Source: a bacterium (GTDB lineage: Bacteria > Krumholzibacteriota > Krumholzibacteriia > LZORAL124-64-63). From it: a stretch of 64,000 bases of DNA. The translations under genes and the position numbers were made by a program. Below are positions 1 through 64,000 of the stretch, piece after piece. Where the stretch lies: contig JANOEP010000016.1 of assembly GCA_031441465.1 (NCBI GenBank), positions 1-64,000 of the forward strand, in the 5' to 3' direction. Each line of letters begins with the position of its first letter. Position 1 is the first letter of the stretch. Under the pieces are notes generated by a model, which saw only the letters and a list, made by a program, of their open reading frames with translations, did not search any database and was not told where the DNA came from.

Positions 1-59
1 TCGTGGTACTGGGTGACGATCTTGGAGATCTCGGCGGGCGTGCGGCGACGGGTCGACAT
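1..59 (-). CDS. Probable IS66 accessory protein TnpA, 5' part only (runs off window edge)
   Basis: ATG at 59 with GGAGG RBS; MSTRRRTPAEISKIVTQYH resembles IS66 TnpA N-termini; lies 80 bp inside an IS66-like end. Confidence 0.5.
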   Translation of the reverse strand, partial: MSTRRRTPAEISKIVTQYH

Positions 60-139
60 GAAGGCACCTCCAGGTTGGGGAGGGCGCATCATGAGGCGAA
101 ATCAGGGGCAGGGGAATACGCGCGGGGTCGGACGTTTAC
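1..139 (-). mobile_element. Left end of an IS66-family element extending beyond the window
   Basis: Minus strand from 139 reads GTAAACGTCCGAC, an IS66-type terminal IR, followed by the TnpA-like start. Confidence 0.55.
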
Positions 140-425
140 GCTGGAGGCTGGGGGGAAGGTGGAGACGGTGAGGATGGCGCTAGTCCGATAAGGCCATATG
201 TCCTCTCACTTTCTTTCGTGGGAGGGGTAGAGTCATCACATCGGTGAGGCTTCTACCCCTCCACGAGGGAGAGTCAAGGAGGACCCCATGGTTCGCTCCC
301 AGACCGATCGACTATCCGAGAAGACCAGCTGACGCCGCGCGGGTGGCTGGCGGCCAGGGCGACGGCAGCGGTCATCAACAACAATCAAGCGTAACTGGGG
401 ACCATATCGCAGATCGTCGGCGGCT

Positions 426-452
426 GGAATACGCCGGTCGTCGGACGTTTAC
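426..452 (-). repeat. Second IS66-type terminal repeat (direct copy of 113-139)
   Basis: GGAATACGCCGGTCGTCGGACGTTTAC vs GGAATACGCGCGGGGTCGGACGTTTAC, 23/27 identical. Confidence 0.6.
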
Positions 453-562
453 CGTTCAAGCGCCTCGTTACGGAACATCGCTATCCCCTTGATCGGAGCG
501 GTTACGTCACACCCCGGAATAGCAGGCCGTACCGCTTCCAAATACAAAGGGGGGCCGGAGCT

Positions 563-790
563 CTAGAGTGGGGACATCTCGACCAGGGCCATGGCCCGGG
601 CCGGATGGGGGGCATGGCCCTGGAGCCACTCGTAGACCGTCTGGTTGGTGATGCGCAGGTAGGGGTCGTGGGCCAGGCCGGCGACGATGCGGGGCACGCC
701 GAAATCGGCCACCCAACGGCCGAACTCGGTCTGCCAGCGGTCGGGATCGCGCTTGTACCTGCCGAGTACGAGCGCATCGGTGCGGGACAT
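563..790 (-). CDS. Small Cro/CI-like HTH protein (75 aa), possibly truncated
   Basis: AGGAG RBS before ATG 790; ITNQTVYEWLQG resembles an HTH recognition helix. Confidence 0.4.
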   Translation of the reverse strand: MSRTDALVLGRYKRDPDRWQTEFGRWVADFGVPRIVAGLAHDPYLRITNQTVYEWLQGHAPHPARAMALVEMSPL

Positions 791-1138
791 CGTCACTCCT
801 GGCCGAAACCTGGGCTCCGCCGGGGGGCAGATTGCGTGCCTCCCCTGGCTATCTACCCCGTCAGCCACTGAGGTGCCGAGAGTTTCGGAACTTACGGTCT
901 GTGAGTGGTCCACTGCAGGTGGATTGGAAATGCTCGTCAGTATTGTGGCTCTCCGTGACGTGCGGGAATGAAAGGGCCGCAGTAGATGCGGACCTGGGTA
1001 TCTGACTAAATAGAAACAAATTACGATCGTTCGGCGTTCTCTTGGACGAGGAGCTTGAGATCCGGCCCAGCGCCTAGCAAGCCGGCCACAAAAAAAGAGC
1101 GATGGCGTCGGCTCTCGGTTGCCGATACTATTACCGAC

Positions 1139-1426
1139 ATGCGCCACCTCTTAGGCATCCTGGCACTCCTGCTCCTCGTGCAACACGTGGCCCTCCCACT
1201 GTTGCCCGAAGGTGACTGCTGTGATCAGGCAGAAGACTCATCGCGATGCGCGGATTCTTGCCCGTTGTGTCTATGTTGCCTGGACCGAACGATTGTCCTG
1301 ACTCCGGAGTTCAACGACTCCGCCCCGAATCCACTGCCCGACGCCGTGCTGCCAGCGAGAGCCGGATTGCTGCTTTCGCCTGGGCCCGCCGAAATCCTCC
1401 ACGTCCCGAAACTCCTCCAAGCCTAG
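1139..1426 (+). CDS. Small Cys-rich exported protein leading the czc operon (CzcI/DUF2946-like)
   Basis: Hydrophobic N-terminus, DCC..C..SCPLCLCC cluster, Pro-rich C-terminus; directly upstream of TolC-family gene. Confidence 0.6.
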   Translation: MRHLLGILALLLLVQHVALPLLPEGDCCDQAEDSSRCADSCPLCLCCLDRTIVLTPEFNDSAPNPLPDAVLPARAGLLLSPGPAEILHVPKLLQA

Positions 1427-1604
1427 TCGCCCCTGCTGCAATGCCGCTGTCCTGCGGGTAGGTCACCGCCCTTGGGGACGCGAGCATGTCCGCGGGGATT
1501 CATGTCGCGTAAGCCGGCTTACATCTCGTATCGCGCTCCGGGAAGGGCGTGATCGAGGTCCATCATTGTTCCAGCCGCCCGAGAGCTGGAGGAGGATGTC
1601 CTTG

Positions 1605-2834
1605 ATGCGTTGCACTATCGCTTTTGCTTGCGCACTTGCTGTTAGCGTGACTGTCTCGCTCTTGCCAGTCCGGACCAACGCCGAGGCTCTCACCGCCGAG
1701 GCGGTTGTGCGGTTGGCAGCGGCAAGCGCGCCCCAGGTCTTGATCGCCGAAACAGGTGTGCTGGGGGCAAGGGGGCGCGTCGACGATGCCCGGGCCTTGG
1801 GCCAGGACAACCCGATCGTCACCGGACTCCACGGCTCCGGCGAGACCCCAGACGATGCGAGCGAAATCGAGTTGGAGATCCCTCTCGGCTTCGGTCTCAA
1901 GAGAACGCGACGCATCGCTGAGGCCCAAGCGGGCCTGGAGCGAGAAACGCACATGGTGGCTGATGTGCAGCGGCGCGCAGTTGGGTGGGCCCTCGCGGCC
2001 TTCTACCGCGTCCTGCATGCCGAAGAGAGAAGATCCATCTCCCGGGACCGACGGTATCTTGCGGAGGAAGTTCGCCGAGTCGCATCAGAAAAGGTCCGGA
2101 CGGGCGACGCGCCACGCTTGGAACTTATCGTCGCAGAGGGGGAACTCTCTAGGGCCGAGAGTGAAGTACTTGCGGAAGACCGAGGCGTCACGCAAGCGCG
2201 TGTGGAACTCGCCACCATGCTCGGTCTGCCCTCTGGAGCAAATCTGGAGATCGCAGGCGACCTCTCGGATAGGTCTCTATTCGACGCTATCGATATCTCC
2301 TCCGACCCAGCGCGGCGGCCGGACGTCCTGGCGGCAGAGAGTGAAATGAAGGCGTCTCTCGCGGCGGTCTCCGGGGCGCAAGCGGCCGTACTGCCGGGGT
2401 TCTCGTTTGTACTGAGCTATCAGCACTCGCGTAGCGACGACATCGTGCGGCCGGGCCTGTCCGTCTCGCTTCCCCTTTTCAACCGCGGTCGGGGAATTCG
2501 CGGCGAAGCGAGGGCCCGACAGGAACGGGCTGCAGTCGAGTTGGCAGCACAGCGATCCGCCGCGCTAGCCGAGTCGGAGGGCGCGTGGAGTGCTTACCGG
2601 AGCGCGATCGCATCCGCTCGCGAGATCGAGGAGCACGGGCTTGCTCGCGCCCTGGAGATGGAGTCGCTGGCACGCGAAAGCTACGAAGCCGGCAAGCTCG
2701 ACCTGCCCGGGCTCCTGATCGTGCGCAGCAGCGCGCTGGACACGCGGCGGGAGCACGCCGATCGCATGCTCGACGCGGCTTTGGCCGGTATCGACCTGGG
2801 CGTCGCAGTCGGCGCACTGCCCTCAACACCTTGA
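1605..2834 (+). CDS. czcC: TolC/CzcC-family outer membrane efflux protein
   Basis: Signal peptide, OEP repeats (RRPDVLAA, SVSLPLFNRGRG, SYEAGKLD); GGAGG RBS at 1591; operon with RND pump. Confidence 0.85.
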   Translation: MRCTIAFACALAVSVTVSLLPVRTNAEALTAEAVVRLAAASAPQVLIAETGVLGARGRVDDARALGQDNPIVTGLHGSGETPDDASEIELEIPLGFGLKRTRRIAEAQAGLERETHMVADVQRRAVGWALAAFYRVLHAEERRSISRDRRYLAEEVRRVASEKVRTGDAPRLELIVAEGELSRAESEVLAEDRGVTQARVELATMLGLPSGANLEIAGDLSDRSLFDAIDISSDPARRPDVLAAESEMKASLAAVSGAQAAVLPGFSFVLSYQHSRSDDIVRPGLSVSLPLFNRGRGIRGEARARQERAAVELAAQRSAALAESEGAWSAYRSAIASAREIEEHGLARALEMESLARESYEAGKLDLPGLLIVRSSALDTRREHADRMLDAALAGIDLGVAVGALPSTP

Positions 2835-2851
2835 AAATGGAGGAACAACCC

Positions 2852-3178
2852 ATGAGCAAGACAGTCGTCATTTTCCTGGCTCTCATCATCGCCATCTCCG
2901 GATGCCGGGGGAAGACCGAGCAGCCCGGTCGCTCGGAGGAAGCCGCGCCAGCCTCTGCGATCCATGCGTCCGCCGGGGTTGTGCCCGGGTCGTATGAGGA
3001 CTGGTGCCTGGAGCATCAGGTTCCGGAATCCGGCTGCACACGTTGCGACGCGTCGCTCGTTCCGGCCTTCAAGGCCACAAACGACTGGTGTGCGGAACAC
3101 GGGCTACCGGAATCCCAATGTCTCGCTTGCGACCCGAATCTGAAGATTGTCAGGCCAGCACAAGGGGAGGGTAGGTGA
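2852..3178 (+). CDS. Lipoprotein with two DWCxEHxxPESxCxxC putative metal-binding repeats
   Basis: Lipobox ISGC; DWCLEHQVPESGCTRC and DWCAEHGLPESQCLAC; GGAGG RBS. Confidence 0.75.
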   Translation: MSKTVVIFLALIIAISGCRGKTEQPGRSEEAAPASAIHASAGVVPGSYEDWCLEHQVPESGCTRCDASLVPAFKATNDWCAEHGLPESQCLACDPNLKIVRPAQGEGR

Positions 3179-3179
3179 C

Positions 3180-4562
3180 ATGCGAGTAATTCCCGGCATT
3201 CTCGTCCTCATCACTGTTCTAATCGGTGCCGCCTGTCAGCGGGCCACCGACACCTCCAAGGCCGCATCGCAGCCATCGGGATCGGCGGTCGCCACTCAGG
3301 CCGCATCTGGTGCGGAGGGCATGTGCCTCGAACACGGCGTGCTGGAAGCGGTTTGCACCAAGTGCAACCCCAAGCTCGTCCCGATCTTCCAAGCCAAGGG
3401 TGATTGGTGTGCGGAGCATGGATTCCCCGAATCGTTCTGCCCTGTCTGCCGTCCCGAGAGCGGCGGAAGACCTGCGACGGACGTCGCGGCTGACGAAGCA
3501 CCAGCGAACGGGTTGCGCGTCAAGCTCCGGTCCAAGGAGGTGGTGGATGAAGCCGGCATCCGGACGGCACAGGCGCTCCCCGGGGGGGAGGCGGGCATCA
3601 TCATCGCCACCGCGACCATCGTTGCAGACAACGCCAGGACGGCCCTAGTGAACGCTCGAGTATCAGGAGTGATCCGCGCATTCCGGGTCGAACTCGGATC
3701 GGTGGTCACGAAGGGGGCGCCTCTGGCCGTGATTGAGAGCGCTTCGGTGGCGGAATCGCGCTCCCGGCTCGCGGCGGCTCGGGCCCGTGCCGAGGTCGCC
3801 GAGGCTGGATATCGCCGGGAAAAGGAGCTGAACGATCGAGGTATCGCTGCCCTGAAGGACGTCCAGGCCGCGCAGCAAGCGCTGCAGGAGGTCAAGGCCG
3901 AAGTCGCGGCGGCCCAGGCGGCGCTCGAGATGGTGGGCGCGGACGATGGAGGTTCAGGGTCCTTTGAGCTTCGCGCCCCGATCGCCGGCGTCATCACGAA
4001 GTGCGACTTCACGGTTGGTACGCTCGTCGGCGAGGATGATCCGATCTTCGAGGTCATGGACACGTCAACGCTGTGGGCCGACATCGACATACCTGAATCC
4101 CAGGTCGACCAGGTCGCGACGGGTCAGCGGGTGGTCCTCACGGTCGATGCCCTTGGGGACCGCGAATTCGAGGGGATCATTCGCTACATCGCCCCGGCGG
4201 TCGATCCGCGGACAAGGACAATTCGAGCCCGGGCGGGCCTGGTGAACCGGGAGGGATTGCTACGAGCGAACATGTACGCGCGAGCGCACATCTTCGCTGG
4301 CGCCGGCAGTTCCGCGGTTCTGGTGCCCCGTGCCGCAGTGCAGTCCGCGAAGGGCGTCGAACTGGTGTTCGTTCCTGTCTCGGCCGCCGAGTACGAGACG
4401 CGACGGGTTCAGACCAGCCCCTCGGACGGCGAGTTCGTTGCCGTTACGACCGGCATCACCGTGGGAGAACTCGTAGTCACCGACGGGAGCTTTCTCCTGA
4501 AGACCGAGACCCTCAAGGAGAGCATCGGCGCAGGGTGCTGCGACGCGGTCGAAGCCAAATAG
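3180..4562 (+). CDS. czcB: RND periplasmic adaptor (CzcB-like) with N-terminal CxEH repeats
   Basis: Lipoyl/coiled-coil MFP motifs (LRAPIAGVI, VDPRTRT, LRANMY); N-terminal MCLEHG and WCAEHG repeats; C-terminal GCCD. Confidence 0.85.
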   Translation: MRVIPGILVLITVLIGAACQRATDTSKAASQPSGSAVATQAASGAEGMCLEHGVLEAVCTKCNPKLVPIFQAKGDWCAEHGFPESFCPVCRPESGGRPATDVAADEAPANGLRVKLRSKEVVDEAGIRTAQALPGGEAGIIIATATIVADNARTALVNARVSGVIRAFRVELGSVVTKGAPLAVIESASVAESRSRLAAARARAEVAEAGYRREKELNDRGIAALKDVQAAQQALQEVKAEVAAAQAALEMVGADDGGSGSFELRAPIAGVITKCDFTVGTLVGEDDPIFEVMDTSTLWADIDIPESQVDQVATGQRVVLTVDALGDREFEGIIRYIAPAVDPRTRTIRARAGLVNREGLLRANMYARAHIFAGAGSSAVLVPRAAVQSAKGVELVFVPVSAAEYETRRVQTSPSDGEFVAVTTGITVGELVVTDGSFLLKTETLKESIGAGCCDAVEAK

Positions 4563-4574
4563 GGGAGCTGTAGC

Positions 4575-7500
4575 ATGTTGAATTGGATCATAGACTGGTC
4601 GATCCGGTACCGGTTCGCCGTCATCATCGGCTGGATCGTGCTCGCTGCTGTCGGCACTGTTGCGCTGCTGCACCTGCCGATCGACGCCTTCCCGGACACG
4701 ACGCCTGTCCAGGTGCAGATCAACACGATCGCGTCGGCCCTGTCGCCGCTCGAGATCGAACGGCAGATCACCGCCCCCATCGAGCAAGCGATTTCCGGGC
4801 TACCGAAGCTGCACGAAGTGCGATCCTTGTCGAAGTTCGGGCTTTCGCAAGTCACCGTTATTTTCGAGGAGGGGACCGAGATCTACCTGGGCCGCCAGGT
4901 GGTGATGGAGAGATTGCAGGCCGTAGAGCTGCCCCCAGGAATCGAGCGCCCGCAGCTCGGCCCCGTGGCCACGGGCTTGGGCGAGGTCTTCCACTACCTG
5001 GTCACGGGTGATGGAAAGAGTCTGAGCGAACTCCGAACCGTCCAGGACTGGATCATCAAGCCGCAGCTTCGGTCCGTGCCCGGCGTTGCGGAAGTCAATA
5101 CCTGGGGCGGGGACGAGCGTCAGATCCACGTGGTGGTCGATCCTCTGGACCTTGCGAAGCACAATCTGACCTTGCACGACTTGGCCACGGCACTGGAAGA
5201 GAACAACGCCAACGTCGGAGGCGGGTCGCTGGATCAGGCGGGCCAGTCCGCTCTGATCCAGGGCATCGGCATCGTCACCTCACTGGCCGACATTGAGAAC
5301 GTCGGCATCTCCTCTCAAGACGGTATTCCCACTCGCGTGCGCGATGTCGCGAGAGTGGTTGACGGGCGGGAGATCCGACGCGGGGCCGTGACTGCGGATG
5401 GCAAAGGGGAGGTCGTCCTCGGACTCGGCTTTATGCTCATGGGCGAGAACAGTCACGATGTGGCCCGCGGGCTTCAGGTGCGGCTCGAGGAGATCAAGAA
5501 GAGTCTGCCTGAGGGTGTCGACGTCACAACCGTCTACAACCGGACGGAACTCGTCGACCATGTGCTGCATACGGTGAAGAAAAACCTCTTCGAGGGGGCC
5601 CTGCTCGTCATTGCGGTCCTCTTCATCTTCATGGGCAACCTGCGAGCCGGATTGATTGTTGCGACCGCGATTCCCTTGTCGATGCTGTTCGCTTTCGATC
5701 TCATGGTCCGAGCGGGAATCGCCGGGACGCTTATGAGCCTCGGCGCGATCGACTTCGGACTGATCGTCGACAGCTCGGTCATCATGGTGGAAAACACCTC
5801 CCGGCGCCTCGCAGAAGACCGGACGGGTCGGTCCCGGGCCGAGATCGTCCGGGAAGCGGCCATCGAGGTACGGCGTCCGACGATGTTCGGCGAGCTCATC
5901 ATCATGATCGTCTACCTCCCGATCCTCGCCCTGGAGGGTGTGGAGGGGAAGCTCTTTCAGCCCATGGCCCTGACGGTCATCTTCGCCCTGCTGGGTTCTC
6001 TCATCCTCTCCCTCACGCTCATGCCCGCGCTAAGCGCGGTGCTCCTGCCACGTCGGATGTCGGAGAAGGAGAGCTTCGTCGTCGCGGGGGCGCGGCGGAT
6101 CTACAGGCCTCTTTTGCGCCGAGCGCTGGGACAACCCCGACTCATCATCACGATTGCGGTAATACTCGTGGTGGGGGCCGGATTCCTAGCGACGAGACTC
6201 GGCTCCGAGTTTGTGCCCCGGCTTCGGGAAGGCGCGCTCGTGATCAACACGATCCGCCTGGCCGGCGTGTCCGTCGACGAATCCGTGCGCTATGGACTCC
6301 AGATAGAACGTACGCTGGAGCAGGCGTTCCCCGACGAAATCGACCGGGTCTGGACGCGCACTGGGACCGCGGAGGTCGCCACCGATCCGATGGGTCTGGA
6401 GCTCTCGGACATCTTTATTACGTTGAAGGACCGAAAGCACTGGAAGCGGGCGAAGACCCAGGATGATCTCGTCATAGCGATGCAGGAGAGGCTTTCCGGC
6501 CTCCCCGGCATGCGAATGGTCTTCACGCAACCCATCGAGATGCGCGTCAACGAAATGATCGCCGGAGTGCGATCGGACATCGGCGTCAAGTTGTTCGGGG
6601 ACGATTTCGAGGTGCTCAAGGCGAAGGCTCGTGAGATCGACGACGTGATAAAGAGGATCCCCGGCGCGGCGGACGTGGTCGTCGAGCAGATCACGGGACA
6701 ACCGGTGTTGCAGATCGAGGTCGACCGGGACGCCATCGCGCGACACGGGATCCCGGCCCATGAGGTCCTGGAGGCGGTTGCCGCCCTGGGAACCCGCGAT
6801 GTCGGCGTGCTTCAGGATGGCGAGCGGCGATTCCCGATTGCGGTGACACTCGACGACCGCTATCGGACCGATCCCGTCGCGGTCGGCCGCATCCTCGTCA
6901 CGGCCGCCAATGGCGATCGGGTCCCGTTGGAACGGCTGACACGCATCCGCATGACGGAGGGACCGTCCACGATCAACCGGGAGTGGGGCAAGCGACGGGT
7001 CGTGATCCAGTCGAACGTACGGGGGCGAGATGTAGGGAGCTTCGTCGCGGAATTGCGAACCGCCATCGACACGAAGGTCTCGCTGCCGCCAGGGTACTAC
7101 GTTCGCTTCGGGGGCCAGTTCGAGCACCTGGAACGTGCCCGCGCGCGCCTCGTGATCGTAGTGCCGCTGGCGCTCTTCCTGATCTTCGCGCTGCTCTACC
7201 TGACCTACCGCCGATGGCAGGATGCTGCCCGGGTGTTCACCGGCGTGCCCTTCGCCGCTGTCGGTGGTATCGCAGCGCTCTGGATATGCGATATGCCGTT
7301 CAGCATTTCGGCCGCGATCGGCTTTGTCGCACTCTCCGGCGTCTCGGTTCTGGCGGACATGGTATTGGTGTCGACGATCCGGCAGAATCTTGCCCTTGGC
7401 GCTCCGCTGGGCCAAGCCATTTCGGATGCGGCGGATCGACGTTTGCGTCCGGTCTTGATGACGGCTCTTGTGGCGAGTCTCGGCTTCGTCCCGATGGCGT

Positions 7501-7697
7501 TGAACACTGGCATCGGTGCTGAGGTGCAGAAGCCCCTTGCCACGGTGGTCATTGGTGGACTGGTGTCATCGACGATTCTGACGCTTTTCGTGCTTCCAGT
7601 GCTGTACAGCATTTTTGGAAGAAGAAAGACGGGCGCGGAGATTGAGCCCGCTGTTGTGGCGAGTGCGGTTGAGGACTCGGGCGTGGCCACGACATGA
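4575..7697 (+). CDS. czcA: Heavy-metal efflux RND permease, CzcA (divalent cation) type
   Basis: 1040 aa; IDAFPD, GAIDFGLIVDSSVIMVEN (CzcA-type TM4), RLRPVLMTA. Confidence 0.93.
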   Translation: MLNWIIDWSIRYRFAVIIGWIVLAAVGTVALLHLPIDAFPDTTPVQVQINTIASALSPLEIERQITAPIEQAISGLPKLHEVRSLSKFGLSQVTVIFEEGTEIYLGRQVVMERLQAVELPPGIERPQLGPVATGLGEVFHYLVTGDGKSLSELRTVQDWIIKPQLRSVPGVAEVNTWGGDERQIHVVVDPLDLAKHNLTLHDLATALEENNANVGGGSLDQAGQSALIQGIGIVTSLADIENVGISSQDGIPTRVRDVARVVDGREIRRGAVTADGKGEVVLGLGFMLMGENSHDVARGLQVRLEEIKKSLPEGVDVTTVYNRTELVDHVLHTVKKNLFEGALLVIAVLFIFMGNLRAGLIVATAIPLSMLFAFDLMVRAGIAGTLMSLGAIDFGLIVDSSVIMVENTSRRLAEDRTGRSRAEIVREAAIEVRRPTMFGELIIMIVYLPILALEGVEGKLFQPMALTVIFALLGSLILSLTLMPALSAVLLPRRMSEKESFVVAGARRIYRPLLRRALGQPRLIITIAVILVVGAGFLATRLGSEFVPRLREGALVINTIRLAGVSVDESVRYGLQIERTLEQAFPDEIDRVWTRTGTAEVATDPMGLELSDIFITLKDRKHWKRAKTQDDLVIAMQERLSGLPGMRMVFTQPIEMRVNEMIAGVRSDIGVKLFGDDFEVLKAKAREIDDVIKRIPGAADVVVEQITGQPVLQIEVDRDAIARHGIPAHEVLEAVAALGTRDVGVLQDGERRFPIAVTLDDRYRTDPVAVGRILVTAANGDRVPLERLTRIRMTEGPSTINREWGKRRVVIQSNVRGRDVGSFVAELRTAIDTKVSLPPGYYVRFGGQFEHLERARARLVIVVPLALFLIFALLYLTYRRWQDAARVFTGVPFAAVGGIAALWICDMPFSISAAIGFVALSGVSVLADMVLVSTIRQNLALGAPLGQAISDAADRRLRPVLMTALVASLGFVPMALNTGIGAEVQKPLATVVIGGLVSSTILTLFVLPVLYSIFGRRKTGAEIEPAVVASAVEDSGVATT

Positions 7698-7861
7698 GTG
7701 CAGAGAAGAGGGACGGACACTGAGAAGCGGGAGCGCATTCACTCAGGTTGCGCTTCGACCGGGCACGGTGGAGACTTCGACCGGCACATGTACCTTGGAC
7801 CGGAAGAAGTTCCCGTGCCCTGGTCGCGTTTCGTATCCGACAGCCACGGAGCTTTCGGCGA

Positions 7862-8389
7862 CTACGGCAGCAGATTAACCGTCACGTCCATCCGGTTGCT
7901 TTCGTGGCCGTGTTGATCGAATCCGCAAAACTCGTAATGGTACTCGCCCGGCAGAGCACCAACGGCGTGGCAGCCGTATTCCTGCGCGCTATCGTCGAAA
8001 CAGTAGATCCCGTCTCCGGGGATCGGATCCCCGTGAGTTCCATCGTCGTAGCAATAGAACTCGCCAATGTACGAGTACCCGTTCATGTGTCCCATCATGC
8101 CGGAGATCCCGTAACGCACTTGCACCTGGCCACCGGCAATAGGATTGCCGCTATGGTCGGCGAGCCGAGCCTCGTAGCGTACCGGACCCGTGTGGCTTTC
8201 CTGCTGAAAGTCCTGGCCGTCGAGAGACAGGCCATCGACACTGACCTTGGCTGCGCTGAGCGTGAGGTCCCCGGCGTTCGAGTCCGCGGGCTGAGTAGGA
8301 TCGTTCTCGCTGCAGCCACCGGCCGAGAGAACCAGAAGGGCAACAGCGATGGTGGTTATCGAGAGGGTTTGTATCTTCCGCTTCAGCAT
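7862..8389 (-). CDS. Lipoprotein with choice-of-anchor X-like DDGxxGD motif
   Basis: GGAGG RBS, lipobox SAGGC, YDDGTHGDPIPGDGIY, Met/His patch GMMGHM. Confidence 0.7.
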   Translation of the reverse strand: MLKRKIQTLSITTIAVALLVLSAGGCSENDPTQPADSNAGDLTLSAAKVSVDGLSLDGQDFQQESHTGPVRYEARLADHSGNPIAGGQVQVRYGISGMMGHMNGYSYIGEFYCYDDGTHGDPIPGDGIYCFDDSAQEYGCHAVGALPGEYHYEFCGFDQHGHESNRMDVTVNLLP

Positions 8390-8577
8390 GACGTACCTCC
8401 CAGTGAAACTGTTCGCACATGGTCTCGCAGAAGAAAGCACAATAATTCATAGTAGGCAAATGGGGATTGCGGACAAATCATAGGCGGCATGAATACGAAA
8501 ACCGTTGTCAATCTCGGACGTCTATCCTTAACAAAGGGATCTCTCTATTTCGTGTTTAATCTCTGTTCATTTCCGCA

Positions 8578-9889
8578 GACCCTATGCAAAACCCCATCCA
8601 TCACACATTCATCACGGGCACAGCGCCTCGATCGCACAACTGATCTGCTGTTCTTCGGAAATTGAGCCGATAAGTGTCGCATCGATCGCCGAGATCTACC
8701 CGACCCTGCGATCATATTCCCGACAGATTCATCCAAACGTGAAAACCAGGCAGACGCCGGCCCACCCCGATGTCGCCGCATCGCTCGCCGATCGCTACGC
8801 AGCAGCCCGGTAGTACCGACTGTGAAGCCCGCCCACCATCGGTCGCCTCTTCACGGGTCCCAACTTGGCCGGCTCGACAGCCCGCCCATCCGGCGCATCC
8901 TTGTCGAGCCCCAGGTGCGTGCGCGATCCGTGGTAGTACTCGAGGTAGCCGCGAAGGATGCGGCGCGCGTGCTCTTCGTTGAACACGATCATGTGGTTCA
9001 GGCATTCGCGCTTGATCGTGCCGACAACCCGCTCGCAATAGCCGTTCTGCCAAGGGCAGCGCACCGCAGTCACGACCTGCTCGATCCCCATCTGCTCAAG
9101 CGCGGCCACGACGGCGTCACCGTAGATCTTGTCGTGGTCGCGCAGCAGGAACCGAGGCGCCGTATCGAATGGGAACGCCTGGATGAGCTGCAGCGCCGTC
9201 CACTCGGCGGTCGGGTGCGTCGTGACGTTGATGTGCATGATGCGCCGCCGATCCAGCGACAGCACCACGAAAATGTACAGCGTGCGGAACGTCACCGTCG
9301 GCACGGTCAGGAAGTCGATGGCCGCTGTTTCGTGCAGATGATTCCGCAGGAACGTCTTCCAGTTCTGCGTCGGCCGCCCGCGCCGCTTGATCATATAGCG
9401 GGCGACCGTGGACTCGTGCAGGAAGTACCCGAGCTTCATCAACTCGCCGTGGATGCGCGGCGCGCCCCACAGGGGATTCTCGCGGGAGAGACGGCGGATC
9501 ACCAGGATGGCCTCCCACGGAATGCGCGGCCGTCCCGGCTGCAGCGGCCTGCTCTTCCATCGCCACCACATCCGCCATGTCTTGCGGTGCCACTTGATCA
9601 CTGTCTCGGGTTGGACCAGGCGCAGTGGCCGGCGCCATCCATCCCACAGATGGCAGAGCACGATCCAGAACGCTCGGTCGCGGTTCCGGAACGGCGGCTT
9701 CGGGTTGGTGCGCTGCAAGACCAGGATCTGCTGGCGCAGGGCCAGGTTCTCCAGGATCAGGTCGTGGCGGGGGCGCAGGAGATCGCGCAGGAGGGCCAGG
9801 ATGGTGGTCAGCATGTGGGTGGTATCGGCTGGAGATGAGTGCGGCTGAGGTGGAAACTGTTGTGTGGCAATTAGTTAACACCAAACACA
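8578..9889 (-). mobile_element. Single-gene rve-integrase insertion element (ends approximate)
   Basis: Left-end-like TGTGTTTGGTGTTAACTAAT upstream (to 9889) and right-end-like GGATGGGGTTTTGC near 8580-8600 flank a DDE integrase. Confidence 0.5.
8795..9814 (-). CDS. Integrase core (rve/DDE) transposase
   Basis: LENLALRQQ N-terminus, WGAPRIHGEL, AIDF, LLRDHD, PWQNGYCERVVGTIKRECL. Confidence 0.92.
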   Translation of the reverse strand: MLTTILALLRDLLRPRHDLILENLALRQQILVLQRTNPKPPFRNRDRAFWIVLCHLWDGWRRPLRLVQPETVIKWHRKTWRMWWRWKSRPLQPGRPRIPWEAILVIRRLSRENPLWGAPRIHGELMKLGYFLHESTVARYMIKRRGRPTQNWKTFLRNHLHETAAIDFLTVPTVTFRTLYIFVVLSLDRRRIMHINVTTHPTAEWTALQLIQAFPFDTAPRFLLRDHDKIYGDAVVAALEQMGIEQVVTAVRCPWQNGYCERVVGTIKRECLNHMIVFNEEHARRILRGYLEYYHGSRTHLGLDKDAPDGRAVEPAKLGPVKRRPMVGGLHSRYYRAAA

Positions 9890-9939
9890 GCGGATCTTCA
9901 AGGCAGCATCACAATGGACAATTGCATGATGATACCACT

Positions 9940-11109
9940 CTACCCGCCGATCTCCGTCCCCACCTTCAGCAGGTCCATGTAAGCCCCATAGCTGAACACC
10001 CGATCCCGCTGGCGCCCGCTCGTCTCGACCAGGATGTCCGCGTCACACAACGAATCGACGGCCTTGGTCGCCGTCGGCTTCGTGGTCGCGCAAATCTCCG
10101 TGACCAACTTGATCGTCACCACCGGATGACGCGGCAGCTCCTCGAAAAGCCGTGCGCCGACAACTGTGGCGCGTTGCGACTGCAGGTAGCGCAGGCGATC
10201 CCGGGTAACCAGAGCGAACAGCGATCCGATCAACGCGACAGCCTCGTCGGCGACGACGGCGACGCCTTCGAGGAAATAGGCCAGCCACCCTTCCCAGTCT
10301 CCCTCGGTACGCACGGCTTCCAGGCGGTCGTAGTACTCCCACCGATGGATCTTGAAGAAATGGCTCAGGTAGAGCAGGGGTTCGCTGAGCAGTCCCCAGC
10401 TCTCCAGGCACAGGGCGATCAGCAGCCGTCCGACGCGGCCGTTGCCGTCGAGGTAGGGGTGGATGGTCTCGAACTGCACGTGCACCAGCCCAGAGCGAAT
10501 CAGGGGCGGCAGGGGCGACTCAGCGTGCAGGAACGCCTCCAGGTCACCAAGCAACTCGGACACCCGGTGTGGCGGCGGGGGGATGAAGCGCGCGTTGCCT
10601 GGCCTGGTGCCGCCGATCCAGTTCTGCGATCGGCGCACCGCGCCGGGACTCTTGTTCCGGCCGCGGGTTCCTTTGAGCAGCCGGCGGTGGGTGTCGTTGA
10701 GCAGGCGGATGGACAGGGGCAAGCCTGTGGGCCTGTGCAATTGGGCTCGGGCGTGGTTCAAGGCGTCGAGATAGTTGCAGATCTCCTCGACGTCGTCGGC
10801 CGAGGCGCCGCTTGGGGCGGCGGCTTCGACGGCCAGCAGATCCGCCAGCGAGGCCTGCGTGCCCTCGATTTGCGAACTGATGACCGCTTCCCTGCGCACG
10901 AAGGAGTAGACGAACCAGTCCAGCGACGGGACCATGCCCCCGGCAGCTTCCAGGAGTGTCAGGGCCGACTCGGCCGCCTGCAGGCGGTCAGCGAGAACTC
11001 CGGCGATGACCAGGGCAGGGCGCTTCGGCGGCAGGGCATGAGGGACGAACGCGCGGACGGTCTCGCCGGCCACGGTTGTCGATTCGTAGGTTCCGGTGGT
11101 TCGCGGCAC
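9940..11109 (-). CDS. Fic family protein with N-terminal inhibitory motif and C-terminal HTH
   Basis: HPYLDGNGRVGR Fic motif; SSQIEG motif; GTG start with GGGGAG RBS. Confidence 0.92.
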   Translation of the reverse strand: MPRTTGTYESTTVAGETVRAFVPHALPPKRPALVIAGVLADRLQAAESALTLLEAAGGMVPSLDWFVYSFVRREAVISSQIEGTQASLADLLAVEAAAPSGASADDVEEICNYLDALNHARAQLHRPTGLPLSIRLLNDTHRRLLKGTRGRNKSPGAVRRSQNWIGGTRPGNARFIPPPPHRVSELLGDLEAFLHAESPLPPLIRSGLVHVQFETIHPYLDGNGRVGRLLIALCLESWGLLSEPLLYLSHFFKIHRWEYYDRLEAVRTEGDWEGWLAYFLEGVAVVADEAVALIGSLFALVTRDRLRYLQSQRATVVGARLFEELPRHPVVTIKLVTEICATTKPTATKAVDSLCDADILVETSGRQRDRVFSYGAYMDLLKVGTEIGG

Positions 11110-11467
11110 GGGCTCCCCTTTGGCTAGGAAAGGATTGTTGCATAACTTGCGCCGGTAGTAAAGCATTCTTTCTTTGTCCGCAGGCTTGGTAAAGAGAAGG
11201 GTTCGAGGGGGGACGTGCCGGGGGAGCCAATCCTTTTCCAGCGGAATTCGACATACCTTCCGGTTAGCGGCGTGGCCCGGGGCGAGAGCTTTCGGGCTTT
11301 TCGTTTATTTGCAAGTCTGGCAACGGATTGAGCGGTTTTCGCGGGGGGACTGGATTCTCTGGTTTGGGAGGGAGAGTTTGGGGGTCGGTGGGAACCGTTA
11401 GGGGTCACGATTGGACCCCGTAGGGGGGTGGCAAAACTCTCCGAATCTCCGTTTCACAACCCTCTCT

Positions 11468-11705
11468 GATTTAGCGCAGGGGTGCGGATCGATTGCCGAT
11501 CGTAACAGTCATCAAGAAATGGGACCACTCGCTGCTGTGCCGAAGCTGCCGCTAGCTTCTTCGCATGAATTCCCAGCCTGAGGAGCCGGATGCGGGAATT
11601 CCGCGCGTCCGGATCTGTGGGGGAGGCGACTTCCCTGGCCTACCCGACTGTTCGACACCGTTCTCCGATTTAGCGCTCGGCGTGCGGCACCGCCCCGATC
11701 GTAAC
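11468..11705. repeat. Two 39-bp imperfect direct repeats (11468-11506, 11667-11705)
   Basis: Both read GATTTAGCGC-N18-CCGATCGTAAC, 199 bp apart. Confidence 0.7.
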
Positions 11706-11776
11706 CGTCTTGCCTGGTGACGCATCTGTGGCCGTGACAGGATCGACAGTGCTACAGCTCATGTCTCACGACCATC

Positions 11777-13984
11777 TCACAGCCTCGCGTTCCGCAGCCG
11801 CAAGGCGTTGCCGATGACCGAGACGGAACTCAGGCTCATGGCGGCCCCGGCGATGATCGGGCTGAGCAGCAGGCCGAAGAACGGGTACAGCACTCCGGCC
11901 GCCACCGGAATGCCCAGCACGTTGTAGAGAAAGGCGAACATCAGGTTCTGCCGGATATTCCGCATGGTGGCGTGACTGAGGCGGATGGCCTTGGCGATGC
12001 CGAGCAGGTCGCCCTTGACGAGAGTAATGCCCGCGCTCTGCATGGCCACGTCAGTGCCGGTACCCATGGCAATGCCGACATCGGCCTCGCTGAGGGCCGG
12101 GGCATCGTTGATGCCGTCGCCGGCCATCGCTACATGCCCGCCCTCTGCATGCAGTTTCTTCACGTACGCGACCTTGCCGGCGGGTTCGATCTCCGCCTCC
12201 ACCGCATCGAGACCGAGCGTGCCGGCCACAGCGTCGGCCGTACGGCGGTTGTCGCCCGTGAGCATGATCAGCTTCAGCCCGAGCGCGTGGAGCTCGCGGA
12301 CCGCCTCGGCGGTCGTGGACTTGAGTGGGTCGGCGACGGCGAGAACGCCAGCCGGCCGGTTATCGACAGCGACAAACATCGCAGTCTTGCCCTCTTCCTG
12401 GAGCCGGACAGCCTTGGCCTCCAGGGGCTCCAGGTCAGCGATCTTCCCGTTCCGCAGGAATTCAGGTTTGCCGATCATCACCGCGCGGCCGCCGACGGTG
12501 CCCATGACGCCTCCCGCCGTCACCGACCGGAAGTCCTGCACGGGCTGGAGATCGGCGTTTTGCTCCTTCGCGCCCTGCACGATCGCGGCCGCGAGCGGAT
12601 GCTCGCTGTTCTGTTCCAGGGAGCCGGCCAGGCGCAGGAGTGCCTTCGCGTCGAACCCGCCGACGGGCAGGACGTCGATGAGCCTGGGCTTGCCCTCTGT
12701 GAGGGTGCCCGTCTTGTCCACGACGAGAGTGGTGACCTTCTCCAGCCGCTCGAGCGCCTCGGCGTTCTTCACGAGAACGCCCGCCTGCGCTCCGCGTCCG
12801 ACGCCGACCATGATCGAGATGGGCGTTGCCAGGCCGAGCGCGCACGGACAGGCGATGATCAGGACCGCGACGGCGTTGACGATGGCGTGCGCGAGCTTCG
12901 GCTCCGGCCCGAGCCACATCCAGCAGGCGAAGGTGAGCACCGACACTGCTAGCACCACCGGCACGAAGATGCCCGCGACCCGGTCGGCCAGTCCCTGAAT
13001 GGGAGCCCGGCTGCGCTGGGCCTCGGCGACCATGTTCACGATCTGCCCGAGCAGCGTGTCGGCGCCGACCCGCTCAGCACGCATGACAAAACTGCCGGAG
13101 CCATTGACGGTCCCCCCCGTCACCTTGTCGCCGACTGACTTCTCCACCGGGAGCGGCTCCCCGGTGATCATGGACTCTTCCACGCTGGAGTGCCCCTCGA
13201 CCACCGCGCCATCGACGGGCACCTTGTCGCCCGGAACGACCCGCAACCAGTCGCCGACCTTCACGTGGTCGAGCGGAACCTCGTGGTCCCCCCCGGGGGC
13301 GACCTGGCGCGCCGTGGGAGGGGCAAGGTTCAGCAGCGCCTTGATGGCGCTGCCCGTGCGGCTGCGGGCGCGCAGTTCCAGCACCTGACCGAGGAGCACG
13401 AGTACGACGATCACCGCCGCGGCCTCGAAGTAGATGGCGACCTTGCCCTCATGTCCCATCGACTGGGGGAATAGCTGGGGCACGAGCACCGCCACGACGC
13501 TGAAGACGTATGACGCGCCTACGCCGATGGCGATCAGCGTGAACATGTTCAGGTGACGCGTCACGACCGAGCGCCAGGCCCGCTCGAAGAACGGCCAACC
13601 CGCCCACCACACCACGGGTGTCGTGAGTATCAACTGCGTCCAGCGGGAGGCCTGGCCGTCCGCCCGAAACGACTTGGCGAGCGCCGGGACCTGATGGGAC
13701 ATCGCGAGAACAAGAACCGGCAGCGCGAGCGCGGCGCCGATCCAGAAACGCCTGGTCATGTCGCGGAGCTCGGCGTTGTCCTCACCACCCGCATCAGCCG
13801 TCGCTGTCCTCGGCTCCAGGGTCATGCCGCACTTCGGGCAGTTGCCGGGATGATCCTGCTGCACTTCGGGATGCATCGGGCAGGTGTAGAGCGGGTGGCC
13901 GGAAGCGGGTGCGCTCCCGGCTGGACCGGGTGCGTCGGCATCCGCATTGCGCGCGGTGCCTGGGGATGGCGCCTTGCTTGACAT
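11777..13984 (-). CDS. copA: Copper-translocating P1B-type ATPase
   Basis: YTCPMHP heavy-metal domain, [26 protein letters not shown]...MSLSS. Confidence 0.95.
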
Positions 13985-14118
13985 GCAGCAGTGCTCCTTT
14001 GGGCATCAGCTGTGGAAAAGACGATACACCGACGCACCGGCACACCTGGGCCGATGCCGCGGATCGTGCGGATCGTAACCCGGGTCGCCCGGGAGTGAAA
14101 CGACCAGGCGCCGGGCCG

Positions 14119-14310
14119 CTACCCGCAGCAGCCGCCCGACTTGCCCGCGGACTTTGCACCGGCTGGCGCGGACAGGAACTTGTCCCGACAATGGTCGCTG
14201 CAGAAGTAGAAGGTCTCGCCGTCACGCGTTGCCTTCTGGGCGGTATTCACGTTCACGGTCATTCCGCAGATGGGGTCTCTGGTTGTGGAGTTCTGTTCAT
14301 TCGTAGCCAT
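14119..14310 (-). CDS. YHS-domain protein (putative copper chaperone)
   Basis: DPICGM...TFYFCSDHC, C-terminal GGCCG; AGGAG RBS; next to copA. Confidence 0.85.
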   Translation of the reverse strand: MATNEQNSTTRDPICGMTVNVNTAQKATRDGETFYFCSDHCRDKFLSAPAGAKSAGKSGGCCG

Positions 14311-14339
14311 GTTGCTCTCCTTGCTGCTGCGTGGGAAAC

Positions 14340-14420
14340 CTAGTTGCGGGCCCCCAGCATGACGTAGTTGGCAAAGTCGACGTTCAACTTCGCCATGAGC
14401 GTGGCCTTGACATCGATCTC
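14340..14420 (-). pseudogene. DUF302-family gene fragment
   Basis: EIDVKATLMAKLNVDFANYVMLGARN* matches the DUF302 core (usually ...ILGACNP); no N-terminus, early stop. Confidence 0.6.
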
Positions 14421-14452
14421 CGGACTCAATGTCCAATATATGTCCGAACTTC

Positions 14453-14572
14453 CTATCTGCGCCTCTTCGCCAGAAACCAGACCAGCAGGATCAGGAGCGC
14501 AATGCCACCGACCCACCAGAGTACCATCCATCCGCCCTGCCCGTAGCTGTGCATGTCGTTCATGTCGCCCAT
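14453..14572 (-). CDS. Small Met/His-rich single-pass membrane peptide
   Basis: MGDMNDMHSYGQGGW plus a TM helix and basic tail, as often seen in copper loci. Confidence 0.5.
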   Translation of the reverse strand: MGDMNDMHSYGQGGWMVLWWVGGIALLILLVWFLAKRRR

Positions 14573-14939
14573 GACTGATCCCTTCGTCAGGGCATCGGGT
14601 TGGCCGGGAATCGACGTCCCGCTTGCGAATGCTGTCAGGATCAAGCAAGCCGCACGCCACGGCAGGAGCGCCAGTTAACTGATCGATGTGGTATGAGATA
14701 GCCTCTCGCGACGACCGTCGCATCCAATCATTGTGATACCGCCTCCATCATTCCGATGAGTCGCGACAATCACCGAGTCCCTGTCTCTAATCAATATTCC
14801 ATCTGCCAGCAGCATTCAGCCTCGATACTGTCAGAATTTTTCGAAAACTGAGTGATACGGACTGAAGTGAACCGATCATCGGGCCGGACGACGATGGATC
14901 ATGAGATGTTCAGTGCTGAAACATATAATATTACGCGAC

Positions 14940-15059
14940 TCAGCATTGGCTAGGCATGCTAACCCTACGACAAGGCTGTCGCAGTGCCAGGTTCTCCAGC
15001 GCGATGGTGCGGTGTCTCCGCAAGGGAGACAGCAGGAGGCGAAGAAGGAGGATGAACAT
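14940..15059 (-). pseudogene. Truncated 5' remnant of an rve integrase related to 8795-9814
   Basis: MFILLLRLLLSPLRRHRTIALENLALRQ, then unrelated sequence and a stop; TGTGTTG left-end-like motif at ~15117. Confidence 0.75.
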
Positions 15060-15188
15060 GATGTCCGGGGATATCGGCTGAAAGGGCAGATTTTGAACTG
15101 AGAATCACAGCAACACATTGCTGCGATGTATGTCGATTCTCAACAATAAACCTTGCAAAAATAAACAGCTACCTTAATAATGATTGAT

Positions 15189-16415
15189 ATGAAACGAGGC
15201 GCGCAAACCCTACTGGAAGAGTATCTGACGCTGTTCCCCTGCGTGGCGATCGTCGGCCCCCGCCAGTGCGGCAAGACGACGCTGCTGGGGAGCCTGGATG
15301 AGTCCTGGCGCGTGTTCGACCTTGAGCGCGGCGGCGACTTCCAGGCTGTTGTCGATGACCCCGACCTGTTCTTGAGTCTGCACCCGGGCAAAGTCGCCGT
15401 CGATGAAGCCCAGATCCTGCCCGCGCTGTTTCCGGCGCTGCGCGTCGCCATCGACGCCGATCGCGGCACCACCGGGCGTTACATCGTCACCGGCTCGAGC
15501 TCGCCTGAACTTGCCCGTGCCATCACGGAATCGCTGGCCGGGCGCGTCGGCATCATCGAATTGGCGCCGCTCAGCTGGTCTGAGGTGAAGCCGTCAGCCG
15601 GACCAGGCGTGATCGCCCTGTTGCTCGACCCGGCCGTGACCGCTGCCGATCTTGTCGCGAATGGCAGCGCGCGCGGCGACCTCAAGGCGCTCACCGATTT
15701 CTGGTTCAAAGGCGGTTATCCCGAGCCGTGGCTGCGCAACGACCGGCGATTCCGCGAGACCTGGATGGACCAGTACGTCCGCGCCTATGTGCTGCGCGAC
15801 GTGGCCCGGCTGTTTCCGGGCCTGAATCAAGAGAAGTTCCGGACCTTTGCCCGCATGCTGGGTGGCCTGTCCGGGCGCGCGGTCAACCAGGCCGAGGTTG
15901 CCCGCGCGCTGGGCGTGTCATCGCCGACGGTGCGCGACTATTTCGAGATTGCCGAGGGCACCTATCTTTGGCGCTCGCTGCCCGCCTTCACGCGCAATGT
16001 CACCAAACGTGTGGTCAAGCATGCCAAGGGCTACTTGCGCGACAGCGGCCTTGGCCACCACGCTCTGCGTGTGCCCGACGTGACCGCGCTGCTTTCCCAT
16101 CCCCAGGCCGGCGCCTCCTGGGAAGGCATGGTCGTGGAAGAGATCTGCCGCCAGTTGGGCCAGCGCGGCATCGGCTTCGATGCGTACCACTACCGCACGG
16201 GTGGCGGCGCCGATGTCGACCTTGTCATTGAGGGCATGTTCGGGCTCGTGGCGGTGGAGATCAAGTTGGGCCAGCGGGTGCGAGCGCAGGAACTGCGCGG
16301 TTTCCGGGAGTTTGTCGCGGATCACCGTTGCCGGTTCGGCATCGTGTTCAGCAACGAAGAAAAGCCGCGGTTGCTGGACGTGAACATCGCAAGTCTGCCG
16401 GTGCGATACCTGTAG
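15189..16415 (+). CDS. AAA+ ATPase with DUF4143 domain
   Basis: GPRQCGKTT, VAVDEAQ, TGSS, GGYP, YLRDSG, DVDLVIE..AVEIK nuclease-like tail. Confidence 0.9.
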   Translation: MKRGAQTLLEEYLTLFPCVAIVGPRQCGKTTLLGSLDESWRVFDLERGGDFQAVVDDPDLFLSLHPGKVAVDEAQILPALFPALRVAIDADRGTTGRYIVTGSSSPELARAITESLAGRVGIIELAPLSWSEVKPSAGPGVIALLLDPAVTAADLVANGSARGDLKALTDFWFKGGYPEPWLRNDRRFRETWMDQYVRAYVLRDVARLFPGLNQEKFRTFARMLGGLSGRAVNQAEVARALGVSSPTVRDYFEIAEGTYLWRSLPAFTRNVTKRVVKHAKGYLRDSGLGHHALRVPDVTALLSHPQAGASWEGMVVEEICRQLGQRGIGFDAYHYRTGGGADVDLVIEGMFGLVAVEIKLGQRVRAQELRGFREFVADHRCRFGIVFSNEEKPRLLDVNIASLPVRYL

Positions 16416-16808
16416 GTTGACATCAGACTGATGCCCGCTGCCCTCACCACCGACACCGGCGCGTTCTCTGCCCTGTTGAAGGCGCCGAAGCGGAAGCTGG
16501 ATTTAGCCACTGATCGACTCCGGTATCGCTGGAGTGAAACTGGATCTCTTGATCACTTGCGCCTCTTCAATATCCCGTCCGATCTGGTATATCATCAGTT
16601 TCCGACCGCACCTTTCGACCGGCGCCGACAACATTCACCTTGCTAGGAATTAGGCCGCTGACTAGCTTTGCTCAACGACCGCCGCAATGGGCATACCGCT
16701 TTGATTGACAGCCGTTTGCCGTGGCGGACAGGCGCTTTCACCAGGACCTCGATCGCCTTTGCCGGACCGCTTTTCGCGACCGGCTTAGCGAGGGAGGGGC
16801 GCGGAGCC

Positions 16809-17348
16809 ATGGCCAGCGAAGCTCAGACCCGCTACAAGATGGTCAACGTCCGGACCGGGCACGTCATCATGGAGCATGACGTCTTGAGTCACGCGGCTCG
16901 TTCCTACTTCTGTGACGAACCCATCCCGCCGCGCGAGGATTATCGCGAAGGAGAGCATCGCTGGCGCTACGCAGGCATGGCGCAGTCCTTCCAGTTCGAC
17001 ATCCTCGATGAGCGGACGGGCGTGACCGTCCCGCTGCGGGAGATGCTCGGCCTCGTCTACTACGCCAACGCCAAGCCTGACAGCACCCTGCACCGCCTGG
17101 GCACGGTCGCGCACGAAAATGGGATCTCGGTTTACGCGGCCGTCGCCTACGAGAATCCGGACGGGTCGGTGCGCGTGCTGGACGGCGAGAAGGTGCGGTT
17201 GCTCAACGCGCTGTTCAACGATCGTTTGCACACGCCCGGCAAGAAGGTCCTGATCTTGCCGGATCTCTTCGATATCTACCGCACGGTGTCCTATGGGGAC
17301 ATCATGATCGACTTCGGCCTGTCGTCGATGGAACCGGACGAGGTCTAG
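16809..17348 (+). CDS. Hypothetical protein, first gene of the redox operon
   Basis: 179 aa with RBS and host-like codon usage; 25 bp before the DRTGG gene. Confidence 0.7.
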   Translation: MASEAQTRYKMVNVRTGHVIMEHDVLSHAARSYFCDEPIPPREDYREGEHRWRYAGMAQSFQFDILDERTGVTVPLREMLGLVYYANAKPDSTLHRLGTVAHENGISVYAAVAYENPDGSVRVLDGEKVRLLNALFNDRLHTPGKKVLILPDLFDIYRTVSYGDIMIDFGLSSMEPDEV

Positions 17349-17373
17349 ACTCGCCAATTCAAGGAGCCCGAGC

Positions 17374-17703
17374 ATGAAACTGTCGGTCCTCGCGGAGAAG
17401 CTGGCGCTCAAGCCCGTCACCGAGATGTTTGATAAGGAGATCTCCGGCGTCTACATCTCCGACATGGTGAGCGACGTGATCGCCAACGCGAAACCGGGCG
17501 ACCTGCTGGTGACGGTGCAGATCCACAACAACGTGATCGCCGCCGCCAACCTCGTCGACATCGCGGGCATCGTGGTCACCCAGGGCAAGCTGCCGTCGGA
17601 AGACGTCAGGAAGATGGCCGAGAAGGCGCAGATTCCGATCTTCTCGACCGATCTGAGCCGCTGGCAGGTTACGACCATGCTGTACGAAGCCGGGGTGCGC
17701 TGA
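17374..17703 (+). CDS. DRTGG-domain protein
   Basis: YISDMVSDVIANAKPGDLLVT...AAANLVDIAGIV. Confidence 0.85.
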   Translation: MKLSVLAEKLALKPVTEMFDKEISGVYISDMVSDVIANAKPGDLLVTVQIHNNVIAAANLVDIAGIVVTQGKLPSEDVRKMAEKAQIPIFSTDLSRWQVTTMLYEAGVR

Positions 17704-17731
17704 CCCGCTGCCAATCCCGGGAGTCGCCGAG

Positions 17732-18085
17732 ATGCTGATGCAGGAACTGGTCGACCTCCTGAAGTGCCAGGTGATCCTGGGGGCTGAGTTCATGGCGGGC
17801 CTGGAAGTGACGGCCTGCTTCGCGGCCGACCTCATGAGCGACGTGTTGGCGTTCTCCCACCCCGGCTCCCTGCTGATCACGGGCCTCGCGACCATCCAGT
17901 CGGCCCACACCGCCGACGTCGCCGACCTCGCCGGCATCCTCTTCGTCGGCGGCAAGACACCGGACGAGCCCGTCATCGCCCTCGTCCGCAACCAGCGCAT
18001 CCCCCTGCTGACGACGGAGCTGTCGATGCTCGAGGTGTGCAGCCGTCTGCGCGCCGGCGGCCTGGAACCGGGAGGGCGGCCGTGA
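17732..18085 (+). CDS. DRTGG-domain protein
   Basis: FAADLMSDVLAF...LLITGL...TADVAD. Confidence 0.85.
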   Translation: MLMQELVDLLKCQVILGAEFMAGLEVTACFAADLMSDVLAFSHPGSLLITGLATIQSAHTADVADLAGILFVGGKTPDEPVIALVRNQRIPLLTTELSMLEVCSRLRAGGLEPGGRP

Positions 18086-18561
18086 ACGAGAGCCGCTGGA
18101 GCACCGGCGAGCCGCGCGTGCCCTGGGAGGGCGCGGAGATCCTCTACAGCGAGAGTTTCCAGATCGTCGGCGACGATTTCGAACACGGCGGCGAGGCGGC
18201 CTCGAAGATCAAGGCGATGCTCAAGCAGTTCGGCCTGGACACCACCGTCATCCGCCGCCTGTCGATCGCCAATTTCGAGGCGGAGATGAACGTCATCATG
18301 TACGCGCGCGAGGCCGAGATGCAGCTGCAGGTGTTGCCGACCGCGGTGCGCGTGATCCTGTCCGACCGCGGCCAGGGCATTCCCGACATCGGGCAGGCCC
18401 TTCAGGAAGGCTACTCCACGGCCACGCCGCAGATGCGCCAGCGCGGTTTCGGCGCCGGCCTGGGGCTGCCCAACATCAAGCGCAACACCGACGAGTTCGA
18501 GATCATCTCGACGCCGGGCGTGGGGACAACCCTGCGTTACACCATCCACCTTCAGAGTTGA
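18082..18561 (+). CDS. Anti-sigma-factor-type Ser/Thr kinase (RsbT-like HATPase)
   Basis: EAEMNV N-box, DRGQGIPD, GYSTA, GFGAGLGLPNIKR; GTGA overlap with previous gene. Confidence 0.88.
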   Translation: MNESRWSTGEPRVPWEGAEILYSESFQIVGDDFEHGGEAASKIKAMLKQFGLDTTVIRRLSIANFEAEMNVIMYAREAEMQLQVLPTAVRVILSDRGQGIPDIGQALQEGYSTATPQMRQRGFGAGLGLPNIKRNTDEFEIISTPGVGTTLRYTIHLQS

Positions 18562-19856
18562 ACCAGATGGTCGCCCGCGAACCGTCCATCCTCTTCGACG
18601 CGGCCCGGTGCGTGGGCTGTGTCGCCTGCAGCCAGGTCTGCCCGACGAGGGCGATCCGCGTCGCCGGCGGCTGCGCGGTCGTCAAGCCGGAACTGTGCAT
18701 CGACTGCGACGCGTGCATCGGCGTTTGCCGCTACGACGCGGTGCGGGCCCGGCTGTCGTCCCCCGCCGATCTCGCGCGTTTCAAGTACAAGGTCGCCATC
18801 CCGTCGATGACCCTGTACGCCCAGTTCGGTCGCGACATCCACCCGAGCCAGGTGCTCCACGGCCTGACCCGCCTCGGGTTCGACCGGGCCTACGACATGT
18901 CGTGGATGAACGAGATGGTCGCCGGCGCCATCGACGCCTCGTTCAGCGAAGCGGTCGGTCCGTGGCCGAAGATCTCGGTCACCTGCCCGGCGATCGTGCG
19001 CCTGGTGCAGGTCCGCTACCCGGACCTGCTCGACAATCTGGTCCAGATCGAAACCCCGCGGGAACTGGCCGCCAAGGTGTTGCGCCGGCGGGTCGCCGCC
19101 GAGCAGCAACTCCAGCCGCAGGACATCGGGATCTTCTTCATCACCCCCTGCACGGCGATCATGAACTCGATCGTGGCGCCCGTCGGCCTGGAGCAGTCCA
19201 ACCTCGACGGCGCCTTCGCGATCAGCGAGATCTGCGGTCCGTTGCTGAAGGCCATGAAACTCGGCGGGGCGGAGGAACGCGACGATCAGATCAGCCGCGC
19301 CGGGATCAGGTGGGCGATGTCCGGCGGCGGGCTGATGGGCATGCGCAACACCAACACGATGTCGGTCCACAGCTTGCGCGACGTCCAGTATGTCTTCGAC
19401 CATCTCGAGGCCGGCAAGTTCCAGAGCGTCGACCTGATCGAGGCCTACATCTGTCCGGACGGCTGCATCAGCGGCGGCTTGACGATCGAAGGCCGTTACG
19501 CGGCCGGACGCAACCTGGAGCACATCGGCCGCCGGCTGGGAACCCAGAGCCTGTTCAAAGAAGAAAAGGTGCGCTCGCTGATGCGGGAGCACTTCTTTGA
19601 CCTCGAGGAAGAGATCAAGGCGCGCGCCGTCCGGCCGGTCGCCCAGGATCTGCGGCGGGCGATCGCGCTCGAGCGCGAGCGGCAGGAGCTGCTCGCCCGG
19701 TTGCCCAAGAAGGACTGTGCCGCCTGTGGCGCTCCCGACTGCGCCACGCTGGTGGAAGACGCCTTGCGCAACGAGGCGAAAATCGACGACTGCATCTTCC
19801 TGCGGCTGGCCCGCTGCGAAGAAGCCGCCGCCAAGCGAGGGGAGGGCTCTCCATGA
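18558..19856 (+). CDS. [FeFe]-hydrogenase-like Fe-S protein with degenerate H-cluster motifs (putative sensor)
   Basis: N-terminal 2x[4Fe-4S]; SVTCPA, ITPCTAI, EAYICPDGCISGG; C-terminal LPKKDCAACGAPDC FeS domain; alternative start ATG 18567. Confidence 0.85.
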   Translation: MNQMVAREPSILFDAARCVGCVACSQVCPTRAIRVAGGCAVVKPELCIDCDACIGVCRYDAVRARLSSPADLARFKYKVAIPSMTLYAQFGRDIHPSQVLHGLTRLGFDRAYDMSWMNEMVAGAIDASFSEAVGPWPKISVTCPAIVRLVQVRYPDLLDNLVQIETPRELAAKVLRRRVAAEQQLQPQDIGIFFITPCTAIMNSIVAPVGLEQSNLDGAFAISEICGPLLKAMKLGGAEERDDQISRAGIRWAMSGGGLMGMRNTNTMSVHSLRDVQYVFDHLEAGKFQSVDLIEAYICPDGCISGGLTIEGRYAAGRNLEHIGRRLGTQSLFKEEKVRSLMREHFFDLEEEIKARAVRPVAQDLRRAIALERERQELLARLPKKDCAACGAPDCATLVEDALRNEAKIDDCIFLRLARCEEAAAKRGEGSP

Positions 19857-20254
19857 GCAAACAGATGCTGATCCTGGACACGAGCTGTCCGCAGTGCGCG
19901 GCCCTGCTGACGGAAGGCGGCAAGATCCCGCTGAACGCCTTCGTGCACGACACGCACCAGGAAGGCGAGATGCGCCTCAGCGCGCTGTTCGGGGATTACT
20001 CCGTCGAGACGGAGCTGGAGCTGCCGCCCGGATCGGTCGTGGAATTCCGCTGCCCGCGCTGCGAGGCCAGCCTCACCCTGCCTCTGGCCTGCAAGCTCTG
20101 CGGCGCGCCCATGACGTCGCTGAACCTCGTCAAGGGCGGCTACGTCGAGTTCTGTTGCCGGCGGGGGTGCCAGGGTCACGCGCTCGGCGGCATCGGCGAC
20201 ATCGACCACATGATGTCGCTCATGAACCGGATGTTCGAGACACCCTACGACTAG
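19853..20254 (+). CDS. Cys-rich zinc-ribbon-like hypothetical protein
   Basis: CPQC, CPRC, CKLC, CCRRGC..H; ATGA-coupled to previous gene. Confidence 0.75.
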   Translation: MSKQMLILDTSCPQCAALLTEGGKIPLNAFVHDTHQEGEMRLSALFGDYSVETELELPPGSVVEFRCPRCEASLTLPLACKLCGAPMTSLNLVKGGYVEFCCRRGCQGHALGGIGDIDHMMSLMNRMFETPYD

Positions 20255-20293
20255 ACCACGAGCGACAAGAATACGAATGAGGAGACGAGGGCG

Positions 20294-20776
20294 ATGTCCG
20301 ACCACAAGAAGATAGATTTTCGGACCCTGCAGTACACCGGCCAGGAGGGGCGGCTCATCCCGCTCCTGCAGCAGGCGCAGGCGCAGGACGGCTATATTGC
20401 GCGCGAGAGGCTCGTGGAGATCAGCGAGCAGACGGGGGCGCCGCTCGCGCAGATCTACGGGGTGGCCACCTTCTACGCGCAGTTCCGATTCCAGCCCGTC
20501 GGCAAGCACATCTGCCGGGTCTGCCACGGCACGGCTTGCCACGTCGCGGGCGCCAAGGCGATCAGCGAGGCGCTCGAGTCGCACTTCGGCATCCATGACG
20601 GCGAGACGACGCCGGACCGCGAGTTCACGCTCGAGACCGTCTCGTGCCTGGGCTGTTGCAGCCTCGCGCCGGTCATCATGATCGACGGCGCGACCTACGG
20701 CAACCTGAGCCCCACGGACATCAAGAAGGTCATCAAGCAGCACCGGCAAGCCGGTGAAGAGGTCGTGAAGACATGA
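20294..20776 (+). CDS. NuoE/HydC-like [2Fe-2S] subunit
   Basis: GVATFYAQF, VCHGTACHV, VSCLGCCSLAP. Confidence 0.93.
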   Translation: MSDHKKIDFRTLQYTGQEGRLIPLLQQAQAQDGYIARERLVEISEQTGAPLAQIYGVATFYAQFRFQPVGKHICRVCHGTACHVAGAKAISEALESHFGIHDGETTPDREFTLETVSCLGCCSLAPVIMIDGATYGNLSPTDIKKVIKQHRQAGEEVVKT

Positions 20777-22536
20777 AGCTCCTCGTGGGTCTGGGCACCT
20801 GCGGCATCGCCGCGGGTTCGGAGGCGATCTACCGCTCACTCGCCGCGCGGGCGGGCAACGGCGGTCCGCGGTTCGAACTGGGCAAGACCGGCTGTCTCGG
20901 CATGTGTTACATCGAACCGCTGGTCGAGGTCCTGGACGATCGGGGCGCGGTCTGGCAATACGGCCGCGTCACCGAGGACAAGCTCGACCGCATCCTCGAG
21001 GAGCACGTCGCGGGCGGCCGGCCGGTGGCCGAGTGGCTGGTCTGGAGCGACGACGGCCAGGGCAGCGAGGGCGCGTACCTCTCGCGGCAGAACCGGATCG
21101 TGCTGCGCAACTGCGGGCGCATCGACCCGGAGGTCCTGGCGGACTACCTCGCGGTCGGCGGTTACGAAGCGCTGCGCAAGGTCCTGCAGGACAAGGATCC
21201 CGACGGGTTGATCAACGTGGTCGTGGAGTCGGGGCTGCGCGGCCGCGGCGGCGCGGGCTTCCTGACCGGCATGAAGTGGCGCTTCACGCGCCTGGCGGCC
21301 GGCGAGCGGAAGTACATCATCTGCAACGCCGACGAGGGCGACCCGGGCGCGTTCATGGACCGTTCGGTTCTGGAGAGCGACCCCCACTCCGTGCTCGAGG
21401 GCATGGCCGTCGCGGGTTACGCGATCGGCGCCGACCACGGCTACATCTACGCCCGCGCGGAATACCCCAAGGCCATCGAACGCCTGAACATCGCGATCGC
21501 GCAGGCCGAGGCGCAGGGCTTCCTCGGCGACCGCATCCTGGGATCCGACTTCAACTTTCACATCCGGTTGAAGGAGGGCGCGGGGGCGTTCGTGTGCGGC
21601 GAGGAGACCGCCCTGATCGGCTCGATCGAGGGCCACCGCGGCATGCCGCGCGTGCGCCCGCCGTTCCCCGCGACCAAGGGCCTGTGGGGCTGCCCGACGA
21701 GCATCAACAACGTCGAGACGTTCGCGAACGTGCCGTGGATCATCACCCACGGCGCGGCGGCCTTCAACTGCCTGGGCACCGCCAACAGCAAGGGCACCAA
21801 GGTCTTCGCCATGGCCGGCAAGGTGCGCCGCGGCGGTCTGGTCGAGGTGCCGATGGGCATCTCGATTCGCGAGATCGTGTTTGAGATCTGCGGCGGCATC
21901 GCGGGCGACCGGAAGTTCAAGGCCGTGCAGATGGGCGGGCCGTCCGGCGGCTGCATCCCGGCCGAGCTGCACGATACGGTCATCGACTACGAGTCGATCA
22001 ACAAGACGGGCGCCATCATGGGATCGGGGGGCCTCGTCGTGATGGACGAGACCACCTGCATGGTGGACATCGCCCGGTTCTTCCTGGACTTCACGCAGCG
22101 CGAGTCCTGCGGCAAGTGCACGTTCTGCCGCGTCGGCACCAAGCGGATGCTGGAGATCCTGACCCGCATCTGCGAGGGCGAGGGCCGCGACGGCGACATC
22201 GAGCTGCTCGAGCAGCTCGCCCACCTGGTCAAGAACAACTCCCTGTGCGGTCTCGGACAGACGGCGCCGAACCCGGTGCTGACGACCCTGAAGTACTTCC
22301 GCTCGGAGTACGAGGCCCACATCACGAACAAGAAGTGCCCGGCGCACCACTGCCAGAAGCTGTTGACCTACACGATCACGGAGGCCTGCACCGGCTGCCT
22401 GGCGTGCGGGCGCGTGTGTCCGACGGGTGCGATCACCGGCGAGAAGAAGCAGTTGCACCACCTCGACCAGTCGAAGTGCATCCAGTGCGACGAGTGCCAC
22501 AAGACCTGCCGATTCCACGCCATCGTGCGTTTATAG
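20773..22536 (+). CDS. NuoF/HydB-like FMN/NAD(H) subunit with C-terminal ferredoxin
   Basis: SGLRGRGGAGF, CNADEGDPGAFMDR, GEETAL, ESCGKCTFCR, C-terminal 2x[4Fe-4S]. Confidence 0.95.
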   Translation: MKLLVGLGTCGIAAGSEAIYRSLAARAGNGGPRFELGKTGCLGMCYIEPLVEVLDDRGAVWQYGRVTEDKLDRILEEHVAGGRPVAEWLVWSDDGQGSEGAYLSRQNRIVLRNCGRIDPEVLADYLAVGGYEALRKVLQDKDPDGLINVVVESGLRGRGGAGFLTGMKWRFTRLAAGERKYIICNADEGDPGAFMDRSVLESDPHSVLEGMAVAGYAIGADHGYIYARAEYPKAIERLNIAIAQAEAQGFLGDRILGSDFNFHIRLKEGAGAFVCGEETALIGSIEGHRGMPRVRPPFPATKGLWGCPTSINNVETFANVPWIITHGAAAFNCLGTANSKGTKVFAMAGKVRRGGLVEVPMGISIREIVFEICGGIAGDRKFKAVQMGGPSGGCIPAELHDTVIDYESINKTGAIMGSGGLVVMDETTCMVDIARFFLDFTQRESCGKCTFCRVGTKRMLEILTRICEGEGRDGDIELLEQLAHLVKNNSLCGLGQTAPNPVLTTLKYFRSEYEAHITNKKCPAHHCQKLLTYTITEACTGCLACGRVCPTGAITGEKKQLHHLDQSKCIQCDECHKTCRFHAIVRL

Positions 22537-22546
22537 CGAGGTTGTC

Positions 22547-25500
22547 ATGGACCTGATCAAGCTCGAAATCGACGGCAAGCGCGTCATCGCCGACAACCGG
22601 CAGACCATCCTCGAGGTGGCGCGCCAGCACGGCACGGACTCCATCCCGACGCTCTGCCACGACGGACAGCTCGAGCCGTTCGCCTCCTGCTTTCTCTGCG
22701 TCGTGAAGGTCAAGGGAGCGCGCACCCTGCTGCCCGCCTGCTCGACCAAGGTCCAGGCGGGGATGGTCGTGGAGACCGACACGCCGGAAGTCCGCCGCTC
22801 GCGCCAGGCCGCGCTCGAGCTGATTCTGTCGAACCACTATGCCGACTGCGTCGGCCCGTGCCAGCTCAGCTGTCCCGCGGGGATCGACATCCAGGGCTAC
22901 ATCGCCCTGGCGGCTCTCGGCAAGTACCACGACGCGATCAAGCTGATCAAGGAGCGCAACCCGTTGCCGGCGGTGTGCGGGCGCGTCTGCACGCGGCCGT
23001 GCGAGGTCACCGGCTGCCGGCGCAACCTGCTGGACGAGGCGGTCGGCATCGACTACATCAAGCGCTACGTCGCCGACCTCGACCTCAGTTCGACCCGGCC
23101 GTGGCGTCCGCACGTCGCGCCGGTCAACGGCAAGCGCGTGGCGATCATCGGCGGCGGGCCGGCGGGGCTCTCCTGCGCCTACTACCTGGCGATCCGCGGC
23201 TACGCGGTCCACGTCTTCGAGAGCCTGCCCGAGGCGGGCGGCATGCTGCGCTACGGCATCCCCGAATACCGGCTGCCGAAGGAGACCCTCGACCTCGAGA
23301 TCAACCAGATCCTCGAGCTGGGTGTCCAGCTGTCGACCAACATGACCCTCGGCCGCGACTTCACCGTCGCGAGCCTGAGGCAGGACGGGTTCGACGCCGT
23401 GTTCCTGGGCATCGGTGCCTGGGACACCTCGAAGATGCGGGTGCAGAACGAGGAAACGCCGGGCGTGCTGCCGGGCATCGAATTCCTGCGCGAGTACGGC
23501 CTGCGCCGCGCCCACCAGCTTCCCGGACGGGTGCTGGTCGTCGGCGGCGGCAACACCGCCATCGATTGCGCGCGCACGTCGCTGCGGCTAGGCGCCGGCG
23601 AAGTGCGCCTGTTGTACCGGCGCACCCGCGCCGAGATGCCGGCCAACGCGGTGGAGATCGAAGAGGCCGAGCACGAGGGCGTCCACCTGGATCTCCTCGT
23701 CGCGCCGACCCGCGTGCTCGTCAAGGACGGACGCGCGGCCGGCCTCGAATGCCTGCGCATGGAACTCGGCGAGCCCGACGCGTCGGGCCGCCGCAGTCCG
23801 AAGCCCGTGCGCGGCTCCGAGTTCGAAATCGCCGCCGACTGGATCATCGCCGCGATCGGACAGAGCACCCAGGCGCAGCAGATCTTCGGCGGCCGCCTGC
23901 CGAACATGCTGCCCTTCGGCGAGACGCTGAACCTGACCCGCTGGCAGACCGTCCAGGTGAACGACAAGACCTTTGAAACCTCCGTCGAGGGCGTCTTTTC
24001 CGGCGGCGACGTCGTCACCGGCGCCGCGACGGCGATCGAGGCCATCGCGGCCGGCCGCAAGGCGGCGCACGCCATCGACGCCTACGTCCGCACGGGCAAG
24101 GCGCAACCCGAGCCCGAGGAATTCGTCAGCCGCAAGGACTCTTTCCGCAAGGTCACCCGGGAGGACCTGCGCGAGGGGCCGCGCCATTCCCGCCGCCCGA
24201 TGCCCCAGCTGCCGATCGAAGACCGCATCCGCAGCTTCGTCGAGGTCGAGACCGGCTACAGCGCCGCCGACCTCAAGGTCGAGTCGGCGCGCTGCCTCGA
24301 GTGCGGCTGCACGGCCCTGTTCGACTGCGACCTGCGGCGATACGCGACCGAGTACCAGGTCGACATCACCCAGTTCCTCGGCGAGGCCAAGCAGTACAAT
24401 GTCGACCGCCGCCACCCGCTGATCGAACTGGACCCCAACAAGTGCATCCTCTGCGGGCGCTGCGTGCGCATCTGCAGCGAGCTGGTGGGCGTGGGGGCCT
24501 ACGGTTTCATCAACCGCGGCTTCAACACGGCCGTCAAGCCGGCGATGGCCGGATCGCTCCTGGATACCGACTGCGTCTCCTGCGGTCTGTGCATCGGCAC
24601 CTGTCCCACCGGTGCGATCTCCGAGGTCGTCCAGCTCGTGAAGCCCGGCCCGTGGCCCACGGACAAGTCGCCGACGGTCTGCACCTACTGCGGCATCGGC
24701 TGCAAGCTCAACTACGACACCTACGGCGACGCGCTGGTGAAGGCGTCGCGCTACGACGACGGGGCCGCGACCAGCGGCAACCACTGCCGCAAGGGCCGTT
24801 TCGGCTACGGCTACGTCCGCTCGGCCGAACGGCTGCTGGACGCGCGGATCCGCGCCGGCCGCGAGCTGCAGGAATCGCCGGTCGACGAGACGATCGCCTT
24901 CACCGCGATGCGCCTCAAGGAACTGCGGCGCAAGTACACCGGCGACGAGGTGGCGGTGTTCATCTCGCCGCGCCTGACCAACGAGGAGATCTACCTCGCG
25001 CAGAAGTTCGCGCGCATCGCGCTGGGTACGCACCAGGTGTCGTCGCTCGCGCATCTCGTCAACCGGGACCTGGCCTGCCCGGACGTCATCTCGACGGCGA
25101 CCTATCGCGAACTCGAGGACGCGCAGGCGATCGTCGTCGCGGCTTCCGATCCTTGCGACGAGCACTTCGTGGCCGATCTGCTGATCAAGAAGGCCATCCG
25201 CAAGGGCGCTCGTCTCATCTACGTCGGTCCGGAGAGCAACCGCACGGCGCGCCATGCCGATGTCTTCCTGCGCTGCGAGGACGGCTCCCAGACCCAGGCC
25301 GTGCTCGCGCTGCTGCGCGCCTACGGGGACAGCGTGCCGCAAGCGCTCGACGGCCGGGACGCCCTCGCGGCGCTCGCGCGCGAGGCGGGAACCGCGGACC
25401 TGGATCCCGACGCGCTGACGGCGGCGGCAGCCATCCTGGCGCGGAGCATCCTGAAGGTCTTCGTGTGCAACCGCGATTACCGCGGCCCCCGTGTGGCCGG

Positions 25501-26317
25501 CGACCTGCGGCTGTACGCGGACGCCGCCGAAGCATTCGGTTGTGACCTGCTCGCCCTGCACGAGAAGGCCAACATGCAGGGGCTGCTGGACCTGGGTGTC
25601 AGTCCGGAGTGGTTCCCGGGTTACGCGCCGACCGACGACGGCTCGGTCGTGGCGGAATTCGAAAAAGAGTGGTGCGTGGCCCTGCGCGGCAACGAAGGCG
25701 CCGGCGCCGATCTTGCCGCCAAGCTGCGCGACAAGAAGATCAAGGTCGCGGTCGTGATCGGTGAGGACCCCGTCGGCGCACCCGGTTTCCCGGTTGAACT
25801 GAGCGAAGGCCTGTGTGCCGCCGACTTCCTGGTCGTGATGGACCTGTTCCTGACGCCGACCGCCCGCCTGGCCAACGTCGTGCTGCCGCTGTCGGCGATG
25901 GCGGAGACGTCGGGCACGCTCACCAACAGCGAGCGGCGGGTGCAGGCGGTGCGCCGCGCCGTGCCGCCGGCGACCGCGCTCGAAACGTGGCAGCTCATTT
26001 GCCAGCTCGGCGCCCAGATGGGCTACCGTTTCAAGCTGAAGTACGCCAATCCGGCGGAGGTGTTTGCCGAGATCCAGCGGGTCGTGCCGGCCTATGGAGC
26101 CGTGACGGTCGACAGCGCCGACGCGGACGGCATCTGGACCCCCCCGATGGGTGGGCTGGCGCGCCGACCCTTCACCGGCGGCGCGGCAGCCAAGATCACG
26201 CCGGTACCCACGCTGGACCTCGACCACCTCGAACTCCAGTTCGGCCAGTGGTTCGCCGAGATGATGGCCGGCGCCCGGGCGCGCCTCGAAGCCGAGAAGG
26301 CGGTCGCGGCGAAATGA
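22547..26317 (+). CDS. Fused [2Fe-2S] + GltD/NfnL-like FAD-NADP(H) + FdhF-like molybdopterin-fold subunit (NfnA/BfuA-like)
   Basis: IPTLC..CFLC..PAC; CPAGID/CGRVC; GGGPAG; GGGNTAID..YRR; CILCGRC; CTYCGIGC..CRKG; GTLTNSERRVQ. Confidence 0.9.
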   Translation: MDLIKLEIDGKRVIADNRQTILEVARQHGTDSIPTLCHDGQLEPFASCFLCVVKVKGARTLLPACSTKVQAGMVVETDTPEVRRSRQAALELILSNHYADCVGPCQLSCPAGIDIQGYIALAALGKYHDAIKLIKERNPLPAVCGRVCTRPCEVTGCRRNLLDEAVGIDYIKRYVADLDLSSTRPWRPHVAPVNGKRVAIIGGGPAGLSCAYYLAIRGYAVHVFESLPEAGGMLRYGIPEYRLPKETLDLEINQILELGVQLSTNMTLGRDFTVASLRQDGFDAVFLGIGAWDTSKMRVQNEETPGVLPGIEFLREYGLRRAHQLPGRVLVVGGGNTAIDCARTSLRLGAGEVRLLYRRTRAEMPANAVEIEEAEHEGVHLDLLVAPTRVLVKDGRAAGLECLRMELGEPDASGRRSPKPVRGSEFEIAADWIIAAIGQSTQAQQIFGGRLPNMLPFGETLNLTRWQTVQVNDKTFETSVEGVFSGGDVVTGAATAIEAIAAGRKAAHAIDAYVRTGKAQPEPEEFVSRKDSFRKVTREDLREGPRHSRRPMPQLPIEDRIRSFVEVETGYSAADLKVESARCLECGCTALFDCDLRRYATEYQVDITQFLGEAKQYNVDRRHPLIELDPNKCILCGRCVRICSELVGVGAYGFINRGFNTAVKPAMAGSLLDTDCVSCGLCIGTCPTGAISEVVQLVKPGPWPTDKSPTVCTYCGIGCKLNYDTYGDALVKASRYDDGAATSGNHCRKGRFGYGYVRSAERLLDARIRAGRELQESPVDETIAFTAMRLKELRRKYTGDEVAVFISPRLTNEEIYLAQKFARIALGTHQVSSLAHLVNRDLACPDVISTATYRELEDAQAIVVAASDPCDEHFVADLLIKKAIRKGARLIYVGPESNRTARHADVFLRCEDGSQTQAVLALLRAYGDSVPQALDGRDALAALAREAGTADLDPDALTAAAAILARSILKVFVCNRDYRGPRVAGDLRLYADAAEAFGCDLLALHEKANMQGLLDLGVSPEWFPGYAPTDDGSVVAEFEKEWCVALRGNEGAGADLAAKLRDKKIKVAVVIGEDPVGAPGFPVELSEGLCAADFLVVMDLFLTPTARLANVVLPLSAMAETSGTLTNSERRVQAVRRAVPPATALETWQLICQLGAQMGYRFKLKYANPAEVFAEIQRVVPAYGAVTVDSADADGIWTPPMGGLARRPFTGGAAAKITPVPTLDLDHLELQFGQWFAEMMAGARARLEAEKAVAAK

Positions 26318-26373
26318 ACCCGGCGGCGATCGGCATCGACGGGCCGGAGCCATCCGTCGTGCAAGGAGTTCCC

Positions 26374-27198
26374 ATGAAGCGCTGGACCCTGGTTCTCTTG
26401 ACCGCACTGCTGTGCGCCCCGGCGGCCATCGCCCAGACCGACAAGGCCGGCTGCAAGGATCACCCGCTTTTCCCGACGCGCATGCCCGGCTACGTCATCC
26501 AGAACTGCAAGGTCGAGGAGTTCGGCGTGTTCGATTTCTCCATGGCGCCCAGGGAGAAGCTCCCCGTCGAAGGCAAGTTCACCTTCATCACGTACGCCAT
26601 CGCCAACAGGGCCGACGAGCCGTCCCCGCTCGCCGTCGTCCGCAACTTCGAGAACGCCATCCTCAAGATCGGCGGCACGATCCTCTCCTCGGATCCGAAG
26701 CGTCGCGTGAACGGGAAGGTCCTGAAGGACGGTCGGGAGGTCTGGGTGCAGGTCGAGAAGGGGAACGGCACCATCTGGCTGCGCATCGTGGAGAAGGCCG
26801 GGATGACCCAGTACGTCGTCGCGGACGCGGCGGCCTTCCGGAACGACCTCGCGACCGTGGGCCGCACGGCGGTGTACGGCATCTTCTTCGATACGAACCA
26901 ATCGGTGGTGAAGCCGGAATCGGCGCCCGCCCTGACGGAGATCGCCAAGCTCCTGGAGCAGGACCCGGGCCTGAGTCTCAAGGTCGTGGGCCACACGGAC
27001 ATGACCGGCGCCATGGACGCCAACCTGGCGCTCTCCCTGGCCCGGGCGGAGGCCGTGGTCCATGCCCTCGTCTCCCAACACGGCATCGCCGCATCCCGCC
27101 TGAAAGGGTACGGCGTGGGGCCGCTGGCGCCCCTGGCCGCGAACGACACGGACGAAGGCCGGGCCAAGAACCGCCGAGTGGAATTGGTGAAGGAATAG
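26374..27198 (+). CDS. OmpA-family peptidoglycan-binding exported protein
   Basis: Signal peptide, KDHPLF..RMPG N-domain, VVGHTD, NRRVELV. Confidence 0.9.
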   Translation: MKRWTLVLLTALLCAPAAIAQTDKAGCKDHPLFPTRMPGYVIQNCKVEEFGVFDFSMAPREKLPVEGKFTFITYAIANRADEPSPLAVVRNFENAILKIGGTILSSDPKRRVNGKVLKDGREVWVQVEKGNGTIWLRIVEKAGMTQYVVADAAAFRNDLATVGRTAVYGIFFDTNQSVVKPESAPALTEIAKLLEQDPGLSLKVVGHTDMTGAMDANLALSLARAEAVVHALVSQHGIAASRLKGYGVGPLAPLAANDTDEGRAKNRRVELVKE

Positions 27199-27571
27199 CC
27201 CGCGCCCCAAGCCATGGACGACTTGACATCCGGTCTGCGTCGCGCCGTGGATCCTGATGAAGACGCACGCCCATAATGCATATAAAATAATAATAGTTCA
27301 TGTGCGCCCATGAATCCGAATCACCGCAACACGCACAATACACCGGAACTGCCATCAAATATCAAAATGCGCTATTGATTTTCAAAGGTTGTTCGGCATA
27401 TGATCGGGATCTAGTGGGGGAGTCTTCTTGGAGTCGGCATCGTGTTGGGACAATCTACGAATCTTGTTCCTTATGCCTTGATCCGATTTCATCACGACTC
27501 TTCCGCGCGATCACCGTGGGAGAACACCTGATCCCACGACGGATTCACAACAGTTGTTCGAGGGGGACAAA

Positions 27572-28663
27572 ATGCGCAAAGTCATCGTGATGCTGTTGAT
27601 CATGGCGATCACCGGCACGGCCATCGCCCAGGACCTGGGCAGCTCGAGGGACATGCCCGCCAAGCGCATGACCAACATCCAGTACACCCCGCCGGCCGAC
27701 GGCAACCGCCAGGGCGGCGACGACGCCTACTCGGCAGTGGCCATCGCCAGCCTGCCCTACACGAACGTCGGCACCACGAACGGCTTCTTCGATGACTACG
27801 ACGTGGCCTGCCCCTACGGCGGCTCGACGTCCCCCGATGTCGTGTACAGCTACATGCCGGCGGCGGACGTGGCGGTCGCGGTCGACCTCTGCGGGTCGGG
27901 CTACGACACGAAGGTCTACATCCTCGACTCGACCCTGACGCCCATCGCCTGCAACGACGACTTCTACTTCGACGCCGGCTGCGGCGTCTACGTTTCGTTC
28001 GTCGAGGCCACCCTGACCGGCGGCGAGACCTACTTCATCGTCGTTGACGGCTACGGCGGCGAGTCCGGCTCGTACGCGATCTCCGTCGACGGCTTCGTGC
28101 CCTGCGTGGTCGCTTGCCCCGCCGACGCGGTGCCCGAGGGCGAGCCCGCGATGTACGACGGCTATGCCGACGAGTACAACAGCGGCTGCAACGGCGTGAT
28201 GAGCAACAACTTCCAGGTCATCGACTGGACCAACGACGAAGACGGCGTCGCCCCCTTCGACGGCTGCGCCTTCCTGTGCGGCAACAGCGGCTGGCACCTC
28301 AGCGCCGACTTCACCGGTGAAGAGCGCGACACCGACTGGTTCGTCGCCACCGCCCTGAACAGCGGCACCATGGAGTTCACGGTCGAGTCCCAGTACCCGT
28401 GCTACCTGTTCCAGCTGACCCCGTCCCCGATGGACTGCGGTCTCGTTGCCGTCGGTCTCCAGACGACGTCCGACTGCGGCGCCCCCGGGACCCTGTCCAT
28501 TCCCGTCGTCGCCGGCGAGGTTGTCTACCTGTGGGTCGGCCCGACCACCTACACCGGCCCCGTCCTCGAGTTCCCCTACTCCATGACGGTCTGCAACAAC
28601 GAGTTCGGCACCGTGTCGAACGAGGACATGGACTGGGGACAGGTCAAGACCCTGTTCAAGTAG
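27572..28663 (+). CDS. Secreted Cys/Asp-rich protein with PPC-like domains and C-terminal WGQVKTLFK motif
   Basis: Signal peptide, SPDVVYSY, YDTKVYI, ACNDD, TYFIVVDGY; followed by a terminator. Confidence 0.85.
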   Translation: MRKVIVMLLIMAITGTAIAQDLGSSRDMPAKRMTNIQYTPPADGNRQGGDDAYSAVAIASLPYTNVGTTNGFFDDYDVACPYGGSTSPDVVYSYMPAADVAVAVDLCGSGYDTKVYILDSTLTPIACNDDFYFDAGCGVYVSFVEATLTGGETYFIVVDGYGGESGSYAISVDGFVPCVVACPADAVPEGEPAMYDGYADEYNSGCNGVMSNNFQVIDWTNDEDGVAPFDGCAFLCGNSGWHLSADFTGEERDTDWFVATALNSGTMEFTVESQYPCYLFQLTPSPMDCGLVAVGLQTTSDCGAPGTLSIPVVAGEVVYLWVGPTTYTGPVLEFPYSMTVCNNEFGTVSNEDMDWGQVKTLFK

Positions 28664-28695
28664 CATGATCCGTTGAAGTCCTGATTGCGGACAGG

Positions 28696-28728
28696 GGGCC
28701 GCCTTCCTTCGGGGAGGCGGCCCTCGTT
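28696..28728 (+). terminator. Rho-independent terminator hairpin; its U-rich tail is interrupted by the intron
   Basis: GGGCCGCCTTCC-TTCG-GGGAGGCGGCCC then TCGTT; spliced junction restores TCGTTTGTT. Confidence 0.8.
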
Positions 28729-29360
28729 GTGCGCCCAGCATGGGCGCGATCCTGGAAGTGCAAGTCTTCCCGTGAGCTGGCCACAGCGAGCGAAGCGAAG
28801 CGCAAGGGCGGAAGGGCGACCGACCGTCCGGAGGAAGCGTGGAACGTAAACCGCGAGCCGAGGGACACGAACCGCATACGAGGCGGAGCCGGCCAGGGCG
28901 AGCAGGCAACGGGCTGCGAAGCCCTCGTGGCCAAGGGCCAGGCGACGTAAATGCGGCGGTTGTGCGGTGAAGGATCGTGTTCTTACCTGGGGAGATCTCG
29001 CCTCGTGCCTGAAAGGGCGACGCCGATCCGACGGCGGAGCGAGAAGTCAGCAGAGGCCATAGTAGTCGGGGCGACCCGACGAAGGGCCGAAGGAGCGGGA
29101 GGAGCAGCCCTGCGGACCTCGGAGTTGCCCCACCTCAGATGTTCACGGCAGTGAAGCTCGCCAAGACTCTCACAAGGGTGAAGCCCGAGTGGTTTTGGCA
29201 GCGAGGCAACCAACCCCGGCGGGCCGTCAGCCAGCGAGACCAGGCGCCGCCCGCGGCAACTCGTGCGACGACCTCAACCACTCCAACCGCCCGGTGCGGA
29301 CCCGCATGCCGGGTGGTGTGGGAGGGGACGCCGGGGTAAACTCGGCGCCCCTATCCCGAT
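28729..29360 (+). ncRNA. Class IIC group II intron, ORF-less (632 nt)
   Basis: 5' GTGCGCCCAGCATGGGCG; TTACCTGGGGAGATCT and GAGAAGTCAGCAGAGGCCATAGTA core; DV 29286-29317 with CGC triad; DVI ending CCTATCCCGAT; no RT ORF. Confidence 0.93.
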
Positions 29361-29657
29361 TGTTCGCTGTTGCGGCCCTGTTACCCGTGAAACGTATTTC
29401 CCCGACGACGCGCACTGGTCTCGCTACGCCGGCCATTACCCCAGAAAATCGCGTCTGTGCAGTGTTTCCCGCCCCGATGGACACGGCCTTCACGAACGAA
29501 GAGGGTTCCATGAAGATGACCGAGGTGCAGTACTGGCTCGGCTTGGACGACGGGCTGGTTTACAAGGCCCTCATCCGGGCGTCCCGGCAGGTGCGCGGCG
29601 TCGAACTGCCGATGGTGGTGGAAATGGCGGTCCCCGCGATGGTACTGGTTACCGACC

Positions 29658-30476
29658 TCATCCCGACCAGTCCACAACCCCCAGATAAGCCGTCAGCAGC
29701 ACCACAGCGCCGAACGCGATGCGGTACCAGGCGAAGGCGGTGAAGTCGTGCCGCGAGACGTAGCGCAGCAGCGCCCGCACGGCGATCAGGGCGCAGACGA
29801 AGGACGTGACGAACCCGACGGCGAGCAGCCCCGCCAGGTCGGTGTTCAGCAGTTCCCTGTGCTTGAGCAGGTCGTAGAGGGCGGCGGCGGTGAGCGTCGG
29901 GATGGCCAGGAAGAACGAGAACTCGGTGGCCGCCTGGCGGGACAGGCCGAAGAACAGGCCGCCGATGATCGTCGAGCCCGAGCGGGACGTGCCCGGGATG
30001 AGCGCGAAGCACTGGGCGAGCCCGACCTTCAGGGCGTCCTTCCAGGTCATCGCGTCCACGTCGACGACGCTGACGGTGTGTCGGCGGCGCTCGGCCCAGA
30101 AGATCATCAGCCCGCCGACCACGAAGGCGGCGGCCACGGGCACGGGCGAGAACAGGTGGGCCTTGATGACGTCCCCGAGCAGCAGGGCCAGCACGCCGGC
30201 CGGCGCGAAGGCGATCACGAGGTTGCCCGCGAATCGCCGCGCCTGCGCGTCCCGGAACAGTCCGCCCGCGACCGAGCCCAGTTTTTGCCGATACTCCCAG
30301 CAAACGGCCATGATGGCGCCGAGTTGGATGAAGATCTCGAACATGCCCCGCTGTTCCTTCTGGAGGAACTGCAGCAGATTGCCCGCGATGATCAGATGAC
30401 CGGTGCTGGAGACCGGCAGGAACTCGGTCAGCCCCTCGACGATCCCCATGATCAGCGCCTTGAACAGCAAGTCCAT
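29658..30476 (-). CDS. uppP: Undecaprenyl-diphosphate phosphatase (BacA)
   Basis: [37 protein letters not shown]. Confidence 0.96.
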
Positions 30477-30599
30477 CGAAGCCGTCCCTTCTGTCCGTCC
30501 CGATCGCTTTCCAGCTGCGGACGGGCGAGGATAGGCCGGCGCGCGGCGAAAATCAACGCGAGAGAGGCGGCTCCGGCGCTGCGGCGGTGATCGCCGGGA

Positions 30600-31520
30600 T
30601 CACTGCAGGTAGGCGTTGACCGCCCCGCCGGTGACCGTCAGGGACGAGGGCGCGTTGAGCGGGGGCAGGGTCGCGCTGAAGGAGGCGACCAACCGGTTGG
30701 CTTCGAAGGTCGTGATCGTGACGGTGCCGATGTCCGGTCCGGTGATGGCGGCCCAGGAGTCCGCGGTTCCGGTGCGGATCACCGTCATGTTCATCTGAGA
30801 CGGGATCCCATAGGTGTTGCCCGCGGCGACGGGGAGCTTCGGCGAGATCGAGATCGAGTAGGCGGTGTTGTCGGCCCCCAGGCTGAAGATGCCGGAACCG
30901 GGGATCAGGCCGACGATCGTCGCCGCGTTCCAGGGCGTGCCGCCGAGGCTCGCGATGGCGGTGCTCCCGACCCCGGTGGGCAGAGGCGGCAACCCCGCGT
31001 CGATCGTGATGTCGAAGGCGCCGGCGGTCACCGCCCTGGTCGCCGGCGTGGCGCCGGCAAGGGCGTCGGCGGTGAAGAAGAACGAGCCGGCGATCCGCTG
31101 GTCGGTGCGCGCGGTGAGGGTGACGAAGCCCGCCGCGCCGTTCAGGGGCGTCAACCAGGAGTTCGGCGTCGCCGAGACGGTGGCGGTGCCTCCCGGCGTG
31201 GTGCCGGTGTTGACGCCCAAGGGCTGAGTCGCCGGGCCGATGAAGAACGAGAGGATGAGCGAGAGCGACCGGCCCGACGAAGCCTGGAAGCCGCTGATCA
31301 CGAGCGTGCCCGTGCGGGTGGGCGCGGCGCTGCCCGACACCTGGATCAGGGCGGTGTCGCTGGCCCAAGCCTGGCCGTCGATGGTGGCCGTGAAGGTGTT
31401 GCCGCCCCCGCCGCCCGGATTGACGGGACCGTTGTCGCCGCCGCCACAACCCGCGGCGAGGCCGACCAACAGGAGTAGGAAGGCCAAGCCGGTTTGACGG
31501 CCGGATGTGCGGGCGGGCAT
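30600..31520 (-). CDS. Lipoprotein with two internal beta-rich repeats (DUF6252-like)
   Basis: Lipobox LAAGC; FTATIDGQAW and AIASLGGTPW repeat starts; GGAGG RBS. Confidence 0.75.
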   Translation of the reverse strand: MPARTSGRQTGLAFLLLLVGLAAGCGGGDNGPVNPGGGGGNTFTATIDGQAWASDTALIQVSGSAAPTRTGTLVISGFQASSGRSLSLILSFFIGPATQPLGVNTGTTPGGTATVSATPNSWLTPLNGAAGFVTLTARTDQRIAGSFFFTADALAGATPATRAVTAGAFDITIDAGLPPLPTGVGSTAIASLGGTPWNAATIVGLIPGSGIFSLGADNTAYSISISPKLPVAAGNTYGIPSQMNMTVIRTGTADSWAAITGPDIGTVTITTFEANRLVASFSATLPPLNAPSSLTVTGGAVNAYLQ

Positions 31521-31817
31521 GCGAGACCTCCACGAGTGGGAGAACCGATCCGAATGGCTTTCAGGTTAGGCAAGCTCGCGGCGAAATGCTATGAAAATAG
31601 TCCTATATAGCAACCTGTTGCAGTTCAATTTATTATGAGATAATGACTGAACCACCGGGGCACCTCGCACTGCCCGGCTTCGGTGGTCGGGACGAACCGG
31701 GGATGCGGACCAGAAGAATCCTCATGAGCCGGGCGCCGCGTGCTATGATTTGTCCCAAGATACCGTCGGTCCGACTGCTCGGGCTGTGCATCGTCGGAAC
31801 GCAGCAACAAGAATCCC

Positions 31818-33515
31818 ATGACCATGCATCCAGTCCTCGACTTCGTGATCCTCTATTCCAGCCACCCGCTCTTCAGTTGCGCGGTGCTGCTGGCGTTGTG
31901 GATGATCACGCGGCGCCGTGAGCCGGCCTTCACGGTCGACCCCGACACCTCGTGGCGCAAGGTCCGGCCGATCCTGGCGGCCGCCGCGGCGCTCGTCGTC
32001 GTCGCCTTCCTGGCGACCAGCCTCTGGTACATGCTCCACGACGGCTTCGCCAGCGATGTCGAGGCGATGGTGACCTCGGTGTCGTGGTGGGTGCAGACCG
32101 GCGGTCCGCTGTACCACGCCCCGGACGCCGACCCGCAGTACAGCGCCCTCTACGGCCCGGTCGTCTACCTCGCGACGGGTTTCTGGCTCGATCTTTTAGG
32201 GCCGTCGATCCTCGCCGCCAAGGTGGGCTCCCTGCTGGCGCTCTATTGTTCGGTGCTGCTGCTGTACCTCACGATCCGCCGCCTGGTTTCCAACACGCTG
32301 GCCTTCGGCATGACCGCCGTCGCGCTGCTGCTCTACTGGACCTGCGGGACCTCGTCGATGCTCGTGCGCCCGGATCCCTACATCCTGGCCGCGGTCTGCC
32401 TGGGGATGTACAGCGCCGGTTCGAGCCGGCGCGTGCTGGCCGTCGCCGGCACGGCCCTCGCGGTCGGGCTGGCGGTGAACCTGAAGCTCCACGCCGTGCT
32501 GTACCTGCTGCCGGTGCTGACCCTGCTGGATGAGCGGCACGGGTCCCGCGCCACGCTGGCGACCCTGGGGCTCGGTGTCGCCGTCGTGCTGGCGCCGTTC
32601 GCCCTGCACGACGGCATCTCGCTCTACAACTACCTGTCCTGGATCTTCATCAGCACCCATCACGGGCTGCAGCTGGGCGACTTGCCGCACCTGTTCACCC
32701 GGGCCCTCTTCTTCGCCGTCCCGGTGCTCGTGCCGTTGTCGGCGGGAATCGCGCCGGCCGATCGGCCCTGGATGCGGCGCGAACTCGTCGTCGCGTGGGC
32801 GGTGGGGAACCTGGTGGTGATTCTGCTGGCCACGAAACCCGGGGCCGGTCAGGTCCATCTGCTGCCGCTGATCCCCATCAACATGGTCTTCGCCGCGCGG
32901 CTGTGGCCCGCTGAGGGCATGCGCGGCCTGCTCTTCCCGAACCGGCGCGCCTCCTGGCGGCTGGGCGCCGTCACGGCCTTCATGATCGCCGCGGTCGTCG
33001 CAGGTTCCGTGTCGGGCTACCGCAGCGCCCGGCTGGCCAGTTCGCGCATGATGCACTCCACGGAAATCACCGCCGACATCCGTCGCATCCTCGCCGACCA
33101 CCCCGACCGGGCCATCGGCATGGGGTACAGCGGCGGGAAGAACTACTTCCACCTGGCCAACCTCAGACCCCTGCTCACGTTCGCCGGACATCCCCTGCTG
33201 CTGGACGCCGTGTCGATCATGGACTTCCGCCGCGCCCACCGTGAGTTCCCGGAAGCCACCCTCCACGCCCTCGACACCGGCGTCATCGACCTCTGGCTCG
33301 TGCCGCGCGGACGGCCGCCGTTCCGGCTCGCGAGCTGGTACCCGCCCCACGACGACATCTTCTCCGACGAGATCCGCGCCCGTTTCGCCGCCCATTACCG
33401 GCTGGAGGGCAGCTCGGAGTTCTTCGACCTGTGGGGATGGGACCGGTCCGCGGCCCTGGACGGGGTGCTCGTGCAGGGGGGCGCCGTGGCGCCGGAGATC
33501 ACCGGCACCGAGTGA
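31818..33515 (+). CDS. Polytopic membrane protein, possible GT-C-fold glycosyltransferase
   Basis: About 12 TM helices, YGP and RPD loop motifs, soluble C-terminal domain. Confidence 0.65.
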   Translation: MTMHPVLDFVILYSSHPLFSCAVLLALWMITRRREPAFTVDPDTSWRKVRPILAAAAALVVVAFLATSLWYMLHDGFASDVEAMVTSVSWWVQTGGPLYHAPDADPQYSALYGPVVYLATGFWLDLLGPSILAAKVGSLLALYCSVLLLYLTIRRLVSNTLAFGMTAVALLLYWTCGTSSMLVRPDPYILAAVCLGMYSAGSSRRVLAVAGTALAVGLAVNLKLHAVLYLLPVLTLLDERHGSRATLATLGLGVAVVLAPFALHDGISLYNYLSWIFISTHHGLQLGDLPHLFTRALFFAVPVLVPLSAGIAPADRPWMRRELVVAWAVGNLVVILLATKPGAGQVHLLPLIPINMVFAARLWPAEGMRGLLFPNRRASWRLGAVTAFMIAAVVAGSVSGYRSARLASSRMMHSTEITADIRRILADHPDRAIGMGYSGGKNYFHLANLRPLLTFAGHPLLLDAVSIMDFRRAHREFPEATLHALDTGVIDLWLVPRGRPPFRLASWYPPHDDIFSDEIRARFAAHYRLEGSSEFFDLWGWDRSAALDGVLVQGGAVAPEITGTE

Positions 33516-33534
33516 CCGTCGAGAACAGCCGCCC

Positions 33535-34503
33535 TCACGGCGCCCGGGAGCCGGCCTTGGCGTCGTTCCTGGCGATGAAGCGCGTCATCACGATCCAGGT
33601 GATCCAGCCGATGAGTATCATGCCCACCGTGAACAGCCCGTAGGAGAGCCGCCAGTCGAACCTGCCGGTCATCATGCTCCACTCCGACATGCCGCCGATG
33701 CTGGCGATCAGGTTGAGCGGCAGGAACACGATGTTGATCAGGGTGAGGTTCTTGAGCAGAACGTTCATGTTGTTGTTGACGATCGTGCCGCGGGCGTCCA
33801 TGAGCCCGCTGAGGACCGAGCTGTAGATGTGAGCCTGCCGCGACGCCTGCTTGTTTTCAAGGACGATGTCGTCCAGCAGTTCGATGTGCGACTCGGACAT
33901 GCCCAGCCGGATGGCCGCGTTGCGGAGCTTGGTGAGGACGGCGCCATTGCCCTCGATGGCGTCGCTGTAGTAGACGAGGCTCTCTCCCAGGGCGAACATC
34001 TGGAGAAGATAACGATTCTCCATCGATACGGTGATCTTGCGCTCCAGGTCGCTGCTGATCTGCTTGATGACCCGTAGATGCTCGACGTAGTGGTGGATGG
34101 TGCGCAGCAGCGCTCCCAGCAGGACGTCGGCGGGGGTGTGGGCATTGCGGAACTCCCTGGCGGCGAACTGCATCATGCCGTCGCTCATCACGAACGCCAC
34201 CCGGTTCCCCGTCAGGATGATACCGACCGAGTACACGCCCAGCTGGCTGGGGTCCTGGCCCTGGGCGTTTTTAGGCGCCTTCCACACGATGAAGGTGTTG
34301 TTGCCGTCGATCTCGAGGCGCGCAACCTCCTCGGTGTCGAGCGCCGAGTCCAGGTCGTAGGGGTCCAGGTCGTATTCCTGAAGAATCTGCGCCTTTTCGC
34401 GCTCGTCCGGCGCCGTGAAGACGTGGAGGTTGGCGTCGTCCCCGGAGGACTCGAGGATCCCCCGCGCTTGATCGATGACATAGCGAGTGTGCATCTTCTC
34501 CAT
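33535..34503 (-). CDS. corA: CorA-family magnesium transporter
   Basis: NNNMNVLLKNLTLINIVFLPLNLIASIGGMSE (GMS variant of GMN), two C-terminal TMs. Confidence 0.85.
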   Translation of the reverse strand: MEKMHTRYVIDQARGILESSGDDANLHVFTAPDEREKAQILQEYDLDPYDLDSALDTEEVARLEIDGNNTFIVWKAPKNAQGQDPSQLGVYSVGIILTGNRVAFVMSDGMMQFAAREFRNAHTPADVLLGALLRTIHHYVEHLRVIKQISSDLERKITVSMENRYLLQMFALGESLVYYSDAIEGNGAVLTKLRNAAIRLGMSESHIELLDDIVLENKQASRQAHIYSSVLSGLMDARGTIVNNNMNVLLKNLTLINIVFLPLNLIASIGGMSEWSMMTGRFDWRLSYGLFTVGMILIGWITWIVMTRFIARNDAKAGSRAP

Positions 34504-34677
34504 CCTCCCGGTGGCGGGTGGTCCGGACGACCGACGGCCGGCGACGGCGCGGACTTCAGGGCGGAAGGATAGGCCCGCCGGCGGGGAATCACAACGACGG
34601 AGGCGTCCCGGCCGTCGCGGCGCGGATGGTGGACTCCACGCCTTCGACCGGGCCGCGGCGAACGGACACCCGGCGGC

Positions 34678-34977
34678 CTAAGGCTTCTCCATCTCGCGGC
34701 GGTAGGCGTCCCTGGCTTCGGAGACCGCTCCGCGGGCCGCATCGACCCGCCGGCGGACCGCGCCGTTCACGTCCTGCCCCTTCTCCCGAACATCGTCCTC
34801 CAGCGAGGCCGCGGCCTGATTCACCGCGTCCCGTCCCCGCCGGAGTCCGCTGCTGCCGCCCTCGCGCAGCCGCCGCCGCGTGTTCTCTCCCTTGTCCGGC
34901 GCCAGCAGCAACGCGGTGATGCCGCCCACCGCGGCGCCCAGCACGAACGCCAGCAGCGTATTGGTATTGCGTGACAT
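34678..34977 (-). CDS. YtxH-domain protein
   Basis: FVLGAAVGGITALLLAPDKGENTRRRL. Confidence 0.88.
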   Translation of the reverse strand: MSRNTNTLLAFVLGAAVGGITALLLAPDKGENTRRRLREGGSSGLRRGRDAVNQAAASLEDDVREKGQDVNGAVRRRVDAARGAVSEARDAYRREMEKP

Positions 34978-34978
34978 G

Positions 34979-35416
34979 TCAGCCTCGACTTTCTTCGTCG
35001 TACTCGATTTCGGACCGTGACTCTACGTCCGGCTCGCGCCCGCGATCGCGCCAGGCGAGCAGGCCGGTCTTGACCGCGACCGCGACCGCCCGCGCCTGGC
35101 TGACCAGTCGGGTGAGGTCGGACACCTCGGTGATGATGGGCTGGACGGCGACCCGCAGCCCCGTGGTCACGCTCTCGGCGTGGCCGGCGATGCGGTTCAT
35201 CTTCTCGCTGATGCCGCGCAATTCGACGAGTTCCGTTTCCAGGCCGTCCAGGATGCGGTCGATCTTCGGGCGGCTCGTCTCCAGGAACTGCGCGGTGCCG
35301 TCCAGCCGCTCGATGAGCGGACGCAGGCGGATCAGGGTGCGGATCAGGAACACCGCGGACGTCACCACGGCGGCGACGACGACGGTTGTCATGAAATACA
35401 GGAACGTGTGGTTCAT
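34979..35416 (-). CDS. DUF948/YoxC-like membrane-anchored coiled-coil protein
   Basis: N-terminal TM plus coiled coil; adjacent to YtxH gene. Confidence 0.7.
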   Translation of the reverse strand: MNHTFLYFMTTVVVAAVVTSAVFLIRTLIRLRPLIERLDGTAQFLETSRPKIDRILDGLETELVELRGISEKMNRIAGHAESVTTGLRVAVQPIITEVSDLTRLVSQARAVAVAVKTGLLAWRDRGREPDVESRSEIEYDEESRG

Positions 35417-35468
35417 CTGCGCCTCCCCGGCCGAATGTCCGGCTCCGGTCCACCATCACCGTACGCGT

Positions 35469-35972
35469 CTACTTGCTGCCGCGCACCACCATCAGGTCGA
35501 GATCCTCCCGCAGGCTCTGCAGGTCCTCCTCGTGCTCGATCTCCTGCTCGAGGATCGCCAGCGCCAGGTTGTACGTCACCATGTCCTTGTCCTTGGTGGC
35601 GTCCATCAGGGCCTTGTACGTGGTGATCGCGCACTGCTCGCCCGCGATGTTCTGGTCGAGCAGGACGGCCACGTAGGGGTCCTCCGGCGCGTCGTACTTG
35701 CAGGGGCTCAGCTTGGCCCAGCCCTCGGGCGTGAGCACCGGCGTGCCGCCGAGCTGGATGATGCGGCCGGACAGCATGATGGCGTGGTTCAGCTCCTCGG
35801 TGGCGTGCAGGTTGAGTTCCGCCGCCACGGCGTCCTTCATCGGCCCCTTGATGAGCTTCGCGCCGAGCCAGTACTGGTAGTAGGCCAGCCACTCGCTCGC
35901 GTAGGCCCGGTTCAGCAGGTCCAGGAGATGATCGACGTCCATGCCGATGATCTCGCGTCCGCGTGTTCCCAT
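35469..35972 (-). CDS. DPS-like (DPSL) ferritin-superfamily protein
   Basis: EWLAYYQYW, EELNHA, GEQCAI, EIEHEEDL. Confidence 0.9.
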   Translation of the reverse strand: MGTRGREIIGMDVDHLLDLLNRAYASEWLAYYQYWLGAKLIKGPMKDAVAAELNLHATEELNHAIMLSGRIIQLGGTPVLTPEGWAKLSPCKYDAPEDPYVAVLLDQNIAGEQCAITTYKALMDATKDKDMVTYNLALAILEQEIEHEEDLQSLREDLDLMVVRGSK

Positions 35973-36025
35973 GTTCGCCTCCCTGGTCGGCGGTCGTCCG
36001 CCGTTCGTGTTGCCCGAAGCCGGGG

Positions 36026-37489
36026 TCACCCGTTATCCGGTACCTCGTTCATCGGAATGCCCAGCGCCGCGGCCACGCCCTCGCCGTAGGCCGGGTCGGC
36101 CCGCCGGCAGTTGCCGACGTGGCGGAGCTTGATCTCCCGCGGCGCGTCGCCCATGGCCCGGGCGGTGTTCTCGAAGAGCACCCGCTGCTGCGCGGCGCTC
36201 ATCAGCCGGAAGAGCAGACCCGGTTGCGAGTAGTAGTCGTCGTCCTCGCGGTGGTTCCAGTGGTCGGCGGCTCCATCGAGGCTAAGCGGCGGCTCGGCGA
36301 AGTCCGGCTGCTGCTGCCACTCGCCGTAGCTGTTGGGCTCGTAGCCGAGCGTGCCGCCGTGGTTGCCGTCGACCCGCATGGCGCCGTCGCGGTGGTAGCT
36401 GTGGAAGGGGCAGCGCGACGCGTTCACCGGGATCAGGTGGTGGTTGACGCCGAGGCGGTAGCGCTGGGCGTCGCCGTAGGAGAACAACCGTCCCTGCAGC
36501 ATCTTGTCCGGCGAGAAGCCGATGCCGGGCACGATGTTGGCGGGGTTGAAGGCCGCCTGCTCCACCTCGGCGAAGTAGTTCTCGGGGTTGCGGTTCAGCT
36601 CCAGGACGCCCACCTCGTGCAGCGGGTAGTCCTTCTTGAACCACACCTTCGTCAGGTCGAACGGGTTGTAGGGGCACGTTGCGGCGCCCTGCTCGGGCAT
36701 CAGCTGGACGAACAGCTTCCAGCGGGGGAAGTCGCCCTTCTCGATGCTCTCGTACAGGTCGCGCTGGTTGCTCTCGCGGCACATGCCGACGATCGCCTCG
36801 GCCTCGGCGTCGGTCAGGTTCTTGACGCCCTGCTGGCTCACCAGGTGGAACTTGACCCAGGTCCGCTCGTTCGCCGTGTTGAGGAAGCTGAAGGTGTGGC
36901 TGCCGAAGCCGTGCATGTGGCGGTAGGAGTAGGGGATGCCGCGGTCGCTCATGGTGATGGTGACCTGGTGCAGCGCCTCGGGCAGCGAGGTCCAGAAGTC
37001 CCAGTTGTTGCGGGCGCTGCGCAGGTTGGTGCGCGGGTCGCGCTTCACCGCGTGGTTGAGGTCCGGGAACTTCATGGGGTCGCGCAGGAAGAACACCGGC
37101 GTGTTGTTGCCGACGAGGTCCCAGTTGCCCTCCTCGGTGTAGAACTTGATCGCGAAACCGCGGATGTCGCGCTCGGCGTCGGCCGCACCGCGTTCGCCGG
37201 CCACCGTCGAGAAGCGCACGAAGAGGTCGGTCTTCTTGCCGACGGCCGAGAAGAGCTTCGCCTTGGTGTGTTGGCTGATGTCGTGGGTGACCGTGAAGGC
37301 GCCGAAGGCCCCCGAACCCTTGGCGTGCATGCGGCGCTCGGGGATCACTTCGCGGTCGAAGTGGGCGAGCTTCTCCAGGTACCACACGTCCTGCAGCAGC
37401 GCCGGTCCGTGCGGCCCCGCGGTCATGATGTTCTGGTTGTCGACGACGGGAGCGCCGGCGTTGGTGGTCAATTTGTTCTTCTTCGTCAT
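36026..37489 (-). CDS. katA: Monofunctional heme catalase
   Basis: [40 protein letters not shown]. Confidence 0.96.
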
Positions 37490-37989
37490 GTCTCTCTCCT
37501 TGCTTCCTGTCCCGGCGGGGGGGTGACGGCGGGCTGCGCCGCGGCGGTGCTCGCGGCGCAATGTTCGCAGACGCCGCGCACCTCGACGCGCGCGGCGACG
37601 ATGCTGCCGAAGGCCGCCACGGGATCGGGGATGCGCAGCGCATCCAGTTCGGCGCTCGTGAAGTCCCGCGCCAAGCCGCAGCGCAGGCAAACGTAATGGT
37701 GGTGGCGATCGAGGTTGGCGTCGAAGCGAACGCTTTCGCGGCGCGGCCCGAGCGTGGTGACCAACCCGAGGTCGTTGAGCAGCCACAGCGTCCGGTACAC
37801 GGTGTCGAGCGACACCGTCGGCATCCGGGACTGGACGGCGCGGAACACGGTCTCGGCGTCCGGGTGCTCCTCGCTCGCGGCGACCTCCCGGAAGATCTCC
37901 AGGCGCTGGTGCGTCAGCTTGACGCCCGCCGCCCTGGCGAGCGTCTGGAATCTTTCCAGCCGGCGTGTGATTTCGGCGTCATCGATCAT
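37486..37989 (-). CDS. perR: Fur-family peroxide sensor PerR
   Basis: [31 protein letters not shown]; coupled to catalase. Confidence 0.82.
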
Positions 37990-37992
37990 GTC

Positions 37993-38056
37993 AGATAATT
38001 CCTATCTGCAAATAAACATCAAGTAGGAATATATCTGCATATATGATAGACGTCAA
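37993..38056 (-). promoter_or_regulatory. Sigma70 promoter and putative PerR operators of the perR-kat operon
   Basis: TTGACG (38056-38051)-17bp-TATATT (38033-38028); AGATAATTCCTATCT inverted repeat at 37993-38007; related AAGTAGGAATATATCT at 38021-38036. Confidence 0.65.
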
Positions 38057-38158
38057 GCACCGGATGATTGGGCGCCTCCACCTTGACCCGACCGGCCTCG
38101 GTTGTGATTATATTGAGAAGCGGTTGTCAGCCATGCCGTATCCCGACGAGAGGCAGCC

Positions 38159-38845
38159 ATGCACGGCGAAAAGCACCGCACCGACCGGATCGGCTGGTTG
38201 CGCGCCGCCGTCCTGGGCGCCAACGACGGCCTCATTTCCACGAGCAGTCTGGTGGTGGGGGTGGCCGCGGCCGCACCGGAACGAGCGGCCATCCTGGTCG
38301 CGGCCGTCGCGGGCCTCGCCGCCGGCACCCTCTCGATGGCGGCCGGCGAGTACGTCTCGGTCAGTTCCCAGGCGGACACCGAACGGGCGGATCTCGCCCG
38401 TGAGCACGGTGAACTCGTCGATTCGCCGGAGGCCGAGCGGGAAGAGCTGGCCGGGATCTATGTCGGCCGCGGCCTCAGCCCGGATCTCGCGCTGCAGGTC
38501 GCGGACCAGCTTACGGCCCACGACGCGCTCGGCGCCCACGCCCGGGACGAACTCGGCATCCACGAGGCGACCAGGGCGCGGCCGTTCCAGGCGGCCGTCG
38601 CCTCCGCCGCCGCCTTCGCGGCGGGGGCGGCTCCCCCGGCGCTGCTGGCCGCGGTCGTCCCGGTCGAATTCCTCACGCCGGGCGTGGTGGCCGTGACCCT
38701 GGCCCTCTTGCTCGTGCTCGGGGCCGTGGCGGCTCGCCTCGGCGGCGCCGCGATCGTCCGCGGGGCCCTGCGGGTCGCATTCTGGGGTGCGGTGGCCATG
38801 GCGTGCACGGCCGCGGTCGGGAGGCTGTTCGGTGCGGTCGTTTAG
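38159..38845 (+). CDS. VIT1/CCC1 family iron/manganese transporter
   Basis: WLRAAVLGANDG, SMAAGEYVSVSSQ, HARDELG. Confidence 0.93.
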   Translation: MHGEKHRTDRIGWLRAAVLGANDGLISTSSLVVGVAAAAPERAAILVAAVAGLAAGTLSMAAGEYVSVSSQADTERADLAREHGELVDSPEAEREELAGIYVGRGLSPDLALQVADQLTAHDALGAHARDELGIHEATRARPFQAAVASAAAFAAGAAPPALLAAVVPVEFLTPGVVAVTLALLLVLGAVAARLGGAAIVRGALRVAFWGAVAMACTAAVGRLFGAVV

Positions 38846-38874
38846 CTGAATCTATCGAACAGGGGGGGGATTCC

Positions 38875-39255
38875 ATGGCTACCAAGATCAAAATCGTCAC
38901 GACTGGAGATTTTCTGGAGATCACCCCGGAGGGGGTCATCGACATGACCACGAGCCGGCAGCTGCTCGTGGACATCGCCAAGGCGGACCGCCACCCGGTG
39001 GACTTCGATCTGCTGATCGATTTCCGGGACACGCAGTGGCGCATGTCGATGTTCGACCTGTACCAGCTCGCGTCGGAGCTGTTCAAGCACGGCGACACCT
39101 TCCGCCGGAAGGTAGCGCTGCTCGTGCACGAGGGCGAAACGTTCGATTCCGCGGCGTTTCTCGAGACGTGCTCGCACAACCGCGGCTTTTCCGTCGACGC
39201 GTTCACGGATTTCGAAAGCGCCATGCGATGGTTCCTGATTCCGGAAGACATCTAG
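38875..39255 (+). CDS. Hypothetical protein (SpoIIAA/STAS-SEC14-like)
   Basis: LLIDFR, KVALLV, FTDFESAMRW pattern; host-like codon usage. Confidence 0.65.
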   Translation: MATKIKIVTTGDFLEITPEGVIDMTTSRQLLVDIAKADRHPVDFDLLIDFRDTQWRMSMFDLYQLASELFKHGDTFRRKVALLVHEGETFDSAAFLETCSHNRGFSVDAFTDFESAMRWFLIPEDI

Positions 39256-39343
39256 GACGCCGTCGGCCCGCCGTGGCTCTTTCCGACGTTCATGAATATC
39301 GTTGGTGGTCTGGTCGTCGCGCAAATCGATTCGAGGATGGAAC

Positions 39344-39883
39344 ATGGCGCGGAACATCGAAATCAAAGCCCGCCTCGAGAGCGTCTCGGCGCTGCTGCCG
39401 CGCGTCGCCGCGATGGCGACCGGCGGCCCGGTGGACATCGACCAGGACGACACGTTCTTCGACTGCGGCAACGGCCGGCTGAAGCTGCGCGCGTTCTCGG
39501 CCGACAGCGGCGAACTCATCTTCTACCGGCGTGTGGATCAGCAGGGTCCGAAGGAATCGTTCTACCTGATCTCGCCGACGTCCGCGCCGGGCGATCTGCG
39601 GCGATTGTTGGCGCTGGCGTACGGCGAGGCCGGCAGGGTCCGGAAGAGCCGCACGGTTTTCCTGGTCGGCCGCACGCGCGTGCACCTGGACCGCGTCAGG
39701 GGTCTCGGGGACTTCCTGGAGCTGGAAGTCGTCCTGCGCGACGACGAGGACGCCGCGGCCGGGATCAACGAGGCGCGCGCGCTGATGGACCTCCTGGGCG
39801 TCCATCCGGCGCAGCTGGTCGAGGGCGCCTACGTCGATCTCATCGCCGAGCGGCACGCCTGCGAGTTCGACGGAGGAGGATGA
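39344..39883 (+). CDS. CYTH-domain protein (class IV adenylate cyclase family)
   Basis: NIEIKAR, QDDTFF, LKLR, VRKSR, DFLELEV. Confidence 0.9.
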   Translation: MARNIEIKARLESVSALLPRVAAMATGGPVDIDQDDTFFDCGNGRLKLRAFSADSGELIFYRRVDQQGPKESFYLISPTSAPGDLRRLLALAYGEAGRVRKSRTVFLVGRTRVHLDRVRGLGDFLELEVVLRDDEDAAAGINEARALMDLLGVHPAQLVEGAYVDLIAERHACEFDGGG

Positions 39884-39884
39884 C

Positions 39885-40583
39885 GTGATCGAGATCATCA
39901 CCGCCGACCGGCGCCATTTCTCCGACGCCGGCTGGCTGAAATCCTACTGGCTCTTCTCGTTCTCCGACTACCACGACCCGCGGAACGTGCGCTTCGGGAC
40001 GCTGCGCGTGTTCAACGACGACGTCATCGAGCCCGGCACGGGATTCCCGATGCACCCCCACCGGAACATGGAGATCGTGACGGTGGTGCTCGCGGGCGAG
40101 ATGACCCACCAGGACAGCCTGGGGAACCGGACCGTGATCCGGGCGGGCGACGTGCAGCGCATGTCCGCTGGGGCGGGGCTGACCCACTCCGAATTCAACC
40201 TGTCCGCGGAACCCGTCCACATCCATCAGATCTGGATCTTCCCGGAGCGCAAGGGCCTGACGCCGTCGTACGATCAGAAGACCCCCGCGGCCGCGGACCG
40301 GCTGAACCGCCTGCAACCCGTCGCCGCGGGCCGGGACACCCCGGGAGCCGTCACCCTGCACACCGACGCCACCATCTTCCTGTGCACCCTGGAGACCGGC
40401 AGGACGGTCGCGCACGAGGCCGCCGCGACGCGGCTGACCTTCATCTATGTGACGGCGGGCCGTCTCGCTGTCGACGGCCGGGAACTGGCGACGGGGGACC
40501 AGGCCCGCCTCGATCTTGCGGGAACGCTGCGGTGCGAAGCCCGGGAGCGCTGCGAGTTCGTGCTGATCGACGTGCCCTCGTGA
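39885..40583 (+). CDS. Pirin family protein
   Basis: FSFSDY, LRVFNDD, HPHRNMEIVT, HSEFN, QIWIFP. Confidence 0.93.
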   Translation: MIEIITADRRHFSDAGWLKSYWLFSFSDYHDPRNVRFGTLRVFNDDVIEPGTGFPMHPHRNMEIVTVVLAGEMTHQDSLGNRTVIRAGDVQRMSAGAGLTHSEFNLSAEPVHIHQIWIFPERKGLTPSYDQKTPAAADRLNRLQPVAAGRDTPGAVTLHTDATIFLCTLETGRTVAHEAAATRLTFIYVTAGRLAVDGRELATGDQARLDLAGTLRCEARERCEFVLIDVPS

Positions 40584-40597
40584 TGGAAGTGGGGCGC

Positions 40598-42088
40598 ATG
40601 ACGAGTCCGGCCGCGACCGACGACATGACGGCCCCTCGGGAGCCCCTCATCCTGCTGACCGGCGCCAGCGGCTATGTCGGCGGGCGGCTGTTGAAGCTGC
40701 TGGAGGACCAGGGGCGCCGCGTCCGCTGCCTGGCCAGGCGGCCGGAGATCCTCGCGCCGAAGGTCGGGCCCGGGACCGAAATCGTCGCCGGCGACGTCCT
40801 GGAACAGGCGAGTCTCGACGCGGCCATGCGCGGGGTCCGTGCGGCCTACTACCTGGTGCATTCGATGGGGTCGACGGGTTCGTTCGAGATCGAGGACCGC
40901 GCGGCGGCGCTGAATTTCGGGCAGGCGGCGCTGGCGGCTGGCGTGGAGCGCATCGTCTACCTGGGCGGGCTGGGCAGCGACGAGGAGGAACTCTCGCCGC
41001 ACCTGCGCAGCCGGCAGGAGGTCGGGCGGATCCTGCAGCAGTCGGGGGTGCCGGTGCTGGAGTTCCGCGCGTCGATCGTCATCGGCTCCGGCAGCCTCTC
41101 CTTCGAGATGATCCGCTCGCTGGTGGAGCGGTTGCCGGTCATGATCACGCCGAAGTGGGTCAAGGTGCCCGCGCAGCCCATCGCGATCGACGACCTGCTG
41201 GAGTATCTGGCGGCGGCGCTCGAGCTGCCCGTCTCCGCCTGCCGGGTGTACGAGATCGGCGGCGCCGACCGGGTGTCCTACGCGGACATCATGCGCGTCT
41301 ACGCCCGACAGCGGGGGCTGCGGCGGCCGATGATTCCGGTGCCGGTGCTGACCCCGTACCTGTCCAGCCTGTGGCTGGGGCTGATCACGCCGCTGTACGC
41401 GCGCATCGGCCGCAAACTCATCGAGAGCATCGTCCACCCCACGGTGGTGCGGGACGACGCCGCGCGCACCGTCTTCGCCGTGCGGCCGGTGGGCGTCGAG
41501 GAGGCCGTGCGCCGGGCTTTCGCCAGCGAGGAACGCCACTACGCGGCAACGCGCTGGTCCGACGCCCTGTCTTCGTCGGGGGCGCAGCCGACGTGGGGCG
41601 GCGTGCAGTTCGGCTCGCGGCTGGTCGATTCGCGGACCCTGAACGTGCCCGTCCCGTCCGCGGCCGCCTTCCGGCCCATCGAGAGGATCGGCGGCGTGAC
41701 GGGCTGGTACGCGTGGAACTGGCTGTGGCGGTGGCGTGGCTTCCTCGACCTGCTCGTCGGGGGCGTGGGACTGCGGCGGGGACGGCCGTCGCCGCCGACC
41801 CTGCGCGTGGGCGACACGGTCGACTGGTGGCGCGTCGAAGCGCTCGAACCGGGCCGCCGCCTGCGTCTCGCCGCCGAGATGAAACTGCCGGGACGGGCGT
41901 GGCTGGAGTTCGAGGTCACGCCCGACGGTCCGGGCGCGACGATCCGGCAGACCGCGATCTTTGATCCCGTGGGTTTGTTCGGCAGGGCCTACTGGTACGC
42001 GCTCTATCCCGTGCACCAGCTGGTGTTCGGGGGTATGCTCAGAGGGATCGCGCGGGCGGCCCTGCGTCACGAAACGAATGACGGATGA
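40598..42088 (+). CDS. YbjT-like NAD(P)-binding SDR with DUF2867 domain
   Basis: TGASGYVGG, YYLVHSM, HLRSR, LAAEMKLPGRAWLEF; alternative start 40583. Confidence 0.9.
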   Translation: MTSPAATDDMTAPREPLILLTGASGYVGGRLLKLLEDQGRRVRCLARRPEILAPKVGPGTEIVAGDVLEQASLDAAMRGVRAAYYLVHSMGSTGSFEIEDRAAALNFGQAALAAGVERIVYLGGLGSDEEELSPHLRSRQEVGRILQQSGVPVLEFRASIVIGSGSLSFEMIRSLVERLPVMITPKWVKVPAQPIAIDDLLEYLAAALELPVSACRVYEIGGADRVSYADIMRVYARQRGLRRPMIPVPVLTPYLSSLWLGLITPLYARIGRKLIESIVHPTVVRDDAARTVFAVRPVGVEEAVRRAFASEERHYAATRWSDALSSSGAQPTWGGVQFGSRLVDSRTLNVPVPSAAAFRPIERIGGVTGWYAWNWLWRWRGFLDLLVGGVGLRRGRPSPPTLRVGDTVDWWRVEALEPGRRLRLAAEMKLPGRAWLEFEVTPDGPGATIRQTAIFDPVGLFGRAYWYALYPVHQLVFGGMLRGIARAALRHETNDG

Positions 42089-42095
42089 GGTGCCC

Positions 42096-42716
42096 ATGAT
42101 TCCCGCACTCGAAGCCCTCGCACGCCTGCGCGAGGGCAACCAACGCTTCGTGACCGAAGTCCGCAACTGCGACCCGCGCGTGCGGCAGGCCCGCCGCCTC
42201 GAACTGACGGCCGGCCAGGAGCCGCACGCCATCATCCTCGGCTGCTCCGATTCCCGGGTGCCGGCGGAACTCGTCTTCGACCAGGGCCTCGGCGACCTGT
42301 TCGTCATCCGGGTCGCCGGCAACATCGTCGCGCCGTCGCAGGTCGGCAGCGTCGAGTTCGCCGCCGAGCAGTACGGCACGCGGCTCGTCGTGGTGCTCGG
42401 CCACTCCGAGTGCGGCGCCATCCTGGCCACGCTCGACGTCCTCGGGCGTCCGTTCGACGACCACTCGCGCAACCTGCGCTCGATCGTCGACCGCATCCGG
42501 CCCTCGGTGGAGCCGTTGCTGACGTCGGAACTCAGGCACCGTCCGGCGGAGCTGGTGCAGGCGGCCGTGCGGGCCAACATCCGGGTTTCGGTGGACCACC
42601 TGCGGCACGGGTCGGCGATCCTCGAGAAGAGGATCCGCGAGGACGGGCTCCTGGTCGTCGGCGCGGATTATTCGCTGGAAACCGGGATCGTGGACTTCTT
42701 CGACGGGGCGTCGTGA
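42096..42716 (+). CDS. Beta-class carbonic anhydrase
   Basis: GCSDSRV, RVAGN, LGHSECGA zinc ligands. Confidence 0.93.
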   Translation: MIPALEALARLREGNQRFVTEVRNCDPRVRQARRLELTAGQEPHAIILGCSDSRVPAELVFDQGLGDLFVIRVAGNIVAPSQVGSVEFAAEQYGTRLVVVLGHSECGAILATLDVLGRPFDDHSRNLRSIVDRIRPSVEPLLTSELRHRPAELVQAAVRANIRVSVDHLRHGSAILEKRIREDGLLVVGADYSLETGIVDFFDGAS

Positions 42717-42829
42717 TCCGGCCATCCGCCCGCCGGCAATGATGTGGCCGGGTATCCGAATTTTTGATATCCTGGATGCACGCACCACCCGCCTCCCAAG
42801 GCATTCGTCCTTCCCAAAGAGGTTCCGAC

Positions 42830-45800
42830 ATGCGCTTCTCGCGAATCCCCTCCTTGCTGGCCGCTACGGGCGTGCTCGCGATCTGTGCCCTGGCCTTTCA
42901 CGCCGGCACGGGCGTCCGGGATCCGCAGGACCCGTTCGCGCGCGAGATCGCCAGGCTGGAACTGCGCCGCGCCCACGCCGCGCCGGGTTCGGCCGACCGC
43001 TTCAAGGCCGGGTACAAGATCGACCGCATCGAACGCAAGCTGGCCGGAATGCCGGCCTTCGAGGCGCCCGAGGAGTTCGCGCGGCTCATGAACGAGATGC
43101 GCATCCCCGCCGACCGCAAGGAATCCGAGTACGAGGCGGGCTACCTCGTCCGCGAGCTGGGCAAGGCGCGCGCGGCGAAGCGTTCGCCCGCGACGACGCT
43201 GACCTGGGCGAACCGCGGTCCCGGCAACGTCGCCGGCCGGGCGCGCGCGATCGTGGTCGATCCCGACGACCCGACCGCCCAGACCTGGTTCATCGGCACC
43301 GCGGGCGGCGGCGTCTGGAAGACCGCCGACGGCGGGACCACCTGGGCCGACCTGACTCCGGACTTCCCGGTGCTGTCCGTCCAGGCGCTCGCCATGGCCG
43401 CGAGCAACCACAACGTCCTGTACGCCGGCACCGGCGAGAGCTTCTTCAACGTCGACACCATCAACGGCAACGGCATCCTCAAGTCGACGGACCGCGGCCT
43501 GACCTGGTCGCACCTGCCGGCGACCGTCGACGATCCGTCCTTCAACAACGTGGCCCGGATCGTGGTCGACCCCGCGAACGCGAACGTCGTGCTGGCCGTG
43601 ACCACGGTCGGGCGCTACAAGGACTCGGTGCTGCAGCGCTCGAGCATCTTCAAGTCGAGCGACGGCGGGGCGAACTGGACCGAGGTGCATGCGATCACCG
43701 ACATCGGCACCTTCGGCCGGGTCAAGAAGATCCAGCAGATCGTGGCCACGCCCGGCAACTTCAACGTGCTGTACGCGACCGTCGACGAGGGCGGCATCCT
43801 CAAGTCGACCAACGCCGGCAACACCTGGGCCTACGCCAACACCGGCATCGCCGACCTGAGCGGCCGCTTCGAGCTGGCCGTCTCGCCCGTCAGCGCGAGC
43901 CGCCTCTACGCCGCGGCCGAAGGCGTCAGCCACACCGAACTGTGGATCTCGACCAACGCCGGCGCGAGCTGGTCCGAGACCTTCGAGAGCGGGTCGGAGC
44001 CCAACTGGCTCGGCGCGCAGGGCTGGTACGACAACACCATCGTCTGCCACCCGACCGATGTGAACATCCTGTATGTCGGCGGCGTCCGGCTCTGGCAGAT
44101 CACGCTGTCAGGCACCAGCCGCACCACGTCCCAGCTGAGCGCCGGGCCCGTCCACGTGGACCACCACGGCCTCGTGGTGGTGCCGACCGGAGGCGGCGCC
44201 TGGCACCTGCTGAACACCAACGATGGCGGCGTCGGCGTGTCGGCCAGCCAGGCCGCCAACTGGAGCGCGCCCATCGACGGCATGACCACCACGCAATTCT
44301 ACGGCGTCGACAAGCGCCCCGGCGCCAGCGCCTACTTCGGCGGCATGCAGGACAACGGCACCTGGTTCTCGGCGCCCGATCCGGACCGGCTCGCCCCCTG
44401 GACCTTCGCGATCGGCGGCGACGGCTACGAAACCTCGTGGCACTTCGACGACCCGCTGAAGATGATCGGCGGCTACCAGTACAACGGGCTGCTGCGCTCG
44501 CTCGACGGCGGCCAGAGCTGGAACGGCGCCACCAACGGGTTGAGCGACACCGGCGCCGGCTTCGCCCCCTTCATCACCAAGATCGCCAAGACCAACCAGG
44601 CGCCCGACCTGCTGTTCGCCGTGGGCGGCAGCGGCGTGTGGCGTTCGACGGACTTCGGCGGCAACTGGACGCTCACGCCGGTGTCGGCGGCGACCTGGGG
44701 GACGATCGGCAGCTTCCACGGCGTGAAGATCTCGCGGGCCGATCCCGACATCGTCTGGGCGGGAGCGCGCATGGACGGCAGCGGGCGGATCCACGTCTCG
44801 ACCAATGGCGGGCTCAGCTTCAGCGCGGTGCCGAACTACACGACCGCGACCATGGGCGGCATCTCGGGTCTGGCCACCCACCCGACCAACCCTGCGGCGG
44901 CCTACGTCCTGTTCAGCTTCGCGGGGCGGCCCAAGATCCTCAGGACGAACGACCTGGGCCAGACCTGGACCGACCTCACCGGCTTCGCTGCCGGCGGCCC
45001 CAGCACCAACGGTTTCCCCGACGTCGCGGTCTACGATCTGCAGGTCTTCTCCGACGATCCCGACCACCTCTGGGCCGGCACGGAGATCGGCCTGGTCGAG
45101 TCGCTGGACGGCGGCGCCAGCTGGGCGCTCGCCGACAACGGCCTGCCCGCCGTGGCGATCTGGTCGATGACCGAGGTCGAGGACGAGGTCGTGATCGGCA
45201 GCCACGGCCGCGGCATCTGGAGTGTGAAGTTCCCCTCGCTGACGTCAGGCAAGACCTACAAGCCGCTGATCGACGCGCTCTACCAGGGTCCAGACGGGCT
45301 GCTGAGCGTCGACCTGAACCTGCGGTCCGCGTACGACTCGACCCAGGTCTTCGTCGACGGCGCCCGGCGGGCCACCCTGCCGGCCAGCGGGTTCCAGCAG
45401 GACGCTCTGGTCCAGCTGCCGGTGTTGAGCGCCGGCCAGCGCCTCGTCTTCGCCCGCGCCTTCCGCGGCGGGGTCGCCTATGACTCGGTGACCCGCGACC
45501 TCGAGGTGTACCTGTACGCCGCGCCGGTCTCCGCCTACACGAACAATTTCAACGCGTCGGGCGACTTCGTCGGCAGCGGTTTCACGATCGGCGGCTACGC
45601 CGGCTTCAGCAACGGCGCCCTGCATTTCCCGCACAATTATCCCGACAACGCCGCGTACACGGCTATGCTCGCCGTGCCGATCATCGTCGCCCAGGAAAAC
45701 GCCTACGTCTCCTTCGACGAGGTCGTGCTGGTCGAGCCGGGCGAACCGGGCAGCGTCTTCGGCGACAGCGACTTCTGGGACTACGTGATCCTGGAGGGCA

Positions 45801-46354
45801 GCAAGGACGGGTCTAACTGGGTGCCGATCGCCGACGGCTACGATTGTCGTCGCGACGCCGCCTGGGTCACCGCCTGGGACAACGGCACGCCGGGCAGTTC
45901 CTCACTGCTGCGGCCGCACGTGATCGACCTGCACGACACCTTCGTCGTGCGCGACACGATCCTGCTGCGCTTCCGTCTCTACGCCGACAGCGCCGTCAAC
46001 GGCTGGGGTTGGGTCGTCGACAACCTGTCGATCCAGGTCGGCAGCCCGACCGGCGCGGGGGACGGCACGCCGGCGCGCGGCGCGACGCTGGCGCAGAACG
46101 CGCCCAACCCGTTCAACCCGTCCACCGTCATTCGCTACTCGCTGCCGCAGGCCGGACCGGTGAGCCTGCGCATCTACGACGTGCGCGGGCGGCAGGTGCG
46201 GAGCCTCGTCGAGGGGGGGCAGTCCGCCGGCGAACACGTGGTCGTCTGGGACGGACGCGACGACCGGGGGGGCCACGCCGCCAGCGGCGCCTACGTCTAC
46301 CGCCTGCAGGCGGACGGGAAGTCGCAGCAGCGCAACATGATGCTCGTCAGGTGA
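42830..46354 (+). CDS. Large secreted BNR/Asp-box beta-propeller protein with C-terminal FlgD-Ig domain
   Basis: Repeated SxDGGxxW boxes, GPGNVAGR, GGMQDNG, SHGRG; QNAPNPFNP...WDGRD tail. Confidence 0.88.
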   Translation: MRFSRIPSLLAATGVLAICALAFHAGTGVRDPQDPFAREIARLELRRAHAAPGSADRFKAGYKIDRIERKLAGMPAFEAPEEFARLMNEMRIPADRKESEYEAGYLVRELGKARAAKRSPATTLTWANRGPGNVAGRARAIVVDPDDPTAQTWFIGTAGGGVWKTADGGTTWADLTPDFPVLSVQALAMAASNHNVLYAGTGESFFNVDTINGNGILKSTDRGLTWSHLPATVDDPSFNNVARIVVDPANANVVLAVTTVGRYKDSVLQRSSIFKSSDGGANWTEVHAITDIGTFGRVKKIQQIVATPGNFNVLYATVDEGGILKSTNAGNTWAYANTGIADLSGRFELAVSPVSASRLYAAAEGVSHTELWISTNAGASWSETFESGSEPNWLGAQGWYDNTIVCHPTDVNILYVGGVRLWQITLSGTSRTTSQLSAGPVHVDHHGLVVVPTGGGAWHLLNTNDGGVGVSASQAANWSAPIDGMTTTQFYGVDKRPGASAYFGGMQDNGTWFSAPDPDRLAPWTFAIGGDGYETSWHFDDPLKMIGGYQYNGLLRSLDGGQSWNGATNGLSDTGAGFAPFITKIAKTNQAPDLLFAVGGSGVWRSTDFGGNWTLTPVSAATWGTIGSFHGVKISRADPDIVWAGARMDGSGRIHVSTNGGLSFSAVPNYTTATMGGISGLATHPTNPAAAYVLFSFAGRPKILRTNDLGQTWTDLTGFAAGGPSTNGFPDVAVYDLQVFSDDPDHLWAGTEIGLVESLDGGASWALADNGLPAVAIWSMTEVEDEVVIGSHGRGIWSVKFPSLTSGKTYKPLIDALYQGPDGLLSVDLNLRSAYDSTQVFVDGARRATLPASGFQQDALVQLPVLSAGQRLVFARAFRGGVAYDSVTRDLEVYLYAAPVSAYTNNFNASGDFVGSGFTIGGYAGFSNGALHFPHNYPDNAAYTAMLAVPIIVAQENAYVSFDEVVLVEPGEPGSVFGDSDFWDYVILEGSKDGSNWVPIADGYDCRRDAAWVTAWDNGTPGSSSLLRPHVIDLHDTFVVRDTILLRFRLYADSAVNGWGWVVDNLSIQVGSPTGAGDGTPARGATLAQNAPNPFNPSTVIRYSLPQAGPVSLRIYDVRGRQVRSLVEGGQSAGEHVVVWDGRDDRGGHAASGAYVYRLQADGKSQQRNMMLVR

Positions 46355-46388
46355 GACGCCCGCCGGCGCATCGCCGCCGGCGTCTTTT
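46354..46388 (+). terminator. Probable Rho-independent terminator
   Basis: AGACGCC...GGCGTCT stem followed by TTT at the stop codon. Confidence 0.55.
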
Positions 46389-46539
46389 GGAATCCGGATT
46401 TGCCGGGGGACGGGGCCGCGTGATCACGCGCGGCCCCGTCTTCCGTTTCCGGTGTGGTGGGCGTAGAATGGAAGCAGCGCATCCCGTCCGGATATCCGTG
46501 GGACGGCAGCGTGCGATCGAACTTGTCATGGGGGGGGCC

Positions 46540-48054
46540 ATGTCGAACCACAATGCGAAGCCATCGTTCGGTATCCTGATGCCGACCCTGCTCGCCTGCC
46601 TGGCCTGCGCCGTCACGACGGCGGCGACGCCGAACGAAACCAAGATCCAGGCCGCCGACGCGGCGTTCGGCGACCGTTTCGGCTGCAGCCTCGCCGTGTC
46701 GGGCGGCCTCGCCCTGATCGGAGCGCAGGCCAACGACGACGACGGCGGCGATTCCGGCTGCGCCTACGTCCTGGATCTGGACGGGTACACCGAGATCCGC
46801 AAGTTGAGGTCCGCAGACGCCGCCGGCGGCGACTACTTCGGCTGCGCGGTAGGGCTTTGCGGGCAGCGTGCCGTGATCGGCGCGCTGCGGGACGACAACA
46901 CCGCGACCGACGCCGGAGCGGCCTACGTCTTCGACGCGCCCGAAGGGATCGAACGCCGGAAACTCGTGGCCGCCGACGCCGCGGCCAACGATCAGTTCGG
47001 CTGCGCCGTGGCCGTCTCGGACTCGTTCGTCCTGGCGGGCGCCCGCTACTGCGACTCCAGCGTCGCGATCTATGACAGCGGCGCGGCGTACCTGTTCGAA
47101 CCGGACACCGGCGTGGAGAAGTTCAAGCTGATCGCATCGGACTACGGCCGTCAGGACATGTTCGGGTATGCCGTGGCGGTCTCGGACTCGTTCGCGGTGA
47201 TCGGCGCTCCCATGTGGGACGACATCGGCAGGACGGACTGCGGCGCGGTCTACGTCTTCGATCCGCGGACCGGCGTCGAGATCCGGCGGTTGACCGCCAG
47301 CGACCGGGGCGCCTACGACCGTTTCGGCAACGCGGTGGCGCTCTGCGGCCGCACCCTGCTGGTCGGCGCCTACTGGGGCGGCGGGGACGACGACGCCGGC
47401 GCGGCCTACGTCTTCGACATCGCCACAGGTGTCGAACTGCGCAAGCTGACCCCCGCGGACGCGGACTACGGCGACTGGTTCGGCAGCTCCGTCGCGCTCG
47501 CAGGCGGACTGGCCGTGATCGGCGCCTCCCAGCAGGGCTACGGCACGCCGCGGGCGGGGTCGTCCTACGTCTTCAACGTCGCGACGGGTGCCGAGCTGCT
47601 GCGGCTGGCCGCTTCCGACGGCGCCCAGAACGAGGATTTCGGTATCGCGGTCGGCATCTCCGGCGATCTGGTCCTGGTCGGCGCCGACAAGGACGGCAAC
47701 ATCGCTATCAACGCCGGCGCGGTCTACGCCTTCGCACCCGTCATCGACACCACGGATGCCGGACCGGCGCCGGCGGCGCGTCTCGTCGTGCGCAACCATC
47801 CCAATCCGTTCAATCCCGCGACGGAGATCAGTATTACCCTGGCGCATGACGCGGTCGTCTCGGTCAGCATCTACGGCGCGAACGGGGAACTCCGGTGCAC
47901 GCTGTTGGCCGGATCGCTCCGGCCCGCCGGCGAGGTCCGCCTCGCCTGGGACGGCTGCGGCGACGACGGGCGGGATTTGCCGAGCGGCGTCTACTTCTGC
48001 GAAGTCAGGACGCAAACGGAGCGGTCGGCGCACAAGATGATCCTGCAGAGATGA
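46540..48054 (+). CDS. Secreted FG-GAP repeat propeller protein with C-terminal FlgD-Ig domain
   Basis: Seven DxFGxxVA..GA...GAAYVF repeats; NHPNPFNP...WDG tail. Confidence 0.88.
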   Translation: MSNHNAKPSFGILMPTLLACLACAVTTAATPNETKIQAADAAFGDRFGCSLAVSGGLALIGAQANDDDGGDSGCAYVLDLDGYTEIRKLRSADAAGGDYFGCAVGLCGQRAVIGALRDDNTATDAGAAYVFDAPEGIERRKLVAADAAANDQFGCAVAVSDSFVLAGARYCDSSVAIYDSGAAYLFEPDTGVEKFKLIASDYGRQDMFGYAVAVSDSFAVIGAPMWDDIGRTDCGAVYVFDPRTGVEIRRLTASDRGAYDRFGNAVALCGRTLLVGAYWGGGDDDAGAAYVFDIATGVELRKLTPADADYGDWFGSSVALAGGLAVIGASQQGYGTPRAGSSYVFNVATGAELLRLAASDGAQNEDFGIAVGISGDLVLVGADKDGNIAINAGAVYAFAPVIDTTDAGPAPAARLVVRNHPNPFNPATEISITLAHDAVVSVSIYGANGELRCTLLAGSLRPAGEVRLAWDGCGDDGRDLPSGVYFCEVRTQTERSAHKMILQR

Positions 48055-48090
48055 TCAGTCGCGGCGCCCCGGAGCCGCCTGGGACACGTC

Positions 48091-48999
48091 CTAGATGTCG
48101 TCTCCCTGCGTCACGCACAGTTCCAGCAGCCAGTCACGGAACACCGCGACGCGGTGGAGGTCCGCCTTGCGCTCGGGGTGGACGAGGTAGTAGGCGTGCT
48201 CGCTCCTCACCGGCCGGTCGATCGCGACGACGAGCCGACCGCTCGCTATCTCGTCCTGGATCAGAAACCGCGGCAGGACCGCGAGTCCGAGTCCGGCGAT
48301 GGCGGCTTGGATGACCATGTGGAACTGTTCGAATCTCGGCCCCATGCGGCCGTCGATGTCCTCCACGCCACAGGCGCGGAGCCATGCGTGCCAGGCCTGC
48401 GGCCGGGTCGTGTGCTGCAGGAGCGTGTAGCGGCCCACGTCCTGGGGACGAGCCAGTCTGGCGTCTCCGAGCAGCGACGGCGCCCCCACCGGCACGACGA
48501 CCTCGCCCATCAGCTGGCGGCAGATCGCACCCGGCCAGATCTCGCTGCCGAAGTGGATGGCCACGTCGATCTCGCTGCCCGCGAAGTCGAACGGCCTCAC
48601 CTGCGTCACCAGGTTGAGCTGGATGTCGGGATGCCGCGAGGTGAAGTCGCCGAGACGGGGGATGAGCCACCGCGATCCGAAGGTCGGCAGCAGGGCGACG
48701 GTCAGCACGCCGCCGCCGCTGCCGTAGGCCATCAGCTGCAGAGTCGCCGCCTCGGCGCGGTCGAGCAGGTCGCGCACGGCGGCGGCGTAGGTTTCGCCGG
48801 GTTCGGTCAGGACCAGCCGCTGCTTGAGACGGCGGAACAGCGGCCTCCCTACGTACTCCTCGAGTTGCCGGATCTGGCGGCTCACCGCGCTCTGCGTGAC
48901 GTTCAGCTCGCGCGCCGCCCGGGTAAAGCTCATGTGGCGCACGGAGGCCTCGAAGTACTGGAGCGCGGTGAGCGAGGGCAGGATTCGCTTCGAAGTCAT
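48091..48999 (-). CDS. LysR-family regulator (GcvA subfamily)
   Basis: SFTRAARELNVTQSAVSRQI, WLIPRL, DVAIH; divergent from the operon at 49191. Confidence 0.93.
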   Translation of the reverse strand: MTSKRILPSLTALQYFEASVRHMSFTRAARELNVTQSAVSRQIRQLEEYVGRPLFRRLKQRLVLTEPGETYAAAVRDLLDRAEAATLQLMAYGSGGGVLTVALLPTFGSRWLIPRLGDFTSRHPDIQLNLVTQVRPFDFAGSEIDVAIHFGSEIWPGAICRQLMGEVVVPVGAPSLLGDARLARPQDVGRYTLLQHTTRPQAWHAWLRACGVEDIDGRMGPRFEQFHMVIQAAIAGLGLAVLPRFLIQDEIASGRLVVAIDRPVRSEHAYYLVHPERKADLHRVAVFRDWLLELCVTQGDDI

Positions 49000-49190
49000 G
49001 ACTTTTTAGAACAGGCTCCTGATAAATCATCGTTTGGGTCTGGGGCGAAGATGGAACATAATTCCCATCACAGCAACGAGAAACATGCATCTTCGACAAG
49101 TAGATTCGTTTGCGGGAGTATCTGCGATCATTCCAATACCGCATGGATAGGCTGAGCAAGTCAGCCGATCCCGGGCCCCAAGGAGGTACC

Positions 49191-50309
49191 ATGAGCAAGT
49201 ACAAGATCGCCTGGTTGCCCGGCGACGGCGTCGGCATCGAGGTCATGGAGTCGACCAGGATCTGCCTCGACGCCCTCAAGTTCGACGCCGCCTATGTGCA
49301 CGGCGACATCGGGTGGGAGTTCTGGTGCAAGGAGGGTGACGCTTTTCCCCGGCGCACCGTCGATCTCCTGGGGAACTGCGACGCGGCCCTGTTCGGCGCC
49401 ATCACCTCCAAGCCCGTGAAGGACGCGGAGCGCGAGCTCGTTCCCGAGCTGCAGGGCAAGGGCTTGGTCTACCGCAGCCCCATCGTCCGCATGCGGCAGT
49501 CGTTCGACCTCTACACCTGCCTGCGGCCCTGCAAGGCCTACCCGGGCAACCCCCTCAACTACGCGGAAGGCATCGATCTGGTGGTCTTCCGGGAGAACAC
49601 GGAAGATCTCTATGCCGGCGTCGAGTTCAGCCCGGTCCCCGACGAACTCGTCGATGTCCTGAGCCGGCTCAGCAAGCCGTTCTCCCATTTCGCCGCGCTG
49701 CCGGGCAGCGACTACGCCATCACCTGCAAGATCAACTCGAAGAAGGGCTGCGAACGGATCATCCGCGCCGCCTTCGAATACGCCAAGAAGTTCGGCTACC
49801 CCAAAGTCACCGTGATCCACAAGGCGAACGTGGTGCGTGCGACCGAAGGCATGTTCCTGGAGATCGGGAAGCGCGTCGCCAAGGACTACCCGGGGATCCA
49901 GATGGACGACGCCAACATCGACGCCATCTGCATGTGGCTCCTCAAGAACCCCAAGAGCTACGGTGTGCTCGTCGCCACCAACATGTTCGGCGACATCGTC
50001 AGCGACCTCGCCGCGCAGATGGTGGGCGGCCTCGGCTTCGGCTGCTCCGGCAACATCGGCGAGAAGCTCGCCGTGTTCGAGCCGAGCCACGGCAGCGCGC
50101 CCAAGTACGCCGGCCAGAACAAGGTGAACCCCATCGCCACCATCCTCGCCGGTAAGATGATGCTGGACTGGCTGGGCGAGACCGACAAGGGCGCCCGGCT
50201 CGAGAAGGCGGTCGCCCGGATCATCGCCGAAGGCGACGTGCGCACCTACGACATGGGCGGCAGCGCCACGACCCTGGAGATGGGCGAGGCGATCGCCAGG
50301 AAGGTGTAG
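49191..50309 (+). CDS. Isocitrate/isopropylmalate (beta-decarboxylating) dehydrogenase family protein
   Basis: LPGDGVGIEV, RENTEDLY, HKANV, NMFGDIVSDL, FEPSHGSAP. Confidence 0.93.
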   Translation: MSKYKIAWLPGDGVGIEVMESTRICLDALKFDAAYVHGDIGWEFWCKEGDAFPRRTVDLLGNCDAALFGAITSKPVKDAERELVPELQGKGLVYRSPIVRMRQSFDLYTCLRPCKAYPGNPLNYAEGIDLVVFRENTEDLYAGVEFSPVPDELVDVLSRLSKPFSHFAALPGSDYAITCKINSKKGCERIIRAAFEYAKKFGYPKVTVIHKANVVRATEGMFLEIGKRVAKDYPGIQMDDANIDAICMWLLKNPKSYGVLVATNMFGDIVSDLAAQMVGGLGFGCSGNIGEKLAVFEPSHGSAPKYAGQNKVNPIATILAGKMMLDWLGETDKGARLEKAVARIIAEGDVRTYDMGGSATTLEMGEAIARKV

Positions 50310-50313
50310 CGCG

Positions 50314-51213
50314 ATGGCCGAGATCATCATCCACGAGGTCGGCCCCCGTGACGGCCTGCAGGTCGAGAAGCAGGTGGTCCCGACCGACAAGAAGCTCGCG
50401 TGGATCCGGTCGCTCGTCGCCGCGGGCCTGGACATCGTCCAGGTGGGCTCGTTCGTGCACCCGGAGAAGGTGCCGCAGATGGCCGACACGGACGCGCTCT
50501 TCCGCGCGCTCGGCGCCGAGCCGAGAGGCGAGACGATCCTCTCGGGCCTCGTGCTCAACGAGAAGGGCCTCGAGCGCGGGCTCGCGTGCGGCGTCGACAT
50601 GTTCTGCCTCGGGGTCTCGGCCTCCGAGACTCACAGCATGAAGAACACCGGCATGGGCTCCGGGGAGGCGCAGCGCCGCATCATCGCCACGGCGGGGGAA
50701 GCGGTAGCGGCCGGCAAGAAAGTCCAGGTTTCGGTGCAGAGCGCCTTCGGTTGCGGCTTCGAGGGTCCGATCCCGGAGGTGCGGGTCCTCGGCATCGTGC
50801 GCGCCTACCTCGAGGCCGGACTCACGAACATCAGTCTCGCCGACACCGCCGGCCACGCGCACCCGGAGCAGGTGCGGCGGTTGTTCGGCGGGATCCTGCG
50901 CCTCGCGCCGGAGATCCGCTGCACGTGCCACTTCCACGACACCTACGGTCTCGGCATGGCCAACATCTACGCCGCCTCGGAGTCGGGGGTCACCAGCTTC
51001 GAGACCTCGTTCGCCGGCCTGGGCGGCTGTCCGTTCACCAAGGTCGCGGCCGGCAACGTGGCCACCGAGGATCTGGTCCACGCCCTCCGGCGCGGCGGCC
51101 TGCGTCCGGAGATCGATCTCGACGGGATCGTCGCCGTGGCCCGCGAGGTCGCGGCGCATTTCGGGCGTGACATGCCGGGCCGGGTCCACAAGACCGGCCC
51201 GCTCCCCTACTAG
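50314..51213 (+). CDS. HMG-CoA lyase family (DRE-TIM) protein
   Basis: EVGPRDGLQ, LADT, HFHDTYG, GLGGCPF, GNVATED. Confidence 0.92.
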   Translation: MAEIIIHEVGPRDGLQVEKQVVPTDKKLAWIRSLVAAGLDIVQVGSFVHPEKVPQMADTDALFRALGAEPRGETILSGLVLNEKGLERGLACGVDMFCLGVSASETHSMKNTGMGSGEAQRRIIATAGEAVAAGKKVQVSVQSAFGCGFEGPIPEVRVLGIVRAYLEAGLTNISLADTAGHAHPEQVRRLFGGILRLAPEIRCTCHFHDTYGLGMANIYAASESGVTSFETSFAGLGGCPFTKVAAGNVATEDLVHALRRGGLRPEIDLDGIVAVAREVAAHFGRDMPGRVHKTGPLPY

Positions 51214-51225
51214 GCAGGTGATCCG

Positions 51226-52431
51226 ATGACCGACCAGAAACGCGTGCTCGACGGCATCAAGGTGCTCGACCTCACGAACGTGCTCTCCGGCCCGTTCGCC
51301 TCGCTCCACCTGGCGCTCCTGGGCGCCGAGGTCATCAAGATCGAGAACCCCAAGGACGGCGATCTGGCGCGCAAGCTGGGAATCGTCCCCGAGTACAACA
51401 AGCAACTGATGGGGACGAGCTTCCTGGCGCAGAACTGCAACAAGAAGTCGGTGACCCTCAACACCAAGTCGCCGGACGGCAAGGAGATCTTCAAGCGGCT
51501 CGTCGAAGACGTCGACGTGGTGATCGAGAACTTCCGCCCCGGCGTCATGGACCGTCTCGGGCTCGGCTACGACGTCCTGCGCGGGATCAACCCGACGCTG
51601 GTCTACTGCGCGATCTCCGGCTTCGGGCAGACCGGCCCGGACGCCGACAAACCGGCCTACGATCAGATCATCCAGGGGCTCTCCGGCGAGATGGCGATCA
51701 ACGGCGACGAGCGGCTGACGCCGCTGCGCGCCGGCTTCCCCGTCTGCGACACCGTGGGCGGCTTGAACGCGGCGTTCGCGGTGATGGCCGCCCTCTTCCA
51801 TCGCCAGCGGACCGGCGAGGGCCGGTTCATCGACGTCGCGCTCCTCGACTCGATCATGCCGCTCATGGGCTGGGTGGCCGCGAACCTCCTGATCGGCGGC
51901 CAGGAGCCGCCGGTCATGGGCAACGACAACTTCACGGCCGCGCCCAGCGGCACCTTCCGGACGCTCGACGGCCACATCAACATCGCCGCCAACAAGCAGG
52001 AACAGTGGGAGGCGGTCTGCGACGTCCTCGAACTCACGGAACTGAAAGCCGATCCGCGCTTCCAGGAGCGCGACACCCGCAAGAAGAACCGCCGGGCCCT
52101 GACGCCGCTCCTCGAGGCGCGCCTCGTCGAGGGGACGACGCAGCACTGGGTCGAGTCCCTGAACGCGCGCGACGTGCCGAGCGGCGACATCCTGAGCCTG
52201 AGGCAGGCCCTGCGCCAGCCCCAGATCGCGCACCGCGGGGTCTTGCAGAAGGTGAACGTGCCGGGCCTGGGCGACATCGAGGTCTTCGGCCTCACCGCCC
52301 TGTTCAACGGCGAGTCGGGCCCGGTCACCACGCCGCCGCCGACGCTCGGGCAGCACAACGCCGAGGTTCTCGGCCGCTTGGGCTTCACCGCGGATCAGCT
52401 CGTCGAACTCAAGCAGAAGGCAGTCATCTGA
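51226..52431 (+). CDS. CaiB/BaiF family III CoA transferase
   Basis: VLDL..SGP, GAEVIKIE, NKKSV, ENFRPG, ISGFGQTGP. Confidence 0.93.
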   Translation: MTDQKRVLDGIKVLDLTNVLSGPFASLHLALLGAEVIKIENPKDGDLARKLGIVPEYNKQLMGTSFLAQNCNKKSVTLNTKSPDGKEIFKRLVEDVDVVIENFRPGVMDRLGLGYDVLRGINPTLVYCAISGFGQTGPDADKPAYDQIIQGLSGEMAINGDERLTPLRAGFPVCDTVGGLNAAFAVMAALFHRQRTGEGRFIDVALLDSIMPLMGWVAANLLIGGQEPPVMGNDNFTAAPSGTFRTLDGHINIAANKQEQWEAVCDVLELTELKADPRFQERDTRKKNRRALTPLLEARLVEGTTQHWVESLNARDVPSGDILSLRQALRQPQIAHRGVLQKVNVPGLGDIEVFGLTALFNGESGPVTTPPPTLGQHNAEVLGRLGFTADQLVELKQKAVI

Positions 52432-52457
52432 AAACCCGGACGTCACGAGGAGTCACG

Positions 52458-53750
52458 ATGGGAATGACAGTCGTCGAGAAGATCCTGGCCAGGGCGGCGG
52501 GCGCCAAAGCCGTCAGAGCCCTGGATATCGTGGAGCCGCGCGTCGATCTCGCCATGTCGCACGAGAACGCGGCCCTGGTCATCAACCAGTTCAACGAGAT
52601 CTATCTGGGCACGGATCGCGAGCCCAGGCCCTGGGATCCCACCCGCATCGCCATCATCTTCGATCACCGGGTGCCGGCCGAGGGGCCCAAGACCGCCACC
52701 AACCAGAAACTCATCCGCGGCTTCGTGGCGCGGCACGGCATCGCCAAGTTCCACGACATCCGCGGCGACCTCGGCGGCATCTGCCACCAGATCCTGCCGG
52801 AGCACGGCTACGTCCGGCCCGGCTTCGTGGTCGTCGGCACCGACAGCCACACGACCAGCCACGGAGCCCTGGGCTCCTTCGCCTTCGGCATCGGCGCCAC
52901 CGAGATGGCCTCGGTCTGGACGCTCGGCGTCGCGCTCAACATCGAGGTGCCGCCGACCATCAGGGTCGTCGTCACCGGCACATTCCAGGAGCACGTTGGG
53001 CCGAAGGATCTGATCCTGCACCTGATCGGCAGGCTCACGGCCCAGGGCGCCAATTTCCGCGTGCTCGAGTTCCACGGCGACGCGATCGCGGCGATGTCGA
53101 CGAGCGGACGTCTCACCATCTGCAACATGAGCGTCGAGGCCGGCGCCACGAGCGGCATCGTGCCCGCCGACGAAGAAACCGAGCGCTACCTGCGCCAGGA
53201 GGCCGGCGTCACCGGACCCGTCGAGCGGATCTTGCCGGACGCCGACGCCGTCTACGAGAAGGTCCTCGAGGTCGACGTATCCCGGCTCGAACCGCAGATC
53301 GCCTGCCCACACACGGTCGACAACGTGAAGCCGGTCGGCGAGGTCACCGGCAAGGCCGTCCAGCAGATCGTGATCGGCAGCTGCACGAACGGCCGCCTAG
53401 ACGACCTCGAGATCGCCGCCGGGATCCTCAAAGGCAAGCAGGTCGCTCAGGGCACGCGCATGCTGGTCTTCCCCGCCTCCGGGCGGATCTACTCCCAGGC
53501 TCTCGAGGCCGGCTACCTGCAGGAATTCATGAGGGCCGGCGCCGTGGTGATGAACTCGGGCTGCGGGCCGTGCCTGGGCATTCACCAGGGGGCGCTCGGG
53601 GACGAGGAAGTGGCGCTCGCCACCACCAACCGCAACTTCAAGGGCCGCATGGGAAACCCGAAATCCGAGGTCTACCTGTGCAGTGCGGCCGTCGCCGCGG
53701 CCAGCGCCATCACCGGCGTCATCACCGATCCGCGCACAGGAGGTCGCTGA
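52458..53750 (+). CDS. LeuC/HacA-like aconitase-family dehydratase large subunit
   Basis: FDH, GICHQ, DSHT, IGSCTNGR, GCGPCLG, NRNFKGRMG. Confidence 0.93.
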   Translation: MGMTVVEKILARAAGAKAVRALDIVEPRVDLAMSHENAALVINQFNEIYLGTDREPRPWDPTRIAIIFDHRVPAEGPKTATNQKLIRGFVARHGIAKFHDIRGDLGGICHQILPEHGYVRPGFVVVGTDSHTTSHGALGSFAFGIGATEMASVWTLGVALNIEVPPTIRVVVTGTFQEHVGPKDLILHLIGRLTAQGANFRVLEFHGDAIAAMSTSGRLTICNMSVEAGATSGIVPADEETERYLRQEAGVTGPVERILPDADAVYEKVLEVDVSRLEPQIACPHTVDNVKPVGEVTGKAVQQIVIGSCTNGRLDDLEIAAGILKGKQVAQGTRMLVFPASGRIYSQALEAGYLQEFMRAGAVVMNSGCGPCLGIHQGALGDEEVALATTNRNFKGRMGNPKSEVYLCSAAVAAASAITGVITDPRTGGR

Positions 53751-53751
53751 C

Positions 53752-54249
53752 ATGGGCAAGGTCGTACTGAAGCTCGGGAAGGACATCAGCACCGACGACA
53801 TCTACCCCGGACGGTTCATGGCCACGGTCCTCCCGACCGAAACGCCGCAGTTCTGTTTCCACGATCGCACGGAGTTCAACGCGCAGCTCAAGGCCAAGGC
53901 GATCCCGGCCGGCAGCGTCATCGTCGCCGACGAGAACTTTGGCTGCGGCTCGAGCCGCGAACAGGCGGTGAGCACGATCCGGGGCCACGAACTCGTCATC
54001 GTCGCGCGGAGCATCGCGCGCATCTTCCTGCAGAACGCCATCAACCTCGGCCTGAACCTGGTCATCTGCCCGACCATCGAGGCGCAGGAGGGGGACGAGC
54101 TCGAACTCGTTTCCGGCGGGGTGCTGAACAAGACCAGCGGCAAGGAATTCGCCACCGAGCCGCTGCCGCCTGCGCGCCAGGCGATCATCGACGCGGGAGG
54201 GCTGATCCCCTACACCCGCAAGAAACTGCTCGAACTGCCGGCTCGGTGA
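53752..54249 (+). CDS. LeuD/HacB-like dehydratase small subunit
   Basis: ISTDDIYPGR, NFGCGSSREQA, ARIFLQNAINLG. Confidence 0.92.
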   Translation: MGKVVLKLGKDISTDDIYPGRFMATVLPTETPQFCFHDRTEFNAQLKAKAIPAGSVIVADENFGCGSSREQAVSTIRGHELVIVARSIARIFLQNAINLGLNLVICPTIEAQEGDELELVSGGVLNKTSGKEFATEPLPPARQAIIDAGGLIPYTRKKLLELPAR

Positions 54250-54258
54250 TGTCAGTCG

Positions 54259-54459
54259 TCAGTCGCGGCGGCCTCGCCCGGAGGTCAGCAGCCACCCGAT
54301 CGCCGCGCCCCAGAGGACCGCGACGACCGGGTTGGCGCTGATCCGTCAGGTCGCGCCGCTGCAGTGCTGCCAGTAGTGCCAGAGATAGCCGAGCGCGCCG
54401 CCGAGGGCCGGGCCCCAGAGGCGGCGCGCCGCCGTGAGGAATTGCGGGCGCGTCGTCAC
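54259..54459 (-). CDS. DUF6132-like small membrane protein with in-frame UGA (candidate selenoprotein, 66 aa)
   Basis: GTG overlaps the upstream TGA; reads ...GYLWHYWQHCSGAT-UGA-RISANPVVAVLWGAAIGWLL; UGA (54346-54348) falls at the second Cys of the CxxGTCPITSNP motif. Confidence 0.72.
54285..54341 (-). promoter_or_regulatory. Putative bacterial SECIS hairpin
   Basis: 13-bp stem CCCGGUCGUCGCG/CGCGGCGAUCGGG (+15 to +51 from UGA, two G-U pairs), G-initiated loop at +28, outer stems GCCA/UGGC and UCAGC/GCUGA. Confidence 0.5.
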
Positions 54460-55547
54460 GGCTGCACGTAGCCCGCGGCGTGGAGCTGCTCCACGTCGGC
54501 GAAGGTGCGCGGCGGCTGCAGGTGCTTTGCCAGGAAGCGGTAGACCCGCAGCCGGATCTCCTGGGCGCCCTTCGTGTCGAGACGGTCGAAGCTGTGGCCG
54601 CCGGGCGCAGCCTCGTAGATCTCGTATTCGAACTGCTTGTCTTCGGCCTTCAGCGCCTGGATCAGGTGCTCGACCTCCAGCACGTTCACGTCCTCGTCCG
54701 TGGTGTTGGACAGCACCAGCAGGGGAGTCTTCAACTTCTGGACGTTCCACACGGGCGAGCGGCGCTTGTACTCGGCGATGTTCTCGCCGACGGTCTGGCC
54801 GATGTGGTAGTCGGCCGAGAAGTCGTCCCGGTACTCCTGGTCCAGGTAGCCCAGGCGCGCGACGATATCGCTGACCGGCACGCCGGCGTAGGCGCAGGCG
54901 TAGTCGTCGGGATGCTCGAAGACGCTCATCAGGCTGATCAGGCCGCCGTGGCTCCAGCCGATCGAGCCCACGCGGCCCGGATCGACGAAGTCGTAGTTCT
55001 CCAGGACGTAGGCGCGGCAGGCGTGGGCGTCCTCGACCTCCAGGCCGCCGTAGTCGATGCTCTCGTACATGCCGCGGCCGTAACCCGTGCTGCCGCGGTA
55101 CTCCGGCGCCACCACCACGTAACCCTGGGCCACCAGCTCGCGCACGATGTGCGTGTGGTAGGTCGTGAAGTCGGCGTGGACGCCGCCGTGCGACAGCACC
55201 AGCAGCGGCGCCTTGCGGCCGGGATCGAGGTCGCGGGGGATGAAGACGTAGGCCCAGAACTTCAGCGGGTTGCCGGCGCCGATGCCCGTGGGGTTCGTCT
55301 CCTTCCACTTCGGCGGTCCGTACAGGCGCACCTTGTCGATGTGCGCGACGTCGCCCACGCGGTCGAACCAGAGGCCGTCGTCGACCTGCTTCTGCAGTTC
55401 GTCGAGGCGGTGCCCGAGATTCTCGATCGCACCGAGCACCTCGTCGAGCTTGGCGCCGACGTCGGCGACGGGGGAGGAGGTGTCCTGGGCGAAAGCGGTC
55501 AGCGGGACCGCGGCGGCGACGAAGCAGGCCAGCAGCAGGCGACGCAT
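54456..55547 (-). CDS. Secreted S9-family alpha/beta-hydrolase peptidase
   Basis: Signal peptide, HGG, YRGSTGYG, GWSHGG nucleophile, D..V, GGHSF. Confidence 0.9.
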   Translation of the reverse strand: MRRLLLACFVAAAVPLTAFAQDTSSPVADVGAKLDEVLGAIENLGHRLDELQKQVDDGLWFDRVGDVAHIDKVRLYGPPKWKETNPTGIGAGNPLKFWAYVFIPRDLDPGRKAPLLVLSHGGVHADFTTYHTHIVRELVAQGYVVVAPEYRGSTGYGRGMYESIDYGGLEVEDAHACRAYVLENYDFVDPGRVGSIGWSHGGLISLMSVFEHPDDYACAYAGVPVSDIVARLGYLDQEYRDDFSADYHIGQTVGENIAEYKRRSPVWNVQKLKTPLLVLSNTTDEDVNVLEVEHLIQALKAEDKQFEYEIYEAAPGGHSFDRLDTKGAQEIRLRVYRFLAKHLQPPRTFADVEQLHAAGYVQP

Positions 55548-55627
55548 GGCTTCTCCTTCCGGATGACGTGCCCGGTGAGCATGGACCAAGGATACCGGCC
55601 GGTCAACCGGCCCGCAGCGGCGAAGGC

Positions 55628-56989
55628 TCAAGGCGCCTCCGCGATCGCCCACAGCAGCGCGGCGACCGCCGCCACGTTCCGCTGCAGGTCCGCGGGATCG
55701 ACCTTGTCCACGGTGTCGGCCGGGCTGTGGTGGACGTCGAAGTAGTGCTCGCCGTGGACGCGGTGCCCGATCAGGGGCACGCCGGCGTCCGCCAGGAACG
55801 AAATGTCCACGCCGCCGCCGCCGGGGGTCACCGCGTCCGCGCCCAACGATGCCAGCGGCGCGGCCAGCGCGGCGAACCGCGCGACCGTGGCGGAGTCGGC
55901 CTGGACCGTGAAGCCGGCCGGGGCGAAGCCGCCCGAGTCGCACTCCAGCGCCGCCTTGTGGCGCGGCAGCTCGTCGGCGTGAGCGCGGGCGTAGCCGCGC
56001 CCCCCCTGCTGGGTCATTTCCTCGTCGGCGTAGAGCACCACCCGCAGGGTGCGGCGCGGCGCGAGGTCCAGGCGTTTCAGCAGGAAGACCGCCTCCATGA
56101 CGATGGCGCAGCCGGCGCCGTTGTCGTGGGCGCCGCTGCCGACGTCCCACGAGTCGAGGTGGGCGCCGGCCAGGACGATCTCGTCCGGCGATTCACGGCC
56201 GGTCAGCTCGGCCACCACGTTGGCGCTGTCCGCGTCGGGCAGCTGCGATGCTCCCATCTCCAGGCGCACGCGCACCGGCGCGTCGCGGCGGGACAGGCGC
56301 GTCAGCAGGGCGGCGTCCTCCACGCTCAACGCGGCGGCGGGGATCCGCGGGATGGTGTCGCCCTTGTCGTAGCGCATGATGCCGGTGTGGGGGGTGCTGA
56401 GGCTGCGGTCGGTGACCGAGCGGATCAGGCAGCCGACCGCGCCGTGGCGGGCGGCGGCGACGGCGCCGCGGCCGCGGTATTGCACGGTCTTGCCGTACCC
56501 CTCCCAGGGCGGGTCGAACAGCACGAGGCGTCCGGCGGCCTCGGCGGCGCGCGCTTCCAACTCTTCGAAATCGCGCACGGCCAGGACCTCGGCCGTGATC
56601 CCGCCGGGCGGCGTGCCCACGCTGCCGCCGAGCCCCAGCATCGTCAGCGGCTTCTCGTAGGGTTCCAGCAGCGTGCAGGTCTCGCGGCCGCGCACCCAGT
56701 GCGGCACCGTCACCGGCTCGGCGCGCACGCCGACCAGACCGCCCGCACGCAGCCGGCGCAGGGCCCACGCGACGGCGCGGCGCTGGCCGTCCGACCCGTT
56801 CAGGCGCGGGCCCGCGGTGTCGCACAGGTCGGTCAGCAGCGCGAAGGCGGAGCTGTCGGCCAGCGCGGCGGCGACGATGCGCGCCATGGTGTCCGGTGCC
56901 GCTCGTGCGGGTGTGGAGTCGCCGAGCATGAAACCTCCCAGCGCGATGCAGATCGCGGCGATGCGGGACGGTGCGGGCGGGTGCGGCAT
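55628..56989 (-). CDS. M28 metallopeptidase (carboxypeptidase Q-like)
   Basis: GPRLNGS, PHTG, GAHLDSWD, GAHDNGAG, ADEE, HHSPADT. Confidence 0.92.
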   Translation of the reverse strand: MPHPPAPSRIAAICIALGGFMLGDSTPARAAPDTMARIVAAALADSSAFALLTDLCDTAGPRLNGSDGQRRAVAWALRRLRAGGLVGVRAEPVTVPHWVRGRETCTLLEPYEKPLTMLGLGGSVGTPPGGITAEVLAVRDFEELEARAAEAAGRLVLFDPPWEGYGKTVQYRGRGAVAAARHGAVGCLIRSVTDRSLSTPHTGIMRYDKGDTIPRIPAAALSVEDAALLTRLSRRDAPVRVRLEMGASQLPDADSANVVAELTGRESPDEIVLAGAHLDSWDVGSGAHDNGAGCAIVMEAVFLLKRLDLAPRRTLRVVLYADEEMTQQGGRGYARAHADELPRHKAALECDSGGFAPAGFTVQADSATVARFAALAAPLASLGADAVTPGGGGVDISFLADAGVPLIGHRVHGEHYFDVHHSPADTVDKVDPADLQRNVAAVAALLWAIAEAP

Positions 56990-57009
56990 GGATCCTCCGG
57001 ATCGTTCCG

Positions 57010-57885
57010 TCAGCTCATGGTGACCATCAGGATGCCGGCGATCGCCAGCGCCGAGGCCGCGAGCTTGCGCCGGGTGAACGGTTCGTGCAGGAAGAACGAG
57101 GCCAGGATCAGCACGTAGATCGTGCTGGTCTGGTTCAGGATCGCGGCGGCGCCGGCCTGGGTGTACTTCATGCCGGCGAGCCAGAACATCAGCGCCAGGT
57201 ACGAGCCCAGGATCGTGGCCGGCAGGCTGAAGCGCCAGGAGGCGTCGGGCCGGAACACGCCCAGGTAACGCCGGCGCTGCGGCGAAATCACGGCCATCGG
57301 CACCATCACGGCCAGGGCGCCGAGCTGCCGCACGGCCGTGGACCACAGCACGGGCTGACGTTCCAGCACCGGCTTGGCGATGACGACGCCCAGGGCGACG
57401 GCCGCCATGGCGGTCATGCCCATCAGCGAGCCCTTGAGCAGCGCCCGCGGCGGCAAGCCCGGCGGGGTGGGGTGGCCCGAGGCGACCAGCACCGCGGCGA
57501 TGACCGTCACCATGCCCGCCAGCTGCCACCCGTTCAGGCGCTCGCCGATCAGCAGGAACGCGAACAGCACCACCAGCGGCGAGTAGAGGCAGTCGACGAT
57601 GGCGGTGACGCCCGCCCCGACGATGTTCAGGCAGCGGTGGAAGAGGGTGTCGGCCACTGCGATGGCGATGACGCCGCTGGCCATCAGGATCAGCACGTCC
57701 CGCACCGGCGCCTCGCGCACCAGTCCCTGGCCCGACGCCAGCACCGTGACCACCAGCAGCACGCTGCTGATCCCCACCCGGAACAGGTTCAGCGCGAACG
57801 GCGAGACGGTCTCGCCCGAACGCTTCAGCAGGATGACCGCGACCGCCCAGATCACGGCGCAGAGCAGGGCGTAGAACTCTCCCAA
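57010..57885 (-). CDS. DMT/EamA-family transporter
   Basis: About 10 TM helices in two EamA repeats; TTG start. Confidence 0.88.
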   Translation of the reverse strand: MGEFYALLCAVIWAVAVILLKRSGETVSPFALNLFRVGISSVLLVVTVLASGQGLVREAPVRDVLILMASGVIAIAVADTLFHRCLNIVGAGVTAIVDCLYSPLVVLFAFLLIGERLNGWQLAGMVTVIAAVLVASGHPTPPGLPPRALLKGSLMGMTAMAAVALGVVIAKPVLERQPVLWSTAVRQLGALAVMVPMAVISPQRRRYLGVFRPDASWRFSLPATILGSYLALMFWLAGMKYTQAGAAAILNQTSTIYVLILASFFLHEPFTRRKLAASALAIAGILMVTMS

Positions 57886-57989
57886 GGCGATCTCCCGATC
57901 TGCGGCGCGGTGAATGGAGGTTGATCGGCGGTGCCGGACGTGGAATCATCGCACTGCTGCCGTCCCTTCCGCAAGCAGGGGGTTGGATC

Positions 57990-58955
57990 ATGTATGTCGG
58001 TTATGCGGCGCCGCTGCGCCGGGCCTGGGCCCGCGCCCGCGCCCTGCTCCTCACGGGCTCGAGCCCCGAGACGTGGTTCGTGCTGGGATTCACGGCCTGG
58101 CTGGCCCGCCTGTGGGACAACGCCGGCCTGGGCGGCTCTTGGGATCGCGACTTCGTCAATTTCAAGGACCGCGACTGGCGCGTGTCGAGCCTGGACGACC
58201 TCCGCCACCTCGACCTCTTCGGCCACGAGCTCGGCGGGCTCGGGGTGGGGATCCTGGCCGGGCTCGGCGTGTTCGCGCTGCTGCTGGCGGTGCTGCTGAC
58301 CTGGCTCAGCTCCCGCGGCGAGTTCTGCTTCCTGGACAACGTCGTCCACCGGCGCGCCCGCGTGAGCGAGCCGTGGCGGCGGTACGCCCGCCAGGGCGAT
58401 TCGCTCTTCCTGTGGCGACTGGCCTTCCAGATCGTGGCCGGCGCCTGCGCGCTGGCCCTGATCCTGCCGGGCCTGCTGCTGGTGATCGGCGCGATCGCCA
58501 CCGAGAGCCTGCGCGGCCTCGGCGTCGCGGGCGCGGTCGTGCTGGGGATGCTGGGCGTCGTGCTGGCGATCGCGGCCTCCCTGGTCTCGTTCTGGACCGA
58601 CCAGTTCGTCGTGCCCGTGATGTACCGCGACGGCTCCGGCGTGCTGGCGGCCTGGCGCCGCACCCTGCCCCTGGTGCGCGAGCACATCGACCAGGCCGTC
58701 CTGTTCGCCCTGTTCTGGCTGCTGTTGGCCATGGTTGTCGGCGCCGCGATCGCCGCGCTGGGTCTGGTGACCTGCTGCGTCGGGTGGCTCGTGCTGGCGA
58801 TCCCGTACCTCGGCACCGTGATCCTGCTGCCGGTCTACGTCACGGCCCGCGCGCTGGGCCCCGAGTTCCTGGCCCAGTACGGCGAGGAGTGGCGCTTGTG
58901 GCCGTCCGACGGACCGCCGCCGCCCGCCGGCGAAGACCCGACTTCCACCGCATAA
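57990..58955 (+). CDS. Hypothetical multi-pass membrane protein
   Basis: Several TM helices; WLSSRGEF..LDNV, DQFVVPVMY, TCC..IPYLG. Confidence 0.75.
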   Translation: MYVGYAAPLRRAWARARALLLTGSSPETWFVLGFTAWLARLWDNAGLGGSWDRDFVNFKDRDWRVSSLDDLRHLDLFGHELGGLGVGILAGLGVFALLLAVLLTWLSSRGEFCFLDNVVHRRARVSEPWRRYARQGDSLFLWRLAFQIVAGACALALILPGLLLVIGAIATESLRGLGVAGAVVLGMLGVVLAIAASLVSFWTDQFVVPVMYRDGSGVLAAWRRTLPLVREHIDQAVLFALFWLLLAMVVGAAIAALGLVTCCVGWLVLAIPYLGTVILLPVYVTARALGPEFLAQYGEEWRLWPSDGPPPPAGEDPTSTA

Positions 58956-58964
58956 GGAGCCTCG

Positions 58965-60389
58965 ATGCGCCGCACGAAGATCATCGCCACGCTGGGCCCG
59001 GCCACCCGCGAACCGGCGGTGCTGCTCGAACTGATCCACGCCGGCCTGGACGTGGTGCGCCTGAACTTCAGCCACGGCTCGCTGGAGGCGAAGCGGCAGA
59101 CCATCCGCGACGTGCGCGCCGCGGCCGACGACGCCGACCGGCAAGTGGCCATCCTGCAGGACCTGGCGGGCCCGAAGATCCGCATCGGCGGCTTCGCCGA
59201 CGGACCGGTGAGGCTGCGCACCGGCGATCTGTTCACCCTGACCGCGCGCGACGTGCCCGGCGACGAGCGCGAGGTGTCGGTCGGCTACAAGGAACTGGCG
59301 GGCGATGTCAGCCGGGGAGACACGCTGTTGCTGGCCGATGGCGCCCTCTGCCTGAAGGTGGAGAAGGTCAGCGGATCGGACGTTGTCTGCCGCGTCGAGG
59401 CCGGCGGCGAACTGAGCTCCAACAAGGGCATCAACCTGCCGAGCGGTACGATCAGCGCTCCCATCCTCGACGAGAAGGACCTGGCGGACCTGGAGTTCGG
59501 CCTGGACGAGGACGTCGATTTCGTCGCCCTGTCGTTCGTGCGCAACGCGGCCGACGTGCTGGCGTGCCGCGCGGCCATGGACGCCTTCGGGGTCCGCCGG
59601 CCCATCGTCGCCAAGATCGAACAGCGAGAGGCCGTCGCGAACATCGACGAGATCCTGCGGGTGGTCGACGGGTTGATGGTGGCCCGCGGCGACCTGGGCG
59701 TCGAGATCCCGCTGGAGCACGTGCCGGGCGTGCAGAAATCCCTGATCTACAAGGCCAACGCCGCCGGCGTGCCCGTGATCACGGCCACGCAGATGCTGCG
59801 CTCGATGGTCGAGAATCCGCGCCCCACGCGCGCCGAAGTCTCGGACGTGGCCAATGCCATCCTCGACGGCAGCGACGCGGTGATGCTCTCGGAGGAGACC
59901 GCCGTCGGGCTGCACCCGGTGGAGGCCGTGCGGACCATGGCGCGCATCGCCGAAAGCGCGGAGACGTCTTTCCCGTACGAGGGCTGGAACGCGCGCTTTC
60001 CCCTGTGCGCGGGTCTGCACAGCGACGAGGCGGTGGCCCGCGCCGCCTGCCGCATGGCCGCCGAGATCGGCGCCGCCGCCATCATCACCATGACCACCAG
60101 CGGCAGCACGACGCGCCTGGTCGCCAAGTCGCGCCCGCCGCAACCGCTGCTGGCGATGACCGACAATCCCGATACCTGCCGCCGCCTGGCCCTGGTCTGG
60201 GGCGCCATCCCCTTCTTCACGCCGGACGGGGACACCCTCGAAGAGCTGGAGCGCGACGCCCTGCGCATCGCGCTGGACGCCGGACACATCGCGCCGGGCG
60301 ATGCCGTGGTGGTGACGGCGGGGTTGCCCCTGCACGTGTCGGGCCGCACCAACCTCATCAAGATCGTGACCGCGCCCCAGCGCTCTTGA
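58965..60389 (+). CDS. pyk: Pyruvate kinase
   Basis: RRTKIIATLGPA, RLNFSHG, AKIE, MVARGDLGVE, ATQML, MLSEETA. Confidence 0.97.
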   Translation: MRRTKIIATLGPATREPAVLLELIHAGLDVVRLNFSHGSLEAKRQTIRDVRAAADDADRQVAILQDLAGPKIRIGGFADGPVRLRTGDLFTLTARDVPGDEREVSVGYKELAGDVSRGDTLLLADGALCLKVEKVSGSDVVCRVEAGGELSSNKGINLPSGTISAPILDEKDLADLEFGLDEDVDFVALSFVRNAADVLACRAAMDAFGVRRPIVAKIEQREAVANIDEILRVVDGLMVARGDLGVEIPLEHVPGVQKSLIYKANAAGVPVITATQMLRSMVENPRPTRAEVSDVANAILDGSDAVMLSEETAVGLHPVEAVRTMARIAESAETSFPYEGWNARFPLCAGLHSDEAVARAACRMAAEIGAAAIITMTTSGSTTRLVAKSRPPQPLLAMTDNPDTCRRLALVWGAIPFFTPDGDTLEELERDALRIALDAGHIAPGDAVVVTAGLPLHVSGRTNLIKIVTAPQRS

Positions 60390-60411
60390 CCGCCGCTGGT
60401 TCCCGTGCGCT

Positions 60412-61131
60412 TCAGTCCAGCAGACGGAATTGTTCGCCGGCACCGGCCGGCTTCAGCGGTTCGCTGAGTTCCGGGCCGTCGTGGCGTGGATTGTTGACGA
60501 GCGCGGCGACGGGCCAGGCGGTCATGAGGTCGGCAGGGAAGGGACGCAACAGGTCGTGCAGGCCGGGAGCGGCGTCGGGTGGGGCGGCCAGCCAATTCCG
60601 GTAATCGGCGCGGTGCAGGATCACCGGCATCCGGTCGTGGACGGGGCGCATGAGATCGTTGGCGGCGGTGGTCAGCAGCGCGCAGGTGTGCAGGGGAGTT
60701 CCCTCCGGCGACGTCCAGGTTTCCCAGATCCCGGCCATCGCGAAGCCCGGTTCGTCCTTCAGGCGGAAGAACCAGGGCTGTTTTTTCCCACCTTGGCGCT
60801 GCCACTCGTAGAAACCGTCGGCGGGCATCAGGCAGCGGCGCCGGCGGAAGGCGTCGCGGAACGTCGGTTTGTCGGCGACCGTCTCGCAGCGGGCATTGAT
60901 CGGACGGATCCCACCGGCGGGGCCGTGCGACCAGCGCGGCACCAGCCCCCAGTTCAGGTTGCGCAGGGTGCGCGGCGCATCGGAGGTCTCCTGGACGGCG
61001 GTCGTGAGGTCCTGGCCGGGAGCGATGTTCCAGCGCGGACGCAGCCCGAGTTCGGCGTTCAGGGCGACGTCCAAGGCCAACAACTGCGAGGTTTCCTCGG
61101 GAGTCAGGGTCAGCGTGAAGCGTCCACACAT
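60412..61131 (-). CDS. SOS response-associated peptidase (SRAP/YedK family)
   Basis: MCGRF, NIAP, WGLVP, INARCET, ADGFYEW, HDRMPVIL. Confidence 0.95.
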   Translation of the reverse strand: MCGRFTLTLTPEETSQLLALDVALNAELGLRPRWNIAPGQDLTTAVQETSDAPRTLRNLNWGLVPRWSHGPAGGIRPINARCETVADKPTFRDAFRRRRCLMPADGFYEWQRQGGKKQPWFFRLKDEPGFAMAGIWETWTSPEGTPLHTCALLTTAANDLMRPVHDRMPVILHRADYRNWLAAPPDAAPGLHDLLRPFPADLMTAWPVAALVNNPRHDGPELSEPLKPAGAGEQFRLLD

Positions 61132-61200
61132 GCGGTTGTCTCCCGGAACTGACGGCTCAGCAAGAGGATACAGGAAAATTCCGATTGTCACCATGGGGAC

Positions 61201-61238
61201 TTGACAGATCTAGATTGTATATGTATTGTACTGTACAA
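61201..61238 (+). promoter_or_regulatory. Sigma70 promoter with overlapping palindromic operator
   Basis: TTGACA (61201)-17bp-TATTGT (61224); TTGTAC-T-GTACAA at 61226-61238. Confidence 0.65.
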
Positions 61239-61293
61239 ATAAGATACACAGTGGCCATGATGGCTGCCAAACGACGAGCAAGGGAGAGTTACC

Positions 61294-61527
61294 ATGAAAT
61301 CCGTGGACATCATCGTCGCAGTTCTTCTGATCGTGGGGGGGCTGAACTGGGGGCTCTGGGGTCTGTTCGGTTTCGATCTGGTGGCGGCGCTGCTCGGCGG
61401 CAACACGGCCATCGTGGCCCGTGTCGTCTACACCTTGGTCGGCTTGGCCGCCGTCTGGCAGGCCATGAGCGTGCGGCGCATCCAGGCCCGCTGGGCGCTC
61501 GCACCTGCGGGCATCCGCAAGGTCTAG
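61294..61527 (+). CDS. DUF378-domain membrane protein
   Basis: LLIVGGLNWGLWGLFGFDLVA...RVVYTLVGLA. Confidence 0.92.
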   Translation: MKSVDIIVAVLLIVGGLNWGLWGLFGFDLVAALLGGNTAIVARVVYTLVGLAAVWQAMSVRRIQARWALAPAGIRKV

Positions 61528-61648
61528 CCGCTCCGAGTCCCGGGACGTCGCGGGGTCAGCCCCGCAACAACCGCGCACCGCACCGACGGTGGCCCCGCGG
61601 CGATCCCGGACTTCATTCCAACTGGTTGCAGCCGATACTCAATCGGCC

Positions 61649-63205
61649 ATGAGCACTCACCATCTCCATCTGCCCACGCCGGACAAGGCGCGTCTTGCGG
61701 CCGGACTAGCCCGGCTGGGTCGCCGCCGTAGCCGGCCCGTGGTGGGGCTCACCCTCGGCGTGTTCGACTTCTGCCACGAAGGCCACATCAGCCTGCTGAA
61801 ACGCGCGGCCGGGATGTGCGACCGCCTGGTGGTCGGCGTGCACACCGACGACGAGGTGCGCCGGTACAAGGGCGTCCAACCCGCCAACTCGGAACTCGAG
61901 CGGGCGGCCGCGGTCCGCGCCCTGGGGATCGCGCACACGGTGGTCGTCGGCAGCGACCGGGCCCGGATGTGCCGCGACTTCGGGGTGAAGCTCGTGTTCC
62001 ACGGCGACGACTGGGATCCCGCCGCCTACCGACGGCGCTGGGGCGAGGACCTCATCGCGCGGTTCGGCCTGGAACTCGTGCTGCTGCCGCACACTCCCGG
62101 GATCAACAGCACGCAGCTGCGGTCCGCGGTGCCCGACGTCGGCTGGTGGCTGTACAGCAGCCGGTCGGACTGGAGCCGGACCCACATCTTCGATCACCTG
62201 CGGGATCTCTACGCGCAGATCGGCGGGGTCTGGTTCGTGGGGGAGGAGGGGCGCGAACTGGTGCGGCGGCATTTTCCGGACGCGCCCTGCGCCCTGCTGC
62301 GCGAGGAACAGGAGGCGGCCGTCGCCGCGGCGTCGATCGCGCGCTACGAACTGGAGGTGATCGTCACCGCCCACTTCAACTTCGACGCCATGGTGCCGGT
62401 GCTGCGCGGTTCACCGCGGCCGATCGCGCTGGTCGCGTTGTCGCACGGGCGCAGCGGCAAGCCGGGCACGAGCGCCGACGCGGCTCGCCACCGCGCGGCG
62501 GCGATGGCGCCCCGTGGGACCGGGGTGGTCGCGGTCGGCAACCTAACCGTCCACGACTGGTCGTTCGCACCCGACGCCTACCTGCACTGCGACGGTTTCC
62601 TGCAGGGCGGCGGGTCGTTCACGAATCCGCCGCCGGCCGGTCGCCCGCGGATCCTGCTGTTGCCGACCTGGGGTCCCCGCGCCGAGAAGCGTGGCTTGCT
62701 GATGTCGCGGCGTTGGCAGGAGCCGCTGCGACAGCTGTCACGCGTCGCGGACTTGGTGCTCGCGCCCCACCCGCTGTCCTCGCCGCAGGACGTGCGGCGG
62801 TACGCGCAGGGGATCGGTGCTTCGGCGTTGCCGGCAGACGGCCGGTCCTTCGTCCACGTGGCCGAGGCGCACGCGGTGATCGGCGACCTTTCGGGCGTGT
62901 TCTGGGAAGCCCTGCTCTTCGACACCCCCGCGGTGCTGGTCCGCGGCGCCGCGGACGCGGCTTGGCCGCCGGAGCTGCCGCCGTCGCGGGACGAGACCCT
63001 GGCGATCGTGCCCGGAGCCGACCCGCGGGATCTGGCCGACACGGTGCTAGCTCTGCTCGGTGAACGCCGGCCGCGGCAACGCGCGCTGGCCGAAGCCCGG
63101 CTGGGCGTCATCGACGGAGCCGCCACCAGGCGCATCGCGCAGAGGATCCGGGACATGCAGAACCCGCCCGCCGGGGAGGGGAACCGGCCGCCGGATCCTG
63201 CGTAG
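61649..63205 (+). CDS. Fused TagD-like cytidylyltransferase / TagB-TagF-like glycerophosphotransferase
   Basis: GVFDFCHEGH, HGDDW, HTPGINST; C-terminal LLLPTWG, PHP, IGDLSGVFWEALLFDTP. Confidence 0.8.
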   Translation: MSTHHLHLPTPDKARLAAGLARLGRRRSRPVVGLTLGVFDFCHEGHISLLKRAAGMCDRLVVGVHTDDEVRRYKGVQPANSELERAAAVRALGIAHTVVVGSDRARMCRDFGVKLVFHGDDWDPAAYRRRWGEDLIARFGLELVLLPHTPGINSTQLRSAVPDVGWWLYSSRSDWSRTHIFDHLRDLYAQIGGVWFVGEEGRELVRRHFPDAPCALLREEQEAAVAAASIARYELEVIVTAHFNFDAMVPVLRGSPRPIALVALSHGRSGKPGTSADAARHRAAAMAPRGTGVVAVGNLTVHDWSFAPDAYLHCDGFLQGGGSFTNPPPAGRPRILLLPTWGPRAEKRGLLMSRRWQEPLRQLSRVADLVLAPHPLSSPQDVRRYAQGIGASALPADGRSFVHVAEAHAVIGDLSGVFWEALLFDTPAVLVRGAADAAWPPELPPSRDETLAIVPGADPRDLADTVLALLGERRPRQRALAEARLGVIDGAATRRIAQRIRDMQNPPAGEGNRPPDPA

Positions 63206-63295
63206 AACGGGACGAAGGTGTTGCGGCTGCGTCACTTTATTTACCGCAGGTAAAATTCCTGGCGCCCAACCCGAACCGGCTTAGCTTGAGGCCCC

Positions 63296-64000
63296 ATGCG
63301 CGACACCTTCAGAAAAGCGGACCTTCACGTCCATTCGTCCTTCTCGTTCGACGTGCCCGACCTCGGGGCGCTCCACCCGCGTGCGCTCTTCGAGGCGGCG
63401 CTGGGCCATCCCGATCCGGAGCGGCGGTTGGACTGGTTCACGCTGACCGACCACGACACGATGGCCGGCTGGGAAGCGCTGGTGCGCGAACTTCCCGAGG
63501 CCGACCGCGCCCTGGTGATCCCCGCCGTCGAGCACACGCTGCGCGACCCGACCCTCGGCTTCACGATCCACACCAACCTCTACGGTCTGGATCCCGACGC
63601 CTACGCGCGGTTGCGCGCCAAGGTGCGCACGCTGGATGAGCTGTGCGCGTACTGCGACGAGCGCGGCATCCACTACCAGTACAACCACCCGACTTGGTGG
63701 GAACGCGCCGAGCTGCGGCGCGGGCAGGTGGACTTCGCGCGCGTGCCGGAGATCGCCGCGCGCTTCCCGGTGCTCGAGCTGAACGCCGCGCGCACGCCGG
63801 CCCAGAACCTGATCACCGCCGGTCTGGCCGCCGAACACGGGCTGCCCCTGACCGCCTCGTCGGACACCCACACCGGCGCCGTCGGGCGCGGCTGGACCGC
63901 GGCCTCCGGGGGCACCGCGGCCGAGTTCCTCGGCGCGGTCTGGCGCGGCGAAGGGACGACGCACCTCGACCACCTGTCGCACGCGGCGCTGGTGGACGAG
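63296..64000 (+). CDS. PHP-domain metallophosphoesterase (partial, runs off window; absent from ORF track)
   Basis: MRDTFRKADLHVHS, TLTDHD, AVEH, IHTN, NHP, ELN, SSDTH. Confidence 0.88.
   Translation, partial: MRDTFRKADLHVHSSFSFDVPDLGALHPRALFEAALGHPDPERRLDWFTLTDHDTMAGWEALVRELPEADRALVIPAVEHTLRDPTLGFTIHTNLYGLDPDAYARLRAKVRTLDELCAYCDERGIHYQYNHPTWWERAELRRGQVDFARVPEIAARFPVLELNAARTPAQNLITAGLAAEHGLPLTASSDTHTGAVGRGWTAASGGTAAEFLGAVWRGEGTTHLDHLSHAALVDE

Follow-up and report, generated by a model that had tools for sequence, protein, structure and literature searches.

Positions 28729–29360 of the window (the whole 64,000-nucleotide stretch of DNA that was analysed) are confirmed, at the level of sequence, as an intact-looking class IIC group II ribozyme that has lost its reverse transcriptase (RT)/maturase gene. 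In the reading that we prefer, to which we assign a probability of roughly 70%, this RT-less IIC intron is of the published HYER kind and part of an abundant ORF-less lineage, reached its present site by means of an RT supplied in trans, and can still be excised. The features on which the argument rests are as follows.

27554–28663, forward strand: upstream ORF of 369 aa, from the ORF list, with no Pfam match
28696–28723, forward strand: terminator-type hairpin with a 12-bp stem and a UUCG loop (sequence and fold)
28725–28728, forward strand: IBS1 CGTT, which closes the 5' exon and is the exact complement of EBS1
28729–29360, forward strand: ORF-less class IIC group II intron, 632 nt (Rfam matches; a second 632-nt genomic copy aligns end to end)
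28729–29087, forward strand: domains I–III, 359 nt, with the 5' end GTGCG at 28729–28733 (RF02001 and RF01998)
28908–28911, forward strand: EBS1 AACG, positions 3–6 of an 8-nt loop on a GCAG/CTGC stem in domain I (sequence; position validated on 26 and then on 50 related copies)
29088–29284, forward strand: remnant of domain IV with the RT deleted, 197 nt, in which the beginning of the former IEP frame and a short piece from the 3' side survive
29139–29155, forward strand: former IEP start ATG (29139–29141) followed by the hairpin TTCAC-GGCA-GTGAA (lineage alignment; metagenome locus L216)
29286–29317, forward strand: domain V, with the CGC triad at 29288–29290, an AU bulge and a GACC loop (RF00029 and fold)
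29319–29358, forward strand: domain VI, with unpaired U29352/A29353 (fold; outer stem pairs show compensatory changes in the lineage)
29361, forward strand: T, the presumed IBS3, with which the 3' exon begins (T in 38 of 54 lineage copies)

Three Rfam group II models match the element, each over its complete length. RF02001 (group-II-D1D4-3) covers 28810–28982 (model 1–170, 99.3 bits, E = 4.9e-19), RF01998 covers 28999–29087 (model 1–84, 51.4 bits, E = 2.5e-6) and RF00029 covers DV/DVI at 29285–29360 (model 1–77, 37.4 bits, E = 1.7e-5), with a score that does not quite reach the gathering score of 40. The predicted DV fold contains a lower helix of 10 bp, a 2-nt bulge and an upper helix of 3 bp; within the triad, C29288-G29289-C29290, the G lies in a G·U wobble, and the non-GNRA loop is the norm within the lineage. 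The 76-nt DV–DVI segment folds at −52 kcal/mol (z −4.3), and none of 200 shuffles was equally stable. Unpaired A29353 is positioned 7 nt before the last base of the intron (29360) and is, in the modelled fold, a candidate for the branch point; the 3' end itself reads ...CCCGAT, with AT at 29359–29360. The hallmarks of a group II ribozyme are therefore all present, namely a 5' end of GUGYG type, a DI–DIII core, DV, a bulged A in DVI, and AY at the 3' end. Class IIC introns are compact, at about 400–450 nt without DIV, and carry a CGC triad in DV, and both traits are found here. The first-pass annotation, which had recognised an ORF-less class IIC intron with an intact-looking core behind a terminator hairpin, is borne out in this respect: the GTGCG end, DI–DIII, the CGC of DV, the bulged A at 29353 and the AT end all lie where it had located them, and Rfam, fold and sequence agree. 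At least 121 genome stretches, drawn from many phyla, contain an exact match to the 26-nt core of DV.

The hairpin upstream of the intron is the structured part of a class IIC target. The segment 28690–28730 folds at −32.8 kcal/mol (z −5.4; 0 of 200 shuffles equally stable), five nucleotides (TCGTT) separate the hairpin from the start of the intron, and in the minimum free energy fold the terminator stem extends into them. Related copies are also located after hairpins, mostly with T tracts, and RT-encoding class C (IIC) introns are described as inserting downstream of intrinsic terminators (Robart, Seo and Zimmerly 2007, cited in passages of PMC12584367 and PMC8643678). The complementarity that had been noticed between EBS1 and the exon end is exact and goes beyond chance, because the same loop positions pair with the final four bases of the exon in 24/26 related introns (5000 shuffles: mean 4.5, maximum 11) and, across the ORF-less lineage, pair at all four positions with the copy's own exon in 32 of 50 cases (shuffle mean 6.4, maximum 15). 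Taken singly, exon positions −1, −2, −3 and −4 are paired in 43, 46, 45 and 42 of the 50 lineage copies, which exceeds every shuffle. A 6-nt guide of the HYER type was considered and rejected, since positions −5 and −6 are paired in 31 and 36 of the 50 copies, as expected by chance (shuffle means 30.4 and 32.5). The pairing is thus short, at 4 bp, and fits the length of about 3–4 bp that characterises class IIC. An EBS3–IBS3 pairing was sought among the 54 lineage copies, but the base that opens the 3' exon has no covarying column in the alignment.

The junction of the ligated exons is predicted to read CCCTCGTT up to the joint and TGTTCG beyond it. Ligated exons would give TCGTTTGT after the stem; DNA that carries the intron does not satisfy the terminator rule, and a promoter and terminator scan of 28300–29800 returned no site. 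With the insertion lying between the hairpin and a T-rich tail, an effect of the intron on termination of the upstream gene is plausible from the sequence.

An empty version of the site, which the first-pass annotation had suggested looking for in relatives, is found in a congener. In G086 the ortholog of the upstream gene and the hairpin can be aligned with the window at 84% DNA identity exactly to 28728, the insertion point, after which the two sequences diverge. The hairpin and CTCGTT are kept at the intron-less sites of both G086 and G087, and a search of five same-genus genomes found no orthologous filled site. Another genome of the genus contains an RT-encoding relative (G085:C60), an intron of 1847 nt with a 451-aa RVT_1+GIIM protein, whose DI–DIII are 91% identical to those of the window element; the DV sequence is likewise shared between the window element and RT-encoding IIC relatives. 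Reduced forms were also found, including a 400-nt derivative (G016:C20) that lacks most of DI–DIII and has a mutated DV, and further genome loci of 222, 437, 512 and 657 nt. Widening the search from the family to the order added nothing, as both comprise the same 91 genomes.

Relative to RT-bearing IIC introns, the window element has lost around 1.2 kb of DIV (RVT_1 and GIIM), with ~150 nt at the start of that domain and ~45 nt at its end left in place, and neither the ORF list nor Pfam reveals an RT or maturase ORF inside 29088–29284. The remnant can be aligned with the DIV of other ORF-less copies, closes as a domain and contains helices with compensatory changes. In the start-codon hairpin, for example, the fourth pair is G-C in 32/42 copies and A-U in 9/42, and the same motif stands upstream of the RT ORF in L216. 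A conserved small DIV protein was considered as well; the 66-aa frame (29139–29339) is not one, because in 12 of 42 copies a stop falls within the first 44 codons, and beyond ~25 residues the frame is unconserved.

The DIV motif is present in at least 121 metagenome stretches. Eighty of these were fetched, comprising 72 ORF-less loci, one with an RT ORF, two that are disrupted and five too short to judge. Among 51 complete elements, 48 measure 615–653 nt; the motif lies 158–164 nt upstream of DV in 71 of the 80 loci, and 22 different EBS1 words occur in the lineage, matched to their sites. RNAalifold predicted 181 pairs, of which 87 show compensatory changes, the DIV helices included. Because this sample was picked by the DIV motif, conservation of the motif itself is forced; some loci duplicate one site, and with a 97% cut-off 44 of the 54 copies count as non-redundant. 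The lineage ranges over many metagenomes, at least two proteobacterial classes and the present genome, and by sequence the window element is a member of it, with the same length of ~615–653 nt and the same structured DIV remnant. A single origin of all ORF-less copies was rejected, as they are scattered among RT-bearing ones in a ribozyme tree from which seven truncated or doubtful rows were omitted (L047, L011, L073, L114, L110, L068 and L100). Additionally, the DIV of L112 is 80% identical to that of the RT-bearing L069, which indicates at least one other independent deletion. We therefore claim common descent for the copies that share the DIV motif and for these alone.

The genome that carries the window holds a second ORF-less copy (C53:28003–28634), also of 632 nt, behind the hairpin of another gene and with a perfect EBS1/IBS1 pair of its own (CGAT/ATCG). 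The two copies are 78% identical overall, 81% in DI–DIII and 99% in DV–DVI. This divergence suggests that both are old, and does not indicate recent movement in this genome; the conservation of DV–DVI and the matched EBS1 in each copy fit a maintained ribozyme function, for which splicing and mobility would serve alike. The same genome (G000) also contains an RT-encoding IIC intron of 1886 nt (C49:75039–76924) with a 478-aa IEP, the sole RT or maturase in an assembly that is 96.8% complete. This IEP is 51% identical to that of the closest RT-bearing relative, and the C49 ribozyme is ~66% identical in DI. The IEPs of C49 and G085 match RVT_1 and GIIM alone in Pfam, and so have no endonuclease domain. 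The suggested genome search for identical ORF-less copies and an RT-encoding parent thus succeeded in part: a second copy and an RT-encoding IIC intron exist, but the copies are not identical and the C49 IEP is a distant one.

Clear evidence for recent movement comes from two other genomes. In G091, seven ORF-less copies of 624 nt occupy seven terminators; five are identical, one is 1 nt off, and one is 43 nt off with a changed EBS1 that fits its own site. No maturase-domain ORF was found in the 7.8 Mb of this assembly, which does contain one RVT_1 ORF of unknown type. Unless the assembly, a MAG, is incomplete, seven copies without a maturase ORF do not fit a simple model in which a cognate IEP acts in trans. 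Introns of the HYER type without an IEP reportedly propagate in multiple copies. In G092, three ORF-less copies that are 0–1 nt apart coexist with three RT-bearing copies, one directly abutting, whose ribozymes are 96–97% identical to theirs, and at least one maturase ORF is present in five of the six genomes carrying ORF-less copies. At the level of the lineage, the sequences clearly indicate that ORF-less copies moved after loss of the ORF. The first-pass description of a non-autonomous element mobilised in trans is consequently well supported for the lineage, with its one DIV remnant, many terminators, 22 EBS1 words and identical sets of copies; for the window copy we can only infer it, because the single IEP of its genome is distant.

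The course of events that we propose would begin with reverse splicing of the element into DNA at the site, with the hairpin and the 4-bp EBS1–IBS1 pairing as guides. The cDNA would then be made by an RT acting in trans, for which the IEP of an RT-bearing IIC intron in the same genome is the likeliest candidate. At present the element would be transcribed by read-through from the upstream gene (27554–28663), the separation of the hairpin from its T-rich tail weakening the terminator enough for this to occur, and it may still be able to excise itself.

Comparison with known systems places the element in a kind of intron already in print. Passages in PMC11754743 and PMC12990946 describe HYERs (hydrolytic endonucleolytic ribozymes; Liu et al. 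2024, Science, doi 10.1126/science.adh4859) as ORF-less class IIC introns that carry out hydrolytic, sequence-specific cleavage of RNA and DNA, with HYER1 (PDB 8K0P/8K0S) measuring 637 nt. On that description and by length, the 632-nt window element resembles them: it is a class IIC intron without a protein-coding region, has a short guide in the EBS1 loop and belongs to a group that is multi-copy in some genomes. The same passages assign a palindromic DIII loop and homodimer formation to HYER1 and HYER5 only, with HYER2, 3, 4 and 6 being monomers. The DIII hairpin in the window (TCGGG-GCGA-CCCGA, about 29066–29079) differs from that of HYER1 and HYER5 in its non-palindromic loop, so a kissing dimer of their type is not expected. 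A further difference lies in the guide, which is reported to have 6 nt in HYERs, whereas natural sites of the lineage pair at four exon positions only. With RT-encoding IIC introns (G085:C60 and G000:C49) the element shares its ribozyme architecture, DV sequence and a target made up of a hairpin and a short IBS1, but it lacks the stretch of DIV that holds their RVT_1 and GIIM domains. The ORF-less IIB1 introns of Thermosynechococcus elongatus, for whose splicing and mobilisation ORF-containing copies provide the RTs (Mohr et al. 2010, related in passages of PMC8643678), offer a parallel: copies that lack the ORF are found together with RT-bearing relatives, retain exon-binding pairings and have spread, the pattern also seen in G092. 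In contrast to that system as described there, the present lineage is of class IIC, targets terminator hairpins rather than long EBS1/EBS2 sites, and occurs in many metagenomes instead of one genome.

The likeness to HYERs also allows an account, in our judgement an unlikely one, in which the element is a protein-independent ribozyme: a hydrolytic, sequence-guided DNA/RNA endonuclease that propagates, or serves the cell, without a group II IEP, for instance by way of another RT or a DNA-level route. The reported hydrolytic cleavage by ORF-less IIC introns of near-equal length (PMC12990946, PMC11754743) speaks for it, as do the G091 copies without a maturase-domain ORF and the absence of a cognate IEP from the assembly that contains the window. 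Against this, the G091 MAG may be incomplete and does contain one RVT_1 ORF; maturase ORFs in five of six genomes, and the closely matching RT-bearing neighbours in G092, also argue for a protein partner, and the retained, covarying DIV with its old IEP start hairpin resembles the maturase-docking site that would be expected of one. We raise, tentatively and as somewhat improbable, a wider possibility: that the ~630-nt lineage is a long-lived, cross-phylum hyperparasite, either using its covarying DIV as a generic docking module to borrow any IIC IEP, even one only ~50% identical such as that of C49, or spreading without a group II IEP, by means of an unrelated RT or of a DNA route that needs no protein, as G091 hints. 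If true, either version would overturn the view of bacterial ORF-less introns as short-lived dead ends.

Two further readings deny the element any present mobility. That it persists as an immobile passenger, splicing only or simply read through, and tolerated or mildly useful in termination or transcript stability, seems to us quite improbable. The age of the two local copies, the lack of a cognate IEP in the assembly and the separation of hairpin and T-rich tail, which leaves the intron-bearing DNA failing the terminator rule, are all compatible with such a passenger. Preferential conservation of DV–DVI and the two perfect EBS1 pairings run counter to it, with the reservation that they do not tell splicing and mobility apart; so do the movement of the lineage after ORF loss and the failure to find an orthologous filled site in the five same-genus genomes. 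Neutral decay of a full-length IIC intron into a dead deletion relic is highly improbable, even though such relics exist nearby (the 400-nt G016:C20 and the loci of 222–657 nt) and RF00029 scores slightly under its gathering value. None of the six domains is missing, the Rfam matches are full-length, the deletion is typical of the lineage, as the constant spacing of the DIV motif from DV in 71/80 loci attests, covariation runs throughout the lineage alignment, EBS1 and IBS1 form four of four Watson–Crick pairs, and DV–DVI are nearly identical to those of the sister copy at C53. The first-pass annotation had named a single copy, broken core pairings and the absence of a cognate RT as the marks of a relic; what we find is two copies, a covarying core and one RT-encoding IIC intron, albeit with a distant RT.

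The window element is a good but ordinary natural case of an ORF-less IIC intron, a clean one in which the target pairing is preserved, and, since ORF-less IIC introns are already in print as HYERs, it is one of a known kind. A search of the literature for a named ORF-less IIC lineage found the HYER references alone, and the lineage may already be among the ORF-less IIC introns of Simon et al. 2008 or Liu et al. 2024. What is added to the known picture is that the DIV remnant is itself a conserved, covarying RNA domain, that one lineage of ~615–653 nt is very common in environmental metagenomes, and that it has spread both beside cognate RT-bearing copies (G092) and in a maturase-less assembly (G091), the latter sharpening the question of how such RNAs copy themselves. 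There is also a practical use for a large alignment of natural sequences on which guide positions are mapped, since ORF-less IIC introns (HYERs) are under development as DNA cutters that need no protein.

A search of sequencing runs listed 20, of which two DNA runs contain most of the stretch and six RNA runs contain small shares of it. Four of these (X1, X2, X8 and X17; two DNA and two RNA) yielded no spliced or empty joint between 28728 and 29361. The RNA runs cover conserved parts of the intron only, and these parts derive from relatives, as several differences from the window make clear. The source is an uncultured organism of freshwater sediment. Both junctions of the filled site are bridged by DNA contigs from two sequencing runs.

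The window element, 632 nt long, is a full group II intron ribozyme that begins with GTGCG and ends with CCCGAT, and the first-pass annotation was right to place an ORF-less intron directly behind a hairpin. The features of the locus are listed below.

27554–28663: upstream ORF, without a Pfam family
28696–28723: hairpin 3' of the upstream ORF, 12 bp with a UUCG loop
28729–29360 (+): the intron
28810–28982 (+): part of DI–DIII, whole-length match to the Rfam model group-II-D1D4-3 (99.3 bits, E 4.9e-19)
28999–29087 (+): part of DI–DIII, match to Rfam group-II-D1D4-1 (51.4 bits)
29285–29360 (+): DV/DVI, whole-length match to RF00029 at a permissive threshold (37.4 bits, slightly below the gathering score of 40)

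Folded alone, the 29285–29360 segment forms DV and DVI. DV has helices of 10 and 3 bp, a 2-nt bulge and a GACC loop, with the catalytic triad at C29288-G29289-C29290; in DVI, U29352 and A29353 are unpaired, 7 nt before the end. The predicted fold energy is -52 kcal/mol (z -4.3) for DV plus DVI and -298 kcal/mol (z -2.3, 20 shuffles) for the whole intron. The gap between DIII and DV measures 197 nt (29088–29284); no RT or maturase was found within it, and the sole notable DIV frame (29139–29339, 66 aa) is not conserved across relatives.

The insertion site has the order hairpin, TCGTT, intron, and 28690–28730 has a predicted fold of -32.8 kcal/mol (z -5.4). The proposed EBS1, AACG at 28908–28911, forms positions 3–6 of an 8-nt loop atop the GCAG/CTGC stem and is exactly complementary to the 5' exon end CGTT. 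This assignment holds across relatives: among 26 related introns with readable loop and exon, 24 can pair these loop positions with the final four bases of the exon, 10 of them fully by Watson-Crick pairs, against a mean of 4.5 and a maximum of 11 in 5000 shuffles. An empty site, which the first-pass annotation had proposed looking for in relatives, is present in the same-genus genome G086, where an ortholog of the upstream gene and hairpin aligns at 84% identity exactly to window position 28728, past which homology ends at ...GGCGGCCCTCGTT|CCGTCAGG. The alignment with a second genome, G087, stops at the same position, and this break both fixes the 5' boundary and reveals the intron-less site; the flank downstream of the empty sites is not syntenic with the window. 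Both filled-site junctions are bridged by DNA contigs from two metagenome runs, with no differences. The hairpin (28696–28727) also has 26–32-nt matches of 93–100% identity elsewhere in same-genus genomes (several contigs, G085–G089), and several weaker matches, paralogous ones, were seen for the upstream gene, which makes the terminator type a repeated one and the gene a member of a multi-copy family.

The window's own genome (3.49 Mb, 74 contigs, 96.8% complete) contains a second ORF-less copy of 632 nt (C53:28003–28634), 78% identical overall to the window copy (81% in DI–DIII, 99% in DV–DVI). The hairpin preceding this copy belongs to an ORF with the end ...AKARLVAAKKGR, which by eye we take to be a putative atpC. 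Its exon end is ATCG and its EBS1 loop CGAT, compared with CGTT and AACG in the window copy, so guide and site have changed together. On contig C49 (75039–76924) there is a full IIC intron of 1886 nt, likewise behind a hairpin (EBS1 CGAG versus TTCG), whose 478-aa RVT_1+GIIM protein is the sole RT and the sole maturase in the assembly; its DI is only about 66% identical to that of the window copy. The search proposed for identical ORF-less copies and an RT-encoding parent in this genome gave a further ORF-less copy and an RT-bearing IIC intron, but the former is not identical to the window copy and the latter is only distantly related. A closer RT-bearing intron occurs in the same genus (G085:C60:16333–18179, 1847 nt, 451-aa RVT_1+GIIM protein), with 91% identity to the window copy in DI–DIII and 96% in DV–DVI; its protein is 51% identical to that of C49, and a similar intron lies at a contig edge in G089. 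Family-wide, matches of some kind to the element occur in 28 of 91 genomes. In DI–DIII the window copy is nearer to the congener's RT-bearing intron than to the ORF-less copy in its own genome, yet its DIV is of the ORF-less type, and RT-bearing and ORF-less copies are interleaved in the ribozyme tree. This pattern would be accounted for either by recombination of RT-bearing with ORF-less forms or by loss of the ORF on several occasions.

Exact matches to the 26-nt DV core are found in genomes of many phyla, in at least 121 stretches. Both intron ends could be located by script in 30 loci among the matches listed: 18 are of RT-bearing size (1832–2152 nt), four of ORF-less size (624–641 nt) and eight are other deletion forms (222–1421 nt, two with apparently false 5' ends). 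The C53 copy and two copies from proteobacterial MAGs (L063, beta; L115, gamma) share a common DIV that is 82–84% identical, compared with about 79% for DI–DIII. A scan for the old IEP start with the hairpin behind it, a motif whose own conservation is forced by this selection, matched at least 121 metagenome stretches. Among the pattern matches listed, 80 stretches were examined, of which 72 are ORF-less, two disrupted and five too short to tell; the last, L216, carries the motif ahead of an RT ORF, evidence that a form with an RT exists or existed. The distance from motif to DV is 158–164 nt in 71 of the 72 ORF-less stretches, the other having a 1-nt DV insertion, and 48 of 51 complete elements measure 615–653 nt. 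Some pairs of loci represent a single site; at 97%, 44 of the 54 copies are non-redundant. The window copy falls in a sub-group with L171, L173, L188, L196 and L230, and L188 is its nearest lineage copy among the matches listed (85%).

RNAalifold on 42 lineage copies predicted 181 pairs, 87 of them with compensatory changes, and a covariation term of -21.3 of -212 kcal/mol. The lineage DIV closes on itself (alignment columns 389–395 with 582–588) and compensatory changes are numerous in at least eight of its helices; one of these, directly after the old ATG, has G-C as its fourth pair in 32 of the 42 copies and A-U in 9. All four EBS1 positions pair with the copy's own exon in 32 of 50 usable copies (20 fully Watson-Crick; shuffles, mean 6.4, maximum 15), with 22 distinct EBS1 words in the lineage. 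Exon positions -1, -2, -3 and -4 are paired in 43, 46, 45 and 42 of the 50 copies, above every shuffle, and pairing at -5 and -6 is at chance level. On this comparative evidence, the lineage is a working RNA and not debris.

Comparison between genomes further shows that the lineage spread after ORF loss. G091, the source of L063, has seven 624-nt copies on seven contigs behind seven different hairpins (L292–L298). Five are identical, one differs by 1 nt and the seventh by 43 nt; the latter has EBS1 AAAG where the others have AATG, perfectly matching its own exon end CTTT. G092, the source of L115, has three ORF-less copies 0–1 nt apart and three RT-bearing copies with ribozyme parts 96–97% identical to them. 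On its contig C23 (9973–12439; L299 spans the junction) an ORF-less copy at 9973–10604 is followed without spacer by an RT-bearing copy from 10605, and this head-to-tail pair behind one terminator fits IIC targets set almost wholly by the 5' exon. In the metagenome locus L201 an IEP ORF lies 387 nt downstream of an ORF-less copy. Maturase ORFs are present in five of six genomes with ORF-less copies (G000, 1; G064, 2; G092, 6; G093, 1; G094, 4); none with a maturase domain was found in the 7.8-Mb G091 assembly, whose sole RVT_1 ORF (C63:19853–20521) is of undefined type. The view of the element as a non-autonomous retroelement mobilised in trans is therefore largely right for the lineage, with its multi-copy sets and matched guides. 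For the window copy itself such mobilisation is no more than plausible, since the assembly holds no cognate IEP, both local copies are old, and no joint from 28728 to 29361 turned up in the two DNA and two RNA runs compared.

IIC introns are described as recognising a hairpin and a short IBS1 and reverse splicing into DNA (PMC12584367). By analogy, the window RNA would have reverse-spliced behind the 28696–28723 hairpin, and an RT acting in trans would have made the DNA copy. The DIV that was kept, with the hairpin at the former IEP start, is where a protein would probably dock. No promoter-like site was found in the element, which lies on the same strand as the upstream gene and so would require read-through transcription. 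The sequence downstream of the hairpin is TCGTTGTG with the intron and the T-richer TCGTTTGT if spliced or empty, and insertion probably weakens termination.

Bacterial ORF-less introns are characterised in one review as rare, short-lived and nearly always found alongside related IEP-encoding introns (PMC4424553), and in a survey 888 of 13,041 bacterial introns had no IEP (PMC8919778). For the mobilisation of ORF-less copies in trans, the T. elongatus IIB1 introns provide the experimental precedent, according to PMC8643678. The ORF-less IIC kind is already published: Liu et al. 2024 gave the name HYERs to class IIC introns that lack an ORF and cut RNA and DNA by hydrolysis, HYER1 being described as a 637-nt dimer formed via a DIII palindrome and other HYERs as monomers (PMC11754743, PMC12990946). 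The window element resembles this kind in class, absence of an ORF and length (632 nt), but unlike HYER1 its DIII loop is a non-palindromic GCGA. Three findings had no counterpart in the literature searched: that DIV is conserved and covaries as a domain, that a single ~630-nt lineage is abundant in metagenomes, and that G092 has cognate RT-bearing copies whereas none were found in G091. Some of this may already have been reported by Liu et al. 2024 or Simon et al. 2008.

A relic and a possible intron fragment were also seen. The former, 400 nt long and derived from the same intron group (G016:C20:17564–17963; L011 1501–1900), lacks most of DI–DIII, retains part of the 3' end of the IEP and is changed in the DV triad region; in contrast to the working lineage, it is a true decayed relic. 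At 11581–11648 (+) the window has a second DV/DVI-like hairpin pair with an AGC triad, matching RF00029 below the gathering score (38.3 bits, E 2.9e-5). No DI–DIII match was found in the 2.5 kb searched upstream (9000–11580), and a different group II intron may have left the pair as its 3' fragment.

Follow-up and report, generated by a model that had tools for sequence, protein, structure and literature searches.

Two described systems bear on the locus examined here. In fungal-type lysine biosynthesis, the first half of the alpha-aminoadipate (homocitrate) pathway runs forward. The other is a pair of enzymes, an HMGL-like (R)-citramalyl-CoA lyase and a family III (R)-citramalate CoA-transferase, which PMC8307300 describes as reversible. 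The window, a 64,000-nucleotide stretch of a Krumholzibacteriota contig, carries a five-gene cassette that probably runs the first half of the fungal-type pathway backwards. On balance, the evidence leans towards an operon that turns lysine-derived 2-oxoadipate into 2-oxoglutarate and acetyl-CoA, the upper homocitrate pathway in reverse. No published description of this route was found in the literature searched; if true, it would be a form of lysine catabolism apparently without an earlier description.

The locus opens with a LysR-family regulator of the GcvA subfamily on the minus strand (48091-48999; 302 aa; Pfam HTH_1 and LysR_substrate), followed by a putative control region of 191 bp (49000..49190) and five plus-strand genes. 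These are DH, an IDH-like beta-decarboxylating dehydrogenase (49191-50309; 372 aa; Pfam Iso_dh, 287.5 bits); LY, an HMG-CoA-lyase-like acyl-CoA lyase (50314-51213; 299 aa; HMGL-like, 138.5 bits); CT, a family III CoA-transferase (51226-52431; 401 aa; CoA_transf_3, 405.5 bits); LC, a LeuC/HacA-type Fe-S dehydratase large subunit (52458-53750; 430 aa; start refined); and LD, the LeuD/HacB-type small subunit (53752-54249; 165 aa). Gaps of 4, 12, 26 and 1 nt separate them, and no terminator-like site was found on the plus strand within the five-gene operon. The true start of DH is the ATG at 49191, with AAGGAGG ahead of it; a TTG at 49110 was rejected. The initial annotation had described a divergent LysR gene and five tightly linked genes, and all six lie at 48091-54249, exactly the span it gave. 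Its observation that LeuA, CimA and homocitrate synthase are missing holds genome-wide, as PF00682 (HMGL family) matches LY alone in a genome that is 96.8% complete. Metatranscriptome-labelled contigs cover all genes and bridge the DH/LY, LY/CT and LC/LD junctions; with DNA carry-over possible, they lend the module weak support.

From the observed gene identities, conservation, gene context and residue patterns, we infer the module's substrate, direction, cofactor and CoA donor as follows. Lysine would reach 2-oxoadipate via saccharopine or piperideine-6-carboxylate and then 2-aminoadipate. DH would carboxylate 2-oxoadipate reductively with CO2 and NADPH, producing homoisocitrate, which LC/LD would convert through cis-homoaconitate into (R)-homocitrate. 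CT would then transfer CoA from a donor thioester, with succinyl-CoA and acetyl-CoA as candidates, to homocitrate's acetate-derived carboxyl, and LY would split homocitryl-CoA into acetyl-CoA and 2-oxoglutarate. In net terms, one CO2 would be fixed and 2-oxoadipate then shortened by two carbons. Because a transferase and a lyase in place of a synthase keep the thioester, the route should be near-reversible and thus usable for cleavage. If the scheme is true, its product 2-oxoglutarate is also the amino acceptor consumed by the upstream lysine-degradation steps.

Comparison across genomes shows that the five genes are a real, autonomous module. Of 80 loci fetched with LY, 52 keep the order DH-LY-CT-LC-LD with all genes on one strand; in 16 more a contig end truncates the cassette, and in the other 12 one or more genes are missing despite DNA being present. 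A second scan found all five genes in 47 of 79 loci. The cassette loci are spread over many phyla, with identities of 60-97% (median to the window genes 71-76%), and the arrangement is far beyond chance. DH is the first operon gene in most loci, and CT adjoins LY in 76/80, the LY-CT pair being the module's most constant part. An adjacent DH is missing from eight of the 80 first-set loci and from 12 of the 79 LY-CT-LC-LD loci of the second set, and LC/LD are missing in L023, L031, L039 and L052. A search across loci and phyla found no universally conserved neighbour or dedicated transporter. In the best reading, the five genes would make up a catabolic module that is self-contained and has spread horizontally. 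Their strong conservation also supports the general view of the initial annotation, which saw a CoA-transferase and a lyase in the place of the synthase of a 2-oxoacid-elongation-like module. A set of genes that is not conserved was one of the refuting cases it named, and the comparison contradicts that case.

None of the operon's proteins reaches an NCBIfam equivalog cut-off, and the nearest structural relatives of DH (Thermus HICDH), CT (C5-C6 dicarboxylate CoA-transferases) and LY (HMG-CoA lyase) are compatible with the pathway. The best models for DH are AksF2 homoisocitrate DH (323 bits, cut-off 540) and LEU3_arch (316, cut-off 409.8). Its best PDB match is Thermus HICDH; HICDH and IDH reach 238 and 235 bits, E. 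coli IDH about 168, and every IPMDH at most 173, the score of the best one. DH keeps the E. coli IDH catalytic residues R119, R129, R153, Y160, K230, D283, D307 and D311 (alignment A3), together with Ser113, which is absent from LeuB, and it has the IDH-type insert. Where both true isocitrate dehydrogenases aligned have N115, DH has Ile, as does Thermus HICDH, whereas Arg85 of Thermus HICDH is replaced by Val. The APKYAGQ motif, a determinant of NADP specificity, is of the NADP type seen in E. coli IDH, unlike the APDIAG of LeuB, and would suit the reductive direction. Apart from the Val, which counts against it, this residue pattern fits a 2-oxoadipate role, and we propose DH as an NADPH-dependent 2-oxoadipate reductive carboxylase, that is, a homoisocitrate dehydrogenase run backwards.

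LY scores 273.4 bits against the HMG-CoA lyase subfamily model NF004283, above the cut-off of 246, and at most 70 bits against homocitrate, isopropylmalate and citramalate synthase models. In the PDB it best matches HMG-CoA lyase 6nds (212 bits), in an alignment where the RDG, HFHDT and GLGGCPF motifs coincide. Public annotation calls it HMG-CoA lyase. CT scores highest, among NCBIfam models, with succinate--glutarate CoA-transferase (292.5 bits, cut-off 750) and, in the PDB, with succinate--hydroxymethylglutarate CoA-transferase 9br6 (274 bits). We propose LY as a homocitryl-CoA lyase releasing acetyl-CoA and 2-oxoglutarate, and CT as an acyl-CoA:homocitrate CoA-transferase.

Gene context in two phyla points to lysine. 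In the Elusimicrobia loci L026, L058, L088, L089, L090 and L091, LKR and SDH lie 3' of LD on the same strand; L090 reads DH-LY-CT-LC-LD-LKR-SDH-P6CDH, with the LD and LKR ORFs overlapping by 4 nt, and in L088 an aldehyde:ferredoxin oxidoreductase directly after SDH occupies the place of P6CDH in L090. P6CDH adjoins the cassette in the Chloroflexota loci L235, L236 and L246 (scores of 767 and 768.5 bits, cut-off 730), the last with the order DAO-P6CDH-DH-LY-CT-LC-LD. In L225, P6CDH stands behind a DAO gene, 5 kb downstream of LD, and L193 has DAO and an AOR-like gene directly upstream of DH. Nine loci in the Chloroflexota context have a saccharopine-dehydrogenase-family gene (407-411 aa) adjoining or near the cassette. 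In L187, L188, L191 and L221 this gene directly follows LD; in L249 it directly precedes DH, across a 57-bp gap. Neighbour surveys found no other amino-acid-specific catabolic enzymes recurring by the cassette, and lysine-to-aminoadipate genes are its sole pathway-specific neighbours. This context favours one option of the initial annotation, in which 2-oxoadipate is reductively carboxylated, isomerised, activated with CoA and cleaved to acetyl-CoA and a shorter 2-oxoacid. Of the 159 LY-anchored loci (some 156 distinct contigs), 16, roughly one in ten, have lysine-related neighbours, as do four further Elusimicrobia loci found through SDH; since these cases come from essentially two phyla, they represent few independent events.

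The window genome has a saccharopine operon of its own. On contig C34, LKR (43% identical to the Elusimicrobia LKR), SDH (with Sacchrp_dh domains) and P6CDH (NF050084, 776 bits, cut-off 730) share one strand, and a glutamate dehydrogenase gene lies three genes away on the far side. This operon serves to break down lysine and supplies the presumed precursor. A search for a dedicated 2-aminoadipate transaminase found none. Among 50 carrier genomes, P6CDH is over the cut-off in 23 and near or partial in four more, and Elusimicrobia-type SDH occurs in 15; MAG incompleteness and alternative enzymes may be a partial cause of this incomplete co-occurrence. Within the phylum, P6CDH is found in 124 of 208 genomes and the cassette in 13 of 208, with no discriminating signal. 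The window genome also encodes a fused homoaconitase of the fungal type (TIGR00139, 729.7 bits, cut-off 529.9) adjoining a PrpD-like gene, and a DH paralog of 62% identity. A possible second homoaconitate system of this kind would leave the cassette partly redundant, which counts against the homocitrate reading, as do the sparse lysine-gene context, the incomplete co-occurrence, the lack of a signal within the phylum, the missing transaminase and the scores below the equivalog cut-offs.

The isomerase subunits bear on a rather unlikely but possible alternative, in which the same chemistry runs in the same direction on another 2-oxoacid. LC, whose translation contains the Cys motifs GSCTNGR and NSGCGPC, passes NF001614 (538 bits), TIGR02086 (502.6) and hacA_fam TIGR01343 (498.1) and falls below the equivalog cut-offs of HacA_Meth (459.5 against 550) and LEU2 (424 against 610). 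It matches the M. jannaschii isopropylmalate/citramalate isomerase large subunit at 390 bits and the homoaconitase large subunit at 370. LD scores 110.3 bits against TIGR02087 (cut-off 108.95), and 103.8, 90.6 and 74.5 bits against the MJ1277 IPMI small subunit, the MJ1271 homoaconitase small subunit and Pyrococcus 1v7l. Its specificity loop, GRFMATVLPTETPQ, hardly varies in orthologs of six further lineages, and the paralogs within the genome have a different one; the LD loop reads FMAT where MJ1277 has YLVY, MJ1271 YLRT and Pyrococcus 1v7l YNLT, so that the Arg of the methanogen homoaconitase loop is missing. LC and LD are thus slightly nearer to the M. jannaschii isopropylmalate/citramalate isomerase than to its homoaconitase, which counts against the homocitrate reading.

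Two candidate variants would suit such subunits. From 2-oxobutyrate (threonine/methionine), 3-methylmalate, citraconate, (R)-citramalate and (R)-citramalyl-CoA would lead to pyruvate and acetyl-CoA; from 2-oxoisocaproate (leucine), isopropylmalates would lead to 2-oxoisovalerate and acetyl-CoA. The LD loop without a basic residue, the hydrophobic Ile and Val in DH and the known reversible citramalate pair (PMC8307300) all agree with this alternative. Carriers are peptide degraders with peptidases, amino-acid permeases and LIV-type transporters as common neighbours, and P6CDH or SDH went undetected with the queries used in at least half of the 50 carrier genomes. However, the neighbour surveys found no recurrent threonine dehydratase, methionine gamma-lyase or branched-chain aminotransferase next to the cassette, and the alternative leaves unexplained both the fusions to LKR, SDH, P6CDH or AOR and the adjacency of DAO, P6CDH and saccharopine-dehydrogenase-family genes. 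The closeness of DH to HICDH/IDH and its Ser113 also speak against this alternative.

It is unlikely that the cassette breaks down a 2-alkylmalate or tricarboxylate (such as homocitrate, citramalate or citraconate) that comes from outside or from a store, with LC/LD and CT plus LY as the main line and DH a side branch or oxidative. The constancy of LY-CT and the loci without an adjacent DH or LC/LD would suit such a role, as would the divergent LysR gene in the window's lineage, an arrangement typical of inducible catabolism. Against it, the search across phyla found no transporter conserved alongside the cassette, DH usually leads the operon, and a DH of 54-65% identity lies elsewhere in all five tested genomes without an adjacent one; the lysine-gene context also suggests an internal precursor.

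Forward biosynthetic use, in which LY condenses acetyl-CoA with a 2-oxoacid, CT frees the acid while keeping the thioester and LC/LD and DH finish lengthening the 2-oxoacid by one carbon (2-oxoglutarate to 2-oxoadipate, for example), is slightly less probable still. The gene set resembles a leu/lys-type elongation operon with LY and CT at the synthase's place, LY is the genome's only synthase-superfamily member, and a thioester-conserving route should be close to reversible; yet condensation without thioester hydrolysis would have no driving force. In the window genome, which has dapA, searches found no ilvC over the cut-off, ilvD or LysX and therefore no evident consumer of elongation products, and the cassette is not biosynthetic there. 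All five fused-operon Elusimicrobia genomes tested carry lysA (451-475 bits, cut-off 297.9), indicating a diaminopimelate route for lysine and hence a catabolic fused operon. P6CDH in the fused operon belongs to the aldehyde dehydrogenases, which oxidise the semialdehyde and are not known to act reductively on the free acid; it works in the catabolic direction. The initial annotation's other option, a biosynthetic synthase replacement, is accordingly disfavoured.

A chance pairing of ordinary leuB/leuCD with an HMG-CoA lyase of the usual kind, working with an HMG/glutarate CoA-transferase in leucine or ketone-body metabolism, the other refuting case that the initial annotation named, is very improbable and close to refuted: the LY model match and annotation and CT's best relatives, which act on glutarate and HMG, agree with it, but the gene order is kept across many phyla, the genome lacks leuA, ilvC, ilvD and a second HMGL-family gene, and DH, LC and LD fail the leuB (196.6 against 353.2), leuC (228.8 against 560.25) and leuD (38.9 against 116.25) equivalogs.

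The regulator scores 321.5 bits against the GcvA subfamily model NF008352, above the cut-off of 288, and 16 of the 80 related loci have an ortholog, at least 60% identical, placed divergently in the same way. In the window's lineage, it would make the operon inducible. The LysR/DH intergenic region has a lower G+C content, and a search there found no sigma-70 consensus. Alignment of seven close relatives shows three conserved blocks in this region, CTGATAAATCATCGTTTG, CATAATTC and GATCATTCCAATACCGCATGG, the first of which contains the palindrome TGATAAATCA.

The segment at 48091-54249 comprises a divergent LysR-family regulator gene (48091-48999, minus strand), whose product passes the GcvA subfamily model, and five plus-strand genes. 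These encode an Iso_dh-family decarboxylating dehydrogenase resembling isocitrate dehydrogenase (DH, 49191-50309), an HMGL-like protein of the HMG-CoA lyase type (LY, 50314-51213), a family III CoA-transferase (CT, 51226-52431), and archaeal-type LeuC/HacA and LeuD/HacB subunits (LC, 52458-53750, and LD, 53752-54249). These contents match exactly the regulator and five linked genes that the initial annotation placed in this span. The successive intergenic gaps are 4, 12, 26, and 1 nt. Three starts were refined relative to the longest ORFs, a Shine-Dalgarno-like sequence precedes each, and orthologs agree with the start of DH. The five proteins pass NCBIfam subfamily models only, and none of them reaches an equivalog cut-off.

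The evidence leans modestly toward a cassette that shortens 2-oxoadipate to 2-oxoglutarate and acetyl-CoA by a reversed homocitrate route. In the proposed sequence, DH would combine 2-oxoadipate, CO2, and NADPH into homoisocitrate, and LC/LD would convert this through cis-homoaconitate to (R)-homocitrate. CT would then transfer CoA from an acyl-CoA donor to yield homocitryl-CoA, which LY would cleave to acetyl-CoA and 2-oxoglutarate. Tertiary hydroxy acids are usually cleaved by such a transferase-plus-lyase pair. Because CT and LY preserve a thioester which a synthase would lose to hydrolysis, the reverse direction would be workable. The 2-oxoglutarate formed would be a co-substrate both of the saccharopine-pathway enzyme LKR and of aminoadipate transamination. 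The earlier view of an elongation-like module, with a lyase and a CoA transferase in place of the synthase, is supported, and its first option, 2-oxoadipate shortening, is the one favoured.

Genome scanning shows that the gene set is widely conserved. A search of species-representative genomes with LY returned 389 relatives, and the best 80 of these 389 loci were kept. The order DH-LY-CT-LC-LD on a single strand occurs in 52 of the 80, with gaps below 700 nt in 49 of those 52; contig ends cut the cassette in another 16, which are compatible with the full set. In the remaining 12, at least one cassette gene is absent although the DNA is present: eight lack an adjacent DH (four of them lacking further cassette genes too), and four lack LC/LD. 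Where DH is not adjacent, a 54-65% identical DH lies elsewhere in the genome (5/5 genomes). In one Elusimicrobia locus (L031), the cassette ends after CT, and a nucleotidyltransferase/HEPN pair (8344-9049, plus strand) takes the place of LC/LD. A second scan, seeded with a Clostridia LY ortholog, added 79 loci, three of them contigs of the first set, and found all five genes in 47.

By record title, carriers include Latescibacterota, Gemmatimonadota, Acidobacteriota, Eisenbacteria, Elusimicrobia, Zixibacteria, Myxococcota, Chlorobiaceae, Ignavibacteria, Bacteroidota, Gammaproteobacteria, Clostridia, Chloroflexota, Aminicenantes, Omnitrophota, and Caldithrix. Median identity of the cassette proteins to those of the window is 71-76% over the 80 loci. 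Within the window's own phylum the cassette is patchy: 13 of the 208 genomes carry an LY ortholog at 64% identity or more. The LysR gene accompanies it in 16 of the 80 loci, all closer relatives, and neither locus set contains a neighbour conserved across phyla. This lack of a cross-phylum neighbour, the patchy occurrence, and the broad conservation of all five genes together mark the cassette as a self-contained, horizontally spread module.

Gene neighbours offer clues to the substrate. In six Elusimicrobia loci (L026, L058, L088, L089, L090, and L091), LD is followed on the same strand by LKR and SDH, the saccharopine-pathway genes. The order in L090 is DH-LY-CT-LC-LD-LKR-SDH-P6CDH, the last encoding L-piperideine-6-carboxylate dehydrogenase, and the ORFs of LD and LKR overlap by 4 nt. 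In L088 an aldehyde:ferredoxin oxidoreductase (AOR) gene directly follows SDH in the position that P6CDH has in L090; it is a non-orthologous replacement oxidising the same semialdehyde. In all five Elusimicrobia genomes tested that have the fused operon, a bona fide lysA is present (451-475 bits, cut-off 297.9), so these bacteria make lysine by the diaminopimelate route and the fused operon is catabolic. The remaining 76 LKR-SDH loci fetched show no cassette within 10 kb.

An independent context comes from Chloroflexota. The cassette adjoins P6CDH (scores of 767 and 768.5 bits) in L235 and L236, where the P6CDH gene is divergent, and in L246, which has the order DAO-P6CDH-DH-LY-CT-LC-LD, DAO denoting a DAO-family oxidoreductase. 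In L225, P6CDH is found 5 kb 3' of LD, behind a DAO gene, and in L193 DH is directly preceded by genes for a DAO-family oxidoreductase and an AOR-like protein. Nine Chloroflexota loci have a saccharopine-dehydrogenase-family gene of 407-411 aa adjoining or near the cassette: directly after LD in four, 5' of DH on the same strand in three (with a 57-bp gap in L249), and 5' on the other strand in two. The neighbours in the two phyla converge on 2-aminoadipate semialdehyde/piperideine-6-carboxylate, and thereby on 2-aminoadipate. In the loci examined, no further enzyme specific to one pathway is found repeatedly next to the cassette; also frequent there are peptidases, amino-acid permeases, LIV-type ABC transporters, EamA proteins, and regulators.

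Some neighbouring or co-occurring genes were considered and set aside. An aldehyde dehydrogenase group scoring about 380 bits in 11 carriers, a candidate alternative aminoadipate-semialdehyde dehydrogenase, is 36-39% identical to P6CDH and occurs in unrelated contexts. The class III aminotransferase "family" of seven loci is heterogeneous (putrescine-type, GABA/2-aminoadipate-type) and mostly non-adjacent, and carries little weight. Separately, three Clostridia- or Aminicenantes-labelled loci (L181-L183, the contigs of L072 and L080) have an acyl-CoA dehydrogenase gene directly 5' of DH on the same strand (about 6548-7756, plus strand). Its best NCBIfam matches, acryloyl-CoA reductase-like and glutaryl-CoA dehydrogenase Acd-like, all fall below cut-offs, and a NamZ-like gene lies 5' of it.

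The saccharopine operon of the window's own genome (3.49 Mb, 96.8% complete) is complete and lies on contig C34 (L086:5326-9592, minus strand), far from the cassette. LKR is followed by SDH and then P6CDH, with glutamate dehydrogenase three genes beyond P6CDH. This LKR is 43% identical to an Elusimicrobia LKR, and P6CDH scores 776 bits on NF050084 (cut-off 730). An apparent LKR/SDH fusion here was rejected, since the 873-aa ORF extends SDH too far at its N-terminus, where the sequence is spurious, and LKR is a separate gene upstream.

Several observations count against 2-oxoadipate as the substrate. Lysine-type neighbours are few, occurring in 16 of 159 LY-anchored loci plus four Elusimicrobia loci reached through SDH, and are confined to two phyla. 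P6CDH and SDH are incompletely represented among 50 carrier genomes: P6CDH exceeds its cut-off in 23 and is near or partial in four more, and an Elusimicrobia-type SDH is found in 15. Within the phylum, P6CDH is present in 124 of 208 genomes versus 13 of 208 for the cassette, so its profile does not discriminate. A dedicated 2-aminoadipate transaminase was not found in the window's genome, where the best match reaches 167.7 bits against a cut-off of 650. That genome also encodes a fused homoaconitase near a PrpD-like gene, a fused LeuCD-like protein, and a second DH.

LY passes the HMG-CoA lyase subfamily model NF004283 (273.4 bits, cut-off 246), and its motifs GPRDGLQ, HFHDTYG, and GLGGCPF align with those of the HMG-CoA lyases 6nds, 1ydo, and 2ftp. 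These are the catalytic motifs of the subfamily: R-D, the H-x-H metal ligands, and the G-G-C-P loop. LY is not a 2-alkylmalate synthase of the LeuA, CimA, homocitrate synthase, or NifV type: its best synthase score is 70.2 bits against 462.9 (TIGR02660), and its 299 residues hold an HMGL-like domain alone, without the length and C-terminal domain of a synthase. CT matches CoA_transf_3 (PF02515) over residues 8-378 with 405.5 bits and stays below the succinate--glutarate/HMG CoA-transferase equivalog (NF052585, 292.5 versus 750 bits). The nearest solved structures are HMG-CoA lyase 6nds for LY (212 bits) and succinate--HMG/glutarate CoA-transferase 9br6 for CT (274 bits). HMG-CoA lyases split (S)-HMG-CoA into acetoacetate and acetyl-CoA, and the operon context argues for a different 3-hydroxy-acyl-CoA as the substrate of LY.

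The isomerase subunits bear on the main rival, in which the same chain shortening acts on 2-oxobutyrate (via citramalate) or on 2-oxoisocaproate; we consider it unlikely. LC and LD pass archaeal-type subfamily models (TIGR02086, 502.6 versus 410.15; TIGR01343, 498.1 versus 385.7; TIGR02087, 110.3 versus 108.95), and the translation of LC contains the cysteine motifs GSCTNGR and GCGPC, with three Cys ligands for the Fe-S cluster. They fall below the methanogen homoaconitase equivalogs (HacA_Meth, 459.5 versus 550; HacB2, 107.4 versus 230) as well as those of isopropylmalate/citramalate isomerase (LEU2, 424.4 versus 610.65; leud TIGR02084, 111.2 versus 245.85). Against the 2-oxoadipate reading, they lean slightly to the M. 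jannaschii isopropylmalate/citramalate isomerase over its homoaconitase (LC, 390 versus 370 bits; LD, 103.8 versus 90.6 bits). The specificity loop of LD reads FMAT, compared with YLVY in the isomerase, YLRT in the methanogen homoaconitase, and YNLT in a Pyrococcus protein, and its Thr occurs in both homoaconitase small subunits of solved structure. Cassette orthologs of six other lineages keep this loop almost unchanged, and the genome's own paralogs differ in it.

Related genes lie on other contigs. On C39, one ORF (L083:3608-5767, minus strand) spans LeuC-like and LeuD-like parts, an apparent LeuCD fusion with the small-subunit loop RYLAIT. C61 encodes a fungal-type fused homoaconitase (L082:5420-7465, minus strand; TIGR00139, 729.7 bits versus 529.9), and one gene away is an MmgE/PrpD-family dehydratase (7974-9347, minus strand), with a HigA-type antitoxin gene between them on the other strand. 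In this genome, which lacks homocitrate synthase, the C61 pair may form a second system of the homocitrate/homoaconitate or methylcitrate-like kind.

DH was aligned with E. coli IDH, E. coli LeuB, and the NADP-IDH of the window's genome, and retains the family's catalytic residues in this alignment. It shares with IDH an insert after RENTEDLYAG that LeuB lacks, and its cofactor motif is the IDH-like APKYAGQ, where LeuB has APDIAG. K-Y motifs of this type indicate NADP(H) in work on IDH/IPMDH cofactor specificity, and DH is accordingly predicted from its motif to use NADP(H). Ser113 (E. coli IDH numbering) is kept, where LeuB has Gly, and Asn115, common to the two true isocitrate dehydrogenases aligned, is replaced by Ile. 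In IDH, Ser113 and Asn115 serve the gamma-carboxylate, and Lys344/Tyr345 form the cofactor motif. The best solved relative of DH is the Thermus homoisocitrate dehydrogenase (HICDH, 238 bits), which also has Ile at the aligned 115 position. Of the substrate-loop residues Ser72, Ile84, and Arg85 of that enzyme, DH keeps the Ser72 and Ile84 equivalents and has Val for Arg85; an R85V change in the Thermus enzyme reportedly retained homoisocitrate activity.

By model scores, DH falls below the homoisocitrate dehydrogenase equivalogs (AksF2, 323.2 versus 540; AksF, 296.5 versus 500; iso_homocit_dh, 183.2 versus 680). It is not placed among LeuB proteins (TIGR00169, 196.6 versus 353.2; no APDIAG), nor among NADP-IDHs (TIGR00183, 213.4 versus 567.3), where Ile replaces Asn115 although Ser113, the K-Y motif, and the insert are present. 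Citrate cleavage of the reductive-TCA kind, with isocitrate as the substrate of DH, was set aside: DH has no Asn115, and separate aconitase and NADP-IDH genes are present in the genome. A paralog of DH on C13 (L084:5698-6855, plus strand) shares 62% identity with it, along with the RSPIV loop and the APKY motif, and has no lyase, transferase, or dehydratase gene beside it. The protein sequences of the cassette speak for a 2-alkylmalate-type tri- or dicarboxylate and not isocitrate, and leave the side chain unfixed.

The content of the window's genome argues against the biosynthetic alternatives. LY is the sole HMGL-family gene, so the genome has no LeuA, CimA, or homocitrate synthase; no ilvC exceeds its cut-off and ilvD was not found, so the cassette cannot serve leucine or isoleucine biosynthesis there, not even with a substitute for the synthase. 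LysW/LysX-type aminoadipate lysine biosynthesis is excluded in this genome because LysX was not found; dapA is present, and no lysA exceeds its cut-off. With ilvD, a leuA-type synthase, and above-threshold ilvC and lysA all missing, the organism looks like a branched-chain amino-acid auxotroph living on peptides. An ordinary HMG-CoA lyase beside ordinary leuBCD genes, the case that the initial annotation held against itself, fails on conservation, missing pathway partners, and model scores.

Comparison with known systems places the 2-oxoadipate reading among several familiar chemistries. It shares its proposed intermediates (homocitrate, cis-homoaconitate, homoisocitrate, and 2-oxoadipate) with the upper alpha-aminoadipate pathway of Thermus, fungi, and methanogen coenzyme B synthesis, as well as the isomerase and dehydrogenase families, with LC passing hacA_fam. 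Unlike that pathway, the cassette is proposed to run in reverse, with a CoA-transferase and an HMG-CoA-lyase-type lyase replacing the synthase; its DH has IDH-type NADP motifs and insert, no equivalog cut-off is reached, and the LD loop is FMAT rather than YLRT. The pairing of a lyase with a family III CoA-transferase resembles, by description, the Chloroflexus (R)-citramalyl-CoA lyase (EC 4.1.3.46), itself HMG-CoA-lyase-like, and succinyl-CoA:(R)-citramalate CoA-transferase (EC 2.8.3.20). The Chloroflexus pair differs in having no linked LeuCD-like and IDH-like genes and in acting on C5 citramalate. Together its two enzymes reversibly link a 2-alkylmalate with acetyl-CoA and a 2-oxoacid, and a review (PMC8307300) names the pair as a reversible indirect route to citramalate.

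HMG-CoA lyase and the succinate--HMG (glutarate) CoA-transferase SUGCT are the best solved relatives of LY and CT, and the lyase motifs RDG, HxH, and GGCP are conserved; HMG, however, has no alpha-hydroxyl group, and LeuCD/IDH-type chemistry cannot produce it. Because LY and CT are constantly linked with LC/LD and DH, their substrate should be of the 2-alkylmalate type. As in citryl-CoA synthetase/lyase of the reductive TCA cycle or in citrate lyase, a Claisen synthase would be reversed through a CoA (or ACP) ester followed by cleavage. In the reductive TCA cycle, a reductive carboxylation and an aconitase-type isomerisation come before citrate cleavage. Unlike two-step citrate cleavage, the cassette employs other enzyme families, activation by CoA transfer instead of ATP, and a DH without Asn115. 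Known fates of 2-oxoadipate are oxidative decarboxylation to glutaryl-CoA and, in Pseudomonas putida, O2-dependent conversion to 2-hydroxyglutarate and then 2-oxoglutarate. Like these routes, the proposed path would dispose of lysine-derived 2-oxoadipate, and like the Pseudomonas route it would end at 2-oxoglutarate. In contrast to them, it would need neither O2 nor an acyl-CoA dehydrogenase, would fix CO2 and use NADPH, and would give acetyl-CoA directly.

A full-text literature search, with subscription journals mostly outside its coverage, returned no paper that describes the cluster, homocitryl-CoA, or a homocitrate route running backwards from 2-oxoadipate. The enzyme families are known, and the pathway as a whole appears undescribed. 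Evenly poised is the broader claim that a mobile cassette gives bacteria from sediment, groundwater, and sludge, spanning a dozen phyla or more, a widespread O2-independent breakdown of lysine/2-aminoadipate by exact reversal of the homocitrate pathway, a CO2-fixing chain shortening. If true, lysine degradation would have an end route into central metabolism without oxygen, glutaryl-CoA dehydrogenase, or B12, and the 2-oxoglutarate spent by the saccharopine steps would be regenerated. A design rule would also follow, that a biosynthetic 2-oxoacid elongation can become reversible once a CoA-transferase and a lyase take the place of its thioester-hydrolysing synthase. Thousands of metagenomic genes now called "hydroxymethylglutaryl-CoA lyase" or "3-isopropylmalate dehydratase/dehydrogenase" would be renamed, and the cassette would supply candidate enzymes for homocitrate and 2-oxoadipate chemistry.

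At the regulatory level, the 191-bp LysR/DH intergenic region (49000-49190) contains blocks conserved in seven close relatives, including the palindrome TGATAAATCA, a candidate LysR box. A sigma-70 promoter scan found no match, and no terminator-like site was seen on the plus strand in the operon interior. RNA-library contigs, drawn from three runs labelled as metatranscriptomes in two studies and from a further run only guessed to be RNA, cover all genes at 88% likeness or higher, and some bridge the DH/LY, LY/CT, and LC/LD junctions. Such libraries may contain DNA, a contig across two genes is not equivalent to one transcript, and uncovered parts and depth differences carry no meaning; the contigs give a weak hint that the operon is expressed in close relatives.

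The cassette's flanks are unrelated to its genes. Just upstream of the LysR gene, 42764-48054 (plus strand) encodes two very large secreted-type proteins, one with Sortilin/BNR repeats and the other with seven FG-GAP repeats, both ending in a FlgD_ig-like domain. Downstream, 54456-57991 (minus strand) carries S9 prolyl-oligopeptidase-family and M28 peptidase genes, and peptidases are also common neighbours of the cassette in other phyla.

Follow-up and report, generated by a model that had tools for sequence, protein, structure and literature searches.

A candidate 66-residue membrane selenoprotein, divergently related to DUF6132 proteins, in a Krumholzibacteriota genome

In the stretch of 64,000 nucleotides analysed in this study (hereafter the window), positions 54459..54259 of the minus strand most probably constitute one gene, encoding a 66-residue inner-membrane selenoprotein that has selenocysteine (Sec) at position 38 within a C-x4-U loop and is a divergent relative of the DUF6132 family, a reading to which we give a probability of about 85%. 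Two glycine-rich helices would be joined by a short loop, C33-S-G-A-T-U38-R-I-S-A-N-P, in which the Sec residue is encoded by an in-frame TGA. The proposal that a CxxxxU loop is decoded as selenocysteine was originally made from the letters of the DNA, and it is now supported by the presence of Sec machinery, by the conservation of the TGA and by homology downstream of it, although a canonical bacterial SECIS element (bSECIS) is not clearly recognisable.

The read-through frame (54259..54459, minus strand) has 66 sense codons, one of them an internal TGA (codon 38, 54348..54346), and is closed by a terminal TGA at 54261..54259 of the same strand. Its translation, VTTRPQFLTAARRLWGPALGGALGYLWHYWQHCSGAT-U-RISANPVVAVLWGAAIGWLLTSGRGRRD, is identical to the one predicted originally and has the layout TM1-HYWQHCSGAT-U-RISANP-TM2; together with alignments of orthologues, it describes a two-helix membrane protein in which the proposed partner of Sec38 is Cys33, encoded by TGC at 54361..54363 (minus strand). 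AlphaFold2 places helices at residues 5-32 and 44-60 and a loop at residues 33-43, with low confidence (pLDDT 63.6).

The GTG start codon (54457..54459, minus strand) overlaps, as GTGA, the stop codon TGA (54458..54456) of an upstream hydrolase ORF, and it is replaced by ATG at the same position in two loci of the same genus (L024 and L028). The upstream ORF (54456..56150, minus strand) carries an S9/alpha-beta hydrolase domain (Pfam Peptidase_S9, E 4e-33, residues 339-545), which is in agreement with the coupling to an S9 peptidase gene claimed earlier. The true start of this ORF is probably internal; another ORF, with an M28 peptidase in its C-terminal portion, overlaps its 5' part, and in genome G015 a 376-aa S9 gene lies upstream of the Sec gene. 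A functional link with the S9 peptidase is not supported, the tight coupling being found only in genus g1, and the recurrence of S9, M28 and EamA genes near the Sec gene in some genera looks like local synteny. On the other side, a convergent gene for a LeuD-like aconitase small subunit (53683..54249, plus strand), outside the feature itself, ends 9 nt from the stop codon of the Sec gene.

The internal TGA is conserved among relatives. A protein search of 61 relatives gave matches in 26 of them, with 26 strong rows of 37-98% identity that each contain one in-frame TGA, and three additional weak or fragmentary rows without an in-frame TGA. A profile search of the phylum found matches in 58 of the 208 genomes, distributed over 20 genera, and all of the 59 matches had exactly one TGA, these counts involving related genomes and not being independent observations. 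All 58 matching genomes belong to a single family, in which they comprise the window's own genome and 57 of the 90 other genomes, the remaining 33 of the 90 giving no match to the profile. The TGA occupies a single alignment column in 26/26 aligned loci; the alignment is free of gaps up to the SGG tail and continues past the TGA as U-x-[ILVM]-[TSA]-x-[NS]-P-TM2. The Cys33 column holds Cys in 25 of the 26 loci. The exception, from G015, has Ser at this column and a Cys four residues after U. A metagenome scan added 26 pattern matches, every one a TGA read-through member of the family, including some from low-GC lineages. The identical TGA column in 59/59 matches is more than chance; the codon is thus not unique to this assembly, and both an assembly error and a nonsense mutation are ruled out by its conservation across relatives.

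A family of homologous proteins has cysteine in place of the TGA. Profile searching retrieved 951 full-length homologous proteins at E <= 1e-3, and the 38 that were examined (58-99 aa) all have Cys at the TGA column, with a C-x4-C loop in all but one. The loop of these Cys forms reads GC-x-x-G-x-C-P-ITSNP, nearly all of the 38 having C-x4-C followed by [PA]-ITSNP, so that the DUF6132 motif given in the original prediction, CxxGTCPITSNP, agrees with the real family members retrieved. The Pfam cut-off for DUF6132 was passed by 12 of the 12 top profile matches tested. When the Sec-form alignment was compared with the Cys-form alignment using HHalign, the two were matched over 65 columns with a probability of 99.6% (E 3.3e-24) and U fell on the second Cys, exactly where the TGA had been said to lie; the match runs across the TGA, and together with the gap-free alignment it bears out the earlier observation that the frame stays family-like beyond this codon.

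The read-through protein itself was compared with the DUF6132 model, as had been suggested: with C written for U, the window's protein scores 16.8 bits (E 0.0054) on the PF19628 HMM, and because this is below the gathering cut-off of 23.2 bits, we file it as a divergent relative of DUF6132, as judged by sequence comparison, and not as a member by the Pfam rule. The same HMM was matched by 15 of 23 orthologues at E <= 0.1 (best 6.1e-5). A Pfam search of the window's protein returned DUF6132 only, NCBIfam models gave no match to it, and a six-frame scan of the 208 genomes with the Pfam DUF6132 HMM produced no matches anywhere, the controls being likewise silent, and is for this reason uninformative. 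The motif C-x4-C-x-[ILV]-[TS]-x-N-P between two helices, which was taken from the retrieved members and is not a published definition, is present in the window's protein with U for the second Cys. Like the PF19628 Cys forms, which span 55-100 aa, the protein has two glycine-rich helices and a loop in which redox-type residues stand four apart and are followed by [ILV]-[TS]-x-N-P; unlike them, it has Sec for the second Cys, a lineage-specific S-G-G tail and a conserved RNA mini-hairpin (described below). Sec would replace the second Cys of the canonical DUF6132 C-x4-C loop, and the occurrence of Sec forms in several unrelated lineages suggests that more than one Cys/Sec switch may have taken place.

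With respect to function, Cys33 and Sec38 could be paired as a selenenylsulfide/selenol-thiol couple at the surface of the membrane. Anchored there, the couple might work together with thioredoxin-fold and rhodanese-type proteins, either in redox reactions or in relaying sulfur or selenium (chalcogen relay). We infer this because thioredoxin and rhodanese genes neighbour the Cys forms and because thioredoxin fusions of the Cys forms exist, the functional argument being drawn from Cys forms in other phyla. Thiol- or sulfur-handling genes (thioredoxin-fold, AhpC/redoxin, rhodanese, DUF302, TauE, OsmC, CoA-disulfide-reductase-type and DsbD_TM) are present in 25 of 37 Cys-form loci when the four closest ORFs are considered, a count that includes several close kin and has no background control, and the Atlas clusters of DUF6132-thioredoxin fusions have 80 and 56 members. 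When 20 loci of the window's own family were examined, neither a thioredoxin nor a rhodanese gene was seen nearby at E <= 1e-8; whereas thioredoxin and rhodanese are the neighbours of the PF19628 Cys forms, those in the window's lineage are peptidases, or a 2xCxxC protein and a multihaem cytochrome.

The same neighbourhoods bear on another possibility, namely that the protein is indeed a selenoprotein but a small one engaged in transport or sensing, whose C-x4-U loop binds a soft metal or metalloid (Hg, As, Cu and the like). In G010, a fusion of LMWPc (ArsC-like) with a methyltransferase and an SBF/ACR3-type carrier precede the Sec gene, and a Spirochaetes Cys form adjoins an LMWPc gene. Moreover, the catalogued bacterial selenoproteins include several membrane proteins that handle metals, a putative mercuric transport protein and a Cu/Zn efflux transporter being listed as selenoproteins in Table 1 of PMC13188914. 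However, such metal-related neighbours are rare (one of 20 Sec-form loci and one of 37 Cys-form loci), as compared with the frequency of thiol- and sulfur-handling neighbours and the existence of thioredoxin fusions, and we consider a metal site unlikely.

Under the preferred reading, that of a selenoprotein with a redox-type loop, the internal UGA would be translated as selenocysteine by the genome's own SelA, SelB, SelD and tRNA-Sec, aided by RNA structure directly after the UGA. All four components, which the original prediction had suggested looking for, are present in the same genome with scores over the curated cut-offs (SelA 437.3 bits, SelB 359 bits, SelD 342.7 bits and tRNA-Sec 67.8 bits), and the SelD gene carries an in-frame TGA of its own, with a loop 31 nt after the UGA. 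SelA was found in 200 of the 208 genomes of the phylum, and co-occurrence of the gene with Sec use is uninformative for this reason. Global reassignment of TGA (genetic codes 4 or 25) was rejected: the Sec gene and the upstream ORF themselves end in TGA, and among terminal stops TGA accounts for 21 of 25 in the intact genome loci and for 21 of 25 in the metagenome loci, the codon therefore not being globally reassigned.

The RNA following the UGA is strongly structured. Folding of positions 54270-54350 (minus strand) gave an MFE of -53.7 kcal/mol (z = -5.15), none of 200 dinucleotide shuffles being as stable, and the structure includes a long hairpin at 54279..54345 (minus strand), a candidate SECIS in genus g1 with its apical region about 28-34 nt after the UGA and with an identical sequence across loci of the same genus. 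A long hairpin had been noticed earlier and does exist, but it starts with the base that directly follows the TGA and not 5 nt later. Over the 60 nt after the UGA the median z was -1.94 for 34 Sec forms as opposed to -0.55 when 74 Cys forms were folded over the corresponding coding region, a contrast that also involves related, non-independent genomes. A hand-drawn structure had 79.9% of cells paired, compared with 72.4% in shuffles (0/500 reached 79.9%), and a covariation score of 0.286, compared with at most 0.142 for slid controls. RNAalifold revealed a conserved mini-hairpin at 54271..54285 (minus strand), about 65 nt after the UGA, with a stem of 5-6 bp and a C-GGN-G loop over the codons x-S-G-G/R-x. 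In this element 97% of cells are paired, the pair 76/90 occurring as CG16 GC8 AU5 UG2 GU1 and the pair 77/89 as UA16 CG11 UG7 with none broken, and f1-like loci from metagenomes have it as well, one of them with a G+C content of about 50% (44% for the 78 nt counted from the TGA).

According to the bSECIS consensus, the loop has 3-9 nt with a G within its two initial positions, the stem has 4-16 bp, the element lies 16-37 nt after the UGA and its MFE is at most -7.5 kcal/mol (PMC13188914, Fig. 2 legend). A scanner applying these printed constraints strictly, with no bulges allowed, passed 9 of the 34 Sec forms, as against 20% of shuffles (336/1700), that is, without enrichment, and the window's own hairpin fails the strict loop rule because its loop is UCU. 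At the position expected of a canonical SECIS, RNAalifold gave no consensus hairpin, either for all 34 loci or for two subgroups (4 pairs and none, respectively), and an Rfam search gave only sub-threshold matches to miRNA-like hairpins. In low-GC metagenome types, on the other hand, a 9-bp hairpin with a GUG loop 17 nt after the UGA agrees with the printed bSECIS rules. The SECIS evidence is thus mixed, with strong local RNA structure and yet no clean canonical bSECIS in the window's lineage. As in the bSECIS of the E. coli fdhF type, the window's structure starts directly after the UGA and its apical region falls within 16-37 nt, but its apical loop (UCU) has no G within its two initial positions, and, unlike in the bSECIS model, the sole lineage-wide conserved G-G-N loop is situated about 65 nt downstream of the UGA. 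Decoding in the window's lineage may involve an unusual two-hairpin arrangement, with a G-G-N loop beyond the 16-37 nt range.

These ambiguities give some room to the idea that the UGA is read through without Sec, either by a near-cognate tRNA for Trp or Cys or in a context-driven manner, yielding C-x4-W or C-x4-C. Sec systems insert Cys under selenium scarcity, which also counts in its favour, as do the result of the strict bSECIS scan and the lack of an RNAalifold consensus at the canonical position. Likewise, one public gene call (P0153, 68 aa) has W at the U column, although this W is best read as the product of gene calling under a code in which TGA = Trp. Read-through of this kind is nevertheless very unlikely in our view: Cys at the column in the 38 homologues examined makes a classic Sec/Cys pair, SelA is nearly universal in the phylum and the window's genome has all four Sec components, the extra RNA structure after the UGA of Sec forms is lacking in Cys forms, and low-GC Sec forms possess a hairpin obeying the printed bSECIS rules.

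That the sequence 3' of the TGA evolves as coding sequence was established on the 75 nt (25 codons) after the TGA in 34 distinct loci. Entropy by codon position was 0.89 / 0.53 / 1.03, the second position being the lowest; synonymous changes made up 35% of the codon differences in frame, as compared with 15% and 7% when the other two frames were read; and the number of stops was zero in frame, 45 in one of the other frames and none in the third. Also, RNA-library contigs of a relative of about 92% identity bridge the whole gene, though these contigs may contain DNA and leave strand and translation unseen; among the differences listed for them is 54459 C>T (plus strand), i.e., A on the minus strand.

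Gene callers, as had been foreseen, truncate the gene: public protein sets hold halves of it with the TGA as one boundary, with ten N-terminal pieces stopping right before it and three C-terminal pieces beginning at a Met after it. The least probable of the explanations, and one we regard as hardly credible, is that these annotations are right and the TGA is a genuine stop closing a 37-residue single-helix peptide, the conserved sequence downstream being either an RNA element that is not translated or what is left of a decaying gene that once had the Cys form. Gene callers do annotate pieces of exactly that kind (31-44 aa), in genus g1 the RNA downstream of the TGA is highly structured, and a canonical bSECIS is not clearly in evidence. 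Against this, the next 25 codons change in the manner of coding sequence, with no in-frame stop in 34 loci, and align without gaps with TM2 of the Cys forms, and a remnant would not keep one TGA column in 59/59 loci of 20 genera and in unrelated low-GC lineages.

The family to which the proposed selenoprotein belongs is absent from the 2026 inventory of selenoproteins (119 families, Table 1 of PMC13188914). Among the systems described there, the CxxU/UxxC selenoproteins (thioredoxin-like, AhpD-like and SelW-like) resemble it in having a single Sec with a nearby Cys, Cys homologues and decoding by SelA, SelB and tRNA-Sec, but the window's protein has C-x4-U, no thioredoxin fold and the form of a bare two-helix membrane hairpin. 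The membrane selenoproteins of the same table include the putative mercuric transport protein (PF02411), YeeE/YedE (PF04143) and the SaoP permease, which similarly have Sec in or next to membrane helices and links to sulfur or soft metals; these are, however, unrelated in sequence, and the window's protein is much smaller, with two helices only.

In conclusion, we tentatively propose, at somewhat less than even odds, that DUF6132 represents an uncatalogued and widespread Sec/Cys family, among the smallest of bacterial membrane selenoproteins, whose role would be that of a selenenylsulfide relay, anchored in the membrane and serving thioredoxin-fold or rhodanese partners, with a possible two-hairpin decoding in the window's lineage. 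Selenoprotein genes are systematically mis-annotated, and the gene in the window would be a clear case; public sets hold only its halves, and the redox-active residue of the family is therefore invisible from annotations. As natural variants of the SECIS, the elements at 17 nt and about 32 nt and the conserved loop at about 65 nt could serve in testing the limits of the bacterial SECIS model. For DUF6132, a family without an assigned function, the Sec/Cys pair would mark the second loop Cys as the functional residue and, taken together with the fusions and with neighbours of the thioredoxin and rhodanese types, would provide a concrete, testable hypothesis for the whole family. It would also add a membrane-embedded C-x4-U family to an inventory that consists largely of soluble proteins with the thioredoxin fold.

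The Sec gene is a 66-codon frame on the minus strand, running from a GTG start at 54459..54457 to a terminal TGA at 54261..54259 with a single internal TGA (54348..54346, codon 38), and its read-through product is VTTRPQFLTAARRLWGPALGGALGYLWHYWQHCSGAT-U-RISANPVVAVLWGAAIGWLLTSGRGRRD, the same translation as that given in the original prediction. The GTG shares bases, as GTGA, with the TGA stop of the upstream ORF, which carries a Peptidase_S9 domain (E 4e-33), and the proposed coupling to an S9 peptidase gene is therefore present; since most of the aligned Sec genes outside g1, the genus of the window, start at an ATG of their own behind a GGAG-type ribosome-binding site, this coupling is a local arrangement. 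Upstream, the 564-codon 'S9' ORF overlaps, in another frame, an ORF of 787 codons (54456-57991, minus strand), the latter having an M28 peptidase domain in its C-terminal part and an EamA gene inside its 5' part, so the real genes must be shorter than these mechanical ORFs; the gene order is EamA, M28, S9 hydrolase, Sec gene. Convergent with the Sec gene is a plus-strand cluster (49110-54249) that encodes an isocitrate/isopropylmalate dehydrogenase, an HMGL-like enzyme, a family III CoA-transferase and both subunits, large and small, of an aconitase type, and resembles an organic-acid pathway of the citramalate or leucine kind.

The read-through protein was matched in 26 of 61 related genomes by six-frame search, with exactly one in-frame TGA in each of the 26 strong rows (37-98% identity); three further rows, one of them a piece of a second, frameshifted copy and the other two matching at E of about 0.006-0.008, have no in-frame TGA. 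When the 26 loci were aligned, the TGA fell at a single column in all of them, a Cys stood five residues ahead of it in 25, and no gaps interrupted TM2 or the rest of the segment between the TGA and a conserved S-G-G. In genome G015 (locus L041, G015:C145:36981-37133; protein P0250) Ser replaces that Cys and another Cys lies four residues past Sec (S-R-G-S-T-U-G-I-A-C), and the resolving Cys may have shifted position in this genus. One genome of the window's genus has a second copy of the Sec gene (L048, G001:C7:9004-9156, and L050) that keeps the TGA and is frameshifted early in TM2, which may reflect strain mixture or contamination in the assembly, or a decaying duplicate.

Removal of the frameshifted L048 and two near-identical same-genus rows left a 23-row alignment (A1), the profile of which matched 58 of the 208 genomes of the phylum, all within one taxonomic family (the window's own genome and 57 of the 90 others). 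Each of the 59 matches had one TGA, at the one column, meaning that the codon is kept in relatives, a point that the original prediction had named for checking, and no Cys form was found by this profile in the 208 genomes. Of 25 intact loci, 21 also end in TGA, which excludes genome-wide reassignment of the codon. Coding potential was assessed over the 75 nt downstream of the TGA in 34 distinct loci aligned without gaps (alignment A2): entropy at codon positions 1, 2 and 3 was 0.89, 0.53 and 1.03, synonymous changes made up 35% of pairwise codon differences in frame vs 15% and 7% in the other frames, and there were no in-frame stops vs 45 in one other frame. These 75 nt therefore carry the signature of translated sequence.

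Queried with the single protein, a word index of called proteins gave no more than a 37-residue piece ending just ahead of the TGA; profile A1, run by full HMMER against 1.84 billion representatives, returned 951 proteins at E <= 1e-3, 28 of them at E <= 1e-10. The 38 homologues examined are 58-99 aa long, with two helices and, in nearly all, a loop G-C-x-x-G-x-C-[PA]-I-T-S-N-P, and have Cys at the exact column of the window's TGA; the DUF6132 motif given in the original prediction is thus correct, as is its placing of the TGA at the second Cys. All 12 homologues tested passed Pfam's own cut-off for DUF6132, and none of the Cys homologues tested was matched by an NCBIfam model. Profile-profile comparison of A1 with 35 Cys forms gave a probability of 99.6% (E 3.3e-24) over 65 columns spanning the TGA, so that homology continues past it. 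On the DUF6132 HMM itself, 15 of the 23 orthologues matched at E <= 0.1; the window protein scored only 16.8 bits against a cut-off of 23.2, and it is therefore treated as a divergent relative of DUF6132 and not as a member by Pfam's rule.

Metagenomes were scanned for the exact pattern C-x4-TGA-x-ITSNP-x6-GA-xx-G, yielding 26 loci, all read-through members of the family, with TGA as the terminal stop in 21 of the 25 examined. Twelve resemble the window's family in having the SGGE tail and the mini-hairpin described below, one of these being about 50% G+C (44% over 78 nt from the TGA). Seven (L181, L182, L184, L186, L195, L201 and L203), from a low-GC lineage (40-44% G+C), are a canonical-looking DUF6132 TGA form of the YYYFIGCAGGG-U-AITSNPWGS type; 17 nt past the UGA they have a hairpin of 9 bp, closed by a GUG loop, which passes our strict bSECIS scanner in five of the seven. 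The remainder read GYLGRCSGSG-U-IITSNPW (three), KC-x-GG-x-U-x-ITSNPWSGAIFGA (three) and RCIGSG-U-KITCNP (one). Alternation between Sec and Cys is therefore not confined to the window's family.

The genome of the window (3.49 Mb, 74 contigs, 96.8% complete) encodes SelA (437 bits), SelB (359 bits), SelD (343 bits, with its own in-frame TGA) and tRNA-Sec (67.8 bits), the machinery for which a search had been proposed. The SelD gene (L011, G000:C25:35277-36200), reading FAKSAG-U-AAKLGP and followed by a hairpin with a CGAU loop 31 nt past the UGA, is a second selenoprotein gene of this genome. With SelA in 200 of 208 phylum genomes, and all 125 of good quality, Sec use is general in the lineage, and a test of co-occurrence with it has no power. 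Public gene calls are broken at the TGA, as had been expected of gene callers: among the 103 matches, Cys forms included, of a second A1 search of called proteins, ten fragments of 31-44 aa end directly ahead of it (P0002, P0225, P0229, P0232, P0238, P0241, P0244, P0249, P0250 and P0252), three start at a Met just past it (P0240, P0248 and P0253), and there is no full-length Sec-bearing record. P0153, a 68-aa call with W at the Sec column, is read as a call made under a code in which TGA is Trp.

The SECIS evidence is the weakest part of the selenoprotein case. An 81-nt stretch around the TGA and downstream of it forms a long hairpin (-53.7 kcal/mol; z = -5.15; 0 of 200 dinucleotide shuffles fold as well) that is identical in same-genus loci; the hairpin of the original prediction thus exists, but its stem starts at the first base after the TGA and not five on. 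Over the 60 nt after the UGA the median z was -1.94 in 34 Sec forms, half of them below -2 (from -5.0 to -6.2 in g1), vs -0.55 in the same coding region of 74 Cys forms, 9% of them below -2 (-0.26 in 17 high-G+C Cys forms); the Mann-Whitney p of 2.6e-7 includes kin, so that rows are not independent. A strict scanner without bulges, written for the bSECIS constraints that the Fig. 2 legend of PMC13188914 gives, passed 9 of the 34 Sec forms vs 336 of 1700 shuffles (20%), and the window's long hairpin fails it because the apical loop is UCU. A hand-drawn helix (A2 columns 39-47/52-60, loop 33-36 nt past the UGA) had 79.9% of cells paired vs 72.4% in shuffles, with none of 500 shuffles reaching that value, and a covariation score of 0.286 vs at most 0.142 for slid partners; RNAalifold gave no consensus helix at this position, either in all 34 loci or in two subgroups.

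The one element recovered by RNAalifold is a mini-hairpin over codons x-S-G-G-x (A2 columns 76-90; window 54285..54271, minus strand), with 97% of cells paired; pair 76/90 is CG in 16 loci, GC in 8, AU in 5, UG in 2 and GU in 1, and pair 77/89 is UA in 16, CG in 11 and UG in 7, with none broken. Its loop, C-G-G-N-G, fits the apical pattern of the bSECIS model as printed in that legend, but at about 65 nt past the UGA it lies beyond the range. In g1 the long hairpin includes its 5' arm as well, and the two structures therefore compete there. The element, CUCUCC-GGN-GGAGAG, is nearly invariant in nucleotides and has covarying pairs over the S-G-G tail, which is found only in Sec forms of the window's lineage; Ser is nearly always TCC and the second Gly mostly GGA.

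Cys forms were confirmed by tblastn at 594 loci in named genomes of Bacteroidota, Ignavibacteriota, Spirochaetota, Myxococcota, KSB1, Fibrobacterota, Clostridia and others. Of 52 loci with full flanks, 37 were scanned across their four nearest ORFs, and at least one thiol- or sulfur-handling neighbour was found in 25 of these, a raw count without background in which several loci (Paludibacter) are close kin. These neighbours, counted likewise with kin included, were thioredoxin-fold proteins (12 loci), rhodaneses (9), DUF302 (7), AhpC/redoxin (4), TauE (3) and OsmC (2); one DsbD_TM also occurs, as do fusions of a CoA-disulfide-reductase type with rhodanese, TusA or DsrE. Lipoprotein signal peptides are present on some of the thioredoxins, and the rhodaneses carry a membrane anchor at the N-terminus. 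DUF6132-thioredoxin fusions form clusters of 80 and 56 members in the ESM Atlas.

Neighbours in the window's family (20 loci) are unlike those of the Cys forms. In seven genera the Sec gene is followed by one or both of two genes and then by a multihaem cytochrome (PF11783 plus PF14522). The first, directly downstream, encodes a conserved protein, 131-151 aa long, whose sequence holds two CxxC pairs (CPHC ... CPVC ... TNFFGA; L086:3517-3948, L088:3566-4009, L092:3541-3993, L091:4179-4571, L096:4258-4650), found in several genera and having only sub-threshold zinc-ribbon matches in Pfam. The second, which lies between the Sec gene and the cytochrome in the opposite orientation, encodes a protein of about 130 aa (C-x-H-L-E-x-Y-G ... 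F-R-G; L085:4248-4628, L089:3582-4001, L091:4605-5024, L096:4708-5106, L088:3155-3556), of which the two tested had no Pfam match. EamA, M28 peptidase and S9 hydrolase genes lie upstream in the window and in some other genera.

AlphaFold2 run on A1 predicted helices at 5-32 and 44-60 around a loop at 33-43, at low confidence (pLDDT 63.6). Both termini are rich in Arg and Lys, and the established positive-inside rule would place the loop on the outer face of the membrane. The best reading, suggested by the homologues, pairs Cys33 with Sec38 in a putative selenenylsulfide couple on a membrane anchor, which would offer thioredoxin-fold or rhodanese-type partners a site for redox or chalcogen relay. 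Its main functional rival is a soft-metal or metalloid site at the same loop; in genome G010 (L080:945-3563) an ArsC-like (LMWPc)-methyltransferase fusion and an SBF/ACR3-type carrier precede the Sec gene, an arsenic-type context. Two metatranscriptome contigs of a relative about 92% identical span the whole gene (X15 record 1, 53900-54873, 73 differences; X16 record 15, 54252-54591, 27 differences), and none of the differences listed falls at 54346..54348. They come from two runs of one study, and as RNA libraries can contain DNA they give weak support to transcription of the gene in that relative.

Table 1 of a May 2026 review (PMC13188914) lists 119 prokaryotic selenoprotein families and subfamilies, among which there is no DUF6132/PF19628, C-x4-U motif or small two-helix membrane protein. 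One supplement of BSepDB (PMC13326102) has no DUF6132, PF19628, membrane or CxxxxU entry, its main text contains neither 'DUF' nor 'membrane', no NCBIfam release 20 model matches the window protein at E <= 1, Haft and Gwadz 2022 appears to deal with other families, and nothing relevant to DUF6132 or a C-x4-U-type motif was found in the papers searched in full text. The many candidates predicted in groundwater genomes by Deng et al. 2026 (63 in one Methylomirabilota genome, as cited in PMC13188914) lie outside this comparison and could include this family.

In conclusion, a read-through frame with TGA at a motif Cys is confirmed, and its interpretation as selenocysteine is supported by TGA conservation, the coding signature after it, the Cys homologues and the Sec machinery; the predicted selenoprotein gene is almost certainly genuine and was previously mis-annotated. 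This identifies DUF6132 as a Sec/Cys family absent from the inventories compared, the candidates of Deng et al. aside, in which the decoding mechanism is ordinary; what is unusual is the protein type, a membrane hairpin that carries C-x4-U and little else, and a SECIS geometry that is unclear.
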